Assembly (NCBI GenBank): GCA_965208325.1
Contig: OZ242326.1
Span: 32,001-96,000 of the forward strand
From: Candidatus Poribacteria bacterium
GTDB taxonomy: Bacteria > Poribacteria > WGA-4E > PCPOR2b
Reading direction: 5' to 3'
Length of the DNA: 64,000 nucleotides
This document shows positions 1 through 64,000 of the stretch, in pieces (position 1 is the first letter of the stretch; each line of letters starts with the position of its first letter). The notes below the pieces were generated by a model, which saw only the letters and a program-made list of their open reading frames with translations, searched no databases and was not told the origin of the DNA. The position numbers and the translations under genes are program-made.

Positions 1-335
1 ATTCCCCGCCTTCGATGCGAGGTTTCGTACGCGGGGCAAGATGCCCCGCCTACGAGGCGAGTTTTTGTACGCGGGGCAAGGAAGATCTCTAACGTACGGG
101 AGTTACTATCGCCTTCGCTATTCGCTCAGTTGATTCTATTCAGTCGCTTGATCCCCGACTACGCAGGGTAGTGGCGTACTATATAATTATCGCCCGGCAG
201 GGGCTATGGCAACTGATACGTCGATATGGGCAACCACACAGGTTGCCCTTACAAAAGATGTATCCGATTTAAGGCCGGTCGCTATACACGCACCGCCCGT
301 CTGAGGCTGTAAAAAAGGAATTTTCAAACAGGTAC
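1..335 (-). mobile_element. Partial MITE-like element with internal REP-like hairpins, truncated by the window edge
   Basis: End 318-335 GAATTTTCAAACAGGTAC is the reverse complement of the terminus at 46103 (GAACCTGTTTGAAAATTC, 1 mismatch). Internal blocks GGGGCAAGATGCCCCGCCTAC, TTACTATCGCCTTCGC and GTGGCGTACT match 46130-46235 in reverse orientation. Confidence 0.7.
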
Positions 336-363
336 TTAACCTGATAGGGCATTTAATTCAGAA

Positions 364-1023
364 ATGCACTTCCTCGACCAACAATACCGCAATGTCCTCA
401 TCTTTTTAGTCGTCGTGATACTCGCGGGAAGCGGATACTGGATGCTCAAGCGTTTTAACCCAACGCTATTCCTTGGCGAGCCGGACTTCGTCGTCAATGA
501 CGAAGGCGAATCATCGTCGGGGCAACCGAATCCAATTCCAACTGGTGAATCAGGCTCATCCGCGGAGATTGTAGTCCATGTGGCGGGCGCAGTTGAGTCG
601 CCGGGAGTTTATCGTCTTCAGGCCGGCTCACGCGTCGAAAAGGCTGTTGAGATAGCGGGCGGTGCAACCGAAAAGGCTGATATTCACAAACTAAACCTGG
701 CTGCAAAAATCAGCGACGGCCAGCGAATCTATGTACCGGCATTGCGCCAGCTCTCGCCGCTGCCAGGCGGCGCAAACCAGTCGTTATCCGGTTCTCCCGC
801 ATCTAATTCACCTATTTCCAATCAAGAATTGCTCATCGATCTCAATGTTGCTACACTTGAGCAATTACAAACGCTTCCGCGTATAGGGCCAGTAATGGCG
901 CGGCGCATCATTGAATACCGAGAAACCAACGGCTCGTTTTCAAGCGTCGATGACCTCGTTAGGGTAAGAGGAATAGGAGACAAAACGCTGGAACAATTTC
1001 GACATCTTGTTGATGTCCGTTAG
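364..1023 (+). CDS. comEA: ComEA family DNA-binding protein (TM anchor, SLBB domain, helix-hairpin-helix)
   Basis: VHVAGAVESPGVY SLBB motif, LNLAAKISDGQRIYVP, and C-terminal IDLNVATLEQLQTLPRIGP...VRGIGDKT HhH motifs. Confidence 0.9.
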   Translation: MHFLDQQYRNVLIFLVVVILAGSGYWMLKRFNPTLFLGEPDFVVNDEGESSSGQPNPIPTGESGSSAEIVVHVAGAVESPGVYRLQAGSRVEKAVEIAGGATEKADIHKLNLAAKISDGQRIYVPALRQLSPLPGGANQSLSGSPASNSPISNQELLIDLNVATLEQLQTLPRIGPVMARRIIEYRETNGSFSSVDDLVRVRGIGDKTLEQFRHLVDVR

Positions 1024-1108
1024 GAAAAAAGTCAGGGAGGCAGTTGTAAGAAGGTGAGGTTTATACCCTTAGTTCCCCATCTTCTCTTAGAAGGTTAGTT
1101 AAGGTTGG

Positions 1109-1471
1109 CTATGGGTTGGATGTAGGTTCCGCAGTTTCTGCGGGCTGCGTGTCCGGTACCGCGCCGCTATCCATGGCTTCATCAATAATCTGTGTGAGGT
1201 GACGAATTGTTTCGGCGCATCGCCTCTGTTCGCCGTACATTTGTGCGGCGATATTCAGGGCTGCCATAGTTGCAACGCTGATAGTATCGTGACCTTTTTG
1301 GCGAAATTGCTGCATCATCCGATCCACGAATTCGGCAAGCGTGCGAATATCCGCTTCCGATAAATTATCAGTCTGCTTAATTGTGTATTGCGTGTTGAGA
1401 ATACTAACTTTAATTGATGAAGCAGACCGCGATGTTGTAGAAGGCGAGGAATCTGAAACTTTCATAATCAC
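1109..1471 (-). CDS. zapA: Cell division protein ZapA
   Basis: IKVSILNTQYTI...LAEFVDRMM...VATMAALNIA pattern typical of ZapA. The start may be the ATG at 1465. Confidence 0.8.
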   Translation of the reverse strand: MIMKVSDSSPSTTSRSASSIKVSILNTQYTIKQTDNLSEADIRTLAEFVDRMMQQFRQKGHDTISVATMAALNIAAQMYGEQRRCAETIRHLTQIIDEAMDSGAVPDTQPAETAEPTSNP

Positions 1472-1489
1472 CCTGCATCTGAGAATATT

Positions 1490-2398
1490 TTACATTTGCC
1501 CCAATGCTTGCCGAAGTGTACGCCGCATTAATTCAATAGGCGGTGAAACTTGCGTCCATTTTTCAAATGCAATTGCCCCTTGGTAGAGGAGCATTCCGAG
1601 ACCGCCAATTGTATGGCAACCTTGCGTCATAGCCGCTTTCAATAAGCGGGTTTCAGGAGGAGTATAGATTATGTCGTACACGATAGATTGGGGCGTTAAC
1701 CACTCGGGCCGTATCAAGAGTGGGCGTGTTATATCCATGCTTGCCGAGGCAGTGTTGACTATTAACTGACTCATCGACACAGTGTCTGGCAATCGCGCAT
1801 CGTCAAGTCCCATCCCGCGGATATCCACGCTTGTTTTGTCTGAGAGATCTGCAGCAAGTGCAACGGCTTTTGACGTGGTGCGATTGGCGATGACAATGGA
1901 TTGCAGTTTTTCACGGGCTAGTGCAACGGCGATTGCCCGTGCTGAACCACCCGCTCCAATCACCAAAGCAGAACCGTTTCGAGGCAGCTCATGCCCGGCA
2001 TGCTTCATCCCTTTCAAAAAGCCGGAGGCATCTGTATTCTCGCCGGTAATTTTTCCTTGTTCGAATATTAATGTGTTTGCTGCACCGATGAGTGCAGCTT
2101 CTTGAGAGATTTGGTCGAGGAATGGAATTACACGCTGTTTGTATGGAACTGTCACATTCACGCCGATTATACCGCACGCCTTAAACCCTTCAAGGGCAGC
2201 ACGCAAATCTGCCGGTCGAACGTGAAATGGGACGTAAACGTAATCCAGACCGACGTCCGAAAAGGCGGCATTGTGCATCTGCGGTGAGCAACTATGCTCG
2301 ACCGGATCGCCTATAACTCCAACGATTTTGGTTTTGCCTGTGATGTGTGACGCGTAATGATCCACTCTTTTGCGTGCATTGGTTTTCCATTTACGCAC
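1490..2398 (-). CDS. aroE: Shikimate dehydrogenase
   Basis: GDPVEHSCSPQMHN, GVNVTVPYK, GAANT, ENTD, GAGGSARA and GLGMLLYQGA motifs. Exact start uncertain. Confidence 0.95.
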   Translation of the reverse strand: MRKWKTNARKRVDHYASHITGKTKIVGVIGDPVEHSCSPQMHNAAFSDVGLDYVYVPFHVRPADLRAALEGFKACGIIGVNVTVPYKQRVIPFLDQISQEAALIGAANTLIFEQGKITGENTDASGFLKGMKHAGHELPRNGSALVIGAGGSARAIAVALAREKLQSIVIANRTTSKAVALAADLSDKTSVDIRGMGLDDARLPDTVSMSQLIVNTASASMDITRPLLIRPEWLTPQSIVYDIIYTPPETRLLKAAMTQGCHTIGGLGMLLYQGAIAFEKWTQVSPPIELMRRTLRQALGQM

Positions 2399-2560
2399 TG
2401 AAACTTTCCGCAGTAGAATAGTCCGTCCTACGATTTTAACTCATTATCTCCAGCGGTTTTCAGGTACTGTAAGCCAAGTCATTCGAAGATCCAAGGGTTC
2501 GTTTTTCCCATTTTGCACGATGCGTATGAATGCGCTTCTAACGCAAAGAAGTCATCGGAA

Positions 2561-5500
2561 TCAATTACGAATCTTCGATAACAACGCTTCAGCCTTATGT
2601 TTTGCGGTTTCCATCTTCGGGTAACGCAATTCTCGGTAGCCGCAAACGTCTTGAGGGACTTGGAGCGCACGAACGTGAGCATCGTAATCATTTGCATCTT
2701 TTGGGGCAAAGGTATCAACAACCTCAACGATATACCAATCTCGAAAAACTTTTTCCTTTGCATGCCACTGAGAAAGCCAACGTCTAAGGAACTTCATCCG
2801 TTTCATCAAATTCAGTTGCCAGTTCCGGGTGTTCATGTCCCACCTAATATCTTTGCCCATCACGGTGAAATGGGGGCGGTTAAGGTGAACATACTTAATC
2901 CTATCTCCATTTGACTCATCGACATTGTACTGCGCTTTGTCGCGTTTTAATTTATCCTTGCTAGTGAGCAGGTGAGCCACGTAAATTTCGTCTTTTATGA
3001 GCATCACCTTGTACAAGTTGTTGATTGCGGATTTGGTCGCTCGAAAACCCTCTGTACGACGATCCTTGGCATAGATATGCCGAATCTTTTCGGTGTAGCG
3101 GCGGGCGTAGTTCAGGTCTTCGAATTGAATCAGGTCGTATACCCGCAACGCCAAGCCGCGATTGGTCTTTTCATCTAATCCCATTGCTTCAACCGCTTCT
3201 TGAACCAATTTTTCATATTCACCTGCCAGGCCTTCGCCGCGCCATCTTTTCTCTAACATACCGCACTTCTGCCGAAGTAACGATTTATACCCTTGCCGCT
3301 TTGGCGCCACTGCAAAGGCATCTGCATCTATCGCAATCCGCCTTCCTATGTCAAACGCGCGTTGATTGGATGCCAAATCAGATGGTTTTGCCACCCATGT
3401 CAACGCTGATTGAATGTGGTCTAGTTCGAGTGGAAGTTGTCCACGCTGGAATGCCACGCCTAGCAGCATGATGTTTGCGTAAAGATTGTTTCCCAGTAAT
3501 CTCTCAGAAACCTCAAATAAGTTCGCCCCGAAATATGCATCAGTTTTGGTGTATGCCCGTATACTATTCTCCAAATCAGCGATTTCAAAACTATCCTTGC
3601 CGATGAGCGTGGTTACGGTATCCGTTTTCGCGGTGTTTACGATAGCGGCCGTTAAATCCGGCGCGGCGACTCGAAAAGGGGCCTTTGCATCAATTCCGCG
3701 TACAGCCTCTAAAATGTCCAATCCTAACAGGAGATCTGCCTTGCCGTACGGGATGATTGGAGAAAGCTGATTGTCGGTCTTTGAATAAGTCACATGCGCG
3801 TATACGCCGCCGTTGCGTATTGCCAAACCCTTTTTATCGCAGAACCGTACCTGATACCCTTGGGCGTATCCGGCGAGAACCAATATAGAGGAAATTGTAC
3901 CGATGCCCATACCGCCAACTCCCGCGGCGTAAACGCTCCACGTCCGATTGAAATCGCATAGTGACGGCAGCGGCATCGGTTCGACCGCCGTGGGCGCAAC
4001 GCCCATCGGCATCTTTTCTTCGTGCGTTCTCAAATCAAGGTCCGCGTCAACCAAGACTTTCGGTGGACGCTTGCGCGTCACGATAACCTCTTCAAATGAG
4101 GGACATGCCCACTTGATTCGAGCGCATGCTCCATCGGTCACACAGTTTGATGAATCAATGCCAATCTTTGGACCGTAATCAGTTTCATTGACCTTTAGAC
4201 CGGGACAACCTGTGGCTTTGGTACATTCCAGACAAAATTCGCAAACTTCCGGCGTGATATTGATGTGCTTCTCAACCTTCAAGAACCCTTTTTCTTTAAT
4301 TGTCTTGTGGTTTTCACGGCGCAAACGGCGATGATAAGTGATTCCGCACTCCTTATCCGCGATTACAATCTTAACGCCCGGATTGAGAATGGTGTCCTCA
4401 AGAAGCGCCTTGTATTTGACACGATCCTCAGGATCTGTTCGGACGATGAAGAGATTGGAACTCCCGCCTGCGAGTCCACGGGCTACCTTTTCGATGTCCT
4501 GAGCGAATGTCGGATTGCCGAGAATATCTTCCTCCCCCGCCGGCGTGGGTTGATGCCCTGTCATCGCGGTTGTCTGATTATCCAAGATAACATACGTAAT
4601 GTCTTGTCCATTCTTTATTGAATCGGAAATTGCCGACATCCCTCCGTGGAAAAAGGTGGAATCGCCCATAAAGACAATCTGCTTATTTTTAATGAACGAA
4701 TCAATTCCTGCTCCCGTACCGCCGCCCAACGCCATGGCTGATAGATTGTGCATGAGACGTGGAAAGGGTTCGTACTTTAGCATAGAATAGCAGCCGATGT
4801 CCCCATGAAAAACGAGATCTACAGGCGGCGAGGCGTGCTGTTTTTTCATGTAGTCGGCATCCATGAAGTGCTTGGTAATATCGAGAAAGACACTCGAAGA
4901 ATCGCGATGCGGACACCCCGGACAAAAAGTCGGCGTGCGCGCCGGAATTTGAACGTCATATGAATTGACTTGTTCAATTCGCTTTTCTTCACGCGAAAGC
5001 GCACCTTCAACCATGTGTATTTTCACGGGCGTACTTTCTTCCCGCCCTTGTAATCCCTTGGATGGTAAGGCGGAGTCTGTCCGCATCTTCCGCCGAAGCA
5101 GTGGAATCAACCGTTGAATCAGGATGGACGGATTGAGTCCTAGCGATTCGGGAATCCCGGGTAAATCGTTTGGGAATTGTTTGCCCCACACTTGTACATA
5201 CCTATCTATCTCGCCGCTTTGGTAGAGGCCGCCGACGATTGCTTTGATATCCTTCTCTAGAAGCGGCCGCTTCTCCTCGACGACGTAAATCTCGCGGACA
5301 CCCGCTGAAAATTGGCGCACAATCTCTGTATCAACCGGATGCGTCAAACCGAGCTTAAGGATTGGAATTTGACCTTGGATTTCCAGCTCATGCAGCGCAT
5401 GTTCGAGATATGTGTAAGCCACTCCCGACGTGATGAAACCCATCTCGTGCTGGGTTCCGTTTAGATTGTAAATCTGATTTAGATTGCGGCGGCGCGCAGT

Positions 5501-6208
5501 CTCAATCGCATTGGGAAATCGCCTTTCTAGAGTTTCAATCTCAATCCGGGCACTATCGGGCGGTAAAACTACCCGGTTATCTATATTGATATCATCTGTA
5601 TTGAGCGTCGTGGTGTCATTCGCGTTGATGTCGGGGTAGCGGTTCGGATGAAGCTGAACATTTCCCCCGCCATCCGCCTGGTTCACTGTGACTAAGTAGG
5701 CTGTGTATAGGTTTGAATTTACGGAGAGTTCAAAAGCAACACGCAGCCAATCTTTCACTTCCTGAAATGTGCTCGGTTCTACAACCGGTGTATAGAGATG
5801 GCGGGCAATAAAACGCGAATCCGCGGGTACTTGTGTACTGCTTGACGCCGGATCATCTCCGACGACGACAACAGCTCCACCCGTCGTTCCCGCTAAATTG
5901 CTAATAGCTAAGGCGTCAGACGCCACATGGAGTCCCACGCTCTTCATATAAGCGACAGCGCGGAGGTTCGCCATCTGTGATCCGTTAAGCCTCGCTACAC
6001 TGAGGGCTTCATTGTTTGCAATCTGCGCGACAATCCCGTGCTCCTTAAGTAGGTCGGCGTTCCGTCGAATGACTTCGAAAACATCGGCAAGCGGCGATCC
6101 GGGGTATCCTGTTAACAGGCTGACTCCGCTCTCTAACGCCCCTTTAATTAACAACTCACATCCTGTATAAACGTTCGAACCACTTTCCTGTATAAACCTT
6201 CTATCCAT
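2561..6208 (-). CDS. Indolepyruvate ferredoxin oxidoreductase family protein (fused alpha/beta single chain)
   Basis: GYPGSP, TPP-binding FCPGCPH / GDIGC / GDSTFFH / TAMTGHQ, ferredoxin-like CEFCLEC, and beta-subunit GVGGMGIGT and KKGLAIRNG motifs. Confidence 0.9.
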   Translation of the reverse strand: MDRRFIQESGSNVYTGCELLIKGALESGVSLLTGYPGSPLADVFEVIRRNADLLKEHGIVAQIANNEALSVARLNGSQMANLRAVAYMKSVGLHVASDALAISNLAGTTGGAVVVVGDDPASSSTQVPADSRFIARHLYTPVVEPSTFQEVKDWLRVAFELSVNSNLYTAYLVTVNQADGGGNVQLHPNRYPDINANDTTTLNTDDINIDNRVVLPPDSARIEIETLERRFPNAIETARRRNLNQIYNLNGTQHEMGFITSGVAYTYLEHALHELEIQGQIPILKLGLTHPVDTEIVRQFSAGVREIYVVEEKRPLLEKDIKAIVGGLYQSGEIDRYVQVWGKQFPNDLPGIPESLGLNPSILIQRLIPLLRRKMRTDSALPSKGLQGREESTPVKIHMVEGALSREEKRIEQVNSYDVQIPARTPTFCPGCPHRDSSSVFLDITKHFMDADYMKKQHASPPVDLVFHGDIGCYSMLKYEPFPRLMHNLSAMALGGGTGAGIDSFIKNKQIVFMGDSTFFHGGMSAISDSIKNGQDITYVILDNQTTAMTGHQPTPAGEEDILGNPTFAQDIEKVARGLAGGSSNLFIVRTDPEDRVKYKALLEDTILNPGVKIVIADKECGITYHRRLRRENHKTIKEKGFLKVEKHINITPEVCEFCLECTKATGCPGLKVNETDYGPKIGIDSSNCVTDGACARIKWACPSFEEVIVTRKRPPKVLVDADLDLRTHEEKMPMGVAPTAVEPMPLPSLCDFNRTWSVYAAGVGGMGIGTISSILVLAGYAQGYQVRFCDKKGLAIRNGGVYAHVTYSKTDNQLSPIIPYGKADLLLGLDILEAVRGIDAKAPFRVAAPDLTAAIVNTAKTDTVTTLIGKDSFEIADLENSIRAYTKTDAYFGANLFEVSERLLGNNLYANIMLLGVAFQRGQLPLELDHIQSALTWVAKPSDLASNQRAFDIGRRIAIDADAFAVAPKRQGYKSLLRQKCGMLEKRWRGEGLAGEYEKLVQEAVEAMGLDEKTNRGLALRVYDLIQFEDLNYARRYTEKIRHIYAKDRRTEGFRATKSAINNLYKVMLIKDEIYVAHLLTSKDKLKRDKAQYNVDESNGDRIKYVHLNRPHFTVMGKDIRWDMNTRNWQLNLMKRMKFLRRWLSQWHAKEKVFRDWYIVEVVDTFAPKDANDYDAHVRALQVPQDVCGYRELRYPKMETAKHKAEALLSKIRN

Positions 6209-6451
6209 TTTTCATTTGCCTTCTAAACATATATCTACGGGGACTGAGTCCAACCCTCCGCGTTGAAAAACACGGATGCTTCCTTGCCTGCATTTCTATT
6301 TTGAAAAGATTCTTGAGATGTAAAACCGATTACTCAGCGTCCAGAGGCGCCCAATTCAGCCATTCGTTCTGTTATATCCGCAGTTTGATAAAAACTTCCA
6401 TTTGTCAACCATGTGATTCTCAAATTAGCTGCCGATAACGGCATTTTTGAC

Positions 6452-8185
6452 TCAATCGCACGGCATTGGACTTTGTCCTTTTAATAGTTCACGTGCGCGT
6501 TCGAGCGTCGTTTCCGTCGGCTCACCACCATGCATCCGGGCAATTTCCTCAACCCGTTCTTCCGAAGACAACAGTTTCGCCGAGATGGTAGTTCGATTGT
6601 GGTTCACATGTTTTTCAACGCGAAAATGCCTATCAGCGAGGCGTGCAATTTGCGGAAGGTGCGTGATACAGATGACCTGGCGCAATCGCGCCAATTCCGC
6701 CAATTTTTGTCCCACAATGTCTGCCGTATGCCCGCCGATGCCCACATCAATTTCGTCATAAATCATTGATGGGATGCTGTCAATGCTGGCAAGCGCCGTT
6801 TTCAGGGCAAGCATGACTCGAGAGATTTCGCCGCCGGACGCAATTTTTGCCAATGGTTTCGGTTCAGATCCAACGTTGGGCGCGATAAGAAACTGTATAT
6901 CATCCATCCCATTGGATTTCAATTCATACTGTTTCGCCTTAATCTCCAAAATTCCATTGGGCGATTCCGCCGGTTGCACAAGTATCTGGAATATAGCTTT
7001 ATCCATCCCCAACGTGTGGAGTTGCATCTCGATTAACGACTCTAACCGGCTGGCTGCCTCTTTTCGCTTATCCGAGAGTTCAACTGCGAGTTGCCGCCCT
7101 TTCTTAATCGCAGCCCGAATCTGGCTTTCCAATTCTTCAACTTGTTCAGAACCTACTTGCAGTTCTTTCAGTGTCTGATTCACATGCGCCTGATAATCCA
7201 ACATTTCAGCGATAGAATTGCCATATTTCCGTTTCAGCCGGTGGATGAGATCCAAACGCCCTTCGACGTCCGCGAGACGATTTGGGTTAAATTCAACAGC
7301 GTCGCGGTAGTCGCGAATCTGATAGGAGATATCCTCCAACTCGTACAATGCAGATTCCAGCCGGGAATTCAACTCAACTAGATTTACGTCCATATGGCTC
7401 AGTTTTGAGATTGTGCGGTTTATCTCTTTTAGATTGTCTAATATCGCAGCGTTCGATGCGTTGCCGCCGTAAAGCTCATCATATGCCAGACTCGCGGATT
7501 CAAACCGGGTTTCTGCGTTGTTGAGGAGGTTACGCTCATTGATTAGGCTCTCTTCCTCTTCTTGTTTAAGTTCGGCATTCTCCAATTCATCTCGTTGAAA
7601 TTCCAACAGTTCTTTTTCACGTGCCGCTTCGTGCAATTTCCGAGAAACGTCGTTAAGGCGACTGCGCAACGCGTGGATTTCATCGTATGTTTGACTGACT
7701 TGCGATCGCAGCCCTTCAAGTTTACCGAAAGCATCAAGCAGATTCAAATGTGTTTCGGTTCGGAAAAGCGACTGATGTTCATGCTGCCCGTGAATATCGA
7801 CCAGCAGGTTCCCAAGCTCCTGTACAAGTGTCAGGTTCACCATCTGTCCGTTGAGATAGCACCGACTCCGCCCGTTTGCGCTAATCTGGCGAGAAATTAA
7901 CAAACCCTCCTGTGAATCCGAGAGATTAGCGACACCGGATTCACGCAGGTAGTGCCATCCGGGATGGTCCGGCGGCGGATTAATGGCAATCTGCACGTTA
8001 GCGTGATCTTTACCCGATGGTACGACTCCCGATGCGCGGCGCTCGCCCAATGCCAGTCCAACAGCGTTCAGGATGACAGACTTTCCGGCTCCGGTTTCGC
8101 CGGTGAAGATATTGAGACCAGCCGAAAATACGAGCCGGAGTTCATCAATAAGCGCGACGTTTCGGATATAAAGTTCTTCAATCAT
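6452..8185 (-). CDS. recN: DNA repair protein RecN
   Basis: TGETGAGKS Walker A, DIHGQHEHQ, ASGGEISR, DEIDVGIGG and ITHLPQIA motifs. Confidence 0.97.
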   Translation of the reverse strand: MIEELYIRNVALIDELRLVFSAGLNIFTGETGAGKSVILNAVGLALGERRASGVVPSGKDHANVQIAINPPPDHPGWHYLRESGVANLSDSQEGLLISRQISANGRSRCYLNGQMVNLTLVQELGNLLVDIHGQHEHQSLFRTETHLNLLDAFGKLEGLRSQVSQTYDEIHALRSRLNDVSRKLHEAAREKELLEFQRDELENAELKQEEEESLINERNLLNNAETRFESASLAYDELYGGNASNAAILDNLKEINRTISKLSHMDVNLVELNSRLESALYELEDISYQIRDYRDAVEFNPNRLADVEGRLDLIHRLKRKYGNSIAEMLDYQAHVNQTLKELQVGSEQVEELESQIRAAIKKGRQLAVELSDKRKEAASRLESLIEMQLHTLGMDKAIFQILVQPAESPNGILEIKAKQYELKSNGMDDIQFLIAPNVGSEPKPLAKIASGGEISRVMLALKTALASIDSIPSMIYDEIDVGIGGHTADIVGQKLAELARLRQVICITHLPQIARLADRHFRVEKHVNHNRTTISAKLLSSEERVEEIARMHGGEPTETTLERARELLKGQSPMPCD

Positions 8186-8211
8186 AATGTAAATGGAAAC
8201 ATCTCTATGCC

Positions 8212-9081
8212 TCAGGATTTACGTTTCGCGCCCTCTCCTAACATCAATTTGCTCCTTAAAGCGTCGAATGCGCTGCGATGCTGGGAACGAATGAGTTGGA
8301 TGGTCTTTTTCGCTTTTCGGATGCGAATCAAGCAGTCTGAGGTAAGAGAGTGTGTTTCGCGTTGTCCGTCAACAAATAGGTCGACGCTGCTGTAATCATA
8401 ACGAATCGCAACCGTAATCTCGGAATCTCCGTGCGCAATAAATGGACGAACCGTGAGCGAATGGGGTGCAATCGGCGTTAAAAGAATAGCGTTGAGGTGC
8501 GGATCGACAATTGTCCCGCCGCTTGCTAGGGAATAGGCGGTTGAGCCGCTTGGAGTGGCAATAATCAAGCCGTCAGCGTTGTACATCATGAACACTTCGC
8601 CATCAATGTAGGTATCGAGTTCAATCAGTTGCCCATAGCAGCGAATTACAACATCATTAAGGGCAAATGATTGCGAACGCTGCAAATCGGGATTGTCCAC
8701 ATCGATTTCCAGCATCATCCGCTGATCAATATAGTAATTCTCCGCAAAGATGTTAGTAAGCGCGGGATAGAGTTCATCAAGCGAAACTTCAGTAAGGAAT
8801 CCAAGATAACCGAGATTGACCGCAAGGATTGGCACGTTTTCTATCTGGGGCGTGTGAGCGGCGTTTAACAGTGTTCCATCGCCGCCGAGCACCAATAAAA
8901 AATCACATTGTTCAACAACACCGTCCTGATTGCATCCGGAAGGAGGTGCACCGAGCGCTAAAGCTTGCTCATCAGGAATCAACGGCTCGACACTTTTGTC
9001 CTTAAGCCAATTGTATAGGGCGATGACGACATCGGATGCTTTGGGCTTAGAGGTGTTGACAAAAAAACCGACTGTTTTCAT
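8212..9081 (-). CDS. nadK: NAD kinase
   Basis: LGGDGTLL, NLGYLGFL, ALND and DGLIIATPSGSTAYSLA motifs; adjacent to recN. ATG start at 9081 chosen. Confidence 0.95.
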   Translation of the reverse strand: MKTVGFFVNTSKPKASDVVIALYNWLKDKSVEPLIPDEQALALGAPPSGCNQDGVVEQCDFLLVLGGDGTLLNAAHTPQIENVPILAVNLGYLGFLTEVSLDELYPALTNIFAENYYIDQRMMLEIDVDNPDLQRSQSFALNDVVIRCYGQLIELDTYIDGEVFMMYNADGLIIATPSGSTAYSLASGGTIVDPHLNAILLTPIAPHSLTVRPFIAHGDSEITVAIRYDYSSVDLFVDGQRETHSLTSDCLIRIRKAKKTIQLIRSQHRSAFDALRSKLMLGEGAKRKS

Positions 9082-9135
9082 AATTTCATCGGGGCGGGAA
9101 TACCCCCGGATCACAGCGATTTAAATTTAGTTGAG

Positions 9136-10167
9136 TTATGACGCTTCCCTCTGCTCGAACCGATAAAACAACAAGATCGCCCCACAACCGGCGAGAAACG
9201 CCAACGACGTGATTAACAAATTCAGATTCATTTGAGGTATTATATGCGCAACGTCGATACGTTCACCGCCGACAATCTCATATTTTCGGAAGGGCCAAAG
9301 CCCGTACAGAGAACCCGCCATCAAACCAATCAAAAATGATATAGTCAAATCGCGGTGGCGTTCAAGGACGTAGTTTAACAATCGAGTAAACGCCAATAGT
9401 CCGATACCGCAGCCGACAGCGAAAATAGCCAACACAAGCCAATCCAATCGACTGACCGCCGCAATAACGTCAAAATAGATGCCGAGGAGCAGGAGAATAA
9501 ACGACCCGCTGATTCCGGGAAGTATCATCGCGGAAGCGGAAATAGCCCCACAAAAGAACAGATACAGTAACTTGATAACAGAAATATTTCCATCTTCGCT
9601 GTCCGCATCCGGCTCTACGTTGCCGGAAGCAGAGATGCTGGATTGACGATTTTCCTTAAGTTCGTACTTTTTACTAGCGTTTTCGAGTTTATCCTCCCCA
9701 ATCATACTGAGTGAAAGTCCGACAGTCAGCGCGACAGCGATAAGCAGAACGATAAACGCTTTGACGGAAAAGCGTTTCAACATCTTAGCGGGAATGATAA
9801 TGGAAGCTAGAATTAAGCCGCAAAAGAAACCGTGAGTCGGATCATGCTGATTGTTAAACAGGTATTTGATCAGGTCAGATGATGCTTTAATCGCAAGCGC
9901 AGCGCCAACGGCAAGGGCCGCCAAAAACCCAAAGTCGATATGCCGCAGTTCCGCACGTGCTTCAGACATTTTGTCTTTTTTCAGCGTGATTGCGCCTAAA
10001 AACTTCTGAACGGTCGACAATCCGATGTGGTGCAAGGCTCGAATTAAGCGTTCATAAATGCCTAGCACAATTGCCATAGTGCCGCCGCTCACACCTGGAA
10101 TAATAAACGCGATACCGATAACGCAGCCCTTAACGATATGACCTATGACAAGCCTGAACTTCAGCAA
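9136..10167 (-). CDS. DUF368 family membrane protein (possible undecaprenyl-phosphate translocase)
   Basis: IPGVSGGTMA and AMILPGISGSFILLLLG repeats characteristic of DUF368; multiple TM segments. Confidence 0.85.
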   Translation of the reverse strand: MLKFRLVIGHIVKGCVIGIAFIIPGVSGGTMAIVLGIYERLIRALHHIGLSTVQKFLGAITLKKDKMSEARAELRHIDFGFLAALAVGAALAIKASSDLIKYLFNNQHDPTHGFFCGLILASIIIPAKMLKRFSVKAFIVLLIAVALTVGLSLSMIGEDKLENASKKYELKENRQSSISASGNVEPDADSEDGNISVIKLLYLFFCGAISASAMILPGISGSFILLLLGIYFDVIAAVSRLDWLVLAIFAVGCGIGLLAFTRLLNYVLERHRDLTISFLIGLMAGSLYGLWPFRKYEIVGGERIDVAHIIPQMNLNLLITSLAFLAGCGAILLFYRFEQREAS

Positions 10168-10223
10168 GATTTACCCCCGTTAAATCCCGCCTCCTCTTGA
10201 ACCATCGTTTTTTTATTGCAGGT

Positions 10224-10982
10224 TTAATTCAAGGTTTCATCGTTGAGCCAACTCTTCAGCGGATCGATTAGGTGGTGAGCAGTAAAGTCCAGTTGCACTG
10301 GTGTAATCGAAACGCAACCATTGCGGATGGTGTTGACATCTGTATCCTCTCGCCGGTCAATCTTTTCGCGTTCGCCGCCGATCCAGTAGTAGGGTTTTCC
10401 CTGCCGATCCAAGCGTTTGACAGCTTGTGCACCATAAGCCCCAAGGTCTTGCCGAGTCATTTCTATGCCTCGAAGCTCAGAGAACGTGCAGTTTGGCACG
10501 TTGACATTCAAGAGAATCCGATCGGGCATACCGTAGGCAATCACCTGCTTGGCGATACGGCAAGCAATTGATGCCGCAGATTCGTAGTGGTAGGTTGGAC
10601 CTGGAGCGAGTGAAACCGCAATTGACGGGATGCCGAGAAAGGTTCCTTTTTTCGCAGCCGCAACAGTCCCGGAAAAATGAAGATCTTGCCCCAAGTTTTG
10701 TCCATGATTGATGCCGGACACGAGGAGTTGCGGCGGTTCGGGAAGCAACGCACTGACGCCAAGGTCCACACAGTCAACTGGTGTCCCGTCGACAGCGTAG
10801 GCGCGGCTCGCCACCTGCGCCGCTCTGAGCGGACGATTCAGCGTAATTGCCATTCCAACCCCGCTGCGCTCTCGATCCGGCGCCACGATAAACACTTCGT
10901 CAAGGCTTTCAAGTGCTTCGGCGAGCGCCTTTAATCCTGCCGATTCAATGCCATCGTCGTTAGTTACAAAAATCATAATCAC
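10224..10982 (-). CDS. surE: 5'/3'-nucleotidase SurE
   Basis: TNDDG, VAPDRERSG, GTPVDCV, SGINHGQN and SGTVAAA motifs. Confidence 0.96.
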   Translation of the reverse strand: MIMIFVTNDDGIESAGLKALAEALESLDEVFIVAPDRERSGVGMAITLNRPLRAAQVASRAYAVDGTPVDCVDLGVSALLPEPPQLLVSGINHGQNLGQDLHFSGTVAAAKKGTFLGIPSIAVSLAPGPTYHYESAASIACRIAKQVIAYGMPDRILLNVNVPNCTFSELRGIEMTRQDLGAYGAQAVKRLDRQGKPYYWIGGEREKIDRREDTDVNTIRNGCVSITPVQLDFTAHHLIDPLKSWLNDETLN

Positions 10983-11039
10983 CCGCGAAACAAGTTGCTT
11001 TCACCAATCATCATCACTGCGGCAAAATGTATAAACCCA

Positions 11040-11705
11040 TTATTTGTCTCTGAGGCTGTTGATAAGCAGCCGTGAAAATAACCGCATTTCCCGAAGCGTT
11101 TTGACATTGCTGACTTCGTCCCCGTAGATGGTTTGGATTCCCGTGCTCTCAATCCGAAAACCGAGCCGCCCGGCTTTAATTAAAAGTTCCGATTCAGTTT
11201 CATACCGCTCGGTGTTCAGTCGGACGGTTTTCAAAACTTCAGCCTTGATGAGTCGGTAACCTGACTGAAAATCCGGGACGTTTTGCCCGCAGAGCGCTGA
11301 ACCAACGGTGGAAACCAAGCAGTTATTCAACCGTCGATGCAGAGGCATTCTCAACCGATCCTTAAACCGTGCACCGACAAGGATATCCGGACGTGTTCGA
11401 CGGAAATGATCGAAGAACCTCGGTAAATCCATGGGGTCATGTTGCCCATCGCTATCCATAGCGGCGATCAACTCATAGCCGTTCTGAAGCGCGTAATCGT
11501 AGCCGGTGCGCAGCGCGCGTCCCTTCCCGCGATTATGAGCATGTTTCAGTTCAACAGCGCCGTGCGCCGTCGCAATCTCCGCGGTGTTATCGGTTGATCC
11601 GTCATCAATAACGACAATGCGTCCGACGAATAGGCTTGCTTCTTGGATAATCCGGCCAATGGTTGGCGATTCATTGTAGGCAGGTAAGAGTAGACAGGTT
11701 TTCAT
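11040..11705 (-). CDS. Glycosyltransferase family 2 (polyprenol-phosphate sugar transferase-like)
   Basis: PAYNE, DDGSTD, NRGKG, DSDGQH and DFQSGYR motifs. Confidence 0.9.
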   Translation of the reverse strand: MKTCLLLPAYNESPTIGRIIQEASLFVGRIVVIDDGSTDNTAEIATAHGAVELKHAHNRGKGRALRTGYDYALQNGYELIAAMDSDGQHDPMDLPRFFDHFRRTRPDILVGARFKDRLRMPLHRRLNNCLVSTVGSALCGQNVPDFQSGYRLIKAEVLKTVRLNTERYETESELLIKAGRLGFRIESTGIQTIYGDEVSNVKTLREMRLFSRLLINSLRDK

Positions 11706-11729
11706 GAGATTAAAACCCGAACCGTGGGT

Positions 11730-13013
11730 TCATTGAATTATCAGCCTTGCGAACCGGCGTTTCCCAACTTGCAACACACTCCCGCTAGAAAGGTCAATTT
11801 CAAGAGATGAATCGGCGATCCGCTCATTGTCAAGACGCACGCCGCCTTGTTGAACCAGCCGCCTTGCTTCGCTAGTGCTTTTGGCAAATCCGGCGCGCGT
11901 GATGAGATGGGCAAGCCAAATTTTGCCATCGGCGAGTGCAGTCGAGGGGATATGAACGTGGGGTAGGTCATCAGGGAGTTGGCGGTCGCGGTGAACCTTA
12001 TCAAATTCAGCCTCGGCGGATTTCGCCGCGTTCCGATGGTGGTAGATGGACACAATCTCGCGCGCGAGTCTCTGCTTTACGACTTTCGGGTGAAGCTCGC
12101 CGCCGGTTAATTTTACTTTTAGCTCTTGGATGTCATCAAGCGGTACATCGGTTGCTAGCTTAAAGTAGGTAATCATCAACTCGTCGGGTATTGACATCAA
12201 CTTTGCATACATATCATTGGGCGGCTCATATATCCCGACATAGTTGCCGAGGGATTTACTCATTTTCTCGCTTCCGTCCAACCCGACGAGCAAGGGCATC
12301 AGCAGTGCAACCTGAGGTTGCTGGCCGTGTGCACGTTGGAGGTCTCTTCCCGCCAGAATATTGAATTTTTGGTCGGTGCCGCCCATTTCGATGTCTGCTT
12401 CCAAGTACACGGAATCATAGCCCTGACACACGGGATACAGCATTTCGTGAACGCTTATCGGCGCTTTGCGCTCGAATCTAGCGGCGAAATCGTCTCGTTC
12501 TAACACCCTGGCTACTGTAGTTTTAGCCGTAAGGTTGATTACATCCGCGAAGCACATCTTGCCGAGCCATTCACTGTTGAATACCGTGGAGGTTTTCGAC
12601 GGATCCAATATTTTGCAATATTGTTCTTCGTAGGTTTTGGCGTTGAGGCGGATTTGCTCCTCTGAAAGCTGCGGCCTAGTCTTAGAGGTTCCAGTGGGAT
12701 CGCCAATCATGGCCGTAAAGTCACCGATGATGACAATGACTTGATGGCCCAGATTTTGAAACTGACGGAGTTTGCGTAGTACGACGGCAAGTCCAAGATG
12801 AATATCCGGCGCAGTTGGATCCAGCCCAAGTTTGACGCGCAGGGGTCGGTTTTGTTCCCGAGCCATCTCCAATTTTCGGAGAAGTTCTTCCTTGGAGATA
12901 ATCTCTGCTGTGCCTCTGCCGATGAGGTCAACCTGTTCATCTATACTCAATTCAGCATGCACGCTGGATTCCCCGTTAGATATCGTCTGGAGGTCTTCAC
13001 TACTACGGTTCAA
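11730..13013 (-). CDS. tyrS: Tyrosine--tRNA ligase
   Basis: GLDPTAPDIHLG, GGTDQKFN, KMSKS and C-terminal S4 domain. Start codon uncertain. Confidence 0.97.
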   Translation of the reverse strand: MNRSSEDLQTISNGESSVHAELSIDEQVDLIGRGTAEIISKEELLRKLEMAREQNRPLRVKLGLDPTAPDIHLGLAVVLRKLRQFQNLGHQVIVIIGDFTAMIGDPTGTSKTRPQLSEEQIRLNAKTYEEQYCKILDPSKTSTVFNSEWLGKMCFADVINLTAKTTVARVLERDDFAARFERKAPISVHEMLYPVCQGYDSVYLEADIEMGGTDQKFNILAGRDLQRAHGQQPQVALLMPLLVGLDGSEKMSKSLGNYVGIYEPPNDMYAKLMSIPDELMITYFKLATDVPLDDIQELKVKLTGGELHPKVVKQRLAREIVSIYHHRNAAKSAEAEFDKVHRDRQLPDDLPHVHIPSTALADGKIWLAHLITRAGFAKSTSEARRLVQQGGVRLDNERIADSSLEIDLSSGSVLQVGKRRFARLIIQ

Positions 13014-13020
13014 GGTAGTT

Positions 13021-13050
13021 ATTATACTACACCTTGCATGATTCAGTCAA
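13021..13050 (-). promoter_or_regulatory. Sigma70-type promoter for tyrS
   Basis: Minus strand TTGACT-N18-TATAAT immediately upstream of tyrS. Confidence 0.55.
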
Positions 13051-13190
13051 CGATATATCAATTCAACAACGATAAGACTTCATGTGGAAAATCAGCTATC
13101 GCAGACTATCCGAGCGTGTGCGGCACGTTTCTAAACGGCCTACGTCATAGCGAATCTAGCATTGAGGCATAGGACTCATCCTCACGGTTT

Positions 13191-13742
13191 TTATTGAACT
13201 GTACCGGTTAGCTTCCCCCTGAATTCTTCTTTGAATTTTCGGATTTTGGGCTCGATTACGAACTGGCAGTATGGTTGGTTGGGATTGAGACTATAGTAAT
13301 TCTGGTGATAAACCTCCGCCGCGTAAAAATCGAGACAAGGTACAATCTCTGTAACGATCGGATTCGGCCACAAGCCAGAGGCGTCCGTTTCACGCTTGGA
13401 GGATTCGGCGATAGCTTTCTGTTCATCGCTGTGATAAAAAATAGCTGAACGGTATTGGGTACCAACGTCGGCGCCCTGCCGGTTCAAAGTCGTTGGGTCG
13501 TGCGTGCGCCAAAAGACATATAGCAGGTCGTCAAATGAAATGACTTGGGGAGCAAAAGAAATCTGCGCTACTTCGGCATGTCCGGTGGTTCCGCTGCAAA
13601 CCTGCTGGTATGTTGGGTTTTTAACCACGCCGCCGGCGTAGCCGGAAACTACCTGTTGCACGCCTTCTAGACGTTGAAATACGGCTTCGACGCACCAGAA
13701 ACAACCGGCGCCAAACGTTGCTGTTTCAAATTTAGTCGACAT
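13191..13742 (-). CDS. msrA: Peptide-methionine (S)-S-oxide reductase
   Basis: GAGCFWC, TGHAE, HDPT, GTQYRS and YHQNYY motifs. Confidence 0.97.
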   Translation of the reverse strand: MSTKFETATFGAGCFWCVEAVFQRLEGVQQVVSGYAGGVVKNPTYQQVCSGTTGHAEVAQISFAPQVISFDDLLYVFWRTHDPTTLNRQGADVGTQYRSAIFYHSDEQKAIAESSKRETDASGLWPNPIVTEIVPCLDFYAAEVYHQNYYSLNPNQPYCQFVIEPKIRKFKEEFRGKLTGTVQ

Positions 13743-13798
13743 TTTTTCTTCACCGCAACCATGGTGCTTACTATGACGAGATTGGAAATACTGCCCTC

Positions 13799-13827
13799 AT
13801 TTTAGCAACTAGCGTCCGGTTTGTCAA
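13799..13827 (-). promoter_or_regulatory. Sigma70-type promoter for msrA
   Basis: Minus strand TTGACA-N17-TAAAAT. Confidence 0.6.
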
Positions 13828-13948
13828 TCGCCAAACAGTGGAACGGACGCCTCAATGAGTCTCGAATTATTTTGATGTTGCATTCCAATTCTGTCTGCTA
13901 TATCATAGGCTGTTACTTCTTCATGGTAGCCCGTAGAAGGAATCGTCT

Positions 13949-14746
13949 ATGAAAATCACGGTTCTCGGTTCAGGCACTTCGACAGGCGTGCCGGAATATA
14001 AATGCAGTTGCGAAACATGTGAAGATGCGCGAACGTTGCACTCAAAAAACTGTAGGACACGCCCGTCGATTCACATTGAAAAGCATGGGAAGCATCTGCA
14101 ATTCGATACCGGTCCCAACTTTATCGATCAGATTGATAGGAATAAAGTCGAATGGATTGACGCGGTGATTTATACCCACTGTCACGCCGATCATACCAGC
14201 GGGACAAATGACTTGGTTATGCCCTGCCGTAAGCAGAAGATGGATATACCGATTTACGGTCCGGAGGAGACGATACGGATTCTGGAGCGCAATTACGATT
14301 ACATGTTTAGCAAGGAGGTATTTCAAGGCGGCGGCGTTGGGCATTTGCTGCCTCACACCGTCAATGAGCGTTTTGAGATGCACGGGTTCGAGATTACGCC
14401 GCTTCCCGTTGAGCATGCAGCTGTCACGACGTTCGGCTATCGGATTGACGACTTCGGTTACCTCCCCGACGTGAAGCGCTTACCAGATTCTTCCAAAGCA
14501 TTGCTGCGCGGCATTGAGGTGCTAATCATTGATGCGCTAAGCTTCAATCCGCGTCACCCAACCCATCTCGCTGTTGGAGAGGCGGTAGAAATCGTAAATG
14601 AGCTACAGCCGCGAGAAGCCTACTTTACGCACATAATGCACCGACTAGATCACCGGTATTTTCGTGATCAGTGCCAAGAACAAAGCATTGAATTACCGGA
14701 ATATGCCTATCTGTCGTACGATGGGCAGGCAATTGAAATTCTGTAA
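13949..14746 (+). CDS. MBL-fold metallo-hydrolase (PhnP-like phosphodiesterase)
   Basis: LGSGTSTGVP, CxCxxC, THCHADH and later H/D metal ligands. Confidence 0.9.
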   Translation: MKITVLGSGTSTGVPEYKCSCETCEDARTLHSKNCRTRPSIHIEKHGKHLQFDTGPNFIDQIDRNKVEWIDAVIYTHCHADHTSGTNDLVMPCRKQKMDIPIYGPEETIRILERNYDYMFSKEVFQGGGVGHLLPHTVNERFEMHGFEITPLPVEHAAVTTFGYRIDDFGYLPDVKRLPDSSKALLRGIEVLIIDALSFNPRHPTHLAVGEAVEIVNELQPREAYFTHIMHRLDHRYFRDQCQEQSIELPEYAYLSYDGQAIEIL

Positions 14747-14855
14747 TGCGGCAATAATTGGGAATTGTATACGATAGCGTTTGTAAGTTTGGTTGCACAT
14801 TGCGGATATTGTCAAGCGCGCGGGTTCATACTCTTTGAGAATGGTGATTAACGAA

Positions 14856-15626
14856 ATGAAATTTCCGAAAGGGATTTGGAGTATGGCTATTGTTTTTTTG
14901 TGCTTGATTGTTGCTTCGGAAAGCTATGCCGCCGACATCTGGCTTTTCGATGAAGTTAACGGTGATAAAGTTGCGGAAGTGTCCGGAACAGGAATTGTAG
15001 GAAAAATTTCTGGCAACTACAAATTCGTAGCGGGCAAGTTCGGCGAAGCATTGGAATTCAACGGGAAAAACACCTCTGTTCTGTTTGAGAATGACGATTC
15101 GACGCAGGCTTTTATACTTCATCGCGGCAAGGATGTTTCCTTGGTCTTTTGGGCGAAACCGTCGAGCGGCAATTTTAGAACGATTTCCTGGACACGAGGT
15201 GACGGTGCTGACGCGGATAGATTCAATATCCATTCAGGTCCCTGCCCGACCCTTGGATTCGATTACAGGGAGGTGAATGGAAACATTCATCAGGGACTTT
15301 ACGAAAATGTACCACTTGCCATAAATGAATGGACGCACGTTGCGATTACGCGAGAAGGAAATACATACAATACTTATAGCAATGGGAACCTGGTATCGCA
15401 AGGGGAAGATCAAAATCCAGCATTGCCTCAATCTACAAGGTGGATGTTGAGTAGACCCGGGTTCATTTTTGGTGGGATTATAGATGAAATTAGATTCTTC
15501 GAATCGGTGCTTAATGAAAATGATGTCGCCAACATCATGGAAAATGGCCTCGAATCAACCACGCTCGCCGTGGCGCCGTCAGGCAAGATTTCCACGACCT
15601 GGGCACGGTTGAAGCGCGGTAGATAA
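14856..15626 (+). CDS. Secreted LamG-like jellyroll domain protein
   Basis: Signal peptide, WLFDE, GKFGEALEFNG, EWTHVAIT, FGGIIDEIRFF, and C-terminal AVAPSGKISTTWARLK. ATG at 14856 chosen over the upstream TTG. Confidence 0.85.
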   Translation: MKFPKGIWSMAIVFLCLIVASESYAADIWLFDEVNGDKVAEVSGTGIVGKISGNYKFVAGKFGEALEFNGKNTSVLFENDDSTQAFILHRGKDVSLVFWAKPSSGNFRTISWTRGDGADADRFNIHSGPCPTLGFDYREVNGNIHQGLYENVPLAINEWTHVAITREGNTYNTYSNGNLVSQGEDQNPALPQSTRWMLSRPGFIFGGIIDEIRFFESVLNENDVANIMENGLESTTLAVAPSGKISTTWARLKRGR

Positions 15627-15759
15627 TTTCACCGGCAAAACATCCATGAAAACACTGCCTTTAACGGTGTTTGCAGGAAGACTCACGACCCTAATACCCA
15701 ACCTACAGGAACTTACATAGGAGCGAGGTGTCAAATCGTCCCGATCGCTCAGCATTTTC

Positions 15760-16389
15760 ATGAATGAAATTCAACAGCTACAACTCTACGGGTTTTGCAC
15801 TATCGCCAGTGCTTATGAGGTTAATTCGTTAAGGAACGAATGCTCGCGTGTCTTCGATAAACTAAGCTCGAATGTCGTAGATGCAAACGAAAATGAGGTG
15901 TTAAATCATGCCTTGAATGCGTGTCCAATTGTAATGAATATAGTCGAAGCATTAATAGGTACTGAGCATACTCGAACGGCCTCATTCAAGCGAACACTTC
16001 CGAACGATACATCATTCAGTTGTACCTACCATGTCCATTGCGATGAAACTGAATCATTGGCACTTGATAATTACAATAACCGGCTCCGAAAATCGCCGCA
16101 TGTACCCTGCATGATAAACAGCATCATTACCTTAACCGATTTCACGGCGGATAATGGCTTTGGCGTAATCCCGATGAGTCACCATAGTCCTTTTTTGAAA
16201 CGGCATCAATTCCTTACCGCAGTCGATCCTGTTGTTGAAAATGACTTCTTATTCCCTGTCATCGCGCCAGCAGGTTCGGTGATTCTATGGGACAATCGAT
16301 TGAGGCATGCTCAACTTCCCAACAAAACAGATGAGAGCCGATTGAACATCAACGTATCCTATTTTGCAAAATGGTGGAGAAACTATTGA
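15760..16389 (+). CDS. Phytanoyl-CoA dioxygenase (PhyH) family 2OG-Fe(II) oxygenase, divergent
   Basis: HxD (HCD), LTDFTADNG..VIPMSH, AGSVILWD..LRH and distal R motifs. Confidence 0.75.
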   Translation: MNEIQQLQLYGFCTIASAYEVNSLRNECSRVFDKLSSNVVDANENEVLNHALNACPIVMNIVEALIGTEHTRTASFKRTLPNDTSFSCTYHVHCDETESLALDNYNNRLRKSPHVPCMINSIITLTDFTADNGFGVIPMSHHSPFLKRHQFLTAVDPVVENDFLFPVIAPAGSVILWDNRLRHAQLPNKTDESRLNINVSYFAKWWRNY

Positions 16390-16749
16390 TAAAATCTATA
16401 CCATCAATTGCAATTATATACTCACTAATCAGAAAACGAAACGCACGCAGGATAACTACGTGCTTCCTACAACACCACTTAACCCAAGATGGAATAACTG
16501 CCTAGCCGCGCTGACATTACGATATTCTGCGGCTATCTATGTTGACAACATCTGTTCCTGTTTGGTATACTAAACCTCGTCACCTCGAATAGTAAAACGC
16601 GGGAACGCATGGTGAATATACAAACACGCTAGGCGAAACGCTTGGAACACAGTGTAGAAGTGGACATTTACAAGTTTATGCCGCGGTATTATTCGTCCTA
16701 TTGGCAAAATGCCACCGTTTGTGTTCTGTTAGCGTGAATGAGAAGTACG

Positions 16750-16923
16750 ATGGAAAATTGGATAATTCCCACAATCGCTGTGGTTATTTCCGTTGCTGGA
16801 CTTTGGTGGAAAATTACAACCAAAATGGCTACCAAGGCTGACATTACCGAGCTGAAAAATGACATCCGAGAGATTAGGCAAATGCTATTTAGCCATGTTA
16901 GCAATTCGCATATTCATGAGTAA
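16750..16923 (+). CDS. Small membrane-anchored coiled-coil protein
   Basis: 57 aa: hydrophobic N-terminus (WIIPTIAVVISVAGLWW) followed by an ATKADITELKNDIREIR coiled coil. Confidence 0.55.
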   Translation: MENWIIPTIAVVISVAGLWWKITTKMATKADITELKNDIREIRQMLFSHVSNSHIHE

Positions 16924-17208
16924 GGAGTCACCAAGCCCTAATATACGTGGACGATGGTAGTCGCGCCTTTAGCTCTACTCCACCACAGTAAGCCAATTGC
17001 ATCCCCTACCTCAGTGAAGGTCTTCTGCTAGGTTATTTTACGCAGCATCTAATCTAGCACCCTATTCCTCTACAGTAATTTCAAGAACGCCAGCCCTTCC
17101 GCATATTCACGGCACAAACTCGCAGGCCACCGAAATAGGCTGGCATCTCGACAATGGACCAGATTGCAACAATTGAACAAGACGCTTTCATTGTTTGTTT
17201 GAAAATCG

Positions 17209-19125
17209 TTACCCGTCCCGGCCCCATTTGGCTGAGTCTTCCAGTTCCCGCTTGGGCAGAATCACACGGTCGCCCGCCTTCAATCCGCTCTTGATGATGA
17301 TTTCGGTATCGTTCTGCATACCTGTCTGAATAGAAACTTTTTTGCCTTGTGATGCGTCCTTTTTGACGTCGCCGCCATCTTCATCAAGCAGAGCGAACTT
17401 TTCTTTAGAAATATCTACTTTCGCAGCAACACCGTCGAGAATCTCGCGGCCGTTTGCAAGAAGGGCGAAGGTATGCCGCCCAGGGCGCAAGCCGCGCTGT
17501 GAACTATCAATCGAAACTGTCAATTCACTGTCTTTCGTCCCGATAACACTCCCTTTGAAGATTTTTCCATTGGGGCTTTTGACCTCAATGGGTTGATTTG
17601 GCTTAAATGCTGCCCCATCATCGCCGACTTGCGCCGCGACTATCACGGACGTTTTTTCTTCGATGGCATCCCTCGGCAGCACCAAAACGTCATTCTCTTC
17701 ATAAGTGATGATATCTACATCAGCGCTCATGCCCGGGCGGAGTTCCGGAGGGGAACCAACAACTTTGACCATAACCTCAAAAGTAATGATATTGTCGCGT
17801 TCAACCCCGCTGGGCGCGATTTCTACGACGCGTCCCTCATAAATTTTGTTCTGATACGCATCGGCTTTTATTTCTGCCTTTTGGTTCAAACGAAGTCTTT
17901 CCATGTCGACCTCGTTGATGAAGGTCTTCACGACCATTTTCGACAAATCTCCGATCGTCATCACGGGTGGACTTTGCGCAAATGCCGATCTGCCCGACGT
18001 TACAATCTCTCCCTCTTCGACTTCCAGAAGCGTCACGGTGCCTGACATGGGCGCTCGAATCGTCGTCCATCCCAATCGTTCCTCTTGGTTTTTTAAGTTA
18101 CTTTCGCGCCGCAATAGATTTGCTTTTGCACTCTCTTTTGACTCCTCGACGACGTTCTTTTCCTCGTTTATAGTTCGTTGAATCTCGGTAAGCCGGGTTT
18201 GTGCAATTTTCAGATGGAGTGCGGCTTCTTCTTCTTCCGCCTTTCTCATCTCGCGCAGTTTGTCCAGATTTAGTTTCTGATACGTAAGTGTTGCGTTGCG
18301 GGTATCTATCGCCGTTTTTCTTGTGTCAATGGTCTTCCGTTGAGACTCCAGTGTTTCTTTTTGAGATGCCACGCGCTGAACTGCACTGTTATATTGTGAC
18401 AATGCACTGGCGCGCCTCGATTGCGCTTCTTCTAAAGATCTTTTGGAAACCAGTTTTTTCTCAAACAGTTCCTTGTTCCGTTTCAGTTCTGCCTCGGCAT
18501 TATCAAGTTCTACTTTCGCTGAATCGCGTGCTGTCTCAAGTTCCGAGAGCGTTAATTCCGCCTGATTGAGTCCAATTTTTGCTTGATCCAACGCGATCTC
18601 ATCCTGCACTAAGTCGTTTTTCGTCGTCTGGATTTGGGTTTCCGCTTGAATAATCTGCGTTAAGGATGCCGTTATGGTGGTATTTGAACTGGCTTCCGCA
18701 ATTTTGACATTGTCCTCCGCTTGCTGCTGTTGGCTGTGAAGCTCTTCTTTCTTTAGTACGATATTGAGTTCAGCTTGGTTTAACGCTGCCTCCGACGCAT
18801 CGACATCCGCTTTAGCCTGTCTCATTTGCTCTATGTACTGTTCCGGATCGATTTCTAGCAACACCTGACCCGCCTCGACAAAGTCCCCTTCATCAACATA
18901 AAGTTTAATAATCTCACCTTCAACGTTTGACTTTACTTCGACATCCACAAGCGGTTCCAAGTTGCCTGTCGCACTAATTCGCATCTGGAAATCCCCCTGT
19001 TTGACGATTTCAACTTTTTTATCCGGTTCAGTCGAATCCTCCCTACATGCTTTTATCCATCCGCACGAGGCGATGGATACTGCTAAAACCAGGATCGTAA
19101 CAACATTGATGACAACTTTCATCAT
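17209..19125 (-). CDS. Efflux periplasmic adaptor (MacA/HlyD-like) with a very long coiled coil; probable lipoprotein
   Basis: IASC lipobox, VEVKSNVEGEI..LYVDEGD, long alpha hairpin, IRAPMSGTV and LRPGMSA motifs. Confidence 0.85.
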   Translation of the reverse strand: MMKVVINVVTILVLAVSIASCGWIKACREDSTEPDKKVEIVKQGDFQMRISATGNLEPLVDVEVKSNVEGEIIKLYVDEGDFVEAGQVLLEIDPEQYIEQMRQAKADVDASEAALNQAELNIVLKKEELHSQQQQAEDNVKIAEASSNTTITASLTQIIQAETQIQTTKNDLVQDEIALDQAKIGLNQAELTLSELETARDSAKVELDNAEAELKRNKELFEKKLVSKRSLEEAQSRRASALSQYNSAVQRVASQKETLESQRKTIDTRKTAIDTRNATLTYQKLNLDKLREMRKAEEEEAALHLKIAQTRLTEIQRTINEEKNVVEESKESAKANLLRRESNLKNQEERLGWTTIRAPMSGTVTLLEVEEGEIVTSGRSAFAQSPPVMTIGDLSKMVVKTFINEVDMERLRLNQKAEIKADAYQNKIYEGRVVEIAPSGVERDNIITFEVMVKVVGSPPELRPGMSADVDIITYEENDVLVLPRDAIEEKTSVIVAAQVGDDGAAFKPNQPIEVKSPNGKIFKGSVIGTKDSELTVSIDSSQRGLRPGRHTFALLANGREILDGVAAKVDISKEKFALLDEDGGDVKKDASQGKKVSIQTGMQNDTEIIIKSGLKAGDRVILPKRELEDSAKWGRDG

Positions 19126-19193
19126 AATTTGACGACTCCTCCATGCATTTTTCGTTCAATAATGCCCAATGCCTATTTCTATGAAAACTGCGC

Positions 19194-20498
19194 TTACTCC
19201 GACCGAATGGCTTCTACGGGCGTGAGTTTTGCGGCTTTGTTTGCCGGGTACAAACCGAAAAAAATGCCAACACCTATCGAAACGCTCAGAGCAACGACCA
19301 TAGCTCCGAACGACACTACTGAAGGCCAATCGCTCCCCGGCCATACGTATTTCGTGATGAGTATAGCAGTGCCCTGACCCATAAATACGCCGACAACCGC
19401 GCCCAAAATTCCTCCGGTTACGCTCAGCACAGCCGCTTCGATAAGAAACTGAGTTAATATATCTCGCCGCTTTGCACCGATAGCTTTCCGCAATCCGATT
19501 TCCTTTGTGCGTTCAGTGACGGAGACGAGCATGATGTTCATGATACCGATCCCGGCTACAAATAACGCGATGCCGGCAATGCCGCCCATTACGAATTTCA
19601 TCGTATTCCCAATCTTCTCGGCGGTTGCAAGCTCATCCCTTGCCGTCCAATATTGATATGCTTCTCCTGAACCGTGGTGCCTTCTCCCAAGAATTCTTTT
19701 TGATTCCTCCTTTGCAGTTTCGACCATATTCAGACTGGCAGCTTCTACCCGGATGCGCTCGATATGCTTTTTGCCCTTAAAGCGCTGTTGCAATGTGGTA
19801 ATCGGAATAATGAAGCGATCGTCCCAGCCTTGCGTATCCATTGCATCGCCTTTCTCTTCCATTACGCCAACCACGGTCAAGCGTACGTCGAAACGCGGAC
19901 CCCAACTTGATGCACGCGTCGCCTTAATCTCTTCGCCGATAGGGGAATTCTCATCGAACAGTTCTTCGTAGACCTTTGAACCGATGAGAGCAACAGTCCG
20001 CGCGGATTTGACATCTTCATCGGATAAAAAGCGGCCCATCTGAACATACCAGTTATGCAATCTATCGTATCCATCTGTGGTTGCCGTGACCTGGGACGGC
20101 TTGCTTCTGCCTTTATAATTCAAATTCCAATTGCCGTAATCATCTTCCGGGACGACGTGGTGGACACCTTGTGCATTTTCACGGATTGCTTGTGCATCAG
20201 AGGTTTCTAGATGTTCTGCGCGGTTCTTCCGCCAACGGCCGCGCCTTACCGTTTGACCCGCTGCACGGGTCAATGTGCCCGATTGCCGATCCCATTCGTC
20301 ACGGTATATCTCAATAACGTTCAAACCCCCGGTGCGCTCAATCTCTCTCAATACCATCGCACGCGAACCGTCCCCAATCGAAACCACGCTGACTACGGCG
20401 CCAACACCGATGACGATTCCCAAAATTGTTAGACTAGAGCGAAGTAGGTTCCGGCGTAAATTCGCAATGCCGAGGGCGATATACTCGACAAAAAACAT
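19194..20498 (-). CDS. MacB-like ABC transporter permease
   Basis: RSSLTILGIVIGV, GIMNIMLVSVTERTKEIGLRKAIGA and FFGLYPA motifs. ATG at 20498 has a purine-rich RBS. Confidence 0.92.
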   Translation of the reverse strand: MFFVEYIALGIANLRRNLLRSSLTILGIVIGVGAVVSVVSIGDGSRAMVLREIERTGGLNVIEIYRDEWDRQSGTLTRAAGQTVRRGRWRKNRAEHLETSDAQAIRENAQGVHHVVPEDDYGNWNLNYKGRSKPSQVTATTDGYDRLHNWYVQMGRFLSDEDVKSARTVALIGSKVYEELFDENSPIGEEIKATRASSWGPRFDVRLTVVGVMEEKGDAMDTQGWDDRFIIPITTLQQRFKGKKHIERIRVEAASLNMVETAKEESKRILGRRHHGSGEAYQYWTARDELATAEKIGNTMKFVMGGIAGIALFVAGIGIMNIMLVSVTERTKEIGLRKAIGAKRRDILTQFLIEAAVLSVTGGILGAVVGVFMGQGTAILITKYVWPGSDWPSVVSFGAMVVALSVSIGVGIFFGLYPANKAAKLTPVEAIRSE

Positions 20499-20567
20499 AT
20501 CCCTGTTCCTCCCAACAGGATTGGACCTTGACGATTGACATCGGTGATTCAATCGCCAACGTCACCA

Positions 20568-21869
20568 TTACTCTGTTCTCAACGCTTCAATGGGTGAAAG
20601 CCGCGCGGCTTTCACCGCGGGATACAGTCCAAAGGAGACACCGATTGCAGCCGAAAAAGCGACGGAAATAATCGCCCACTCCACAGTGATGAAAGACGGC
20701 CAATAATTAATGATTTTCACAATTTTAATTGCAATCTGTGCCATGCCGTATCCCGCAGCAGCGCCTAACGCGATACCTAGCAGACCGCCGACGCTGCACA
20801 TCACGACCGATTCCACAAGAAACTGCAATAGTATATCCTTGCGTTTTGCACCAAGCGCTTTTCGCAGGCCAATTTCTCGCGTGCGTTCGGTGACCGAGAC
20901 CAACATGATGTTCATGATTCCGATGCCGCCGACGAGGAGCGAAACACCCGCGATGATACCGAGCACTATCTTGATCGTACGGCTAATCGTAAACAACTGC
21001 TCCATGCCTTGCCGCATCTCCCACAAGTTAAAAAAATCATCCTGGTTACCGTGCCGCTTTCGTATTGTAGCCGTGACCTCGGCCTTGGCTCTCTCCAGCA
21101 ATTCAAGGGTTTTCGCTTGGACTGTTATCATTCGGACACGATCGTTTCCCGTAAACCGCTCCTGAACGGTCGTCAAAGGTAGCAGCACGCGGTCGTCCAA
21201 ATTCCATCCAAAGCGGAGACTTGTACCACGTGGTTCCATTACGCCCACAATGGTGAACCGTTCCATGCTTTTTTCTCGCTTTGGACGTTCGCGTCGCCAA
21301 CTGTTCTGGGATTCGCGCGCAATTTTAATTTCTTTGCCAATCGGATTCTGATTTCCGAACAGTTCATTTGCTACCTCTGATCCGAGGATACAGACTTTGC
21401 TCCGGGTCTGAACATCCTCATCCGAAATAAAACGTCCGCGTTTTAACTCCCAATTCATCCCGATTCGGTAGAATGGCGTGATACCTTCGTATCCGGTGCG
21501 TTTTTCCGCGCCGCCCTCAGCCTGCACCAAAACACCGCGCCAAACCGGTAAACGCGGGATTACGCCTTCAACGGAAGGGCAATCGGCCTCAATCGCTAGC
21601 ACATCATCATATTCAAAATACTCGTTGCTGCGGTTGGGTATCCAGCGGTCGCCTTTGCGAAGGTGGTCACTGCGGTACAAAGTAAATTGGTTGGCGCCGC
21701 CGAGTTTTTGGGCGTCCTGTAGCACTATAGTTTTCGCGCCATTGCCAATTCCAATCGTCGCTAGAACGGAAGCAACACCAATGATAATTCCCAGCATAGT
21801 TAAGAGCGAGCGCAAAGTGTTCGCGCGAATTGCCGCAAACCCAACCGAAATTCCTTCGCCAAATCTCAA
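20568..21869 (-). CDS. MacB-like ABC transporter permease (paralog)
   Basis: RSLLTMLGIIIGV and GIMNIMLVSVTERTREIGLRKALGA motifs. TTG start with an AGGGAGG RBS. Confidence 0.92.
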   Translation of the reverse strand: MRFGEGISVGFAAIRANTLRSLLTMLGIIIGVASVLATIGIGNGAKTIVLQDAQKLGGANQFTLYRSDHLRKGDRWIPNRSNEYFEYDDVLAIEADCPSVEGVIPRLPVWRGVLVQAEGGAEKRTGYEGITPFYRIGMNWELKRGRFISDEDVQTRSKVCILGSEVANELFGNQNPIGKEIKIARESQNSWRRERPKREKSMERFTIVGVMEPRGTSLRFGWNLDDRVLLPLTTVQERFTGNDRVRMITVQAKTLELLERAKAEVTATIRKRHGNQDDFFNLWEMRQGMEQLFTISRTIKIVLGIIAGVSLLVGGIGIMNIMLVSVTERTREIGLRKALGAKRKDILLQFLVESVVMCSVGGLLGIALGAAAGYGMAQIAIKIVKIINYWPSFITVEWAIISVAFSAAIGVSFGLYPAVKAARLSPIEALRTE

Positions 21870-21967
21870 ATGTATCCTCCCTACCCTTGTAATCTCGCAG
21901 ATTCCATCCGTATTTTGGACGATGCCGTTCGTAATTGGTTTATTAGTTCATGCGGTAGAATTTTGCC

Positions 21968-21995
21968 TTGACAACCCGAATCGGGTATTGATAAT
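21968..21995 (+). promoter_or_regulatory. Sigma70-type promoter for rpoZ with a palindrome in the spacer
   Basis: TTGACA-N16-GATAAT; the spacer contains ACCCGA-A-TCGGGT (21974-21986). Confidence 0.5.
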
Positions 21996-22069
21996 ATATT
22001 AAGCAGTGTCCGGAATTTCTTGGGCTAGAGTTCCAAACCTATTCAACTGTAAGTGTGAGGTCGTTCAAT

Positions 22070-22411
22070 ATGTCAGTGGTTTATCTTGAGGATATAGAGG
22101 ATCTTGTCGGAAACAAATATTTAGCCGTAAACGTAGCAGCGCGGCGCGCGCGTCAACTCAATGAAAAAGGCATTCCAATTCTCAAATTCAACGTTCGGAA
22201 ACCGGCGTCGGTAGCGTTGCAAGCACTAGTTGAGGGTGAAATCGACTATCAGCAGGTAGATCAGTTCGAAGATACTTCTGAGGAATTTTCAATTTTCAAT
22301 CCCGTTACTGAAGAATCTGACGAAGATTCGGAAATTTTTGAACAAACATTTTCCAATGAAGTGCAAGATGAAAGTACGGAAGACGTTGAAGAACCTGAAG
22401 AAGGATTGTAA
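22070..22411 (+). CDS. rpoZ: RNA polymerase omega subunit with an acidic C-terminal tail
   Basis: NKYLAVNVAARRARQL...KPASVALQ pattern; GAGG RBS before ATG 22070. Confidence 0.85.
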   Translation: MSVVYLEDIEDLVGNKYLAVNVAARRARQLNEKGIPILKFNVRKPASVALQALVEGEIDYQQVDQFEDTSEEFSIFNPVTEESDEDSEIFEQTFSNEVQDESTEDVEEPEEGL

Positions 22412-22431
22412 AAATTACACGCATGAATTTG

Positions 22432-22459
22432 CCGGCATTTAAAAGGAGATGCCGGTTTT
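22432..22459 (+). terminator. Probable intrinsic terminator after rpoZ
   Basis: CCGGCAT...ATGCCGG stem followed by TTTT. Confidence 0.5.
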
Positions 22460-23095
22460 GTGGTTCATCTTGGACGTACAACGTTTGCCGTTGTTGTCCC
22501 GGCTATTAAGATATGCAAAGGCATGAATGTAGAATAGCCGCAAGCGAGTTTTAAAACTGTCCTTCCAAACATTGAATAGGCGGATAAAGAGGGGTTTCCG
22601 AAACTATCCGCAATTCTCTCTTCCCTTGAAGCGGCGAGTCTACAGAAATACGACGCATAAGTTTCTCACCCATACCGCATTACCGTTCAGTTAACCTCCA
22701 ATATACAGTATATTTTTTGAATCCAACATTAATTGGGTATTATCGCCCTGCGGCGCGCTGCTGCCTCCGCTCAAGCGCACGCAACGATAGGTTATCTGTT
22801 CCGGTACCCGATAGACTCCGCTGCCTTGCCCGTTATCATCTCTCAAACAACCCTGAAGGAATTTAAATCTCTCCCAAATTGCGGTGGTAAACTGCCAATG
22901 TGCATGTGCTATTGGAGTCTCCTCGCGGAATTCAATCGCATCACAGATGACCGTTATTTGCGCTCATAAATGATATCAGGGTTAATTGGGATTGTCAATG
23001 CTACGCGGGAGCGGTTGTCACCTTGGTGAAATCTTGGTATGCCGTGTTTTCTCTTGTAATTTTATGGCTGATTTGCTATAATAGCACGCATAATT

Positions 23096-24001
23096 ATGCG
23101 GCGTTTCCTGAAAGATTGCTGTTATGCATTTGCAGCGAGATGTATCAGCCAATGTATTGCCCCACTCCCCCGCCGGCTTGCGTTATCCCTTGGGACGGCT
23201 TTGGCAACCGCTGTTTTTTGGTTTTCGCGTTGCGAAAGGAACCGTACCTGTAGGCATCTTGTATCGCGCCTAGAACTTGATGGTCCGGTAGTTGTCCAGA
23301 GGCTTGCCCAACGTTGCTTTCAAAACATGGGGAAAAACGTGATGGAATTCATTCAGCTTCCACACATGCCCCCCCGGAAGATTCGCCAGATAGTTACGTT
23401 TGAAGGTAAGGCAAATATCGATCGGGCGCTCAATCGTGGCAACGGGGCAATTATTTTGACAGGGCACTTTGGCAATTGGGAACTGCTCGCAGCGGGTATT
23501 GCCGCGAATGGGTATCGGTTGAGTTCCATCGCTCGCCAGTTGCGTTCTAAGCGCCTGGACACACTTGTTTCCGCTTATCGTGAAAAGTCGGGGTATGCTA
23601 GCATTGACCGGGATAACGGCATCCGCCCAGCACTACGTTGCTTGAAACGAAATGAGTTGCTTGGCATCGTGGCAGATGTTGATACGCGTACAGATGGTGT
23701 CTATGTCGATTTTCTTGGGCGGCCCGCTTATACCCCCTATAGTCCAGTGGCAATCGCGCTCAAGACAGGCGCAGCGATATTGCCGACGTTTATTATTCGT
23801 CAACCGGATGAATCGCACCGCGCTATTGTTGAACCGCCGTTAGCTCTAAAACAGAGCGGAGACCGTGAGCGTGATTACATCTTCAATACCCAAAAGTTTA
23901 CGAACGTGATTGAGTCTTATGTTCGGCGATTTCCCGAACAATGGATTTGGATGCATGAACGCTGGAGAACACAGCCCCATATAAAACCTGATGACAAGTA
24001 A
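23096..24001 (+). CDS. Lipid A late acyltransferase family (LpxL/HtrB-like)
   Basis: TGHFGNWEL, DFLGRPA and PEQWIWMHERW motifs; lies upstream of lptCAB. Confidence 0.9.
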   Translation: MRRFLKDCCYAFAARCISQCIAPLPRRLALSLGTALATAVFWFSRCERNRTCRHLVSRLELDGPVVVQRLAQRCFQNMGKNVMEFIQLPHMPPRKIRQIVTFEGKANIDRALNRGNGAIILTGHFGNWELLAAGIAANGYRLSSIARQLRSKRLDTLVSAYREKSGYASIDRDNGIRPALRCLKRNELLGIVADVDTRTDGVYVDFLGRPAYTPYSPVAIALKTGAAILPTFIIRQPDESHRAIVEPPLALKQSGDRERDYIFNTQKFTNVIESYVRRFPEQWIWMHERWRTQPHIKPDDK

Positions 24002-24602
24002 ACTTTATATGAAATTTCGCCGACTTTCCTTGGCCGTCTGCCTAATATGTCTCGCTTCCAGTTGTGATAGAGGGCAGGATGAGCCAACACAGACCAACGA
24101 CGAAAATCCTGAACAAATTTTACAACAGTTTTCAACTAAGCATACAGAGTCCGGTGTGACAAAATGGACATTGATAGCCGATTCGGGGGAGTTCATGGAA
24201 TCGGTAGTGTACGTGCAGAACCCAACGGTTCAAATCTTTGAGGACGGTCAAGTCACACTCACAGTGACCGGAGACCGCGGTGAAATTATTGAGTCAAACA
24301 ATAATCTCAAAATCTTTGATAATGTTGTCGGGATTAGCCAAAATGGGATATTGTACACCGACGAACTTCATTGGCACAACCGGAGTGGCAAATTATTCGC
24401 CCCGAACGAATCAGAGATTGTTCGCGGTGATTCAACAATGGTTGGTCAAGAGATGGAAAGCCGCCCATCGCTTGAAGTTGTCACGATGAATCTCGTTCGG
24501 TTTAATTTTTACTCTAGAGATGAGAAGATAGATGCAACGGAACCCGTTGTAGAAAATGACATTTCGCATAACAAAGGAATCACAAATGCAGGAACACGCT
24601 GA
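23991..24602 (+). CDS. lptC: LPS export protein LptC
   Basis: KWTLIADSG...LYTDELHW beta-jellyroll pattern, N-terminal anchor and operon position. Confidence 0.8.
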   Translation: MTSKLYMKFRRLSLAVCLICLASSCDRGQDEPTQTNDENPEQILQQFSTKHTESGVTKWTLIADSGEFMESVVYVQNPTVQIFEDGQVTLTVTGDRGEIIESNNNLKIFDNVVGISQNGILYTDELHWHNRSGKLFAPNESEIVRGDSTMVGQEMESRPSLEVVTMNLVRFNFYSRDEKIDATEPVVENDISHNKGITNAGTR

Positions 24603-25470
24603 TTCGAGGCAAGATAACCGTCTGATTTCGTTTGGCTGCGCAGCCGCAATAACGCGGCTGATGATTTCAATATGTTTTTTATCCTTCATACCGTATTCAA
24701 CTGATGCCGCTGTTGAAAATGTTACTGCACAGAAGCCAGTCGAAACGAGTCAGGCTAGCGCGGATGAAGATGAGGATTTCCTCATTTGTAAACATGCGGA
24801 TCAGCTCTATCAGGATGACAAAAAAGGGTTTACAGTCTTGACGGGCAATGTTGAGCTTGAGATGTCCAACGGATTCCTGAACGCCGATAAGGTTACTCTC
24901 TATAGAAATGTTGAGACTGATAAATTAACTGAAACCATCGCTGAAGGCAATGTTCAGATGAAAGAAGGTCAGGCTATAGCGTCCAGCGATCGCGCGGTTT
25001 TGAACCACATAGACGACATTGTGAATCTCCACGATAACGTCGTCGTTATCCAAGAAGAAGATCGGTTGGAGGCGGCGAATATGATCTTTAACCGGCGGAC
25101 GGGCGTGCAAACAGCAGAGGGGAAGCCGGTAAAAATCACACGTCCCGATGGTTTTCTGAATGGGAACAGAGTGGAGATTTACAAGAATCTCGAGACGGAT
25201 GAAATCACCAAAATCATTGCCCAAGAACTGGTAGAAATGCGCGATGAGGACATTTTTGCGACGAGCGATTACGCCGATTTGAATCAGGTGGATGACACTG
25301 TAGATTTGCGCGAAAACGTCGTAGTTATACAGGAGGAAGATCGATTGGAAGCTAAATCCTTTACCTATAATCGGCGGACTGGCAAACGTGTCGGCAAAGG
25401 AAGCGTTAAATTCCGGGTTCGAATTAGCCAGAAAAATGAGGATGAGCAAGAATCAAACAACGAGCAGTAA
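24556..25470 (+). CDS. lptA: LptA/OstA family LPS transport protein with tandem duplicated domain
   Basis: LTGNV, AEGNV and two copies of NVVVIQEEDRLEA..NRRTG; lies between lptC and lptB. Start uncertain. Confidence 0.75.
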   Translation: MTFRITKESQMQEHADSRQDNRLISFGCAAAITRLMISICFLSFIPYSTDAAVENVTAQKPVETSQASADEDEDFLICKHADQLYQDDKKGFTVLTGNVELEMSNGFLNADKVTLYRNVETDKLTETIAEGNVQMKEGQAIASSDRAVLNHIDDIVNLHDNVVVIQEEDRLEAANMIFNRRTGVQTAEGKPVKITRPDGFLNGNRVEIYKNLETDEITKIIAQELVEMRDEDIFATSDYADLNQVDDTVDLRENVVVIQEEDRLEAKSFTYNRRTGKRVGKGSVKFRVRISQKNEDEQESNNEQ

Positions 25471-25490
25471 ACCGTTGAGGCAAGCAAAGC

Positions 25491-26231
25491 GTGTCGATTA
25501 AACTTCAAACCCACGGACTTGTTAAGAGATATTCGCGGCGCGGCCCCATTGTTGTCAATCAAGTAAGTATTGAAGTAGCAACCGGCAAAATAGTTGGGTT
25601 GCTCGGCCCAAATGGGGCTGGAAAATCAACCACATTTTACATGGTTGTTGGATTGATACACCCAAACGCCGGACGGATTACTTTTGATGAAAAGGACATC
25701 ACCCATGTACCCATGTACAAGCGGGCGCGCCTTGGAATAGGGTATCTCTCGCAAGAGACTTCAATATTTCGAAAACTGACCGTTGAACAGAACATCTTAG
25801 CAGTTCTCGAAGCGCTTGATATTCGCAAAGATGAGCGTAAACGAAGGTGCAATCAGCTCATGGAAGAACTCGGCATTTCCGAGTTGGCGAAGCGGAAAGC
25901 ATACACCCTGTCAGGGGGAGAATGTCGGCGCGCTGAAATTGCAAGGGCGTTAGCAGCTTCCCCATCATTTATTTTGTTGGATGAACCGTTTTCTGGAATT
26001 GATCCAATCGCCGTTCAGGACATCAAAGAACTAATTACACACCTACGCGACCGGAATATCGGAGTGTTAATAACAGATCACAATGCAGCAGAAACACTTG
26101 GGATTGTCGATCTCGCTTATTTGATTACGGGCGGAAAAATTACGCTCAGCGGTACGCCTGAAACATTGCTCGAAAGCGAAATTGCCAGAGAACGGTACTT
26201 TGGTCATAGTTTTGAGTTGTATAGATTATAG
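25491..26231 (+). CDS. lptB: LPS export ABC transporter ATP-binding protein
   Basis: GPNGAGKST, LSGGECRR, LDEPFSGIDP and ITDHN motifs. Confidence 0.95.
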   Translation: MSIKLQTHGLVKRYSRRGPIVVNQVSIEVATGKIVGLLGPNGAGKSTTFYMVVGLIHPNAGRITFDEKDITHVPMYKRARLGIGYLSQETSIFRKLTVEQNILAVLEALDIRKDERKRRCNQLMEELGISELAKRKAYTLSGGECRRAEIARALAASPSFILLDEPFSGIDPIAVQDIKELITHLRDRNIGVLITDHNAAETLGIVDLAYLITGGKITLSGTPETLLESEIARERYFGHSFELYRL

Positions 26232-26268
26232 ATTAAGTCTAGGTGTCGAGTGATAGAGGAGCCGTGCG

Positions 26269-27990
26269 ATGCACATTGGACTCAAACAGGTTTCGAGCAT
26301 GAAGTCACAACAGAAACTCATCATGACACCAAAGTTGCAACAAGCAATTAAGGTGCTTCTAATGTCACGCCTGGATCTCACACAACATATGAATGAAAAG
26401 TTACAGGAAAATCCTCTTTTGGACGAAGTTTTGGTTGAAGATTTAGAAATCGAATCATTAGACGGCTTAGATGAATTGGATCCGGATACAGATTGGAATG
26501 AACCTGGTGAGATACTGGACCGCGCAGATAAAGAACCGGATATCGATTGGGAAAGTTTTTTTGATGATATGGTAAGCATTAGCGAAAGGGAGACCTTTCA
26601 AGAGAGGGCAGACAGCGATGCACCTCAAGCGGATATCGCGCAACTTCAAACATTGCACGAATTTTTGATGGCACAACTAAACGATGTGCCTTTTTCGGAC
26701 ATAGAGCGAAAAATCGGCGAACAGATTATTGGCAATCTTGATGATACCGGCCAGTTGAATGTCGCTCCCCTGTTTAGCGTCCCTTTGGAGTTGCGGAGTA
26801 ATTTAGACAGCGGTAATCTGCCAGAAGAATTGCGAAGTGAATTTGAAAATAATGAAATCACGTTTTCACAAAAAGTCTCGATTTCTGCGAAAGGTTGTGA
26901 CAGCACTGATACAAAAAGGTGGCGGATAACCGATGAAGATAATGAGCAGATTTATACTGTCAGTGTAGATGAGGATAAGCTAAACATTTACGGCATCACG
27001 CTGGAAGAAATTGCAGAGGACATCGGTTGTGAGGTGTGTTTAGTTGAAAATGTGCTTCGATTTATTCAACGGAATTTTGAGCCGACTGGTATTGCATACC
27101 GCACGATTCCAGAGTCGCTGCTTGTTCAGATTGACGCCGTTAAAATGGACCAGCCCCTTGTGCGAGAAATTGTCAAATGCCACTTTGATGATTTGATGAA
27201 TAACCTCATACCGCGGATTGCCAAAAATTTAGATGTGGGAATTGACGCAGTTTTAAAAGCAAAGGAGTTAATCGGAACACTTAATCCATATCCAGGCCGG
27301 CACTTTTCAGATCGGTCGGATCCAAAACGATTTAATGATAGGAAGCGGTTCGCAAGTTCGATTGTGCCTGATATTATCGTGGAAAAGGGAGAAAGGGGAT
27401 ACCGCTTCATTACAAATGATGACGGAATGCCCCGACTACGATTGAATCCACTTTATGTCAATATGATGCGAAATGGAGATTCGGTGCTCGACAAAAACAC
27501 AAAAACTTGGTTGAATAATCAAAAAAACCTAGCTATTGATTTGTTAAAAAGTGTTGACCAGCGGCATCGCACTATCAAGAAAGTGACTGAGGCGATATTT
27601 CAAATACAATCGGAATTTCTTGAACAAGGGGTGAAAGCACTTAAACCGTTGGTACTGAAGCAGATCGCTGATATGGCTGATGTACACGAGTCCACAGTCA
27701 GTCGGGTCACATCGAACAAATACGTGCAAACCCCGCAAGGGATTTACAATCTCAAGTTTTTCTTTAGCAGTGAACTGCATACCGATTCCGGCGGTAATGT
27801 AGCTGTCACTTCTGTCAAAGAGAAAATCAAAGACATGATTGATAAGGAAGATACAGCTAAACCGCTGAGCGATCAGACAATTTCTGACATGCTGAAAGTT
27901 GACGGGATTCACGCCGCGAGACGGACAGTTGCTAAATACCGAGAAGAGCTCGGTATTCTTTCTTCCAATAAGCGGAAACGGAAATGGTAA
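26269..27990 (+). CDS. rpoN: RNA polymerase sigma-54 factor
   Basis: MTPKLQQAI, HESTVSR and RpoN box ARRTVAKYRE. Confidence 0.97.
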   Translation: MHIGLKQVSSMKSQQKLIMTPKLQQAIKVLLMSRLDLTQHMNEKLQENPLLDEVLVEDLEIESLDGLDELDPDTDWNEPGEILDRADKEPDIDWESFFDDMVSISERETFQERADSDAPQADIAQLQTLHEFLMAQLNDVPFSDIERKIGEQIIGNLDDTGQLNVAPLFSVPLELRSNLDSGNLPEELRSEFENNEITFSQKVSISAKGCDSTDTKRWRITDEDNEQIYTVSVDEDKLNIYGITLEEIAEDIGCEVCLVENVLRFIQRNFEPTGIAYRTIPESLLVQIDAVKMDQPLVREIVKCHFDDLMNNLIPRIAKNLDVGIDAVLKAKELIGTLNPYPGRHFSDRSDPKRFNDRKRFASSIVPDIIVEKGERGYRFITNDDGMPRLRLNPLYVNMMRNGDSVLDKNTKTWLNNQKNLAIDLLKSVDQRHRTIKKVTEAIFQIQSEFLEQGVKALKPLVLKQIADMADVHESTVSRVTSNKYVQTPQGIYNLKFFFSSELHTDSGGNVAVTSVKEKIKDMIDKEDTAKPLSDQTISDMLKVDGIHAARRTVAKYREELGILSSNKRKRKW

Positions 27991-28020
27991 TTGACAATTG
28001 GTCAGCCAAGGGAGGTTGAT

Positions 28021-28578
28021 ATGCAGATGCATATTACCGGTCGTCATGTTGAGGTTACGGATGATGTTCGAGGCTATGTTGAAAAACGCGTGAAGAAAAT
28101 TGAAGCCATATTTAATCGCATTATTGATTTGCAGTTGGTTATCGAGCTGGAAAAAAATCGATATTTTGCTGAAATCGTTCTTGCAACGGCGAAGGCGACG
28201 TTCCACGCGCAAGGCGAAACTCATGACATCTTCTCTAGTCTAGATTCTGTTATGGACAAAATAGAACGGCAGATTCGACGTCACAAGGAAAGAATAAAGG
28301 ATTGGCGCCGCCGCCCACCGCAGGATCGTGCTGCGGGGCAGTTAAAAGATTCGGCTGCTCACGAGGATAGCAGTGCTTTGCGAGATGTGCCGTCTCAAAT
28401 TGTGAGTGTCCCGGAGAAATTTGCGTCTAAACCGATGACGGTAGAAGAAGCTGTAATGCAATTGAGTACGTCTGATGAAGCGCTTCTGCTTTTTTTAAAT
28501 GCCGAAACAAACCAGATTAATCTGGTTTATGAACATGAGAGCAGAGGATACGGCTGGGTCGAACCGCAATTCACTTAG
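28021..28578 (+). CDS. hpf: Ribosome hibernation promoting factor (long HPF)
   Basis: ITGRHVEVT, KIERQIRRHKE and C-terminal KPMTVEEAVMQL; GGAGG RBS before ATG 28021. Confidence 0.93.
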   Translation: MQMHITGRHVEVTDDVRGYVEKRVKKIEAIFNRIIDLQLVIELEKNRYFAEIVLATAKATFHAQGETHDIFSSLDSVMDKIERQIRRHKERIKDWRRRPPQDRAAGQLKDSAAHEDSSALRDVPSQIVSVPEKFASKPMTVEEAVMQLSTSDEALLLFLNAETNQINLVYEHESRGYGWVEPQFT

Positions 28579-28615
28579 AATGTGCCTGCGGCAAGACAGA
28601 CTGGCGGAGTTTATA

Positions 28616-29629
28616 ATGCCAAATTCGATGACCGTTCGTAAACTGATACGATATGCAGGTTACGAACTACAACTAGAGGCGGCTGCCGGATCTGAAGGGT
28701 TAGAACGATTAATCGAAACCGCAGAATCAAACCGCCCCGGTCTGGCGCTCTGCGGGCATTATCAGCATTTTGGTTATAATCGCGTGCAAATTTTTGGGCA
28801 TGGCGAAATATCATATTTGGAAAGCCTTGATTCATCCGCGCGTGCTGAAATCTTAGAGGAATTGTCATCATATCCAATTCCTTGTGTTGTAGTGACAAGC
28901 GGCTCTCCGGTGCCTCCAGAACTTGCGGCTATCGGCAATCAAAACAACATCCCGATTTTAACCACAAGCTTATCTTCATCTGTCTTTACGACGCGATTGC
29001 TGCTTTTCTTGGAGGATGAGTTTGGCCCCGCTGAATATGTCCATGGAAATTTGGTTGATGTCTTTGGTGTGGGCGTCCTGATTCTAGGTAAAAGTGGAAT
29101 CGGAAAAAGTGAATGTACGCTTGAGCTCTTGCAACGGGGGCATCGTTTAATTGCCGATGATAGCGTTTTGTTGAAGCGAGTTTCAGGGCATCGTGTTTTT
29201 GGGATACGGATGCAGCCGCTCAGGCACTACATGGAAGTTCGCGGCCTAGGGATTATTGATGTTATCACGTTGTTTGGCGTGACGGCTGTCGGCAATCGCA
29301 AACAGGTTGAACTTGTCGTAACCCTCGAAATTTGGGATGAAAACAAAAAATACAATCGAACAGGACTTGATGAGGATTTTTACAGTCTACACAACGAAAA
29401 AATCCCCCATACCGTCATCCCAGTCGGTCCCGGAAGAAACCTTTCGAATTTGGTTGAAGTTGCCGCTATGAACCTCTGGGGCAAAAAATTGGGATTTCAT
29501 GCCGAAAAGGATTTAAATCAGGCGATTGCTGATATGATGCATACCAAAAATGAGGAAATAGTCCTTGATGAATGGCAGCATGAAGCGCTCCATCAGGGAA
29601 TTATTCATCCAACAGAATCAGAAACTTGA
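28616..29629 (+). CDS. hprK: HPr kinase/phosphorylase
   Basis: NRPGLAL, GKSGIGKSE, LIADD, EVRGLGII and GRNL motifs; GGAG RBS before ATG 28616. Confidence 0.95.
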   Translation: MPNSMTVRKLIRYAGYELQLEAAAGSEGLERLIETAESNRPGLALCGHYQHFGYNRVQIFGHGEISYLESLDSSARAEILEELSSYPIPCVVVTSGSPVPPELAAIGNQNNIPILTTSLSSSVFTTRLLLFLEDEFGPAEYVHGNLVDVFGVGVLILGKSGIGKSECTLELLQRGHRLIADDSVLLKRVSGHRVFGIRMQPLRHYMEVRGLGIIDVITLFGVTAVGNRKQVELVVTLEIWDENKKYNRTGLDEDFYSLHNEKIPHTVIPVGPGRNLSNLVEVAAMNLWGKKLGFHAEKDLNQAIADMMHTKNEEIVLDEWQHEALHQGIIHPTESET

Positions 29630-29794
29630 ATGTGTTCATGGTTGCATAGTGATTTCTTCGCCACGGTCATTTGAAACAATGATTTGAGGTTGGCGAAATT
29701 GAGAATAGAAAAACGTGTTATCCTTTAAATTTGCAACCGTAGTAATGAAAACAGGTCCGTGTTCGTTCAGTGATTCGATGGTTTGGTAGCATTT

Positions 29795-30061
29795 ATGCTT
29801 GAAAAAGTGGTGACAATCAGTAATTCACTCGGTTTGCATCTGCGGGCGGCAGGGTTGTTTGCTCAAGTCGCGAATCGGTATGTTTCACATATTTATGTAA
29901 AAAAAGGCTCTATGAAGGTGAACGCCAAGAGTACTATGGGGGTAATGATGTTGGCAGCAGGCGAAGGCACTCAACTCACTCTCATCGCGGATGGTGCTGA
30001 TGAATTAGAGGCAATTGATGCGCTGACAGAATTAGTGGAAATCGGGTTCCACGAAGAATGA
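29795..30061 (+). CDS. ptsH: Phosphocarrier protein HPr
   Basis: GLHLRAA (His15 site) and NAKSTMGVMML (Ser46 site). Confidence 0.93.
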   Translation: MLEKVVTISNSLGLHLRAAGLFAQVANRYVSHIYVKKGSMKVNAKSTMGVMMLAAGEGTQLTLIADGADELEAIDALTELVEIGFHEE

Positions 30062-30271
30062 ACCTCCCTGTATTTCGCCCTACCGAATTACAAAATTCGC
30101 GATGTACAGCCGTGAAAATTTTGAGCTAGCAATCCTACCAATCTCCTACAGATTCACGAGTTGCGGCGTATTGTGACCACACCTTCCCTGCCAACAGCCC
30201 TATAACAATTGACGAAAGGTAGGTGCATATTTTGTACCTGCCCACAGCACTTCCCATGTATCATTGCTTAA

Positions 30272-30480
30272 TATGCGTCTGAAATGCCCATTCGCAGTAC
30301 CGACACAGCCAATCATTCAGCCGTCAGCAGACTCGTGATAAAATCCTTAACACCTAGCGATTCTATCCGGACGCGGCTATGTCTGAACTTGATAATGAAA
30401 TTGATCCCGTGATATACTCACTAATCAGTGTCACCGGCGAAGAAATTGCGATTGCGTGGAAAAACTCCACCTTAGTTTGA
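30272..30480 (+). pseudogene. Degraded C-terminal fragment resembling a type IIG/Eco57I-like restriction-modification enzyme
   Basis: Manual translation across a frameshift and a stop gives EMPI...SRLV/DKIL..*..PDAAMSELDNEIDPVIYSLISVTGEEIAI. This resembles the 'LVDKIL...ADTSALEREIDQLVYELYGLTEEEIAIV' terminus of such enzymes. Confidence 0.5.
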
Positions 30481-30541
30481 GATTTAACAGATACGGCGGA
30501 TAGCACCAATTTAAAAATCCGGGTCATATTAACTTAGATAG

Positions 30542-31414
30542 ATGGGTAATATCGTGGGGTTTAAGCAGAAATGGTTACACGTAGGCATCGGTTGCTTGTT
30601 CATGGCGTTTTGTACGGTTTTGGTCTTGGGTTGTGAGAAAAATAATGGGTCGTCATCACAGCAGACGACAACGACGCCCAATAATGCGAATGAAAAAGTT
30701 GAAAAACCCTCGGTACCCGGAAGTAAAACCGCCGCGGAGGCGGAAGAACTCCCATTTGAACTCGTCGAGAGTATAAAGTTCGCTGACGGCACTGAAGTGA
30801 AGTCCATCGCCAAAGCCGATATTGAAGTGCTACGAGACCGGCCTATTCATATGGGAGGGAACGACACTGATGGCGTGACGTTAACGAACGAAAAAGACGA
30901 AAAGACCCATGTTCGTACGTGTAGAGAGTATGATGCGGCACTTGAGCGAGGCTACTTCCCCTTGACAACCTACGACATTTCAATGGCATCGTGGTTCAAT
31001 ATTCCTTGCGGAACGCTCAACGAATTTCAGACAGCGGCGATTCCACAGCGGAGTTTTATTACAAACCCCAAAGCGGGAATCACCGATTTAGAATTGCTTC
31101 CGCTTTCGTTATTTCCTGAACTGTTTGATTTCAAACAGAATATTGAGAACGTGACATATCAGGATCAGGTGGAAACGGGGATGCTCAAGGTGACGGGCAT
31201 GGGTGGAAACTGGTTGAGCTGCGAGGACGTGGGATTGAAGCAACACTTGACTGAAGTGGCGCGCGCTGACTTCAATAATGACGGTATCGAAGATATTCTG
31301 CTTTCTGAGAGTGTCTCTGCCACACAAGGCTCATACCGCGACTACAAGATTACAATCTTGACGAAGAAATCAGTTGACGGTAAGTTCGAGAGGGTGCAAT
31401 TACGCAATCCCTAA
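30542..31414 (+). CDS. Hypothetical lipoprotein
   Basis: VLGC lipobox, low-complexity linker and a single ADFNNDGIEDILL (FG-GAP/Ca-binding-like) motif. Confidence 0.7.
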   Translation: MGNIVGFKQKWLHVGIGCLFMAFCTVLVLGCEKNNGSSSQQTTTTPNNANEKVEKPSVPGSKTAAEAEELPFELVESIKFADGTEVKSIAKADIEVLRDRPIHMGGNDTDGVTLTNEKDEKTHVRTCREYDAALERGYFPLTTYDISMASWFNIPCGTLNEFQTAAIPQRSFITNPKAGITDLELLPLSLFPELFDFKQNIENVTYQDQVETGMLKVTGMGGNWLSCEDVGLKQHLTEVARADFNNDGIEDILLSESVSATQGSYRDYKITILTKKSVDGKFERVQLRNP

Positions 31415-31539
31415 TGTAGTAAAACCAATAAATTTGTATACGATGTAGCAGGTTCTGATTGCAACTGCACCGTACACCGTTCACCAAATGGGCGGTTTTG
31501 GAACACGCAACTACCGAATGTTATTAAAAATGTATTAAG

Positions 31540-31568
31540 TTGACAATAGTCTATCTTGATCGCATACT
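31540..31568 (+). promoter_or_regulatory. Sigma70-type promoter for valS
   Basis: TTGACA-N17-CATACT ending 21 nt before the ATG. Confidence 0.6.
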
Positions 31569-31589
31569 GCGAGAATAAAAGGCAAATAT

Positions 31590-34232
31590 ATGACAGATAT
31601 TCCAAGTGCTTACTCGCCCCATGAAATCGAAAAGAAATGGTATACATTCTGGTTAGACAAAGGTTACTTTCGCGCTGCAGATAAGTCAGATCGCCCGCCT
31701 TTTTCAATCGTCATCCCGCCGCCAAACATTACCGGGAACCTCCACGTCGGCCACACACTGAATAATTCATTGCAAGATGCGCTCATCCGTTGGCGCAAAT
31801 TGCAAGGATTCAATACACTGTGGATGCCGGGTGTTGACCACGCTGGCATCGGTACAGAGATTATCATGGAACGAAAACTTGCCGAAACGGGAACGAGCCG
31901 GGATGAACTGGGACGCGAAAAGTTTACCGAACGGATGTGGAACTGGAAGGCGGAAACGCACTCAACTATCAGAGAGCAACTTGGACAGCTTGGTTGTTCT
32001 TGTGATTGGGCGCGGGAGCGGTTCACGATGGATGAAGGCCTATCAAAAGCTGTCCGCACCGCGTTCGTCAAGCTGTATGACGACGGTCTCATTTATCTCA
32101 GTGAGAATCTCACTAACTGGTGCCCGAATTGCGGCACCGGAATCTCCGATTTGGAAGTCAACCCGGTCGAAATTGACGGGAATCTCTACCATATCAAATA
32201 CCCAATCGAAGGATCGGGCGAATTCCTTGAAATCGCCACTACCCGCCCGGAAACGATGATTGGCGATACAGCAGTTGCTGTTCATCCTGAAGACCATCGG
32301 TATCAGCATCTCATTGGCAAGTCCGCAATACTCCCGATTCTTGAGCGTAAACTGCCGGTTATCGCCGATGAATACGTGGACCGTGAATTCGGCGTCGGTG
32401 CGTTAAAAGTCACACCGGCGCACGACCCGAACGACTACGAAATTGGACATCGACACAATCTGAAACAGATGAACATCCTCAATCCCGACGGTACACTGAA
32501 CGAAAACGCTGGGCAAGCATACCACGGTATGGATCGATTTGCATGTCGAGAAAAGCTTGTCGAGGATTTGCGCCAACGCGGATACTTAATCAAAATTCTG
32601 CCGCATCGTCACACCGTAGGGCATCACGAACGGTGCAATCAAATCATTGAACCGTACATTGCGCCGCAATGGTACTTGAACGTCAAGCCGATGGCAGAAC
32701 GCGCCATTGAGGCCGTCCGGAAAGGCGAAATCGTCATTCTTCCTAAACGTGAAGAAAAACGCTTCTTTCAGTGGATGGAAAACATTGAGCCGTGGCCGGT
32801 TTCACGTCAGCGTTGGTGGGGGCATCTCTTACCGATGTGGCACTGCCATGATTGCGGTGAGATTTCTGTAGCTATTGATACACCGCGCTGCTGCTCTCAT
32901 TGCACTTCAGATAACATCAGTCAGAGTGAGGAAGTGCTAGACACTTGGTTCAGTTCAGCGCTTTGGCCATTCTCCACAATGGGATGGCCAGATGAAAGTC
33001 CCCTATTGAAAACGTTTTATCCAACTTCCGTATTGGTTACCGGATGGGACATCCTTTTCTTCTGGGTTGCGCGCATGACGATGTTTGGTCTACAGTTTAT
33101 GGATGAGGTGCCGTTCCGCCACGTCTACCTTCACGCATTAGTTGCCGATGAACAAGGACAAAAGCAGAGCAAATCCAAGGGCAACGCCATAGATCCCGTG
33201 CCAACGATTCAGGAATACGGGGCAGACGGTTTTCGGTTCGCGCTCAGCTATTCTAACGTACCTAATCCTTATATTGCTTTAGGGCAACCTCAGATTGAAG
33301 CGGGGAAACGGTTCGCAAACAAGATTTGGAATGCCTCTCGATTTCTACTAATGAATCTTGATGGTTACGACAGTTCCGCGCCCGTTAGCGGCAATTTTCT
33401 CCTTTGTGACCGATGGATTCGTAGTCGGTTTAACCACACTGTAAACGTTGTTACGGCCGCCTTCGAAGAGTACCGATTCAGCGATGCGGCGCACGCACTG
33501 TATGAATTTTTATGGCACGAATTCTGTGATTGGTATATCGAAATCATCAAGCAACGGTTGTATTACACTGACCAACCCGATGCGAAACACACGGCGCAAA
33601 CTGTCGCCGCCCAAATCCTCGAAAGCACGATGCGCTTGCTCCACCCCATGATGCCGTTCATCACTGAAGAAATTTGGCAGCAACTGCCCCATCAAGGAGA
33701 GAGCATATTGGACGCTAGTTGGCCAAGGGCTGATGCAGTGCTGGAAGATTCAAAATCGGAAAATGCCATGAAAACCATCATGAGTGTTATCGACAGCATC
33801 CGCAGCGTTCGTGGTGAGATGAATGTCCCGCCAGCCAGCGAAATCGAGGTGTTGATTCAAGTCCCGGACGCTGATTCTCGCGAACTCCTAACCAATCACC
33901 TGGAAGAATATCTTCCAGCGTTCACGCATTTCTCAAGAATTTCTACCGCGGCACACCAAACGAAACCTGACGCAGCCGCAGCCGCAGTGATTGGCGAAAT
34001 TGTGATTTATATCCCGCTTGCGGGAATAATCGACATTGACAAGGAAAAAGCGCGTTTACAAAAACGGATCGACAAGGTAATTAAGGATTTAGACAGCACC
34101 CAGAAAACCCTCAATAATCCAAACTTCATTGAGCGGGCACCGGAGGCGGTTGTTGAACAGAGGCGTTCTCGGTTTAAGGCGCTCGAATCGGAAAAGAAGA
34201 AGTTAGCTGCGAATTTGCAGATGTTGGCGTGA
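31590..34232 (+). CDS. valS: Valine--tRNA ligase
   Basis: PPPNITGNLHVGH, TTRPET, SRQRWWGH, KQSKSKGN and C-terminal coiled coil. Confidence 0.98.
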   Translation: MTDIPSAYSPHEIEKKWYTFWLDKGYFRAADKSDRPPFSIVIPPPNITGNLHVGHTLNNSLQDALIRWRKLQGFNTLWMPGVDHAGIGTEIIMERKLAETGTSRDELGREKFTERMWNWKAETHSTIREQLGQLGCSCDWARERFTMDEGLSKAVRTAFVKLYDDGLIYLSENLTNWCPNCGTGISDLEVNPVEIDGNLYHIKYPIEGSGEFLEIATTRPETMIGDTAVAVHPEDHRYQHLIGKSAILPILERKLPVIADEYVDREFGVGALKVTPAHDPNDYEIGHRHNLKQMNILNPDGTLNENAGQAYHGMDRFACREKLVEDLRQRGYLIKILPHRHTVGHHERCNQIIEPYIAPQWYLNVKPMAERAIEAVRKGEIVILPKREEKRFFQWMENIEPWPVSRQRWWGHLLPMWHCHDCGEISVAIDTPRCCSHCTSDNISQSEEVLDTWFSSALWPFSTMGWPDESPLLKTFYPTSVLVTGWDILFFWVARMTMFGLQFMDEVPFRHVYLHALVADEQGQKQSKSKGNAIDPVPTIQEYGADGFRFALSYSNVPNPYIALGQPQIEAGKRFANKIWNASRFLLMNLDGYDSSAPVSGNFLLCDRWIRSRFNHTVNVVTAAFEEYRFSDAAHALYEFLWHEFCDWYIEIIKQRLYYTDQPDAKHTAQTVAAQILESTMRLLHPMMPFITEEIWQQLPHQGESILDASWPRADAVLEDSKSENAMKTIMSVIDSIRSVRGEMNVPPASEIEVLIQVPDADSRELLTNHLEEYLPAFTHFSRISTAAHQTKPDAAAAAVIGEIVIYIPLAGIIDIDKEKARLQKRIDKVIKDLDSTQKTLNNPNFIERAPEAVVEQRRSRFKALESEKKKLAANLQMLA

Positions 34233-34363
34233 AATGTGAAAGGAACCTAGGTGGGATATGAATGCGATAGTTGCGCGTCAAGTTTAAGAACCGTTGTGAA
34301 TTTCTCTACGCTTCCAAACATTGTCAACGGTTGTCTCTATTGCGGCTGGGTACGTTTGCTCGG

Positions 34364-35791
34364 CTAGGCGAGCCGCGGGTGCCGCCCCAACTTTTTCAGT
34401 AGTGTGTCAACCTCTTTGCCGTATGTATTGAAAGGATCCTGCATTTCAAATGGGTCTTCATGAGTAAAGTAAATTTGATGCCAATCAACAATGCAAGGCA
34501 AGCGATTTTGGGACAGATAGCGCATCACCTGTGTTCGTGCTTTTGCTCTGGTGTCCTCAGGGGCATTCTGAATAGCAACATTAAGCTGCTGATCGCTTGT
34601 TAGCCTCCTTGCGTGGCCTTGATTCTCCAATTCATAATAGAGCCCCTTTTCCGTATGCATGTGGTGATACTGCAGATCGAGACTCTCAAGCCACGGATCG
34701 TCCCAATCCAATCCTTCGTCCGCCATGAAGGTCTCAAGCAGCCATTTTTTTGCTACCCAATCAACCCGATCGGTTAAACGCTCCCAATCCGCTTCCAAGT
34801 CGTCCAAGACAGATTCCCATTCGGTCAAAACCCAATCAGTGTCTTCATCCCGGCCTTTTAGTAATTTTTGTGCCAGATTTAAATATTCACGCTGCAGTTC
34901 AACGGCGGAGATAGTTCCTCCCGAATCTAACTCGACCATCCACTTAAACGACTGATCTCTCGAAATCTGTTTAATGGCTTCAACCGGATTAAGAAGGCTC
35001 AAATCGCGGGGTCGATGCCCTTCTTCAATCAAATCGAGAATTAGAGAGGTCGTACCAACCTTCAATGCGGTTACATATTCAGACATATTGGAATCTCCGA
35101 CTAGCAGGTGCAGCCGCCGATATTTTGTGTGGTCACCCAGTGGTTCATCTCGAGTGTTGATGATTGCGCGGCTAAACTGGATCCATTCATAAATTTCTGT
35201 GACGATGTGATCTGCACGTTGAGAAATTTGGAAGCCTACAAAGTCGTCGCGGCGGCAATGGGCATCTCCAAACTCAAGAATTTCTTCGTGTCCGCCTACT
35301 CGACCTGCGCCCGCAAAAATCTGCCGTGTCACAAAAAAGGGCATCAATGTCGGAATCACAACCTTGTAGAAAGGAATATCCCGCCGGAGTTGGTAATTTT
35401 CATGGCAGCCGAATGTCGCCCCGGTGAGGTGATCCACGTTATTCTTGAAAAAAGAAACCTCCTCGCCTAACCCAATGTCGTTTAGTACGTCAGCAAGCAG
35501 CCGTTCAATAGATTTATCGTAAGCGAGAAGATCGAAAAGCTTAACGCATTCCGGCGTTGCATATTCCAGATGACCCATATCAATATAAAGCCGCCCCCCA
35601 TTGAACAGGAAACCGCCGTTGCCCGGCGGTTCGCCCCAGTCTCGATAGTGCATGTCAGAGATGCCAAGCTTTAATTCGTGGAAAACGTAATCTCTGACTC
35701 GTGCAGCGACCCCTTCAGGCGTGCCAAAAGATTGGTCGATGTTCGCCAAACATCCATATTCCGTTTCAATGCCAAATATGCGTCTACTCAC
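34364..35791 (-). CDS. pafA: Pup/UBact--protein ligase PafA homolog
   Basis: FGIETEYG, FLFNGGRLYIDMGHLEYATPEC, GCHENY, NTRDEP and RLHLLVGD motifs; lacks the Dop loop. Confidence 0.9.
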   Translation of the reverse strand: MSRRIFGIETEYGCLANIDQSFGTPEGVAARVRDYVFHELKLGISDMHYRDWGEPPGNGGFLFNGGRLYIDMGHLEYATPECVKLFDLLAYDKSIERLLADVLNDIGLGEEVSFFKNNVDHLTGATFGCHENYQLRRDIPFYKVVIPTLMPFFVTRQIFAGAGRVGGHEEILEFGDAHCRRDDFVGFQISQRADHIVTEIYEWIQFSRAIINTRDEPLGDHTKYRRLHLLVGDSNMSEYVTALKVGTTSLILDLIEEGHRPRDLSLLNPVEAIKQISRDQSFKWMVELDSGGTISAVELQREYLNLAQKLLKGRDEDTDWVLTEWESVLDDLEADWERLTDRVDWVAKKWLLETFMADEGLDWDDPWLESLDLQYHHMHTEKGLYYELENQGHARRLTSDQQLNVAIQNAPEDTRAKARTQVMRYLSQNRLPCIVDWHQIYFTHEDPFEMQDPFNTYGKEVDTLLKKLGRHPRLA

Positions 35792-35810
35792 AACGTTCCC
35801 TCATAGCGGG

Positions 35811-36647
35811 CTAAAGCCAATCTGAAATAGCTGCATTAATATCTTCCGCAGAAATCGAGCGAAACTTGCTCTTGCTTCGGCGGGATTCTTGCAAGACGCC
35901 TACATTAATCTGCCCTTGGTTCAACTCTCTCTTGAGCACGCCGTGTATGTGCTCCATGTCCATATTAAGATTACCGGGATTCTCCTCTTCGCAACGGCTG
36001 TTACCTTCCTCTACCTGCCCGGAATCTTCCGCCCCGATATAGTTCGAATTTTCAACGCTTGGGCTTACATCCCAACCGACTGCCCACGCTTCTAGCCCCA
36101 ATCGCAACGCTGAAGTAAACGAAAGGCCGGCTGAATCCGAGTTCGATAAGTGACTTTTCATCGCCGTTTCAACTTCCTCTGTGCCGCCAATAACTTCCGC
36201 CGATTGATTTGACCGCGTTGTGCCATCATAATTCAGCGCAACGAATTGATGCCCTTGTCCATGGCTGCCCAGTTCAGCCAGCAGCATTTTTATGATATAA
36301 GCGGATGCAAAAACGGCTTCAAAGGCTTGTTTTAAAGTAGGTCCCAGTACAAAATTTGAGAGTCGGTGTAGAGTGACATCATCCACCGAACTTTGAAACC
36401 CTTGTACGGAAGCGGTGTCAGTTGCCAGCATGCGCAAACGTTCGATATCCGCAGTGTGTCCGATTGCCGACAGCGCTAGGCGGTCGTGGACTTCGAAGAT
36501 TTTACGCTGACCGCGCCCGATTGTCAAAAGCAACATACCCTCATCGTAGCTTAATCCAACTACAGGGCTTCCCATTCGTAGTTGGTCTTCAATGTAGTCG
36601 CGCCGATTGTTGATTGCTTCAATCCAGCGATATGGCTCATCCAACAT
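35811..36647 (-). CDS. prcA: 20S proteasome alpha subunit
   Basis: GSPVVG...RKIFEVHDRL..SAIG..ADIERLR pattern; operon position after prcB. Confidence 0.85.
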   Translation of the reverse strand: MLDEPYRWIEAINNRRDYIEDQLRMGSPVVGLSYDEGMLLLTIGRGQRKIFEVHDRLALSAIGHTADIERLRMLATDTASVQGFQSSVDDVTLHRLSNFVLGPTLKQAFEAVFASAYIIKMLLAELGSHGQGHQFVALNYDGTTRSNQSAEVIGGTEEVETAMKSHLSNSDSAGLSFTSALRLGLEAWAVGWDVSPSVENSNYIGAEDSGQVEEGNSRCEEENPGNLNMDMEHIHGVLKRELNQGQINVGVLQESRRSKSKFRSISAEDINAAISDWL

Positions 36648-37443
36648 GGTCTGTCTCAACAGATTGACTATAAATTTGGCTTAATTGTTCAACCGAAAGA
36701 TCGCGAATCCCGTCCTTTGTAATGGTTTTGACGGTTGGAAAAATTTTTGATTTTGGATTATACCCGCTTGTCGCGGAATCATATTCTGAAGCCGCATCAA
36801 GAAGTCTTAAGATATTGATTGTAGCTTGACGCTCGTCCATTTCGATAAGACGTACATCTCCCCAGCGATTCACATGATACAACACACCGCGAATCCACAC
36901 GGAACCAGAACCGGACGTTGCAAAATCCGCGCTTTCAAAGTGAGCGCCGAGCGCATCGTAAAAAAAGATTTGCCCCCCGTTTGCACCGCCGCTCTGCAGA
37001 TTATAGACGGCGAAGATTGGAATTACGCCTCCAATGCCTTGCAATGCCATTGGCAAATTCTCGCGAATCAGGCGCGAGAGCATTCGAAGCTTTCCCTCTA
37101 TGCTCAACTCTTGAAGCTGACTGCGGCGAAAATACTGGAACGAATGTTCTAGCACACGTGCCATTTCATAAGCCACGGCAGGCGCTCCCGAGATGGCCAA
37201 CACGGAAAATTCATCAATTTGCAGGACTTTTTCCGCGCGATCATAAATGACCGCCGTACCCGCCGTTGCACGTCGATCGCCGCCGATGATGACACCGTCC
37301 TTGTACCGTGTTGCGACTACTGTTGTACCTTCTGTCCATTCGGGATGATTCGAAGGTGTGTTTATAGATCCGGCAGGCGGATCAATCTGAATCTGGCAGT
37401 CATGTGCTTTCAAAAGATCAAGAAAGTCACCCTTATTCTCCAT
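36637..37443 (-). CDS. prcB: 20S proteasome beta subunit
   Basis: Propeptide followed by G|TTVVA (catalytic Thr1), GDRRATAG and SGSGS motifs. Confidence 0.93.
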   Translation of the reverse strand: MENKGDFLDLLKAHDCQIQIDPPAGSINTPSNHPEWTEGTTVVATRYKDGVIIGGDRRATAGTAVIYDRAEKVLQIDEFSVLAISGAPAVAYEMARVLEHSFQYFRRSQLQELSIEGKLRMLSRLIRENLPMALQGIGGVIPIFAVYNLQSGGANGGQIFFYDALGAHFESADFATSGSGSVWIRGVLYHVNRWGDVRLIEMDERQATINILRLLDAASEYDSATSGYNPKSKIFPTVKTITKDGIRDLSVEQLSQIYSQSVETDHVG

Positions 37444-37445
37444 GC

Positions 37446-37646
37446 CTATTCACCTGTTCGCTGCCGATACCGCCGCGATTGATCTTTATCAACACGCTTC
37501 ATCCGGCGGAGCAACTCTTTTGTGTCTGGCTTATTAACATCCGGACGTTTCGGCCCCTCATCTTCGCCATCGCCCCCGCCGCTATCAAGCGGCTTTGCGG
37601 GCCTTCGGATGCGGTCTCGAAAAAGGGCAATATCATATGTAGTCAT
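37446..37646 (-). CDS. ubact: Ubiquitin-like modifier UBact
   Basis: 66-aa disordered protein ending ELLRRMKRVD..QSRRYRQRTGE (UBact-type R[TS]G[EQ] terminus) directly upstream of prcB; GGAGG RBS. Confidence 0.9.
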   Translation of the reverse strand: MTTYDIALFRDRIRRPAKPLDSGGGDGEDEGPKRPDVNKPDTKELLRRMKRVDKDQSRRYRQRTGE

Positions 37647-37909
37647 GCTTATTTCCTCCTTTGCGGGGATTCATGGGTTTGAAAACGCCAGCCGTCACCC
37701 GATAAACTTACTAGTTTAAGATTTTCTCTAGACGTAACAAGTCATCTACTCGTTGGCAAGGAAGAAGTTATCAATCTCTAACTTGTATAATTATGTTCAG
37801 TGTGTGCAAATCAACATAGGGGAAACGAATTTTGCATTCGTTATACGCGGGATACACCCGTTGTGCTACCCACCTTGAAAAATCTCTTGCTGCGCCAGGA
37901 TGCTTCTCC

Positions 37910-39430
37910 CTACGCCTTACGCAACCCCAGATTCTCAAGTAACGCTTCAACTGTTTGGGACTGGTTTAGAATACGGTTGTATTTCTCTGAAATTTCTGGA
38001 CTGGCAAGTTGGTTCATGTTCACGGTAAACGGCTGCCCTTTGGAGTTGAATGTGATACTGTCCCATTGCACAGATTTGACGTGAGAACGAAATTTATGCA
38101 GCGATTTACCTCTAAAATATGCGCGAGTGTCAGCCGGCGGATTCTGAATCGCTTCTTCAATCTGTTGATCGGTAACGACGCGCTGCATTAACCCTTGGGC
38201 TTCCAATCCATAATATAACCCTGCGTCGCAATCAATGTTGTGATACTCCAGGTCAAGGCTCTGTAACCACGTATCGTCCCAACCAAGGTTTTCTTCATCA
38301 ATAAAGGTATCTAGCAGCCATTTTTTGGCGACCCAGTCGAGTTGGCTTCTCAGCTCCATCGGTTCTTTTTCAAGCGAATCTAGCACTGATTCCCATTCGG
38401 CAAGTACCCAATCCGTCTCATCGTTTTTTGCGTTAAGATGTTTTTGGGCTAAAGCGAGATATTCCCGCTGAAGATTTACCGCCGAAATTGTCTTTCCGTT
38501 ATTCAACTTCAACATCCATTCATAAGTCTGATCGCGGGAAATTTCTTTGATTGCGTGAGTCGGCTGCTGGACCGTAAAATCGTCTGGGATTCGATTCTCC
38601 TCAATTAAATCTATGACTAGCGTCGTCGTGCCAATCTTTAGCGCCGTAGCATACTCTGACATATTCGCATCACCGACAATGCCGTGCAAGCGGCGGAATT
38701 TAGTGGGATCAGCATGTGGTTCGTCCCGCGTATTCACGATGGGGCGGTTGTGCATCGTATCAACGCTCGCTTCAACATGAAAAAAATCTGAGCGCTGCGC
38801 GAGTTGAAACAAACCCGCTGAATTCAGGCCCGACTCGGTTTCGATTCCTACTTTGCCGGCGCCTGCAAAAATTTGCCTCGTAATCAAAAACGGCATGATA
38901 CTCTCTTTGAGATATTCAAAAGGGATGTCACGCCGCATTAGGTAGTTATCATGACAGCCGTAACTGTGTCCGTGAAAATCAGTGTTGTTTTTATATAGGA
39001 CTACCCGCTTGCCTATTTCTAGACTCCGTCTCGACGCACATCGTTGAAGTATCCGCTCGCCGCTCTTATCATGGGCAACTAGCTGAAAAAGACTGCGGCA
39101 TTCAGCCGTGGAGTATTCAGGATGTGCATGGTCGTTGTATAGACGAGCACCGTTGTTTAGAATTAAGTCGCTCTTGATTTCAAGTGCAGACAGATTGCGA
39201 TGCCGGTCCGCTGCCTGGTGACTCCGCTCATCTGGGTGTTCCTCCAGTGTCTTTGCGCGGAAGCCGCGCACATCTTGTAACGGGTCCTCGCCGCTGTAAT
39301 CCCACATCGGATAAAAATCGCCGTGTCTATAACTCTTGATTAATTCGATGGATTGTTGGACTGGATCGATGTTGTCCTCGCCTTCAATTGTAATGCCGTA
39401 TTCCGTTTCGATTCCCAAGAGTCTTTGCAT
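37910..39430 (-). CDS. dop: Dop homolog (deamidase/de-conjugase)
   Basis: LGIETEYG, Dop loop WDYSGEDPLQDVRG, LYNDHAHPEYS and RPIVNTRDEPH. ATG at 39430. Confidence 0.9.
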   Translation of the reverse strand: MQRLLGIETEYGITIEGEDNIDPVQQSIELIKSYRHGDFYPMWDYSGEDPLQDVRGFRAKTLEEHPDERSHQAADRHRNLSALEIKSDLILNNGARLYNDHAHPEYSTAECRSLFQLVAHDKSGERILQRCASRRSLEIGKRVVLYKNNTDFHGHSYGCHDNYLMRRDIPFEYLKESIMPFLITRQIFAGAGKVGIETESGLNSAGLFQLAQRSDFFHVEASVDTMHNRPIVNTRDEPHADPTKFRRLHGIVGDANMSEYATALKIGTTTLVIDLIEENRIPDDFTVQQPTHAIKEISRDQTYEWMLKLNNGKTISAVNLQREYLALAQKHLNAKNDETDWVLAEWESVLDSLEKEPMELRSQLDWVAKKWLLDTFIDEENLGWDDTWLQSLDLEYHNIDCDAGLYYGLEAQGLMQRVVTDQQIEEAIQNPPADTRAYFRGKSLHKFRSHVKSVQWDSITFNSKGQPFTVNMNQLASPEISEKYNRILNQSQTVEALLENLGLRKA

Positions 39431-39515
39431 AATTATTAGAATGCGTCGTCCTGAATCCTCCCGTTTACGAATGGGGAGTTGGAGGGGGTGATAACACGGT
39501 TGCAGCAATTCCACC

Positions 39516-39586
39516 GGGATGCCCAAATCGTAGGGGTTGGGCATCCCTATCCACTAAATGGCGTTTCCTACCCCTTACGAAGGGGA
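39516..39586. repeat. REP-like palindromes between arc and dop
   Basis: GGGATGCCCAA...TTGGGCATCCC 11-bp stem containing GTAGGGG, plus a CCCCTT-ACG-AAGGGG hairpin. Confidence 0.55.
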
Positions 39587-39633
39587 CGTTAGCGGGGGTA
39601 GAATCACTTTTACGGACAGATCCGCACCAATGC

Positions 39634-41424
39634 CTAGATTACGTGAGTCGCGGTAGATTTTCTGCGGTTTGATTTTTCAGGGCGAAATGGGGTTACCTTG
39701 ACAACTTTCTCAGGGTCATAGTCGAGCAGTTTCAGCCAATCTTCCACACTATCCGTCGCCGGAAAAATTTCATTTTCGCGGTATTCTGCTGCAACTGCAT
39801 CCAGGAGATCGCCTGCACGAATCCCGACGCCATCATCACCAGGGGCATCAACTTCTTTAATGTGTTCGCTGCGTTCAATTGCCCTTTTGATTGCGGATTC
39901 TTTGGCACGTTGAATTATGGAAGCAATAATCGCACCATTACAAAGATCGCCCCGATACAACGTGTCACGACGACCGTTTTGCAAAACAACCTCTAAGAAC
40001 TTGTTACTTTCGGTGCGCTGAAACAGTTCGCTGCAGACCAAATCAAGGAGGTGCGAAACAGCGTCTTCTGAATTGCCGTTATGCGTTTCTAGCACTTCAG
40101 GATCGATTGGTAGATCTGACGCGAGATAAATGCGGGCGATTTCCTCCGCCCCTTCTTTATCCGGCCGCCTGACCCTTATCTTTCGGTCAATGCGTCCAGG
40201 GCGCAGAATCGCAGGATCGATAAGATCCGGGCGGTTCGTTGCGAGAATTATCACGACATCTTTCAGCGACTCGAGCCCGTCCATTTCGGCACAAAACATC
40301 GGTACAACCGTGTTTGAAATGTTATGGGAGCGGAAGGATCGGCGTGTTCCCAAGATGGACTCTGCTTCGTCAATAAAAACAAACGGTAGGAAACCCTCGT
40401 GCCGTTTTTCACGCGCAATCTGGAAGATTTCACGCACCTTGCGTTCCGATTCGCCAAGCCACATATTTAGAATTTCCGGCCCCTTGATGTGGAGGAAACA
40501 CCCTGTGACATCAGATCCTGTCTCTTGTCTCAATCGCTGCGTCAGATTGTAGGCCGTGGCTTTGCCAATGAGCGTCTTGCCGCAACCGGGAGGGCCATAC
40601 AACAGAAAACCCTTGGGAGGCGCATATTGGAAGCGATTAAAGAGGTCAGGGTAGAGAATCGGAAGCTCAATAGTATCTTTAATTAGTTGAATGGTATCAT
40701 TCAATCCTCCAATTTTCGTCCAAGGCACCTGTGGCACGTCTTCGAGGAAGTAATCTTTCACTTCTTTAACTTCAAGTCGTTCAAGCGCAACTCTAAAGTT
40801 TGCATCGATACGAATTTCTTCGTTCGCTTTGAGTTTTGCGTTGGCGAGATCGGTCGACCGGTTTAATACAACCGCCTGCAATCCATGTTCCTGCCCAACC
40901 CGTAGTCGGCCGTCAGGCATCACATCAACAATCTTACCAGTTGGTCCGGACTGGTTGTATCCTAGCTCGCCAACTACGACATACGCCTCGTTAAGCAGTA
41001 CACTGTAACCGATTTTGAGAGACGAGGGATCCATTTGTGGATGAAGGTTTGCAAAATACTCTGAACCGCCTACAATCACATGGGCAACATCTTTTTTCGG
41101 CAAGCCTAACAGTGTCCCAATTCGATTTGCGGGTGCCGTGAGTTTTTCAACGACCTGCTGCATCTCGACGATTGTCTGTCTCGCCTCTTGAAACGTCATT
41201 TCATCTTCCAGGATGGCACGCCGCAGTTCATACAGCAGCGGACGAATGCCGTCGTCTTCAGGGGTTGCGAAGATGAGTTGGTCGACTAACATCAGAGATC
41301 GAGGTAATCCTGCCGTATCCTCATCATCTTCCCCAATCTCTTCTTCAAAGTCGTCATTGTCGAATAATCGTATGCGCTCCTCGGATATTTTCTCATGCCG
41401 GTTAACATCTTTTTTGTTTTGCAT
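39634..41424 (-). CDS. arc: Proteasome-associated AAA ATPase (ARC/Mpa homolog)
   Basis: N-terminal coiled coil and OB region, GPPGCGKT, IKGPEILNMWLGESE, FIDEAES and RPGRIDRK motifs. Confidence 0.92.
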   Translation of the reverse strand: MQNKKDVNRHEKISEERIRLFDNDDFEEEIGEDDEDTAGLPRSLMLVDQLIFATPEDDGIRPLLYELRRAILEDEMTFQEARQTIVEMQQVVEKLTAPANRIGTLLGLPKKDVAHVIVGGSEYFANLHPQMDPSSLKIGYSVLLNEAYVVVGELGYNQSGPTGKIVDVMPDGRLRVGQEHGLQAVVLNRSTDLANAKLKANEEIRIDANFRVALERLEVKEVKDYFLEDVPQVPWTKIGGLNDTIQLIKDTIELPILYPDLFNRFQYAPPKGFLLYGPPGCGKTLIGKATAYNLTQRLRQETGSDVTGCFLHIKGPEILNMWLGESERKVREIFQIAREKRHEGFLPFVFIDEAESILGTRRSFRSHNISNTVVPMFCAEMDGLESLKDVVIILATNRPDLIDPAILRPGRIDRKIRVRRPDKEGAEEIARIYLASDLPIDPEVLETHNGNSEDAVSHLLDLVCSELFQRTESNKFLEVVLQNGRRDTLYRGDLCNGAIIASIIQRAKESAIKRAIERSEHIKEVDAPGDDGVGIRAGDLLDAVAAEYRENEIFPATDSVEDWLKLLDYDPEKVVKVTPFRPEKSNRRKSTATHVI

Positions 41425-42155
41425 CAGACTTCTCCTTGGAACAAAATGATGGCTGATTAAATGGTTGCACTCAATACGTAAGTTCTAATTTCAATGTAAC
41501 AAGATGGCGGTAGGCTCCATCCCGGAAAGACCGCTAATGGTTAACGCGAAATTCAAAATTTCAAGTCAATCTCAATGCTGCGAAGTGTATTCGTAAAGGT
41601 TCGAGAGGATTCTTGAAAATAGCCGGTTTGAATCGAACCGGCCGAACATCTTTCATTGCCTAGATTGGGGATGCAGCGGTTCGCCGAACAAGTGTTGGTT
41701 AGGTATCGTTGGGAGACAAAATTGTAATTCTGATTTCGTGAAACCTTACGACTTTTTGTCATGCGAGGACAGACTTATTCTATCACAACCCCAAAAAAAC
41801 ATCAACGCAAAATCGTAATTTGGGAATGTGCTTATTCTTTAAAACTTGTATGAAAATACATCTTTATTTATCTTGACGATTGTTCTGACCACAACCGTCT
41901 AATTCCTCCCCTCACACAAGCAGGACACACCGCTGGTCACATTTTGCCGAATCGGGTCGCCGCCGAGAGCGGATGAAACCTTCCATAACTAGCAACCCTG
42001 AGATTGAAACGCGGGCGTTATTCAGGGTTGGACTCGGGCGCGCTCACATGGCTAAAATATCAGGTCATAACCGCCAAACTAGTGTGAACGCCGTTTTGCC
42101 GACGTATGGAATCGGACTGTTGCTGACCGCTTTATGGAGACCGAGGTCTGTCTTC

Positions 42156-42827
42156 TCAAACCGGCAAAATACAATCCGGTGTATCGTTGCTCGGCTTATT
42201 CACCAGACGAGAAACCGCGTAGGCAGTCATTTCATCCGCGGGATACGGCTGGAGTAGGCGATCCAACTCGGCGGGTGCTCGGTCGGTCGGATTTAACCAT
42301 AGGTCATACGCATCATTATCCAGAATTACCGGCATTCGATGATGTATCTGCTCTAGCATCTCGTTCGGCGGGCACGTAATGATTGTGCATGACAAGACGG
42401 CGTCTGACTCCTGTGTTGGTTTCCACTGCTCCCACAGCCCGGCGAAGGCGAAAGGCTGCTCCGATGCCATGCGGATGTAATACGGTGTTTTTGCGCCGCC
42501 GCCCGGATCCTTACACCACTCGTAATATCCGTCTGCCAATATGAGGCATCGCCGACGCTTGTATGCGGTTCGGAATGAAGGTTTTTCCGCCAACGTCTCT
42601 GATCGTGCGTTTATCATTCGATTGCCGATTGCCGGGGCCTTTGCCCACGACGGAATCAACCCCCACCGGAAGAATTCTATTTTGGCGGATTTGTTGTTCG
42701 CAACGACAGCGACGTCTTGGGTAGGTGTAATGTTGTAGCGTGGGTTTGGTTGGTCGGCAAGTTCCAACCCGGGGAAGGTTTCTGTCAATGTGGTGGTGGT
42801 AGCTGTAAGCGTGAATCGACCGCACAT
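42156..42827 (-). CDS. SOS response-associated peptidase (SRAP/YedK family, abasic-site protection)
   Basis: N-terminal MCGRF, RWGLIPSW, INARSET, YYEW and IHHRMPVIL motifs. Confidence 0.95.
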   Translation of the reverse strand: MCGRFTLTATTTTLTETFPGLELADQPNPRYNITPTQDVAVVANNKSAKIEFFRWGLIPSWAKAPAIGNRMINARSETLAEKPSFRTAYKRRRCLILADGYYEWCKDPGGGAKTPYYIRMASEQPFAFAGLWEQWKPTQESDAVLSCTIITCPPNEMLEQIHHRMPVILDNDAYDLWLNPTDRAPAELDRLLQPYPADEMTAYAVSRLVNKPSNDTPDCILPV

Positions 42828-42906
42828 TTGTCATCTCCCTCTTGCATTCTGCCGTGCCTACGCTTTCTGCTTGTGCCGATATTCTATTATATTTTACCGT
42901 TGGGTT

Positions 42907-45900
42907 TCAAGTCCAATTGTTTTGGCGCCCACTATTCCCGCTTCTGCCTGGATCCGCTGCTGAACCTTTGCCGAAAGACATTTCTGTAAAATACTGTGCT
43001 TGGATGTTAATCAACTCGCCCTCACGCTGCAAGATGCCGCAAACGCACACAAACGGAGAAAGCTTGAAAATCGATCGGTAGCGATTATAAACATCGCGCG
43101 AAATAATCACATTGAGCAGGCTTTCCTCGTCCTCAATTAGCATGAAGGCGACTCCCTTTGCCGTGGCAGGTTTTTGTATACACACGACTAGCCCCGCTAC
43201 GCAGGTTCTTACGCCGTTTCGAAGTTTTTTCAGCGTGTCGCCGCGCCGGACACTCTTATTGAGCGTATTCCGAATGTACTGCATCGGATGAGTATGCGTC
43301 GAAAACCCCTGAACGCGGTATTCCCACGCTAACTGAGACCATAAGTCAATTCTTGGCAGCGGCGGCGCGGTGATGTCCGGATGGATGAGCAAATTCTTAT
43401 CTCGCCACCGGTCAAGTATCCACAGTTGCCACGACAGTTCCCTGCGCGGCAAACCAAAATCATCGAACGCGCCGGCGCCTATCAGATTTTCGATATTAGA
43501 TGAACTGAGTTGTGTCCGTAGGACGAAATCCTGCAGCGACTTGAACCGCCCGCGCTCACGGGCATTCACAATTGACTCGGCCTTCGCCGTACTGATACCT
43601 TTCACACAGACTAAACTTAATCGAATAGCTTGCGGTTCTGTATTTTCGAGATAACAACGGACACCGCTGCGATTAACGTTCACGCTTAAGATTTTTACCC
43701 CGCTGCGCTGGGCGTCGGCTATCAAGATTCGCACCGGATAGAACCCAAGCGGCTGATTGTTAATGAGCGCTGCAGTATAAGCGGCTGGATAGTAGCGCTT
43801 AAGCCATGCCGACTGGTAAGCGAGCTGGGCGAACACTAAAGCGTGCGATTTACAAAATCCATAGCCTGCAAACCCTTTAATACAGTCGAAAATCTGGATC
43901 GCATCGCTGCGCGAAACCCCGTTTCTGACCGCGCTGTCCACGAAGTCGACTTCCATCTTGTCAACAACTTTCTTAAAGCGGTGTTTATCCAGATCGCGCC
44001 TCAAATTTTCAGCCTTGCCAGCGGTGTAACCGGCAATGGCGCAAGCGATTTGGACGATCTGTTCTTGAAAGAGCACCACCCCCAGCGTCTCTTCAAGAAT
44101 TGGCTCAAGCAGGCGGTGCTGATACTGAATTCTCTCACGCCCCTGTCTTCGCCGAATGTAGGGGTTCACGGCGCGTCCTTGTACCGGCCCCGGCCTTATT
44201 ATCGCCACTTCAATTGCTAGGTCTAACAAATTGTGCGGTTTGACGCGCGGCAACGTCTGCATTTGGACGCGCGATTCGATTTGGAACAATCCAATCGTGT
44301 CGGCGCGGGCAATCATATCGTATACGTCGGCATCGTCAGTATTAATGTCCGCTAGGTCAATTTTAAGTCCGTAAGCCTCGGCAATCAAAATAAGGCATTC
44401 TCTAATGACAGCGAGGATGCCCAAGCCTAATAAGTCCACTTTGATCAGGCCCGCGGTTTCAACATAATCTTTGTCCCATTGGCAGATTCGTTGCCCTTGC
44501 GTCGTTGAATACTGCAGCGGCACTAACTTCGTAAGTTCACACGAAGTGATTATCATCCCGCCCGGATGGGTCGAAACGTGGCGGGGCGTTCCGATTACCG
44601 CCTGAACCTGATCTCGGAAATGCCGCCACTTTGCTTGTTTGGTATAACAATCAAACTGCTTGAATGTCTCAATCTTGCTAAAGGCTGGTTCTGGATCTTT
44701 TCGTCCTTCCGTGAAGCGTGACATCGTTTCCAACAGAGATTGCGGGTAGCCAAAAACCTTGCCAATCTCGCGGATAGCCATCTTGACGCCGAAGGTGATG
44801 AACGTGCAGGTCAATCCTACACAATCAACGCCGTATTTACGCTGAACGTAGTTCAGGACATCATCTCGATCAGGCAACCGAACATCGCGCGCAGAGGCGA
44901 AATCGAGGTCAATGTCCGGAATTGTAGATCGCTCTTCGTTGAGAAAACGGGCGAATACCAAATTATACGCAATCGGATCCACTGTCGTAATATCGAGAAG
45001 ATAAGTCACAAGCGAATTCGCCGCCGAACCGCGGCCCTGTGTCGGGATGCCCTTAGATTGGGCGAATTGCACGATATCCCACACCATTAAGAAATATCCG
45101 GCAAGGCCTAGACGCCCGATAAGCGTAAGTTCCTCGCGCAGTCTAGCTCTAATCCGGTCTGTTATTGAGGCATACTTTTTGGAGAGCGATGCCTCACATA
45201 GCATGGTCAAATATGTGCTTTCCGTATAGCCCGCAGGCACGGCATAGTTCGGGAATCGATATTTAGAAAAATCGAACTCAACATTGCATTGCTCACTGAT
45301 TAGCCGCGTATTCTTCAACGCCGACGGCATTTCTCTAAATAGCGCCGCCATTTCCTGCGGCGGCTTGAGATAGCGTTGATGGTTTGCGGACCGTATCCCG
45401 TCCGATTCGTCTAGTGTCACTTTATGGACGATGCACCGCATCACATCGTGCAATCGCGCCTTATCCTCAGCCGCATAATGCACCGCATTGCTAGCGGCGC
45501 ACGGCAGGCATAACTCGTGCGCTAGTTGACACAGTGCTTTGCAGAGACCGGTATCACCGGGTTCGAGATGGTTGTTGAGCTCGATATAGAGATGGCCGCC
45601 GGAAAAGATTTGGCGGTACGCATCTAAACGCGCCCGCGCCAATTCAATCTGATTCTGCTGCAAGAGCGCGGCGGCGTGGCTCTGTTTTCCAATCAGGCAA
45701 ATGAGATTACGTGAGCATTCGCTGAGTTGCTCTGCTGTTACTTGCGGATCGGATGCCGCGTTGGCGTGAGCTTGAGTAATCAACCGCGAAAGTTGATGAT
45801 AACCCGTAATGTCTTGGCACAATAAAACGACTTTATCAACTTTATCGTCTAAGGCTACGGAAATGACAGAACCGACAATGCTGTGAAGCCCAATCTCTTC

Positions 45901-46062
45901 GCATCGGTTAATAAACGGAATCACGCCGTACAAGCCGGCTGTATCCGTTAACGCCAACCCTTTCAATCCCAGTTTCTGCGCCCGCTCGGCAAGTACATCC
46001 GGGCTGGAAGTGCCATCCAAAAAACTGTAATAGCTATGACAGTGAAGTTCGGCGTAGTCCAT
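42907..46062 (-). CDS. dnaE2: Error-prone DNA polymerase III alpha subunit (DnaE2/ImuC)
   Basis: YAELHCHSYYSFLDG PHP domain, GRGSAANS, PDIDLDF, HPGG, YGFCKSHA, QKPATAKG; flanked by imuB-like and SRAP genes. Confidence 0.92.
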   Translation of the reverse strand: MDYAELHCHSYYSFLDGTSSPDVLAERAQKLGLKGLALTDTAGLYGVIPFINRCEEIGLHSIVGSVISVALDDKVDKVVLLCQDITGYHQLSRLITQAHANAASDPQVTAEQLSECSRNLICLIGKQSHAAALLQQNQIELARARLDAYRQIFSGGHLYIELNNHLEPGDTGLCKALCQLAHELCLPCAASNAVHYAAEDKARLHDVMRCIVHKVTLDESDGIRSANHQRYLKPPQEMAALFREMPSALKNTRLISEQCNVEFDFSKYRFPNYAVPAGYTESTYLTMLCEASLSKKYASITDRIRARLREELTLIGRLGLAGYFLMVWDIVQFAQSKGIPTQGRGSAANSLVTYLLDITTVDPIAYNLVFARFLNEERSTIPDIDLDFASARDVRLPDRDDVLNYVQRKYGVDCVGLTCTFITFGVKMAIREIGKVFGYPQSLLETMSRFTEGRKDPEPAFSKIETFKQFDCYTKQAKWRHFRDQVQAVIGTPRHVSTHPGGMIITSCELTKLVPLQYSTTQGQRICQWDKDYVETAGLIKVDLLGLGILAVIRECLILIAEAYGLKIDLADINTDDADVYDMIARADTIGLFQIESRVQMQTLPRVKPHNLLDLAIEVAIIRPGPVQGRAVNPYIRRRQGRERIQYQHRLLEPILEETLGVVLFQEQIVQIACAIAGYTAGKAENLRRDLDKHRFKKVVDKMEVDFVDSAVRNGVSRSDAIQIFDCIKGFAGYGFCKSHALVFAQLAYQSAWLKRYYPAAYTAALINNQPLGFYPVRILIADAQRSGVKILSVNVNRSGVRCYLENTEPQAIRLSLVCVKGISTAKAESIVNARERGRFKSLQDFVLRTQLSSSNIENLIGAGAFDDFGLPRRELSWQLWILDRWRDKNLLIHPDITAPPLPRIDLWSQLAWEYRVQGFSTHTHPMQYIRNTLNKSVRRGDTLKKLRNGVRTCVAGLVVCIQKPATAKGVAFMLIEDEESLLNVIISRDVYNRYRSIFKLSPFVCVCGILQREGELINIQAQYFTEMSFGKGSAADPGRSGNSGRQNNWT

Positions 46063-46102
46063 TAATAGTCAATGCCATTCATATTTACACATGTTTCGGT
46101 AA

Positions 46103-46313
46103 GAACCTGTTTGAAAATTCATTTTATTACAGTACGCCACCACGCCTTGTAGGCGGGGCATCTTGCCCCGCCCAATGCTGGAGTAAGGTATTTGGTGGAA
46201 TCAAGCGACCGAATTGCGAAGGCGATAGTAAATCCCGCGCGATAGAAGTTCCACCGGTAATAGCAACTCAAACGCACAAGAATGGCTTTGTCACCTATTA
46301 TTCAAACAGGCTC
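46103..46313. mobile_element. MITE with IS5-like terminal inverted repeats and a TAA target duplication
   Basis: TAA|GAACCTGTTTGAAAATT ... ATTATTCAAACAGGCTC|TAA; internal GTAGGCGGGGCATCTTGCCCCGC REP-like hairpin; related to the copy at 1-335. Confidence 0.75.
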
Positions 46314-46316
46314 TAA

Positions 46317-46380
46317 GTGCGGTTTCCAACCGCACCTATGGACTGGATAAATACCGGTTCGGTTAGGAAACCGAACCTAT
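46317..46380. repeat. Two tandem REP-like hairpins
   Basis: GTGCGGTT-TCC-AACCGCAC-CTAT and GGTTCGGTT-AGG-AAACCGAACC-TAT. Confidence 0.6.
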
Positions 46381-47181
46381 CTATCGGCATAGTTTCCAAT
46401 CGTCACGGACAAGATCGTGGCAAACTGTTAACTCGCGTCCGGAAGTATACAATTTGAAGTAAATCAACTCTTGCGGTTTTTCTGTCCACCAAGCGTCCTC
46501 TAGCTTCCAGACATCTATAATGCCGTCAAAATATAGCCACTTGTCATCGTATCGCATGCGCTCGGGAAAGTCGATGCACCCAATTTTTTTTGACGTTACC
46601 GCAATTCGCTCTGAATGGCCGCTGAGTTCCTTGCCCCAGATGGTTAAATGTTGTGCAGTGGTGTCAGCGGTTATTGGCGGTTGATAGAACGTAAGCGGGG
46701 ATGGGTCGACGCCTTTTCCTAACTCTGACATCGCAGCCCCTTGCTTTCCAAATTGCCGGATTAGATCCGCCTTTTTGATGTTAGCCAACTGTCCGAGCAT
46801 GCAGAGTCCCAATCTGTCCAGACGCCTATGCAGTTCGGCATCGAGCGGCAGAAGCGAAACGCTCTGATTTGCCATAAACGCCGGCGTCTCCTCTGATGAT
46901 ACGACGCACGCCGCATCCGGGGTTGCGTTTTGCGCCGCGGCAAGACTGGCGAAACGGGACGATGCGACACCGACGCGGATATCGGGGCAAATCCCTTTCA
47001 GCTCGCCTCGTAAATGTCTGATGAAATCGTCGGCTTCGTCCGTAATTTCGGAGACCCCTAAATTTACATAGATGCTGTTATTTTTGATTTCACACCTCAG
47101 ACGCCCAGCCTCTTCCGTCAATATTTCTTGAATCTCTTTTAATTGAGCCTTAAGGTTCTCTACCAGCAAGCAAGCAATCAT
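46381..47181 (-). CDS. Short ImuB-like (inactive Y-family polymerase) accessory protein
   Basis: RVGVASSRFASLAAA, FMANQSVSLLP..LDRLGLCMLGQLA..LIRQFG..GVD thumb region, C-terminal W..EDAWW...YF...CHDL..DDW; upstream of dnaE2. Confidence 0.75.
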   Translation of the reverse strand: MIACLLVENLKAQLKEIQEILTEEAGRLRCEIKNNSIYVNLGVSEITDEADDFIRHLRGELKGICPDIRVGVASSRFASLAAAQNATPDAACVVSSEETPAFMANQSVSLLPLDAELHRRLDRLGLCMLGQLANIKKADLIRQFGKQGAAMSELGKGVDPSPLTFYQPPITADTTAQHLTIWGKELSGHSERIAVTSKKIGCIDFPERMRYDDKWLYFDGIIDVWKLEDAWWTEKPQELIYFKLYTSGRELTVCHDLVRDDWKLCR

Positions 47182-47222
47182 AATTATATGAATCCCTAAC
47201 CCCGTCTAAAATACTTAACTAA

Positions 47223-47251
47223 ATAATACTATTTATACGTTACCCAGTCAA
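47223..47251 (-). promoter_or_regulatory. Candidate promoter of the imuB-dnaE2-SRAP cassette
   Basis: Minus strand TTGACT-N17-TATTAT. Confidence 0.45.
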
Positions 47252-47407
47252 GAAAAAAATCACCCCGAATAATCATTCGCCGAATTCTTCCGAAAAGGCG
47301 GCAACGAATACTGTGCTACGGCGCGTTACGGCTGGTCAATACAGGTCGGGGATTGGGGGTAAGCTTCTGTAGGTTGGGTAGATCAATCAACCGACCGAAC
47401 AGTCTTT

Positions 47408-47442
47408 GAAACCGAGTTTTTTATAGTTTGTATCAAATGACC
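47408..47442 (+). repeat. Left bipartite inverted repeat
   Basis: GAAACCGAGTTTT-N9-GTATCAAATGACC. Confidence 0.9.
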
Positions 47443-47505
47443 CCATGAGTTAAACTGATAACAGATGTTATTTCCATCAATTACCATGAATCCATGGAGG
47501 TCATT

Positions 47506-48306
47506 ATGAAACCACAAAGTCATTCAAACTACGGTATCAATCGTCTGGAATCAAAGACGGCGAGAGCGGCAATTATTCAGAAGATTGCGTCAGACTTCAA
47601 TCTGATGCCTATCCTTGCCGAAGCCTACTATAATCAGATTTCTTCCTACTTTGCCCAACACGCCGATATTAAACTCACATCAGGCCAAATCTGCTATGAA
47701 GCCGTAGCCGCCGACGAACCCGCAGGTAAACACATTGCCTTAGCCAAAAAGGTCTCCTGCCAACTCACCCTCAATGATGTGCACACCGATCTTGAGGTGT
47801 TAGCCAACTATGGACTTGCAGGACTCAGACGACATCGAATCTTACGGTTAACCAAACAAGCCTATGACCAAGACGCTTTGCTCAGCTATGAAGATTTAGC
47901 GGTGCTATTAACCACCAGCCCGGCGACCGTCAAACGAGACATTCGACAGTTGAAACAGCAAGGGTTTTTTGTAATGACTCGCGGCGCCAAACACGACATG
48001 GGCCCCGGCATCTCTCATAAAACCCAAATCCTAGAACTGTACTTTAAAGGCTATCAATTCACCGACATTGAGCGAAAGACGAACCACACCGAACGCGCCG
48101 TGTTGAGATACTTGCGTAATTTCACTCAGGTAGCAACCCTCCATCATCAAGACTTTCCAAAGGAACAGATACGGCTCATCACCCATCTCTCTGACCGATT
48201 GATTCGTGAGTATCTCTCCCTGTATGATAAATACGAACATACAGAGCGAATGACGACTTTACTTCATCCTGAACCCGTTGATGAAAAAAAGGGGGAAAAC
48301 TCATGA
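47506..48306 (+). CDS. DUF1670-like protein (first paralog)
   Basis: RLTKQAYDQDALLSYEDLAVLL..SPATVKRD, TRGAKHDMGPGISHK and HTERAVLRY motifs; GGAGG RBS before ATG 47506. Confidence 0.8.
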   Translation: MKPQSHSNYGINRLESKTARAAIIQKIASDFNLMPILAEAYYNQISSYFAQHADIKLTSGQICYEAVAADEPAGKHIALAKKVSCQLTLNDVHTDLEVLANYGLAGLRRHRILRLTKQAYDQDALLSYEDLAVLLTTSPATVKRDIRQLKQQGFFVMTRGAKHDMGPGISHKTQILELYFKGYQFTDIERKTNHTERAVLRYLRNFTQVATLHHQDFPKEQIRLITHLSDRLIREYLSLYDKYEHTERMTTLLHPEPVDEKKGENS

Positions 48307-49196
48307 GTAAATCATTGACTCGAACCGAAATCAACGAGAAGAAAATCAGACGTATCAATGATAAATCGTTGCGGCAGTTGCTGATTCATCGCTTTATCAA
48401 TTCCTATGGGTATGACAAAGGCGAAGTGACTGCCAAAGCCATTGTCGATGACATCGTCAAAACTATTGAAGACTATTTCCTGATTCGCTTGCCACTTGAT
48501 AAACTCGCCGCTGGAGAACAACTTCCTGATGAACGAATGCTTAGCTATGGTCAACTGGTTTGGATGGCTGTGCCGATTGACGAATATCCACAGAGAGCCA
48601 AGTCAATCGTTAAAACCCGCATGAAGCCTGTGGTTTTAAGCTTTGTGGCCCCCGAGGACATTGAACACTATTACAGCGGCTTCAGCTCTCGTGAACTCAG
48701 AATTCATCGATTGGTGCGATGGTGTTATCAAGCCTATGACCAAGGGGCATTGTTGACTCAACTAGACCTGGCTGTGTTGCTCAACGTCCGCGACCCAGTA
48801 GTGAGTGAGTATGTCAACGAGTGGCAAAGCACCAGTGGAAAAATCTTGCCCACTCGCGGCAACATTCACGATTTATCGGCGGCAATTACACACAAGAAGG
48901 AGATTATTACCCTTTATCTACAAGGGCACCTGACTCCGACCATTGCTGCCAAAACCAAGCACTCCAAAGAAGCTGTTGACCGATACATCCATGATTATGA
49001 GTCCGTTAAGATTGTTCGCACCGCTACCGATGACATTGACAAAATCTCTCAGATTACCAAACTTTCCAAGCGCGTCATCTCTCAATATCTCGACCTAATT
49101 CCTCAACATTCGCTGAATGACATCAACGCAAACTTGGAAGACGGCAAAGATAACACCGTGCCGTCCAGTTCCAAACCTACAGGAGACTTGCAATGA
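48303..49196 (+). CDS. DUF1670-like protein (second paralog)
   Basis: RWCYQAYDQGALLTQLDLAVLL, PTRGNIHDLSAAITHK and HSKEAVDRY motifs; ATGA overlap with the first paralog. Confidence 0.8.
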   Translation: MSKSLTRTEINEKKIRRINDKSLRQLLIHRFINSYGYDKGEVTAKAIVDDIVKTIEDYFLIRLPLDKLAAGEQLPDERMLSYGQLVWMAVPIDEYPQRAKSIVKTRMKPVVLSFVAPEDIEHYYSGFSSRELRIHRLVRWCYQAYDQGALLTQLDLAVLLNVRDPVVSEYVNEWQSTSGKILPTRGNIHDLSAAITHKKEIITLYLQGHLTPTIAAKTKHSKEAVDRYIHDYESVKIVRTATDDIDKISQITKLSKRVISQYLDLIPQHSLNDINANLEDGKDNTVPSSSKPTGDLQ

Positions 49197-49405
49197 CAGC
49201 ATACGCCTATTATTGCTTAGACATGGGAAAACAACGTCTCTTTCTTTGGCATCGGCTTGGCACGCCATAGCCATTTTGGTATACTTTGTCACGCTTCTAG
49301 CCAAACCAAATGAATTTCTTGACGGATAAGCTAATTAAGCCAACATAACTCGCTCATTTGATGATGGCTCGAAGTCAGTAACCACGCGCATTCCAACTAT
49401 CATCA

Positions 49406-49441
49406 GGTCATTTGATACTATTTTCTTCAAAACTCGGTTTC
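49406..49441 (-). repeat. Right bipartite inverted repeat
   Basis: GGTCATTTGATAC-N10-AAAACTCGGTTTC; both 13-bp arms are exact reverse complements of the left repeat arms. Confidence 0.9.
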
Positions 49442-49545
49442 TTAATCGCAGCAAAACCTGTACTTTAGCCCCAGCGGGGCGGCAGGTATATAGAAAACAC
49501 AGTAACCCAATCCCCAAAGCCCCAGATGAGAATCAACCGACCGAA

Positions 49546-50460
49546 TAGAGAGGGATCAACTGAGCGGATAGCGAAGGCGATAGTCTTCTCAAGTTATTAT
49601 AGTTCTTGTAGGTTGGGTAGAGCGGATTCATCCAAAAACATCCATGAAAACGAACCGCCCTGTCAACCGCAACACGTACAAAATTCGAGGCTTGTAGCGA
49701 AACCCAACGCTTTTAAAACCTCACCCATCCCAATTGATTACCAAACACCAACACCGCTGCTAATCCCGGACAACCCTTTTTCCATGAACCTACCCCCAAT
49801 GGTTAAACAATCATGCTTGTCCAATAAGGTGTAAGTGCTAGGAAATCCGGCTACGCTTCATAACCGAATGATCATGTGCGCTCTTAATCATCGCCCATCA
49901 TTCAATCAAAAAAATCACAGTTCAGACAGTTCTTGTAGGTTGGGATTAATTCAGCGCCTAGATCAACCGACTGTATAAGGCGCGCAATAGCGTTTTTGCA
50001 ATCTCAATTCCCCTCCTTACCAAGGAGGGGATAGGGGAGGTTATAGGACGGATCAGCTCAGCGCACAAGGAGTGCAATAGTCTTGGTTCTTAAAGTTCGA
50101 ATCTCGCCGTGGAACCTACTCCCGAAAATCTCGAATCCACCCCCGTCGGAGCGATCTCCGAATCGCGAAACATACCCTCATAATCACAGTCCATTCATTT
50201 AATCATATAAATCACAGTTCAGACAGTTTTTGTAGGTTGGGTAGAGCGGATACACCGAAACATGCCCATTATAACGAACCGCTCTGTAAGCTGAATGTAT
50301 GCAAGATACGCTGGATGCAGCGAAACCCAACGCTTTTATAACCTCCGCCCCTCCAAAAACGTCGGGTTTCAGTGAAGACTATGAGTAAATTATCGCTCTC
50401 CCTGCTCGGTCGGTTGATCCGTCGCTATTCGCTCAGTTGTTCGTTCTACAAAACCTACAA
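49546..50460. repeat. Dense cluster of REP/MITE-like repeats
   Basis: ~115-bp imperfect direct repeats at 49607-49722 and 50231-50345 (TGTAGGTTGGGTAGAGCGGA...GCGAAACCCAAC); AAATCACAGTTCAGACAGTT at 49912 and 50209; CCCCTCCTT-ACC-AAGGAGGGG hairpin; CAACTGAGCG(G/A)ATAGCGA copies shared with 105-135. Confidence 0.8.
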
Positions 50461-50681
50461 AACCCACCATTTTCTGATTGCGAATTCCCCCTTTTTGGGT
50501 TATTATTCTGGCAGACATTTATTCATGACTCCCCTGCAAGAGACACTCGGCCTGGTGGTCAATTAACACTTGGCTTGGGTGTTGCGGTTCCTCTACTCAA
50601 CGTGAGCATCCCAGTGGAGCCATGATGCCGAAAATCGCTAACCGCTAGTAACTGAACAATACGTCTAGGCGATCAAGAACA

Positions 50682-53600
50682 ATGGCAAATAAAAAACCAC
50701 GAAAACGACGCAAAAAAGCAAACCTGCAAGCAAACCCCAAGCGGCAAGCATACGATCCGCTAAGGGGATACCGCTATCAAATATTGCACAGCGTACACGC
50801 TTGGTTGGGCCTTTCTGAAGATCAGGACCTCTATCTGGAATGTGCGGGAGATTTTGACACGATATCAGATGATGTTGCTACGGCAGTGCAGGTCAAAGAC
50901 ACGAAACACAACATCACGCTCAGATCTCAAGAAGTAACTGATGCAATCAACAACTATTGGAAATTGCGAGCGGACAACCCCGATAGGCGTGTGAAATTCC
51001 GTCTTCTCACACGATCCAAGATAGGCACGGAACGCGGAAACCCGTTTGGAGAGGGTAAATCGGGGCTTCACGTGTGGGGTCGCTGTGCAGACGATGAAGC
51101 AACTATCACGGAACTCTCTAAATTTCTGCAGTCAGATGAAAAAATTACAGATGACGTGAAGAACTTTCTAAAAAAATCAGATTCCAAAGAAATCTACGAA
51201 AAGCTCATTGAACCTATTTCTTGGGAAACGGGCAGCAAACCCGCTAGTTATGTTGAGCAATCTATACATGACAAACTAGTTCTTCACGGGAATCAACTCG
51301 GTTTCTTACCTTCTGAAGCCAAAAAAGTTGTTGATCCGCTAATCCAAGAAGCTTGGAAGGTAGCAACGCAAAAGGCAAACCGCGTTCTCACCAAAACCCG
51401 ATTCCTCGAAATTTTCGAGAAACAGACTACACAAATAGTCTCGACCCAGTATTTGCGGCATCTGCAAATGCAGGTCGCTACCATGAGTAATGTTGGCACT
51501 CCCTTTATAGGTGACCCAACTGATATATCAATTCAATCTCACTCTTCTATACTGAAAACAATACCGCCGCTCTATCCTGATGTAACTTCAAGAACCAGTT
51601 TGCTTGCAAGCATTCATGCTAAACTTCTTTCAGAGGGGATAGTTGTCATTCACGGCGGAGCAGGAAGAGGAAAGACAACACTCGCAAAATTAACCGCAAA
51701 GGAGACAAGCGAATCATGGTTTTGGCTGAATCTAACTAATAGAGAGCCGTCTCAAGTAGTCCACCATTTACAACAACTCACTATTGAAATCAGTAATCAA
51801 CCCACACCAGTCAACATCGCCCTTGACGATCTGAATTTACAACCCCAGCAGTTACGGAGGTATGAAGAAATCTTGGGAGTAGTGGTTTATAGAGTGTTTG
51901 AGCGTGGTGCAAAAGTGCTGATTTCAAGCCAACATGAACCCCACGACAATCTCACCCGCCAACTCGGTGTATCACGGTCAGTGGCTGTTGATGTGGGTGA
52001 CTTTTCGCTATCTGAAATTGAGCAATTTGCAAAACAGTTGGGGTGTCCTGCTGAAGACGCAAAAAAATGTGCACAGGTAGTCCTGTGGCATACAAGTGGA
52101 CATCCGAGACTTGTACACGCTCGACTCGCTCGACTACGGCAAGATAACTGGACTCGACCAGATATAATCGAAAGCATGGTGCAAACACCCGGAGAGGTAT
52201 TGGACGAACGGGAAGCCGCGCGACAATTGCTCGTAGAGTTGCCAGACGATCAACAGGAATTTCTCTATAGACTTAGCTTGTTGCCTATGCCTTTCCGGAG
52301 AGATTGCGCGCTCTACATCGGCGAGATAACAAAACCTATCCCTTTTTCAGGAAATATTTTCAGTCAACTAGTCGGTCCTTGGATAGATCAAATTCATAAA
52401 ACCTACTACACAATTTCACCTTTATTGACTAATGCGGCCAAGCAGATTTGGCCAGAAAAAAAGATAAACGACCTTCACGCTCAAATCGCAGAGGCAATCC
52501 TCGAATCGACAGATCTGACCAAAATAGAAGCACGGGCTGTGCTCTATCATAGTATGCTCGGACAGAACGAGCTAGGCTTTTTTGTTGTGATTCAGGCATT
52601 GATGACCGCTCCAGAGCACCATTGGAAAGAACTTAGCCATGAATTCTCGTGGTTGATACATCTTAAAACTGATTCTCGCGGAATGTTATTTCTTCAGAAT
52701 CCCGTTGTGAATAATCTCTTTCGCTCACTCCAACATCGTATTGCGGTTGAGGTCGAACCAGAGGCTGCACCAAAGATACTTGAAAATTGGGATAAGAAAG
52801 TTGTGCCATACGAGCCGGACCATTTGTATCACCTAGATCGCCTAATGCTGGCACAGCAGGCATTGACGTATGGCCAATCGTCACTTTCAGCCAAAAAGAT
52901 AGTAGGCTATCTCAAAGAGATTATCGAAATTACAAAAAAACATAAAGAATTCTTAGAATCAGATGATGATTCGACGGGAAAGCTTAAAGGATATAAAACC
53001 GATAAATCTAACTTTTTCAGCCTTCTAGTTGGCTTTATTTGTGCTCGTCGTCCAATTTACGCTCCGTTTCTCAGCAGCCTTATTGGCGAGTTGGATGAAC
53101 TTCAACCGGAAAGTCGGACTTTATTATTGGCTGATTTCGAGGATGATACCATTCACTCTCGAGTTCTCATGGATGGTATATGGGAATCGGAGGCGAACCG
53201 CGAAAATCCGGATTGGACAAGATGTTTTCAGGTATTAGACAAAGCAATTGAACGAACTATCGCTTGGGGTTATCCCCATCTCGCTGCTGCATCAGCAAGG
53301 TGTAAAGCCATGATCCATGATGAATGCTTACATGATGCCGATACGGCCCATAAAATTCTTCAGGATATAATATTAAAAGTGGGGCAATTTCCGGTGCTAG
53401 AAGAAGCAATAGCAGCCATATATTTGAATCAGGGACGCTATAAGGAAGCACTCAATATTTATGAGCGAATTCTTCCCGACTGGAATCCACCGTCGGGACA
53501 GTTGGATGTTATGCCTCCAGAAGGTTGTCGTCGCGCCGCAATTTGCGCCGCAAATTTGGGCGATTGGGGTAAAGCCGCCGCCTTTTTTGTAGATGGAGCT

Positions 53601-54959
53601 AATAGAACTCGTGAGAACACCGAAAGACATATCGGGTTTTATGCGGATGCGGGATATGCGCAATTCAAGGCCGGTTATTTCCTAGATAGCATAAGTCTAT
53701 TGAAACGGGCGTTGCAAACATTTGAGATACTTCAGCAAAACAATGGACATGACAGGTATTTTACTATAAAGCGACGTTTAGCGTACACTTTGAAATGGAT
53801 GACAGAGCAAGAGGGTGAATTTAGATCCTCAGAACTTGTAGAACCCCCGGTGGGTTTCTGCACCAATCCGGAGACAGATGAAGGTGTTTCATCTCTGCCT
53901 GATTTTTCAATCGCGTACGCTTGGCTTTATCTAGCGCAGATTGAATACAACTTTGGTCATGGAACAGAGGCTTTAGAGCACGCCGTGGACGTCATGGACG
54001 GTGATGAATGTCCCAACTTAGATTTCATTCGCGCTTTCGCGGAAACACAAAAAGATTTTAGAAACAAAACCTTTGATGAACTGCCACAACGAATAAATCA
54101 ACTAGTGATTGCGTGTGACTTAGTACAGAGTCATATCAAGAGTGCGAAGGGACTTGAAGAACAACGAGACAAAAATTTGCCTAGTGTAAATCCTCCCAAT
54201 TTCGCTTCTGTTGCGAACATCACCACTATGTTAGTAGCCGCACTGCTTGTTCAAATGTGGACTAACTCAGGTATGCATAGTGTTCTAGCAACATGGCGTA
54301 GAAATTCAGCGGAACTACCCATCCAAGAAAACATGTTCAGTGTTCTCGATCTGATTGAATCCATGTTATCCAGAGACCAAAAGCACGCGTTGGATGTAAT
54401 GAGAACGCAAGGAGCCAAATATGAAAAACGGCTTGTGGCAACATTAAAGATTCTCAATAGTAACAAAACGAGCCCGGAAATTCTCTTCCATGCACATGTG
54501 CTCATCACGACAGCTTTCATTGGTCAGCTGTATGAAGGATATGTCATCCAGGACTTAGCTGAATCTCTTTCTGCACAATGGCTAGAAAAAACTAGAGCGC
54601 CCGGAATTTTGCAAATGCCAAGGATTACGGTCCCTGAGATAGAACGTGCTTGCAAGGGGAGTGAGTCTGCGAAGAAAAAAATTGGCAAAATTCTCCTCGC
54701 CGCACAACAAGCTGTCTCAATAAGGGTGTCGACTGAAACCGTACAGCAGTTTCGTAATTGGGCAGAATCGGAATCAAGCGCGAAACAGGAACCGAAAACA
54801 GCAAAAAATCCGATAGCACAACGCCTAATCCGCGCGATGGAAAAACCGCCGCATCTCACCCATGAAGACGTTGAAACGCTGCGTCAATCAATCGAAGAAG
54901 GTAAAATTCCTGTAAAATTCGACTCGCCTTTTGAGCCGGATGAATCTGAAAAGCAATGA
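50682..54959 (+). CDS. Avs-like antiviral protein: N-terminal PD-(D/E)xK nuclease (Cap4-like), STAND NTPase and helical/TPR region
   Basis: LRGYRYQ..LYLECAGDF..AVQVK nuclease motif, GGAGRGKT Walker A, IALDDL Walker B, TSGHPRLV (GxP) and TPR-like helices (YKEALNIYERIL). Confidence 0.75.
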   Translation: MANKKPRKRRKKANLQANPKRQAYDPLRGYRYQILHSVHAWLGLSEDQDLYLECAGDFDTISDDVATAVQVKDTKHNITLRSQEVTDAINNYWKLRADNPDRRVKFRLLTRSKIGTERGNPFGEGKSGLHVWGRCADDEATITELSKFLQSDEKITDDVKNFLKKSDSKEIYEKLIEPISWETGSKPASYVEQSIHDKLVLHGNQLGFLPSEAKKVVDPLIQEAWKVATQKANRVLTKTRFLEIFEKQTTQIVSTQYLRHLQMQVATMSNVGTPFIGDPTDISIQSHSSILKTIPPLYPDVTSRTSLLASIHAKLLSEGIVVIHGGAGRGKTTLAKLTAKETSESWFWLNLTNREPSQVVHHLQQLTIEISNQPTPVNIALDDLNLQPQQLRRYEEILGVVVYRVFERGAKVLISSQHEPHDNLTRQLGVSRSVAVDVGDFSLSEIEQFAKQLGCPAEDAKKCAQVVLWHTSGHPRLVHARLARLRQDNWTRPDIIESMVQTPGEVLDEREAARQLLVELPDDQQEFLYRLSLLPMPFRRDCALYIGEITKPIPFSGNIFSQLVGPWIDQIHKTYYTISPLLTNAAKQIWPEKKINDLHAQIAEAILESTDLTKIEARAVLYHSMLGQNELGFFVVIQALMTAPEHHWKELSHEFSWLIHLKTDSRGMLFLQNPVVNNLFRSLQHRIAVEVEPEAAPKILENWDKKVVPYEPDHLYHLDRLMLAQQALTYGQSSLSAKKIVGYLKEIIEITKKHKEFLESDDDSTGKLKGYKTDKSNFFSLLVGFICARRPIYAPFLSSLIGELDELQPESRTLLLADFEDDTIHSRVLMDGIWESEANRENPDWTRCFQVLDKAIERTIAWGYPHLAAASARCKAMIHDECLHDADTAHKILQDIILKVGQFPVLEEAIAAIYLNQGRYKEALNIYERILPDWNPPSGQLDVMPPEGCRRAAICAANLGDWGKAAAFFVDGANRTRENTERHIGFYADAGYAQFKAGYFLDSISLLKRALQTFEILQQNNGHDRYFTIKRRLAYTLKWMTEQEGEFRSSELVEPPVGFCTNPETDEGVSSLPDFSIAYAWLYLAQIEYNFGHGTEALEHAVDVMDGDECPNLDFIRAFAETQKDFRNKTFDELPQRINQLVIACDLVQSHIKSAKGLEEQRDKNLPSVNPPNFASVANITTMLVAALLVQMWTNSGMHSVLATWRRNSAELPIQENMFSVLDLIESMLSRDQKHALDVMRTQGAKYEKRLVATLKILNSNKTSPEILFHAHVLITTAFIGQLYEGYVIQDLAESLSAQWLEKTRAPGILQMPRITVPEIERACKGSESAKKKIGKILLAAQQAVSIRVSTETVQQFRNWAESESSAKQEPKTAKNPIAQRLIRAMEKPPHLTHEDVETLRQSIEEGKIPVKFDSPFEPDESEKQ

Positions 54960-55372
54960 ATAAGTATCTTCTGCAGACATCTACGTGCAGCGCTTTGATG
55001 GAAGATTCCCCGGCAGTTATCAAGCGTTTGAATTCTCTAACCGAGGCGGACTATCTATTTACTTGCCCGATCGTAAAAGAAGAGATTTTATACGGAATTA
55101 TTCGCCTCCCTGCAGGAAAAAGACAACGAGATCTGCAACAAAAGGCAAATGAACTGTTTGCTCAAATTCCCTGTGAACCAATCCCAGATAATGTTGCCGA
55201 TTTCTATGCAAAGATAAAAGCTGCGGCTGAACGACAAGGAACGCCATTAGATGAATGTGACCTTTGGATTGCTGCGACAGCTCTTGCGCTTGACACAATT
55301 CTGGTTACTTCTGATTCCGACTATGGAAGAATAGCGGGGCTAGGATTGCGCCTGGAAAATTGGGTCATTTAA
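54956..55372 (+). CDS. PIN-domain (VapC-like) protein
   Basis: YLLQTST..., IVKEEILYG, DLWIAATA, LVTSDSDY and LENW motifs; ATGA overlap with the upstream gene. Confidence 0.88.
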   Translation: MNKYLLQTSTCSALMEDSPAVIKRLNSLTEADYLFTCPIVKEEILYGIIRLPAGKRQRDLQQKANELFAQIPCEPIPDNVADFYAKIKAAAERQGTPLDECDLWIAATALALDTILVTSDSDYGRIAGLGLRLENWVI

Positions 55373-55422
55373 CATACAGCTAACTGCTAACCAATAGCCA
55401 CTGCCCTCAAGGAGTTTTACCA

Positions 55423-57036
55423 ATGCCCACACTCGATTTCAAAGGAAAACAACACATCTACGCCCACCATCTCACTGTCCCCTACCAGCCGCTTGAACCA
55501 GACGAGTCTCGCTCTTGCAACCCGAACGGAACCGACGACAATCTAATCATCCACGGCGATAACCTAAAGGCGCTCAAAGCCCTGTTTCCCCGCTACGCGA
55601 ATCGAGTCAAGTGTATCTACATTGATCCGCCCTACAATACCGGCAATGAGGCCTGGGTATATAACGACAACGTAAACAGCCCGCTAATGCAGCAGTGGCT
55701 CGGGGAGATTACCCCTGTTGACAACGAAGACCTTGAACGGCATGAGAAATGGCTTTGTATGATTTGGCCACGGTTACACCTGCTCAAAGAGTTGCTTGCC
55801 GAAGATGGAGTAATTTTTGTCTCAATCGACGACAACGAGCAACACCATCTGCGAATGCTAATGGATGAAATTTTCGGGGAAAAGAATTTTGTTGCTAACA
55901 TCGTGTGGCACCACCGGAAATCCAGCCAGAATGATATAGACGTTTCTCTTTCCCATAACCACATACTTTGCTATGCGCTTGAAAGGTCTTCCTTTTCTTT
56001 CAACGCTGGCGACATTGATGAAAGCAAATTCTCCAATCCTGATAACGATCCTCGTGGTCCATGGGTAGCAGATCCAATGGACGCACCCAATATCAGGGAA
56101 AACTTGACATACGAAATCATCAATCCCAACACGGGTAAAGTTTATCTTCCTCCCGCTGGCAGATGTTGGAGATTTTCAAAAGAGAGATACGATGATGCAT
56201 TAAAAGAAAGTCGAATTTTGTTTGGACGGCGAGGGACTTCTAAACCCCAATATAAGCGTTTTCTCAGTGAAGCCCGCGAAAGGGGAGTCAACATCTTTAC
56301 AATATGGAGCGATGTAGGGACAGCTACCGATGGCACAAAGGAATTTAATCGTATTTTTGGACGCGAACAATCTTTTGCAACCCCAAAACCGACCGATTTA
56401 ATTGCAAAAATAATTAGGGTATCCACATCGAAAGATGACATTGTTCTCGACTCTTTTGCCGGCAGCGGGACAACCGCACACGCTGTTCTAGAATTGAACA
56501 AAGAAGATGGCGGTAACCGCAAATTCGTCCTCGTTGAATGCGAAGATTACTCCGACACCATCACTGCCGAGCGGGTACGCCGTGTCATCAACGGTGTTTC
56601 AAACGCCCGCAACGCATCACTACGTGAAGGATTAGGCGGCTCTTTCACCTACTGTACGTTGGGTGAACCGATGAATATGGAAGGGATGCTCACCGGTGAC
56701 GCGCTGCCTGCGTTTGAATCCCTCGCTGCTTATCTGCTGCACACCGCCTCTGGAGTTACATGTGGCGCCGGTCAGTTGACCCCGAAAAACGATGATGGCC
56801 TATTTCACACGGGAGACAGAACCGACTACTATATGCTCTACAAACCCGATTTAGAATTCCTGCGCAGTAATGAGTCAATGCTCACCCAAGATCGGGCGGA
56901 ACGCATACGGGACGCCAGTTGCCACAATGGTAAAAAGGCAACCGTTTATGCTCCGGGCAAATACATTAGCCAGAAAGATCTTACACCCATGGGAATTACA
57001 TTCTGCCAAATTCCGCATGCCTTGCACGAAAGATAA
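55423..57036 (+). CDS. mod: Type III restriction-modification DNA methyltransferase (Mod)
   Basis: IIHGDNL, IYIDPPYNTG, SIDDNE, TPKP and LDSFAGSGTT motifs. Confidence 0.92.
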   Translation: MPTLDFKGKQHIYAHHLTVPYQPLEPDESRSCNPNGTDDNLIIHGDNLKALKALFPRYANRVKCIYIDPPYNTGNEAWVYNDNVNSPLMQQWLGEITPVDNEDLERHEKWLCMIWPRLHLLKELLAEDGVIFVSIDDNEQHHLRMLMDEIFGEKNFVANIVWHHRKSSQNDIDVSLSHNHILCYALERSSFSFNAGDIDESKFSNPDNDPRGPWVADPMDAPNIRENLTYEIINPNTGKVYLPPAGRCWRFSKERYDDALKESRILFGRRGTSKPQYKRFLSEARERGVNIFTIWSDVGTATDGTKEFNRIFGREQSFATPKPTDLIAKIIRVSTSKDDIVLDSFAGSGTTAHAVLELNKEDGGNRKFVLVECEDYSDTITAERVRRVINGVSNARNASLREGLGGSFTYCTLGEPMNMEGMLTGDALPAFESLAAYLLHTASGVTCGAGQLTPKNDDGLFHTGDRTDYYMLYKPDLEFLRSNESMLTQDRAERIRDASCHNGKKATVYAPGKYISQKDLTPMGITFCQIPHALHER

Positions 57037-57048
57037 AGTGATGCTGCC

Positions 57049-59604
57049 ATGATGGAACTGAAGACGTATCAGACCCGCGCGCTTGACGCTTTTAGTCAAT
57101 GGTTAGATACGCTTAAAACAGCGCGGCATCAGTCGGAAACTGCGGTTAAATCATGGCCCGCAGCTGCCGGCGGTATTCCTGATGCGGTGAAAAATTATCC
57201 GCGGCTGGCGTGGGAGACGCTTAAAGAGAGCGGAGGGCTCGCGCATAGTGCGGCGCCGTATGTAGACCGCACCGACGAAGCAAACTCTCCAATTCCGCAC
57301 ATCTGCTTCAAAATCCCAACAGGCGGCGGCAAGACCCTCCTTGCGGCTTCTGCGCTTGAACGTCTCAATCGGCAAACCGGTTTGACATTGTGGGTTGTAC
57401 CGACCAAGGCAATCTACGCGCAGACAAAAACTGCACTGTGGAATCGGGAACACCCGTATCGTCAAACCCTAGAGCGCGCGAGTGCGGGCAGAGTCAAAAT
57501 GTTGGAAAAGGACGACGAGTTCAGCCGAGACGACATCGCAAACTACCTTTGTGTCATGCTGCTCATGTTGCCAGCAACCAACCGGCAACGAGGAAGAGAG
57601 TTTCTGCGCATGTTTCGGGATTCGGGGCGTTATCCCAGCTTCTTCCCCGAAATCGACGATGTGTTTAGAGATGCTCGCCTGCAAATCGATCATCCCGATC
57701 TGGACTGTCATACCGCACCAGGTCCCGTCAAGCATAGCCTTTTTAACGTGTTCAAGCTACTGCGTCCAGTCGTGGTTCTTGATGAGGCGCATAAAGCCTA
57801 CGGTTCTAAGACCAGGTCCGCCAACGAAGAGTTTGCCCGTTCAATCTCACGCCTAAATCCACGTCTCGTAATTGAACTCTCCGCAACGCCCAACCGTGGT
57901 ATCAGCAACTTGCTTGTTGACATTGACGGCCCCGATCTCAAGAAAGAGGAAATGATTAAGCTGCCGGTGCAGGTCACGTCATTTCCGAATGCGGAGTGGC
58001 AATTAACGTTGAGTCAGGCTGTCGAAGAGTTAGAACAATTAGATGCCGAAGCAAAATCGCTAGAGAGCAATACAGGGCGTTACATCCGACCAATCGCCGT
58101 TGTCCGCGTCGAAAACACAGGTGCGGCTCAGATTGGTGGAGATAATATCCATGCTGAAGATGTACGGCAAAATCTCGAACACAATTTACATGTGCCCTCG
58201 GAGGCAATTCGTGTGAAATCCGCTGAAAAGGATGAGCTTGGCAAGGAAGATTTGCTCTCCGAGATTTGCCCGGTGAAATGGATCATCACAAAATCGGCAT
58301 TGATGGAAGGTTGGGATTGTCCATTCGCATACCTACTGGTGATGCTGGACAACACGCAGGCACAAAGGGCGATTACGCAGCTCGTCGGTAGAGTCATGCG
58401 GCAACCGCACGCGCAACTCACCGGACGGGTATCACTCGATCAGTGTTACGTCTATTGCCATAACGCAGCCGTTGGCGAGGTCGTCCAACAGGTCAAAAAT
58501 GGTCTGGAAGCAGAGGGCCTCACTGGCTTGGGCGATGAAGTGCTAAGCACGGCAGGTGAGGGGCAACCGGACGCCATTCGGAAAACCGTTGAACGGCGAA
58601 CGCAGTATAGAGGTAAAGACATCTTTCTGCCGCTGGTGTTGCATTTAAATGGCGCGGATTGGATTCAACTGGATTATCAGCGTCATATTCTGCCGCACAT
58701 TGACTGGGTGGCAATCGCAGCGCCAGATCCTCGCAAATCTGCACCCGCCGTTGCAAGTCGCCAAGACGCAACGGTCGACCTTGACGATTTGCCGCCAATG
58801 TATCACGCCGACCAAGACCTTCACATTGACAAAACGGTTCGTGTATCCGACTTCGCACGCCATCTTTCCGACATTGTACCGAATCCGTGGCACGCCGCAC
58901 GTATAGCACAAGGTCTAATTGACCGCCTCAAACAGGCAGGCGAGTCGAAGGATAATATCTATGATCGCCGCGCCTATCTTACACAAGTGCTGCGAGAGCA
59001 TGTAAGGGATGAAGTGGAAGCGCAGGCGGAGCGTGTTTTTCAGGAGAAGTTGAACGGTGGAGAAATTCGGTTTGATTTAGAGACTGAAGAACCGAATTAC
59101 AGAATGGTAGGAAATTATGAAATTTTTGTTGCGGACAATGATACACTTCTTACTAGAAAGAGCTATGAACCATTACAGTTAAGTCTGTTTGAACCAGTTT
59201 TCGTAAGCCAATTCAATGAGTTGGAAATGAGTTTTGCTCGTTATCTGGACGAGCAGAAGGCGTTGAAATGGTGGCATCGTGTCGCTGCACGTCAAAAGGG
59301 GGAATACTACCTGCAAGGCTGGAAACAAGGGCGCATTTACCCGGACTTTGTAGCACTTGCAAGTCGCGGCGATGATGAGAAACGGGTACTAATTTTCGAT
59401 ACAAAAGGCGAACACCTCAGCGGAAACCGGGATTCGGAATACAAGAAAAAAGTGCTGGAAACACTCGAAGGCGCGTTCAATGCCGTGGGAAAGGTAAAAG
59501 TGCGTGAGGGCACTACAATTACGGGAGTTTTTGAGTTGGTATTTGAAAAACACGCCGACACCGATTTCGCAGAGCTAACCCCGCGGCTGTCTGGAGAACT
59601 TTAG
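57049..59604 (+). CDS. res: Type III restriction enzyme Res subunit (SF2 helicase plus PD-(D/E)xK nuclease)
   Basis: PTGGGKT, DEAH, SATP, EGWDCP, QLVGRVMRQP and C-terminal YPDF...DTKG motifs. Confidence 0.9.
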   Translation: MMELKTYQTRALDAFSQWLDTLKTARHQSETAVKSWPAAAGGIPDAVKNYPRLAWETLKESGGLAHSAAPYVDRTDEANSPIPHICFKIPTGGGKTLLAASALERLNRQTGLTLWVVPTKAIYAQTKTALWNREHPYRQTLERASAGRVKMLEKDDEFSRDDIANYLCVMLLMLPATNRQRGREFLRMFRDSGRYPSFFPEIDDVFRDARLQIDHPDLDCHTAPGPVKHSLFNVFKLLRPVVVLDEAHKAYGSKTRSANEEFARSISRLNPRLVIELSATPNRGISNLLVDIDGPDLKKEEMIKLPVQVTSFPNAEWQLTLSQAVEELEQLDAEAKSLESNTGRYIRPIAVVRVENTGAAQIGGDNIHAEDVRQNLEHNLHVPSEAIRVKSAEKDELGKEDLLSEICPVKWIITKSALMEGWDCPFAYLLVMLDNTQAQRAITQLVGRVMRQPHAQLTGRVSLDQCYVYCHNAAVGEVVQQVKNGLEAEGLTGLGDEVLSTAGEGQPDAIRKTVERRTQYRGKDIFLPLVLHLNGADWIQLDYQRHILPHIDWVAIAAPDPRKSAPAVASRQDATVDLDDLPPMYHADQDLHIDKTVRVSDFARHLSDIVPNPWHAARIAQGLIDRLKQAGESKDNIYDRRAYLTQVLREHVRDEVEAQAERVFQEKLNGGEIRFDLETEEPNYRMVGNYEIFVADNDTLLTRKSYEPLQLSLFEPVFVSQFNELEMSFARYLDEQKALKWWHRVAARQKGEYYLQGWKQGRIYPDFVALASRGDDEKRVLIFDTKGEHLSGNRDSEYKKKVLETLEGAFNAVGKVKVREGTTITGVFELVFEKHADTDFAELTPRLSGEL

Positions 59605-60379
59605 TCATTCTTCATTTTGCCGGTCGCGAATCGTTGACCCCGTGTTTGTAAAGCCCATTTACTGTAACTGCGCTGACCTTATGATAACTTCCACTGTTGG
59701 CGCCTACCGGGCTAATACACAAATCTATAGTCATGGGCGAAACCAATTACTTCATTACGAAGCTAGGTCACGAGTACATTTCTAAGCACAAATCAAAGCA
59801 AAAACCTCTGCGCGAGAATGACACATCTGAGTAGCAATTCTTGGGGTGAAATGTACTGCCCGAACCAAACATACCACCCATTTAGCGATAGCGCCCTGCC
59901 ATATCCTACACTACCGATTTCCGATTCTATAAACCGTGCCAACACGGAGACATGCCCGGAAACGATAGTGAGCAAAATAGCATTTTCATAGACATTTTCG
60001 CGCGTTTGCCTTTTTCGGTCTAAGAACATTGCGTTGGAATTCGCAATGCACTCCTACCTACCATCCACCCCTCCTGTTTCCATGACTTCTGGCGGCTAAT
60101 CCAAATCCTCAATTTACCCGCAAACCAAATTAATCAAAGCTCCGCCAAAATCAAAATTGTATTCGTTAAATGTCAGGTCCTGCCGAGGCGACAAAGATGA
60201 AGCATCTGAAGTACCCGGAACAATTTAACATGTTAAATCTGTTAAATTTTGTAAACTTTTGTAAACTTTTTCAAGGAATTCACTGTCCTCGAAAATCGAA
60301 CGGCGGAACCGCTAAGAGATCCCATACATGTTAAGAGCAGGGCAGTGACCCCACCGCCAAAAAAAATTTGCATTTTTCT

Positions 60380-60409
60380 TTGACATCGTGACTAACCGTT
60401 ATGTATAGT
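60380..60409 (+). promoter_or_regulatory. Sigma70-type promoter for the HTH-PhyH pair
   Basis: TTGACA-N18-TATAGT, with a GGAGG RBS downstream. Confidence 0.5.
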
Positions 60410-60477
60410 TTTAAGCGTGATAACATTTGTTAAATCTGTTGAGTTTTGTAAAATTTTGTAATGGAGGTTAACTGGCT

Positions 60478-61083
60478 ATGCCTACCAAAACTGAACTGAA
60501 ACAACGTGAAGCCATTTCACTCTTTCTGACTGGCAAAACCGAAACCGAGGTAGCCGAAGCCATTGGCGTATCTCGCCAAACGATTTGGAAATGGAAGAAG
60601 GAAACAGATTTTAATCACGATATTGTCGAGGCAGGCGAGTGCATTCTCGCGGAACATACATTGGCAGTTTCAAGTCTCGTAGACGAATCACTCGGCGTCA
60701 TGTCCGAACTGCTAAAAAGTGATGACGAGAGCATACGGTTCAAAGCCGCAACGACCATCCTAAACTCCGCCAGCAATTGGCGCGCGCAGCGTCCCGCAGC
60801 CCCGGGTCACAAAACGGCTGAAAGCGAACTCCACGAAACCCAAGTTGACGCCATTATGCAGATCGAGCAGTGGAAAGTACAATTCACAAAGCAAGGTGGC
60901 AAGCCGGATGATTTCACGATGTGGTTGTTGCAAGGAATGCCCGAAATTAAAGGCAATGGCGCGGAGGCCGCGAAGTCCAACGAACCAGCAAAACCGGATT
61001 CGGTAAAGGCGAAATCAGCAAAAAACGGCGGCTTGAAGAACGGCGGTATTTCAAATCTAAAAAATTCCCGCCAAAAATCATGA
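60478..61083 (+). CDS. Helix-turn-helix protein of unknown function
   Basis: KQREAI..GKTETEVAEAIGVSRQTIWKW HTH followed by LL.SDDESIRFKAA..IL helix. Confidence 0.8.
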   Translation: MPTKTELKQREAISLFLTGKTETEVAEAIGVSRQTIWKWKKETDFNHDIVEAGECILAEHTLAVSSLVDESLGVMSELLKSDDESIRFKAATTILNSASNWRAQRPAAPGHKTAESELHETQVDAIMQIEQWKVQFTKQGGKPDDFTMWLLQGMPEIKGNGAEAAKSNEPAKPDSVKAKSAKNGGLKNGGISNLKNSRQKS

Positions 61084-61863
61084 ATGGGGGAAAAACTATT
61101 GCCTATGAAAAGCGACCTTACAGCAGCAATCGATCACTTGACCGTCTACGGATACTGCATTCTGGAAGATCGCATTCCCGAGGACATGGCGTTGAGCATG
61201 GCCAATCGCTTCGTCGAATTGCACGATGACCCGAAGTGCCAGCCTTACAACACGGGGGACGAGTATTATCAGACGCTGTTTGGGATGGTGAACTTCGACG
61301 ACCGGGTGTGGACCTGTGCTAGTCATCCGGATACCGTTGCAATCGCGGAGCATTTTCTAGGGCCAAACTGCCGCATCCCCGATGCGTGTTCCAAGCCCAC
61401 GTGGCCCGGTGCGCCGCATGGCGGACTGCACGTTGATTCCGCACACAACTTCGCCGTGGTTCCCAATGTTCCTTGGATGATTAACAGCATTTGGATGTTG
61501 ACGGAGTTCACCGAAGAGAACGGCGCAACCGGCGTGGTACCGATGAGCCACCGTTCCCGCCTGCATGGTCCGCCGTCGGACATCACGCCGGACAGCCCGC
61601 TCGTGAAACCCATCACCGGACGCCCCGGCACCGTAATGATGTGGCACGGCGGGCTATTTCACATGTCGCGCGCCAACACCACATCCAATGAAATTCGTGT
61701 CGGTCTGAACATAGGTTACTGCCCGCGGTGGTTCAATACGTGGGTAGAGGGCGGACATCAGCCGGTGTGGCCCGAGACATACGAGCGAATGCCGCCGGAA
61801 ATGAAGCGGCTGTGCCTCGGGAAATTGGGCCGCGACCGTGCAGAACTGTACGAACGGTTTTAA
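61084..61863 (+). CDS. Phytanoyl-CoA dioxygenase (PhyH) family protein
   Basis: LHVD, SIWMLTEFTEENGATGVVPMSH and GTVMMWHGGLFHMSRAN..R motifs. The start may be 61105. Confidence 0.9.
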   Translation: MGEKLLPMKSDLTAAIDHLTVYGYCILEDRIPEDMALSMANRFVELHDDPKCQPYNTGDEYYQTLFGMVNFDDRVWTCASHPDTVAIAEHFLGPNCRIPDACSKPTWPGAPHGGLHVDSAHNFAVVPNVPWMINSIWMLTEFTEENGATGVVPMSHRSRLHGPPSDITPDSPLVKPITGRPGTVMMWHGGLFHMSRANTTSNEIRVGLNIGYCPRWFNTWVEGGHQPVWPETYERMPPEMKRLCLGKLGRDRAELYERF

Positions 61864-61926
61864 ATAACTGTTTGGCGCTTAAATCTTACGTACGCCGCAA
61901 TGGTGAGGTTGTGTGCACCGGCACCG

Positions 61927-62700
61927 TCATGAAAAGATATCGCGAAATCGAGTCATCGCCTCAACGTCGTCGCCTTTCGGAAACGCTTCCAAGCCGATGA
62001 CCCCGTCATAGTTCAACTCGCGCAAGACGTGGACAATGCCCGGATAATTCATCTCCCCAGTGCCCGGCTCATGGCGGCCGGGCACGTCCGCTACGTGTAA
62101 ATTGCCGATGTAATCGTAATAGTCCCGGACAGTCTGGATGACATTGCCCTGCTGGAGTTGCATGTGATACAGATCGCAAAGCAGTTTGATGCGCGGACTG
62201 CCAACTTCGTCAAGAAGATTCGTGACATCCGCGGTATGTGGGAAGGGATATCCGGCGTGATCGACCTTGATGTTTAGTTGCTCCACATGGTAAATAGTAC
62301 CGTGCTTTTCCGCGAGTTCAGCCACGCGGCATAGTGTCTTATAGGCGGTAATCCACATCGTCGCCGGATGCGCCGCTATGGGGTGCACAACATTGCCGGC
62401 TTCGTCTAATTCCCCAGTCAAAAGGCACAGATTCCTGCAGTTCAGCCTCCCGGCGAGGTCGAGGCACTTCTCAACCCCATCCATAAACAGCTCGACGCCA
62501 TCGGGATGTACCATACTCCCGCCCATACATCCAGGTATGGCGTTGACTTCGATATTGGGATCAGCGGCGATTCGTTCAATCGCGCTCTCGTCCGAACCCC
62601 AAAAATCAACAAGAAACCCGGCTTGGGCAATCTCTCTTACTCGCTGTTCAAAGGGTATGTTTTGCAGAACCGTGCCAGCCGACACAGATAAACGATACAT
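61927..62700 (-). CDS. Hydroxypyruvate isomerase family TIM-barrel protein
   Basis: EQLNIKVDHAGYP, DLYHMQ, HVADVPGRHEPGTGEMNY and GLE motifs; GGAG RBS before ATG 62700. Confidence 0.88.
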   Translation of the reverse strand: MYRLSVSAGTVLQNIPFEQRVREIAQAGFLVDFWGSDESAIERIAADPNIEVNAIPGCMGGSMVHPDGVELFMDGVEKCLDLAGRLNCRNLCLLTGELDEAGNVVHPIAAHPATMWITAYKTLCRVAELAEKHGTIYHVEQLNIKVDHAGYPFPHTADVTNLLDEVGSPRIKLLCDLYHMQLQQGNVIQTVRDYYDYIGNLHVADVPGRHEPGTGEMNYPGIVHVLRELNYDGVIGLEAFPKGDDVEAMTRFRDIFS

Positions 62701-62948
62701 GGGCAACTCCTTTTAGATGTTGGGAGAATATTCGCTCGCCAACAACATCGCCGTGCAGAACTTTGAGATTGATGGCGCAACCGGTCAAAACATTATACCA
62801 CGTTTCGTGGGATTTCTGTCAATCGGTTTTAGCTCACCGCGCTGCCGCTGAATGTTCATTGTGATTCGCGGTTATAATGTGGTATCATTCTAATCTAAGT
62901 CCTATATTTCACTGCCGGATTCCGCCTGATTACGCAAGGAGGCAAAGG

Positions 62949-64000
62949 ATGCAACCCGATTCTGCCGAAGAAACTATTCAACGGCTAACGTTCAGTCTGT
63001 CAGAGCTAGAGCAGCTTGGTGAGGCAATTCTTACAGGCGGGGGAAATTTTAATGTGTCTAGCAAGACATATCTGCGGGTAATTCTTGGAACATTGGGCGT
63101 AACCAAGGGCGCAATTTTTTCTTTCGATGCGGCGGAAAGCCATCTGGTGATTGAATCGGAGATTAACCTCAATAATGAATCACTAGTAATTCCAGTGGCT
63201 TCGGACGAAATTTCCATCATACGCGGTTCCTCAATCATTGAAATTTCTCAGCCGCCCCACCTCCTGGAGCCGTTGTTTAACAGCATTCGGCCGCAACTGC
63301 AAAACCTTGACGCTCAACTCTGGGCGCCGCTCAAAATCCGTGACGAACTTCTGGGAGTCATCAGTCTGGGCCCGTTTCTATCCGGAATGAGAATGGAATC
63401 GTGGGCGCGCGGCGTGTTAAGTGTATTAGCCAACCAAACCTCGATTGCAATGGCATATTCACGTTTGATGGATGAGATGCGCGCTGACAAGTTTCACCTT
63501 TTTCTCCTTTCTGATATAACCACTCAGATTTACAAACAGTTGAACACGGAACGTCTAGAGGAGGAAATCATAAGCCATGCAGTAACGCTGTTAGACGCCA
63601 ACGCGGGTTACCTATTCCTCACCGATCCGTTTACCCGCCAACTCGAGTTAAAGAGCAGCTTATACCTCAATCCGGCATCGGATTCCGGCCTGACGGCAAA
63701 TCCTAACGAAATAGGTGAGTTGTCGTCCCATGCCATGATTAGTGATGTTGCAGCGGGCGGGAGAACATTGGTGTGCAATGATGAAAAAACGGCTGCGCCG
63801 TTTGGCAGGGCGAACCTGATAGCTACTCCGATTTTTGGGCGTGAGGAAAATTTGGGTGTTCTCGTTGTATGCGACAAGGAGGATCGAGGCGGAGTTGCGC
63901 GTAAACTGACTTCCGAGGACAGAATTCTGCTTGAAGCCTTTTCAAACCAATCGGGTGTGATTGTCGAAAATGCACGGCTTTATCAAGAGGCGCTTGAACG
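62949..64000 (+). CDS. Tandem GAF-domain signalling protein, truncated by the window end (downstream PP2C/SpoIIE or kinase domain likely)
   Basis: Not in the ORF track because it has no stop. AGGAGG RBS, then MQPDSAEE...; WAPLKIRDELLGVISLG and terminal EDRILLEAFSNQSGVIVENARLYQEALE in the same frame. Confidence 0.8.
   Translation, partial: MQPDSAEETIQRLTFSLSELEQLGEAILTGGGNFNVSSKTYLRVILGTLGVTKGAIFSFDAAESHLVIESEINLNNESLVIPVASDEISIIRGSSIIEISQPPHLLEPLFNSIRPQLQNLDAQLWAPLKIRDELLGVISLGPFLSGMRMESWARGVLSVLANQTSIAMAYSRLMDEMRADKFHLFLLSDITTQIYKQLNTERLEEEIISHAVTLLDANAGYLFLTDPFTRQLELKSSLYLNPASDSGLTANPNEIGELSSHAMISDVAAGGRTLVCNDEKTAAPFGRANLIATPIFGREENLGVLVVCDKEDRGGVARKLTSEDRILLEAFSNQSGVIVENARLYQEALE

Follow-up and report, generated by a model that had tools for sequence, protein, structure and literature searches.

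A DUF1670 gene pair in a 2-kb mobile element of Poribacteria: a candidate target-specific insertion sequence of an undescribed family

We report that positions 47423-49421 of the window (the whole 64,000-nucleotide stretch of a Candidatus Poribacteria contig, OZ242326.1, that was analysed) are a mobile element, a conclusion that we regard as practically certain. We consider it fairly probable that this element is a target-specific and autonomous insertion sequence that belongs to an undescribed family and uses DUF1670 proteins as its transposase; "undescribed" means here that it is set apart from known insertion sequence (IS) families by the features of these.

Copies, empty sites and distribution

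A mobile element with a DUF1670 (PF07900) gene pair as its sole coding content had been proposed in the initial annotation, and this is borne out by four copies in this genome, about 100% identical and located at unrelated loci, and by an empty syntenic site. In a same-genus genome (G002), this site joins about 47422 to about 49422, with a host hairpin left intact. The polymorphism is reciprocal: locus L019 carries an insertion at a site that is vacant here. Multiple near-identical copies, a precise empty site, and terminal repeats with a short duplication, which are the generic marks of an insertion sequence, were all found. The element and its ends comprise the following features:

47423-49421, + strand: mobile element, ATAG…CTAT, 1,999 bp; four genome copies and an empty site in G002
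47421-47422, no strand: left TT of the target duplication, from T-counts at empty and occupied sites
49422-49423, no strand: right TT of the target duplication, after CTAT
47423-47449, + strand: left terminal inverted repeat, ATAG-TTTG-TATCAAATGACC-CCATGAG, reverse complement of the right end bar a 4-nt indel
49397-49421, - strand: right terminal inverted repeat, reverse complement of the left end bar a 4-nt indel
49352-49363, - strand: subterminal copy of the repeat core (CATCAAATGAGC on the - strand), with two mismatches to the core

PF07900 was found in 19 of 81 genomes of the phylum, with variable copy number and some decayed copies, and in two of four genomes of this genus. The names of homologues span Poribacteria, Gemmatimonadota, Bacillota, Synergistales and Methanosarcina, and many homologues are on contigs about 2.0 kb long. 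When the whole genome was searched for the core of the terminal repeat, the four copies were recovered and otherwise only a single MITE-like piece plus five remnants resembling solo ends; this search revealed no other element with these ends and no partner element. For distant DUF1670 proteins, no match was obtained in a plasmid collection, and a metagenome scan with a single protein gave two loci without clear terminal repeats, one of them decayed. Short contigs and occurrence on multiple contigs nevertheless hint that these distant members are mobile too.

Four of 22 public runs, all of them available as contigs, were compared; they contained neither a joint skipping 47423-49421 nor the back-joint of a circle, contigs being a form of data that loses rare forms. 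In these run contigs, loose ends were seen at 47421 and 49423, exactly the element boundaries, with other flanks there, including T9SS-tail-like ones. The host genome is sponge-symbiont-like, and its GC skew is weak (as seen in a check for replication-strand bias with only four copies).

Ends of the element and target duplication

The initial annotation described bipartite inverted repeats, GAAACCGAGTTTT and GTATCAAATGACC, at 47408-47442 and 49406-49441. Both sequences are present there, and the inner half (…GTATCAAATGACC) is the true terminal repeat, but the outer half belongs to the host, where it forms the stem of a hairpin that was there before the insertion. The terminal inverted repeats of the element itself are imperfect, about 25 nt long, and form its most conserved 40-nt blocks (0.94 and 0.93). 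Other DUF1670 pairs are bracketed in the same way, with these ends found in 78 of the 84 copies examined. TT directly follows CTAT in all copies with both ends present (78/78). The empty site of G002 has 7 T, against 6 T before and 3 T after the element at the occupied site, and a second pair of alleles (the L019 site) shows 4 T when empty versus 3+3 T when occupied. The element duplicates, or exchanges at, a TT dinucleotide.

A direct repeat, AATCAACCGACCGAA(C/T)AG, is likewise found where it had been reported (47385 and 49531):

47385-47402, + strand: direct repeat copy 1, a dispersed host repeat outside the element, lacking at the other copies
49531-49548, + strand: direct repeat copy 2, a dispersed host repeat outside the element, lacking at the other copies

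Its interpretation as a 15-bp recombination core or target duplication had to be abandoned, the real duplication being the 2-bp TT. Identity among the four copies ends at about 47405 (left) and about 49447 (right), so that the other three are without the 15-mer. Genome-wide, this 15-mer has four exact occurrences and 49 with up to one mismatch, and more copies lie downstream, at 49555, 49962 and 50402 (the last one inverted). The empty allele proposed in the initial annotation was also wrong: the real one is the intact hairpin at the syntenic site of the same-genus genome, which retains the upstream repeat module as well.

Inside the element, six core-like sites were counted, against 1.7 expected from shuffles. 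The 3' non-coding part (49190-49425) is the least conserved stretch and folds no better than shuffles (z -0.05). Rfam gave nothing at gathering score over 47300-49700, with one sub-threshold snoRNA-like match; these two approaches (Rfam and folding compared with shuffles) found no conserved non-coding RNA in the element.

Target sites

In this genome, the element is inserted in the loop of an abundant host hairpin, always in one orientation:

47408-47420, + strand: left arm of the host hairpin (target, outside the element)
49429-49441, + strand: right arm of the host hairpin (target, outside the element)

The genome contains 116 intact empty hairpins of the form GAAACCGAGTTTT-loop-AAAACTCGGTTTC, and the outer 13-nt arm has 151 exact occurrences. 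In the comparison set, which consists of 80 related loci from Poribacteria MAGs, the commonest insertion point is different: it lies in the last Lys codon, between the second and third base, of genes encoding a T9SS-type sorting tail. The left flank at such sites, read on the gene strand, is AAR followed by a stop codon; the terminal ATAG of the element rebuilds Lys-stop, leaving the host gene unharmed. Among 77 distinct insertions, 57 were at the ends of T9SS-tail genes, 14 in hairpin loops and 6 elsewhere. The flanking C-termini match TIGR04183, the T9SS type A sorting domain, at E<=1e-3 in 53 of 58 cases and reach the curated cut-off of this profile (23 bits) in 52; in this genome, a score of 28.9 bits is reached by the gene next to the MITE-like piece.

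The preferred target differs between close relatives, and the T9SS-type and hairpin targets have little in common beyond TT-C and a few A's. The idea that targets mimic the ends of the element was dropped, as the two target types share too little.

The DUF1670 protein pair

The conserved open reading frames (ORFs) of the element are two, hereafter A and B:

47506-48306, + strand: ORF A, 266 aa, DUF1670 (PF07900, E 7.4e-64, 215.6 bits), with a DeoR-like helix-turn-helix (HTH) at residues 124-159
48303-49196, + strand: ORF B, 297 aa, DUF1670 paralogue (PF07900, E 1.1e-59, 201.9 bits)
48285-48291, + strand: A AAA AAG heptamer, phased for a -1 shift from ORF A to ORF B and overlapping the ribosome-binding site of ORF B
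47439-47502, + strand: leader stem formed by GACCCCATGAG (47439-47449) and TCCATGGAGGTC (47491-47502); the Shine-Dalgarno sequence of ORF A, GGAGG, is covered by it

The family had been named in the initial annotation; the profile check agrees, both scores being far above the PF07900 cut-off of 25 bits. The two genes are, as had been noticed, coupled by an ATGA overlap and paralogous, with 34% identity over 186 aa (E 2e-27). The 80 loci come from many genomes; the pair is present in every full-length copy among them, and in 68 loci neither gene is damaged. With dN/dS values of 0.05-0.11 for A and 0.06-0.125 for B (8 of 8 comparisons within 0.05-0.125), the coding sequences indicate strong purifying selection on both proteins.

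The initial annotation had stressed that no known transposase or recombinase gene is present. Indeed, searches of Pfam, NCBIfam, PHROGs and PADLOC returned no such family for A or B and only HTH-type matches, and the sequence search of ESM Atlas and PDB likewise gave HTH-type leads only. The AlphaFold model of A is poor (pLDDT 56). That of B is confident (pLDDT 85.9), almost wholly helical with two short strands only, and predicts that B is built of HTH-type domains only. Foldseek retrieved nothing at E<=1e-3 with this model; a fold search aligned it with winged-helix and sigma-region-4-like domains only (Z at most 6.3), residues 1-125 being barely covered.

Considering the known enzyme classes in turn, neither A nor B has a DDE profile match and no such chain occurs among the fold-search rows of B, and three conserved acidic residues are absent across the DUF1670 family alignment. 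For serine recombinases there is no profile match (A and B), no fold match (B) and no invariant Ser among 84 sequences; the 2-bp TT at both junctions is compatible with the chemistry of these enzymes. Tyrosine recombinases gave no profile match (A and B) and no fold match (B); Tyr and His are invariant in the 84 sequences, but within HTH-type domains. The HUH class was equally without profile match (A and B) or fold match (B).

DUF1670 comprises 961 clusters at 50% identity and is annotated in PF07900 as of unknown function. A literature search found no paper naming DUF1670 or PF07900, nothing on ISNCY with IS892 and nothing joining T9SS and insertion sequences; in the accessible portions of the literature on Poribacteria insertion sequences and transposases, nothing relevant was found.

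As is typical of IS1/IS3-type elements, the heptamer A AAA AAG is phased for a second frame at -1, which holds for 63 of 79 related loci; in all loci displayed, Lys-Lys is encoded by AAA-AAG. Some relatives have in-frame A-B fusions, and proteins in which two or three DUF1670 modules are fused occur naturally. The motif may be a candidate -1 frameshift site; since the ribosome-binding site of ORF B lies partly in the same stretch, conservation of the motif need not imply frameshifting. The leader upstream of ORF A folds with a z-score of -2.58, and 32 leaders keep the 11 pairs of its consensus stem, compensatory changes being absent.

Proposed mechanism and alternative explanations

In our proposal, A and B, in each of which two HTH-type domains follow a small N-terminal domain, would bind the target as well as the repeats at and near the ends. 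Both would work together, in a heteromer or joined into one A-B protein through -1 frameshifting at A AAA AAG, and would themselves cut and join the DNA. Our preferred guess is that the active site draws on the invariant residues D190, H197, K198, H220 and Y228 of B, to which D164, H171, K172, H194 and Y202 of A correspond; they sit in and between the two DNA-binding domains, and could merely contact DNA. A and B are quite probably required for movement of the element. That they are also its catalytic enzyme is a more delicate point, on which we lean only slightly to the affirmative.

The absence of any detected catalytic fold or motif in A and B, together with their domains of transcription-factor type, would suit a non-autonomous element: its transposase would come from a chromosomal gene or from a different insertion sequence, and the DUF1670 pair would be DNA-binding passengers, either regulators or helpers at the ends or target. 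This is the best of the alternatives, although we judge it unlikely. The search for the repeat core uncovered no partner in this genome, and the constant presence of the pair in full-length copies, with strong purifying selection on both genes, is what would be expected if the element needs both to spread.

Somewhat less likely still, A and B might only build the synaptic complex and pick the target, leaving the cutting and joining to one of the host's general enzymes, for example a Xer-type recombinase, topoisomerase or repair nuclease. The lack of a recognisable catalytic domain is again in keeping with this, and the TT seen invariably at the two junctions would also be compatible with a circular form crossing over with its target at 2 bp; however, the ends have no evident dif-like site, and the homologues in distant phyla imply that the host partner would have to be universally available.

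A third explanation, to which we give slightly less weight than to the previous one, is that a known catalytic domain (DDE/RNase H, tyrosine recombinase or topoisomerase-like 5Y-CAP) is present in DUF1670 in a strongly diverged form, in which case the element would be a new family with known chemistry. In favour of this, the top row of the fold search is the winged-helix region of topoisomerase VI-A that bears the catalytic tyrosine (1d3y_B, Z 6.3, rmsd 2.3, 62 residues); Spo11 is also among the rows (Z 5.1), topoisomerase VI cuts with a 2-nt stagger, and a Tyr and a His are conserved without exception in the 84 family sequences compared. Nevertheless, 1d3y_B is within 1 Z unit of many ordinary winged-helix regulators, the acidic triad is missing from the family, and the two short strands of the B model make up no RNase H-like sheet.

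Finally, the earlier model of an element spanning 47385-49548, with bipartite repeats and a 15-bp core, is practically untenable, as the repeats exist but the other copies, the empty allele of G002 and the 116 empty hairpins oppose it.

Comparison with known systems

The known systems are compared here by their general features. The element resembles IS630/Tc1-mariner in its small size, terminal inverted repeats, duplication of one fixed dinucleotide and paired HTH DNA binding. It differs in the dinucleotide, which is TT and not TA (there is no A at the junction of empty sites), in having two paralogous genes and not one, with no DDE/D domain detected, and in a far stricter target. The overlapping frames, of which the second is at -1 and whose overlap carries A AAA AAG, are reminiscent of IS1 and IS3; in these the second frame carries a DDE domain, whereas here it encodes the HTH-type protein once more, and their duplications are of 3-9 bp versus 2 bp here.

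As for target choice, Tn7 at attTn7 also reads, via TnsD, a conserved 3' coding end, inserts in one orientation and spares the gene. However, Tn7 uses TnsA/B/C with TnsD, inserts downstream of glmS and makes a 5-bp duplication, whereas the present element enters the last codon of members of a whole T9SS-tail gene family and its own end rebuilds codon and stop. Short abundant host palindromes are also the targets of IS1397 and ISKpn1 (IS3 family) and of IS110-family elements such as IS621; these have DDE or DEDD transposases, with a bridge RNA in IS621, and here neither such an enzyme nor a conserved RNA was found.

Conclusions

To our knowledge, all known prokaryotic insertion sequences rely on few chemistries (DDE, DEDD, HUH, serine and tyrosine). 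The element described here is mobile, abundant and under selection, yet has no recognisable enzyme of these five kinds. We tentatively suggest, as a possibility that falls somewhat short of even, that DUF1670 is a new class of catalytic transposase or recombinase made of HTH-type domains only. Such an enzyme would work as a hetero-oligomer or fusion of paralogues, with an invariant Tyr/His/Lys/Asp cluster and either 2-nt staggered breaks or a 2-bp TT crossover, and separate domains would read the ends and a "safe harbour" in the host, be it a hairpin loop or the last codon of a T9SS-tail gene.

With its base-exact, one-orientation and host-sparing insertion, this compact system of two proteins may be of interest for inserting DNA at chosen targets. 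For annotation, it accounts for many of the "DUF1670" pairs and roughly 2-kb contigs seen in metagenomes as insertion sequences. If A and B catalyse the reaction, this would provide a new enzyme class and a function for a large Pfam family; and if the new catalytic class is true, DUF1670 would represent a widespread and so far unrecognised sixth kind of prokaryotic transposase.

Boundaries, copies and recent movement

The initial annotation had placed a mobile element at 47385-49548, and mobility was borne out both by further copies and by empty sites. Searching the single 4.71-Mb contig of the genome that contains the window, at the DNA level, returned three additional copies at ~100% identity, with similarity starting at ~47405 and ending at ~49447, within the coordinates first proposed. 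When the four copies were aligned, the arms of a palindromic host repeat (the hairpin, whose loop is the target) and everything between them were common to all, and nothing farther outward. The 15-bp direct repeat at 47385 and 49531, formerly read as a recombination core or target duplication, is present but lies outside the element, because the four copies share only the arms and the interior. Also present are the proposed inverted repeats (47408-47442 and 49406-49441), but their outer half is an arm of the host hairpin and hence target, not element end.

Exact limits were obtained from an empty syntenic site in a genome of the same genus (G002), collinear with the window flanks at 94-99% identity, where window position ~47422 is joined directly to ~49421. 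The empty allele is not the one first predicted: it is the unbroken hairpin, carrying 7 consecutive T, where the window has 6 T, the element (ATAG…CTAT) and 3 T. This places the element at 47423-49421 (1,999 bp) and makes the duplication 2 bp (TT). Reciprocally, the site occupied in the related locus L019 is empty in the window's genome (4 T versus 3+3 T). These two cases, together with copy numbers of four in the window's genome versus two in G002, at different sites, show recent movement.

Scanning species-representative genomes gave 181 confirmed places, and 80 loci were kept, all from MAGs titled Candidatus or uncultured Poribacteria (one, 'uncultured bacterium'), several genomes supplying many loci. 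Both ends were located by end patterns in 78 of the 84 copies (80 loci and four own copies); these measure 1,896-2,028 bp, and TT directly follows the right end in every one (78/78). The ends are the most conserved parts (mean column agreement 0.94 for the first 40 nt and 0.93 for the last 40 nt, versus 0.48-0.83 in the 3' non-coding part), and the repeat core recurs subterminally at 49352.

Target choice

The 13-nt hairpin arm GAAACCGAGTTTT has 151 exact occurrences in the genome, almost always within a short palindrome GAAACCGAGTTTT-loop-AAAACTCGGTTTC. Intact empty hairpins number 116 (loop TTCTTC/GAAGAA in 72, TTTCTTC in 11), and many are arrayed with periods of ~150-490 bp; arrays of GAAACCGAGTTTT-TTCTTC-AAAACTCGGTTTC with regular periods of ~190, 350 or 490 bp occur, for example, at 1894625-1897583, 2032410-2036216 and 4209644-4212496 of the single contig (G000 C1). 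All four own copies lie inside a hairpin loop.

Among 77 distinct insertions, 57 are at gene 3' ends, 14 in hairpin loops and 6 elsewhere. The products of the 57 target genes have a C-terminus resembling …SG[IV]YFY.L…TRKM[LV]I.K. Comparing the final residues (at most 121) of 58 flanking frames with TIGR04183 (T9SS type A sorting domain) gave 53 matches at E<=1e-3, 52 of which attain the cut-off; of the five misses, L025 and L031 are hairpin-type sites, L051 and L063 are short frames, and the last is L078. On the gene strand, insertion occurs after the AA of the final Lys codon, the opposite flank being AAR followed by TAA, TAG or TGA; the terminal ATAG therefore remakes AAA-TAG (Lys-stop), leaving the host protein unaltered. 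All insertions share one orientation, in which the element's right end adjoins either the gene end or the loop's CTTC side. Closely related elements (94-96% protein identity) differ in site, being found in hairpins (L020, L022-L032), at the end of a gene with this sorting tail (L030) or elsewhere (L019).

Older traces at stops of such sorting-tail genes in the window's genome comprise five solo end-like remnants and one MITE-like piece. The solo right-end-like remnants (C1:2325640, 2657331, 2718950, 4057023 on the minus strand, and 4459139; ~80% identity over at most ~110 nt) resemble vestiges of earlier insertions or excisions, and all except 4459139 lie directly 3' of a Lys-stop in frames resembling sorting-tail gene ends. 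The MITE-like piece (L110, ~390 bp, C1:2139015-2139403) has the element's right-end motif and, in degenerate form, its left-end motif, is directly 3' of the stop of a gene for a WD40 protein (937 aa; TIGR04183 score of its tail, 28.9 bits), and resembles in its interior another dispersed repeat (window ~46100-46317).

Coding content and protein models

The only conserved coding content of the element consists of two ORFs, confirmed in the sequence as overlapping via ATGA:

47506-48306, ORF A, DUF1670 (PF07900) protein A
48303-49196, ORF B, DUF1670 (PF07900) protein B

The family named in the initial annotation is supported by full-length Pfam matches (A 215.6 bits, B 201.9 bits, cut-off 25); the proposed paralogy also holds (34% identity across 186 residues, E 2e-27). 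In line with the initial annotation, no known transposase or recombinase gene is present: neither protein matches a transposase, recombinase or defence family in Pfam, NCBIfam, PHROGs or PADLOC, A giving only HTH matches. In the library searched, no publication names DUF1670 or PF07900.

By a simple criterion, A and B are both intact in 68 of the 80 loci. dN/dS, computed pairwise for the window copy against eight diverged ones (A 0.049-0.109, B 0.061-0.125), shows strong purifying selection on both. The two proteins are fused in L066 (560 aa); in L066, L072, L083 and L097 they are either fused or shifted by length changes near the A-run. There are five closer A-B fusions (529-559 aa); in proteins P0442-P0446, A and B are joined in frame through ~15 linker residues. 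An exhaustive search with B gave 961 representative clusters at E<=1e-3, including two-module (521-544 aa) and three-module (930-952 aa) proteins. The 84-sequence alignment has the conserved motif P.RG..HD.G...[ST]HK … H…V.RY; in B numbering, H197 and Y228 are invariant and G83, L112, R139, A144, Q147, L151, D155, P183, G186, D190, G192, K198, H220 and Y262 are shared by 90% or more of the sequences.

The model of A is poor (pLDDT 56). That of B is confident (pLDDT 85.9, pTM 0.62) and predicts three domains:

Residues 1-125, small N-terminal domain of four helices and two strands
Residues 126-192, winged-helix-like domain
Residues 193-282, second HTH-type helical domain

Foldseek found no PDB match to the B model at E<=1e-3. 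An independent fold search, by which residues 1-125 were barely covered, returned only winged-helix and sigma-region-4, LuxR or SANT-like rows (Z <=6.3), the best being the winged-helix part of topoisomerase VI-A, tied with ordinary regulators; no row was an RNase H-like, resolvase-like, integrase-like or HUH-like chain, and absence from the rows is by itself not proof of absence.

Expression signals

A heptamer, A AAA AAG (48285-48291), at the 3' end of ORF A is phased so that a -1 shift would lead directly into ORF B. This phasing holds in 63 of 79 loci, and its two Lys codons are AAA-AAG in all the loci listed. Real -1 frameshifting here is possible but somewhat doubtful, because the same bases also form the ribosome-binding site of ORF B. 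Within the leader, the segment GACCCCATGAG adjoining the left repeat is able to form a stem with the Shine-Dalgarno region of ORF A (fold z -2.58), and the stem is retained in 32 leaders, with no compensatory change among them. In other insertion sequences such stems block translation of read-through transcripts; this stem could do the same, or be a protein site.

Relatives and distribution

A word-indexed search at E<=1e-3 found 1,433 homologues of A and 1,478 of B, many on contigs of ~2.0 kb, as with collapsed repeats. The family was detected in 19 of 81 genomes of the phylum (1 to 12 matches per genome, some copies decayed) and in two of four genomes of the window's genus. Source names put members in Poribacteria, Gemmatimonadota, Bacillota and Synergistales, and the control genome, Methanosarcina acetivorans, matches too. 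Distant members likewise lie on short contigs, each on several.

Genomic surroundings

The intergenic DNA around the element (47362-47402, 49531-50460) is composed of dispersed or tandem repeat modules, among them TGTAGGTTGGGTAGA (153 exact occurrences genome-wide), AATCAACCGACCGAA and a ~72-nt module at 49592-49663 and 50216-50287; they may be MITEs, structured RNAs or something else. The 15-mer of the direct repeat is itself such a host module, with 4 exact occurrences in the genome, 49 allowing one mismatch, and more copies just downstream of the window copy. Elsewhere (C1:1955780-1956400), an insertion with an IS200/RAYT-like gene (…MPDHIHAVVQL…) is bordered by the REP-like repeats GTAGGCGCGGCATCTTGCCGCGC and by ~35 bp of duplicated sequence. 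The neighbouring genes are:

42907-47181 (-), gene for a DnaE2-type error-prone polymerase with PHP, Pol III alpha, HHH and OB domains, then a 266-aa ORF
50682-54959 (+), 1,425-aa protein with an N-terminal LmuA/Cap4-nuclease-like region, weak STAND NTPase signal and TPR repeats

The 266-aa ORF, with no match in Pfam or PADLOC, may be an imuB-like partner in a mutagenesis cassette. The 1,425-aa protein (PADLOC LmuA, E 2.2e-10; Pfam Cap4_nuclease under cut-off) is a candidate anti-phage defence gene product.

Mechanism and comparison with known systems

Mobility, ends, TT junctions, precise oriented targets and coding content are established. We propose that A and B would bind the element ends and the target and act together, and we lean towards their also catalysing the reaction. 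Two models are equally compatible with a TT that is invariant at either side: cut-and-paste by an enzyme that strictly requires a TT target and cuts with a 2-nt stagger, or recombination of the target with a circular form (junction CTAT-TT-ATAG, nearly palindromic) through a 2-bp crossover. Profile searches of both proteins and fold searches with the B model showed none of the known catalytic domains. Mobilisation in trans is an unlikely alternative, and movement by a host enzyme somewhat more so; a known fold hidden in A or B is the least probable of the three. No partner element with these ends was found genome-wide and both genes are strongly selected, which argues for an autonomous element.

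The proposed A-B-driven element resembles IS630/mariner in its fixed dinucleotide, but the duplication is TA there and TT here. It is like IS1/IS3 in having two frames with a slippery site, like REP-targeting insertion sequences in its palindromic repeat target, and like Tn7/TnsD in its harmless insertion at a conserved gene end; its behaviour is like that of an insertion sequence.

Follow-up and report, generated by a model that had tools for sequence, protein, structure and literature searches.

A C-terminal antitoxin-like tail on an Avs3-like STAND protein encoded with a VapC-family PIN toxin in Candidatus Poribacteria

The last residues of a 1425-aa STAND protein from a Candidatus Poribacteria bacterium very probably form a PIN-neutralizing module that is a true part of the STAND polypeptide. 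The protein is encoded in a 64,000-nucleotide stretch of DNA (contig OZ242326.1, positions 32,001 to 96,000), called the window here. On the best overall explanation, an Avs3-like STAND protein would carry a VapC-type antitoxin tail, with the PIN protein encoded downstream as its second effector; this explanation as a whole is tentative, and we rate it slightly below an even chance. The coordinates of the features are collected in Table 1.

Table 1. Features of the STAND-tail-PIN locus and the adjoining restriction-modification (R-M) genes, in window coordinates
Feature	Position	Strand	Details
Whole STAND ORF (P0001)	50682..54959	+	1425 aa, C-terminus ...FRNWAESESSAKQEPKTAKNPIAQRLIRAMEKPPHLTHEDVETLRQSIEEGKIPVKFDSPFEPDESEKQ
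N-terminal Cap4/LmuA/DUF4297-like PD-(D/E)xK nuclease domain	50682..51467	+	aa 1-262
P-loop STAND NTPase region	51564..52781	+	aa 295-700
Helical, TPR-like C-terminal region (presumed sensor)	52782..54767	+	aa 701-1362, end ...QQFRNWAE
Variable polar linker	54768..54803	+	aa 1363-1374, SESSAKQEPKTA
Antitoxin-like tail	54804..54956	+	aa 1375-1425, KNPIAQRLI...FDSPFEPDESEKQ
PIN-domain VapC-family toxin gene (P0002)	54956..55372	+	138 aa, Pfam PIN
Type III R-M methyltransferase (Mod)	55423..57036	+	Pfam N6_N4_Mtase 2.3e-37; PADLOC MTase_III 1.8e-173
Type III R-M restriction subunit (Res)	57049..59604	+	Pfam ResIII 1.2e-13; PADLOC REase_III 3.1e-188

The host of the locus is a sponge-symbiont bacterium. 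The gene order in the window is STAND-tail-PIN-Mod-Res. The STAND stop codon TGA (54957-54959) overlaps the PIN start codon ATG (54956-54958) in the sequence ATGA and, apart from frames nested inside the two genes, no plus-strand ORF of at least 40 aa lies between or beside them as a candidate for a separate antitoxin gene. The ORF map of the locus therefore upholds the preliminary description, made from the letters of the sequence, on both the stop/start overlap and the lack of a separate antitoxin ORF. There is no GGAG-type ribosome site upstream of the PIN ATG, in contrast to the next gene, which follows after a gap of 50 nt and has AAGGAG 8 nt upstream of its ATG (55423). Mod and Res are spaced by 12 nt, and a terminator-like hairpin is found at 59622-59639; such sites are no commoner than in shuffled sequences.

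The junction between STAND protein and tail was checked against sequencing reads and across related loci. Independently built short-read contigs from runs X1 and X2 covered 54300-55276 and matched it letter for letter, with no gap; both runs come from one sample, from which the assembly itself may have been made, so they do not count as independent support. In run X4, from a second sample, 54685-54869 and 54978-55467 were covered with 0 differences. The contigs from X1, X2 and X4 contained no stop or frameshift splitting the tail from the STAND protein in this population, so that the read check left the tail in the STAND frame. The suggestion that the long frame arose through misassembly, or through a read-through that happened very recently and in no other genome, has two observations in its favor: run X5, at a depth of 2, shows a related strain (36 differences in 636 bases) whose linker has lost 1 base at 54782, which would split the genes, and the closest relative of the window STAND protein (P0124, 78% identical) is tail-less, ending at ...FRNWAES. 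This suggestion is nevertheless extremely improbable, given the unbroken junction in all three runs, the greater tendency of errors to break than to make a frame of 1425 codons, and the spread of the fusion. One open frame of at least 1400 aa runs through STAND protein and tail in 24/80 tail loci, which represent 24 different species records, and a check of 121 STAND proteins found the full tail in 91, a partial tail in 2 and none in 28. A one-off read-through or assembly artifact was ruled out by these species records, by the proportion of tailed STAND proteins and by the clean contigs, and the chance read-through limited to this genome that the preliminary description had allowed for was discarded.

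A search with P0001 returned 416 homologues at E<=1e-5, almost all of 1340-1770 aa. The N-terminal domain matched PADLOC LmuA (2.2e-10) and, under the cut-off of 26.2 bits, Pfam Cap4_nuclease (4.6e-5, 24.1 bits). Its AF2 model (pLDDT 73) had 24 PDB matches at E<=1e-3 in Foldseek, including HerA-DUF4297 (9c1m), LmuA (9nxx) and Cap4 (6vm5); Avs3 (8dgc_A; E 4.8e-3, TMq 0.46) fell outside those 24. In an alignment of 25 sequences, the nuclease motif E53, D57 and Q70-V-K72 was invariant, and position 56 was G in the window copy versus E in 24/25. The NTPase region carries GGAGRGKTT (51654-51680) and IALDDLN (51816-51836), which we take to be its Walker A and Walker B-like motifs; its Pfam matches to nSTAND3 (1.6e-3), nSTAND6 and AAA_22 were weak and all under cut-off, as was the NACHT match of the homologue P0147 (1.2e-5, 25.6 bits, cut-off 26.7). 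The presumed sensor region gave weak Pfam TPR matches near aa 909-931, and AF2 modeled aa 1101-1425 as all-helical, with confidence to about aa 1362. At E<=0.01, P0001 matched none of the PADLOC Avs models, only those for LmuA and DUF4297. With a Cap4/LmuA-like nuclease, a P-loop STAND NTPase and a TPR-like helical region, the predicted domain content of the 1425-aa protein is similar to that of Avs3.

The downstream protein P0002 matched Pfam PIN with an E of 2.8e-15 (57.4 bits, cut-off 23.6) and NCBIfam VapC(Leptospira) at 1.1e-17, under cut-off; the profile of its family matched the tRNA(fMet)-specific VapC structures 6ifc and 3tnd over the full length at E 6e-35. Likeness to VapC structures is our basis for taking certain PIN positions as catalytic. 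E43, D102 and D120/D122 are conserved, and position 7 is D (31) or E (23) in 54/54 homologues and Q in the window, so that the acidic set is complete in the family and incomplete in the window copy. Judging from these residues, either effector in this genome may be weakened, the PIN protein by Q7 and the nuclease by G56.

No family in Pfam or NCBIfam was matched by the tail. The preliminary description had likened it to small proteins upstream of VapC genes, and a search with the last 64 aa (E<=0.01), followed by inspection of gene neighbors, bears this likeness out: it recovered 152 small homologues of 35-112 aa, at most 88% identical, and a tail homologue lies directly upstream of PIN in 24/25 Poribacteria PIN homologues and in 2/2 copies in the window's own genome. 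Longer homologues of the tail number 145. The tail occurs without PIN in 40/80 tail loci. Such an asymmetry, with PIN rarely lacking a tail and tails often lacking PIN, is as expected of a toxin needing its antitoxin, judged by gene neighborhoods. The 42-codon core of the tail has a dN/dS of 0.13 in fused, PIN-linked genes and 0.14 in orphan tails without PIN, and therefore the value of the tail extends beyond an adjacent PIN gene. Between loci, tails are 61-94% identical versus 44-58% for the adjoining STAND segment. All PIN-linked tails (40/40) lie in open frames of at least 102 codons, and therefore each has an N-terminal partner domain; none of the 8 tails in frames of at most 81 codons has a PIN gene. 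The linker differs in sequence among homologues and has a pLDDT below 50 in AF2, and the tail, when modeled with the STAND protein and no partner, shows no structure (pLDDT 38-53) after a helical domain of good confidence, as expected of an antitoxin segment that folds on binding. On these sequence and model data, the tail behaves as a real module and is very probably a currently unannotated PIN-antitoxin module.

Complex prediction with a tail piece (54792-54956) and the PIN protein gave an ipSAE of 0.79 (runs 0.79, 0.80 and 0.79) versus 0.00 for the best of 3 controls, a score that may partly reflect likeness to known complexes because solved VapBC structures exist. Contact agreement was at least 96% and partner pLDDT at least 72. 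The mark used for this score was attained by 116/157 solved complexes and 2/215 mismatched pairs, counts that apply only approximately here, since self-made alignments were used. Tail residues 3-38 were placed on PIN residues 8-9, 12-17, 43-51 and 99-101, adjoining the presumed catalytic positions 7, 43 and 102, and the tail is thereby predicted to cover the PIN catalytic face. The predicted interaction, together with stand-alone and differently fused homologues beside PIN genes, sustains the view of the tail as an antitoxin-type, PIN-binding module put forward in the preliminary description. The predicted binding would also fit a model in which the tail recruits rather than inhibits the PIN protein, with STAND oligomerization activating the RNase by proximity, in the manner of fused effector domains in NLR-like proteins. 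The translational coupling of the STAND-PIN pair would suit such an adaptor, as would P0147 and P0171, STAND-tail-TIR fusions (PF10137 9.8e-42) in which the same C-terminal position bears a covalent effector. We nevertheless judge it improbable, since a tail laid over the catalytic face is the antitoxin mode of inhibition, the near-constant presence of a tail beside PIN genes, set against the many tails that lack PIN, points to neutralization, some tail-PIN pairs have tiny N-domains and no sensor, and the PF10137 TIR family is independent of the tail, which is missing in 12/16 of its loci across phyla.

A small antitoxin might instead be made separately, from an internal in-frame start within the STAND gene, leaving the tail of the long protein incidental. 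A Met in the tail (AMEKPP) could start a 40-aa peptide. In the branch of the window this residue is conserved (M60, at least 90% in A1), and the more distant tail-PIN loci L017-L025 carry V or I there; RpnS, made inside rpnL, provides a precedent in the available part of the Rpn account (PMC10327210). Against this, the Met is just as well conserved in stand-alone forms, whose start lies further upstream. The start site of the stand-alone forms has no ATG, GTG or TTG in fused forms, the linker of fused forms likewise contains none of the three, and no GGAG-type site precedes the tail Met. A peptide starting there would also miss the conserved residues 3-13 of the tail, which lie in the predicted interface; the KNPIAQRLI segment in the N-terminal half of the tail is still conserved in fused forms and belongs to the predicted PIN interface. 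A gene within the gene is, on this evidence, highly improbable.

How the fusion arose and why it persists bears on whether the STAND protein signals to the PIN protein at all. Fusion is labile: the STAND tree shows 17 changes of fusion state, at least 15 of them forced by well-supported branches. PIN follows 22/24 fused forms versus 0/5 split forms, in which the STAND gene is complete and the tail has a frame of its own (Fisher p = 1.8e-4, for loci that are not fully independent). Intact STAND genes also occur without PIN (L036, L057 and the 5 split forms), as do tail-PIN pairs without a STAND gene. The tail is further fused to DUF4926 (2.9e-22), to a 589-aa TPR protein, to an AAA_21 ATPase frame, to an AF2212-like domain (precomputed PF01954) and to weakly matched DUF2281-like and HicB/UPF0150-like domains, and fusion to any upstream neighbor may be a general property of the module. 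Interrupted STAND genes occur in 10 loci, where the tail is still in frame with a C-terminal piece and PIN is retained in 8, and in P0248 and P0257 the first ~72 STAND residues are joined straight to the tail. The slot behind the tail holds a PF10137 TIR gene in L033, L037, L039 and L040.

These observations support an account in which the STAND protein is a mere carrier and sends no signal to the toxin. A tail-PIN pair would have inserted at a hot spot for cassettes, between the STAND and type III R-M genes, and loss of a stop codon would have fused the antitoxin segment to the upstream gene. With PIN active, mutations ending tail translation would kill the cell and the fusion would persist, the STAND protein supplying a folded or oligomerizing N-domain; at most, the pair would stabilize the island and penalize loss of the long ORF. 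The many unrelated upstream partners of the tail, mostly other antitoxin-like small domains, fit this account, and so do the repeated changes of fusion state with a tail-less nearest relative, the restriction of fission to loci where PIN is gone (as a ratchet predicts), the interrupted genes that keep their tail in frame, the decay tolerated in P0248 and P0257 while the tail is still made, the use of the slot behind the tail as a swap site, and the undocked tail in the AF2 model. Set against it are the majority status of the fusion, with its intact 1400-aa frames across species, the maintenance of the cassette as a unit within R-M operons (embedded as Mod-STAND-tail-PIN-Res in L038 and L042), and a second immunity-type domain at the other end of the STAND protein, beside its own toxin gene; each of these is compatible with a ratchet. 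We regard such an addiction module, locked in by stop-codon loss, as a considerable possibility, with roughly one third of our belief behind it.

The second immunity-type domain was found in L055, L062 and L077, where the same STAND protein carries an N-terminal DUF4926 and lies beside a DUF6883 RNase gene. DUF4926 is described as a putative immunity domain in the available part of a preprint (bioRxiv 10.64898/2026.08.28.747851). Only 38/80 tail loci have an R-M system within 6 kb.

In the mechanism that we prefer, the 1425-aa protein would be an Avs3-like antiviral STAND NTPase with a Cap4-like DNA nuclease and a TPR-like sensor, and its last ~55 residues, after a flexible linker of ~12 residues, would correspond to the part of a type II antitoxin that neutralizes the toxin, here the downstream VapC-family PIN RNase. 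The STAND protein itself would serve as the PIN antitoxin, replacing the small DNA-binding or dimerizing N-domain of an ordinary VapB. PIN translation would occur only through re-initiation at the ATGA overlap, and each PIN protein would therefore be born beside a fresh tail; the disordered tail would fold on the catalytic face and park the PIN protein on the STAND protein. Counting for this reading are the conserved in-frame fusion, the pairing of tail and PIN, the association of PIN with fused and not split forms, and the defense context given by the nuclease fold, the R-M neighbors and the N-terminal DUF4926 of L055, L062 and L077. The most likely consequence is that PIN would act as a further effector arm, directed against RNA. 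Once the STAND protein binds a phage protein and oligomerizes, or when the phage degrades or blocks it, PIN would escape and cut tRNA, probably initiator tRNA by family likeness, and translation would halt at the same time as DNA comes under attack from the Cap4-like nuclease. Placed within or next to a type III R-M operon, the cassette might form a back-up layer. The coupling of phage sensing to PIN release, which the preliminary description ascribed to activation or cleavage of the STAND protein, is the less secure part, and we hold it with somewhat more doubt than belief: the STAND protein has a nuclease effector of its own; the flexible linker and undocked tail of the models offer no obvious route by which oligomerization could dislodge PIN; and the promiscuity of the tail, the lability of the fusion and the separable STAND and tail-PIN parts also speak against it.

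A broader and rather unlikely version would make the STAND protein a toxin rack, an NLR-like sensor whose ends bear antitoxin or immunity modules that hold separate RNase toxins. The C-terminal tail would hold a VapC PIN in every fused form, and the N-terminal DUF4926 would hold the upstream-encoded DUF6883 (BECR-Tox3) RNase in the three loci that have it; phage sensing, or attack on the sensor, would free the toxins alongside activation of the Cap4-like DNase, and the slot would show still other states in the PIN-to-TIR swaps and STAND-tail-TIR fusions. If true, this would mean that ordinary toxin-antitoxin pairs are plugged modularly into innate-immune sensors, to which they would add interchangeable effector arms.

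For most toxin-antitoxin pairs, we know of no identified event that removes the antitoxin, and their wiring into phage defense is, to our knowledge, an open question. A VapC-type antitoxin segment built into an Avs-like pattern-recognition protein would be a concrete and testable form of that wiring. If the sensor frees the toxin, loss of a stop codon beside a toxin-antitoxin pair would be a simple route to exchangeable effector arms for NLR-like sensors. If the two are not coupled, the locus would represent a natural toxin-enforced ratchet that fixes gene fusions in place and keeps a 4.3-kb defense gene intact. Either way, the ~55-aa tail would be a PIN-antitoxin module with an unusually wide set of fusion partners.

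The locus shares several features with VapBC pairs of the tRNA(fMet)-specific clade (Shigella/Salmonella VapC/MvpT, Leptospira VapC), namely a PIN toxin of the same size (about 135 aa), an antitoxin coding sequence directly upstream with a 4-nt overlap, and an antitoxin segment predicted here to be disordered alone and to wrap the catalytic face. Unlike VapBC, it has no separate vapB gene; the neutralizing segment lies outside the Pfam and NCBIfam antitoxin families and sits on a 1425-aa STAND NTPase, which makes classic transcriptional autoregulation unlikely, and the window PIN has Q at the first catalytic acid. Pfam and NCBIfam detected no AbrB, RHH, Phd/YefM or HTH DNA-binding domain in P0001 or the tail. 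Avs3-type proteins (SeAvs3, PDB 8dgc) have the domain order predicted here, with Cap4-like nuclease, STAND NTPase and helical repeat sensor; the N-domain model is closer to Cap4, LmuA and DUF4297 structures than to 8dgc. SeAvs3 differs in its length (2028 aa versus 1425 aa here), and the C-terminal antitoxin tail and coupled PIN gene set the present protein apart; this combination was not found on any Avs/NLR-like protein in the literature searched.

In PARIS (AriA-AriB), a large NTPase sensor reportedly partners a small nuclease toxin as an abortive-infection effector. HEC-03B is described, in the available part of a preprint, as a VapC-like PIN beside an ATPase within a defense operon (bioRxiv 10.1101/2024.01.29.577857). 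By analogy, the present locus would be alike if its large NTPase sensor holds a small nuclease toxin; it differs in that the presumed sensor is a STAND NTPase instead of an ABC ATPase and that the link to the toxin is a recognizable antitoxin peptide. A possible bridge to the PARIS/HEC-03 kind is L024, in which an AAA_21 ATPase frame runs into the tail beside a PIN gene. PrrC-EcoprrI is said to place a tRNA-directed nuclease in or beside an R-M operon, where it might step in as a second defense should restriction be blocked. Whereas PrrC is kept latent through the R-M enzyme itself, the neutralizing peptide here is on the STAND protein; the principle of embedding toxins in defense operons is described in the available part of the preprint cited above (bioRxiv 10.1101/2024.01.29.577857). 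In CapRel(SJ46), as far as the available part of the source describes it, a covalent link ties the antitoxin element to a sensing function (PMC9712102), and by analogy one polypeptide here neutralizes a toxin and could read out infection. CapRel holds toxin and antitoxin in one chain with the antitoxin domain as the sensor, whereas at the present locus the toxin is a separate protein and a passive-looking tail is carried by a large, presumably dedicated sensor.

The stop codon of the STAND gene overlaps the start codon of the PIN gene within an ATGA, and the ORF listing of the window contains no separate small plus-strand ORF at this locus as an antitoxin candidate, so that inspection of the junction bore out the preliminary description on both points. 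The PIN start lacks a GGAG-type site ahead of it, in contrast to the next gene start (55423), which has AAGGAG at a distance of 8 nt. Given this absence and the ATGA overlap, translation of PIN probably depends, as judged from the sequence, on ribosomes that complete the long STAND ORF. Scans for promoters (15 sites, against 16.8 in shuffled sequence) and terminators (7 against 12.8) gave no excess. Short-read contigs from runs X1 and X2, which represent one sample and perhaps the source of the assembly, were identical to the window over 54300-55276, with 0 differences and 0 gaps, and thus carry no stop or frameshift that would set the tail apart. Contigs from a different sample (X4) agreed with the window over two parts, 54685-54869 and 54978-55467, and the runs X5-X22 covered small shares of the window only. 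That the fused frame is an artefact is scarcely credible.

Features of the STAND-PIN locus and its surroundings (window numbering)
Feature	Position	Strand	Description
Two neighbouring DUF1670 genes	47494-49196		E 7.6e-64 and 1.1e-59; the first with HTH
102-aa ORF	49526-49834		without family match
STAND ORF	50682..54959	+	1425 aa; C-terminal end ...QQFRNWAESESSAKQEPKTAKNPIAQRLIRAMEKPPHLTHEDVETLRQSIEEGKIPVKFDSPFEPDESEKQ
PIN gene	54956..55372	+	138 aa; Pfam PIN E 2.8e-15, above cut-off
Mod (type III R-M)	55423-57036		PADLOC E 1.8e-173
Res (type III R-M)	57049-59604		PADLOC E 3.1e-188

Searched on its own against Pfam and NCBIfam, the tail fell into no credible family; the best matches, far under the cut-offs, were OPA1_C (0.02) and, for a longer piece, BrnA_antitoxin (0.018). 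In the ESM Atlas it belonged to no named family or cluster, and the named clusters closest to it, DUF2281 and AF2212-like (both 0.79), serve as a lead only. Small homologues, for which a BLAST of the tail had been proposed, do exist: the last 64 aa matched 152 proteins that are 35-112 aa long (E≤0.01, identity up to 88%), together with 145 proteins of at least 113 aa. The 42-codon core of the tail had a dN/dS of 0.13 (Nei-Gojobori) in STAND-fused, PIN-linked copies and 0.12-0.17 in all other classes, for the 74 of 80 tail cores that a regex recovered, 6 loci being unscored. Between loci, the tail was 61-94% identical, compared with 44-58% for the STAND segment directly preceding it. One tail (locus L036) has an early stop, and alignment A4 leaves it out.

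A search seeded with PIN returned 27 loci, 25 of them from Poribacteria, and in 24 of these 25 (the exception being L007) PIN is immediately preceded by the tail, which runs up to the PIN start. This substantiates the likeness to small proteins upstream of VapC toxins that had been suggested. The two remaining loci, from Gammaproteobacteria and with 30% PIN identity, have an unrelated ORF upstream. Conversely, PIN followed the tail in only 40 of 80 tail-seeded loci (the best 80 of 110 relatives). PIN is thus almost never found without the tail but the tail often without PIN, as is typical of a toxin and its antitoxin. Divergence is matched as well, PINs at 58-62% identity going with tails at 47-53%. 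The genome from which the window comes holds two PIN copies and two tails, which are paired. Its second pair (G000:C1:446739-447322, loci L029 and L111; tail 54% and PIN 59% identical) is a stand-alone one: the frame has 114 codons, and neither STAND nor R-M genes lie close by.

Interaction of the two partners, proposed earlier as a check, was predicted when PIN (26-row alignment) was modelled with the 55-aa tail (21 rows). The complex scored an ipSAE of 0.79 (runs 0.79, 0.80 and 0.79), whereas the highest-scoring of three controls had 0.00. Of 157 complexes with solved structures, 116 attained the mark of this tool, as did 2 of 215 mismatched pairs, counts that apply roughly here because of the custom alignments, and the score may partly reflect likeness to VapBC complexes that have already been solved. 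Contacts agreed to at least 96% and partner pLDDT was at least 72. In the predicted interface, tail residues 3-38 contact PIN residues 8-9, 12-17, 43-51 and 99-101, adjoining PIN positions 7, 43 and 102. AlphaFold2 modelled STAND residues 1101-1425 as a helical domain, confident until about residue 1362, followed by the linker and tail, which are predicted to be disordered (pLDDT 38-53), contain two short helices and stay undocked from the STAND protein. That the tail acts as a docking adaptor, recruiting PIN to the STAND protein, we consider unlikely.

To place the fusion, locus classes were counted in the 80 tail loci, again the best 80 of 110 relatives.

Classes of tail loci and the gene that follows the tail
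Class	Loci	PIN next	TIR gene next	None
Single frame of at least 1400 aa spanning STAND to tail (from 24 species records)	24	22		2
STAND interrupted, tail in frame with the C-terminal piece	10	8		2
STAND complete, tail in a different frame	5	0	2	
Without STAND: small DUF4926-tail protein	24	5		19
Without STAND: HicB-like-tail protein	2	2		
Without STAND: other short frames	15	3	2	

When STAND homologues were in turn inspected for the tail by blastp, it was full in 91 of 121 proteins (that of the window and the best 120 of 416 homologues), partial in 2 and absent in 28. With 24 species records and these 91 proteins, the fusion is not peculiar to this genome, and the chance read-through that had been offered as one reading does not hold as an accident confined to it. 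Fused genes carry no ATG, GTG or TTG at the position where stand-alone forms start, so the N-terminal half of the tail, which is conserved, can be made only within the long protein; separate internal translation of the tail is very unlikely in our estimation. There is good support for the tail as an antitoxin-type module, predicted to bind PIN, that genuinely belongs to the STAND polypeptide, and the fusion is widespread.

The first ~260 residues of the STAND protein matched LmuA in PADLOC (2.2e-10) and, under the cut-off, Cap4_nuclease in Pfam. Modelled with AlphaFold2 (pLDDT 73), residues 1-290 gave 24 matches to the PDB at E≤1e-3, the best being HerA-DUF4297, LmuA and Cap4; the Avs3 nuclease domain (8dgc_A), at E 4.8e-3, was not among them. 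With the whole STAND protein as query, phmmer against PDB sequences returned only a DUF4297 chain at E 0.13. A Walker A motif (GGAGRGKTT, residues 325-333) and weak matches to nSTAND3, nSTAND6 and AAA_22 mark the protein, at the level of sequence, as a putative STAND NTPase, and the remainder is helical with weak TPR matches, presumably the sensor region. Residues E53, D57 and Q70-V-K72 are invariant in an alignment of 25 sequences. Codon 56 (window 50847-50849), within the Cap4-like motif LYLE-x-AEDFD, encodes G in the window and E in 24 of the 25, while the window retains D57 and Q70-x-K72. The PIN family profile matched solved structures of tRNA(fMet)-specific VapC at E 6e-35. At PIN codon 7 (window 54974-54976) the window has Q (CAG), and homologues have D (31 of 54) or E (23 of 54); we take this position to be the first catalytic acid of VapC. 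Given Q7, the PIN toxin of the window copy may be attenuated, and either effector, PIN or the Cap4-like nuclease, may be weakened in this genome.

The reading that we favour, tentatively and at somewhat short of an even chance, is a coupled sensor-antitoxin in which PIN would be governed by what the STAND protein senses, and freed on sensing. A passive fusion locked in place by the toxin fits the same data, and is possible enough to be taken seriously. It draws on the many fusion partners of the tail, which include DUF4926 (match 2.9e-22), a weak DUF2281-like helix, a weak HicB/UPF0150-like domain and an AF2212-like domain, as well as large partners, namely a 589-aa TPR-repeat protein (L023:4235-6001, beside PIN) and an AAA_21/AAA_15 ABC-type ATPase frame that runs into a DUF2281-like-tail (L024:4481-6001, beside PIN). 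L024 has two extra tail copies upstream (3986-4153 and 4301-4417). The state of the tail is also labile: a FastTree phylogeny of the 121 STAND proteins, built with most tail columns removed, requires 17 changes of it, and well-supported branches force at least 15 of these. The closest relative of the window protein (P0124, 78% identical) is tail-less and ends in ...FRNWAES, and a contig of a related strain (X5; 36 differences in 636 bases, depth 2) has a 1-base linker deletion at 54782 that would stop the STAND frame and separate the tail, as in P0124. Fission was seen only without PIN, which came next in 0 of 5 split forms but in 22 of the 24 fused ones (Fisher p 1.8e-4, for loci that are not independent). 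An active toxin would forbid mutations that halt translation of the tail, so that this pattern requires no signalling. Interrupted STAND genes, too, still hold the tail in frame, and two proteins (P0248, 130 aa; P0257, 132 aa) pass straight from the initial ~72 residues of the STAND nuclease domain into the tail, which an internal deletion of ~1300 codons has left in frame. Each of the 40 PIN-linked tails belongs to an open frame of at least 102 codons, and all 8 tails in frames of up to 81 codons are without PIN. It appears that a working antitoxin needs some N-terminal domain, supplied here by the STAND protein.

The slot behind the tail can hold another gene. In four PIN-less loci (L033, L037, L039 and L040) the next gene encodes a ~300-aa PF10137 (CAP12/Pycsar-type) TIR protein (E about 1e-40; in L037 at 6166-7104), and P0147 (1735 aa) and P0171 (1766 aa) each unite STAND, tail and TIR in a single polypeptide. 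A TIR-seeded search gave 16 loci, the tail adjoining only at two that were already known (L112 = L037, L114 = L039); 12 loci belonging to other phyla are tail-less, and the tail was rejected as a partner of this TIR family. Since TIR occurs widely without the tail, its gene represents a cassette swap.

Mod or Res (at least 300 aa aligned) lay within 6 kb in 38 of the 80 tail loci, in variable gene order. The order Mod-STAND-tail-PIN-Res occurs in L038 and L042 (also L010 and L012); the same cassette lies between Mod and Res in L054, and L041 has the tail alone there. Cassettes flanked in this way are embedded inside the type III R-M operon, not alongside it. Around the window locus, GC is 0.44-0.47 across 47-57 kb and 0.50-0.55 to either side. 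PADLOC gave no match for PIN, nor for the 102-aa ORF or the DUF1670 genes upstream of STAND.

In three loci (L055, L062 and L077) the STAND protein has an additional N-terminal DUF4926, a putative immunity domain, and with the C-terminal tail and PIN this makes a STAND protein with an antitoxin-type module at both ends. Immediately ahead of the STAND gene there is an intact DUF6883-like gene for a putative BECR RNase toxin (L055:1265-1603, L062:1295-1639, L077:1295-1639). In a 2026 preprint, DUF6883 is proposed to be such a toxin, with DUF4926 as its immunity partner (bioRxiv 10.64898/2026.08.28.747851). STAND-less tail loci (L096, L097, L104, L105 and L073, at about 5200-5700) sit amid dense arrays of tiny antitoxin-like genes, among them AF2212-like (MKSKKIKATYRNG...), HicB-like and DUF6883/DUF4926 genes, and look like a toxin-antitoxin hot spot. 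The window itself held no remnants of DUF6883, DUF4926, HicB-like or TIR genes (tblastn, best E 0.2).

The close relatives are all Candidatus Poribacteria MAGs, that is, sponge symbionts. The openly accessible literature searched describes no STAND, NLR or Avs protein with an antitoxin segment, and the same arrangement was not found in work of that scope on DUF4926 or on Poribacteria defence. The STAND protein has the architecture of an Avs3-like antiviral STAND protein. It matched none of the PADLOC Avs models, and by analogy we suggest that it may work like Avs, not that it be classed as Avs. The nearest known systems are HEC-03, which pairs an ABC ATPase and a VapC-like PIN; fused toxin-antitoxin proteins such as CapRel; and RpnS, which is intragenic.
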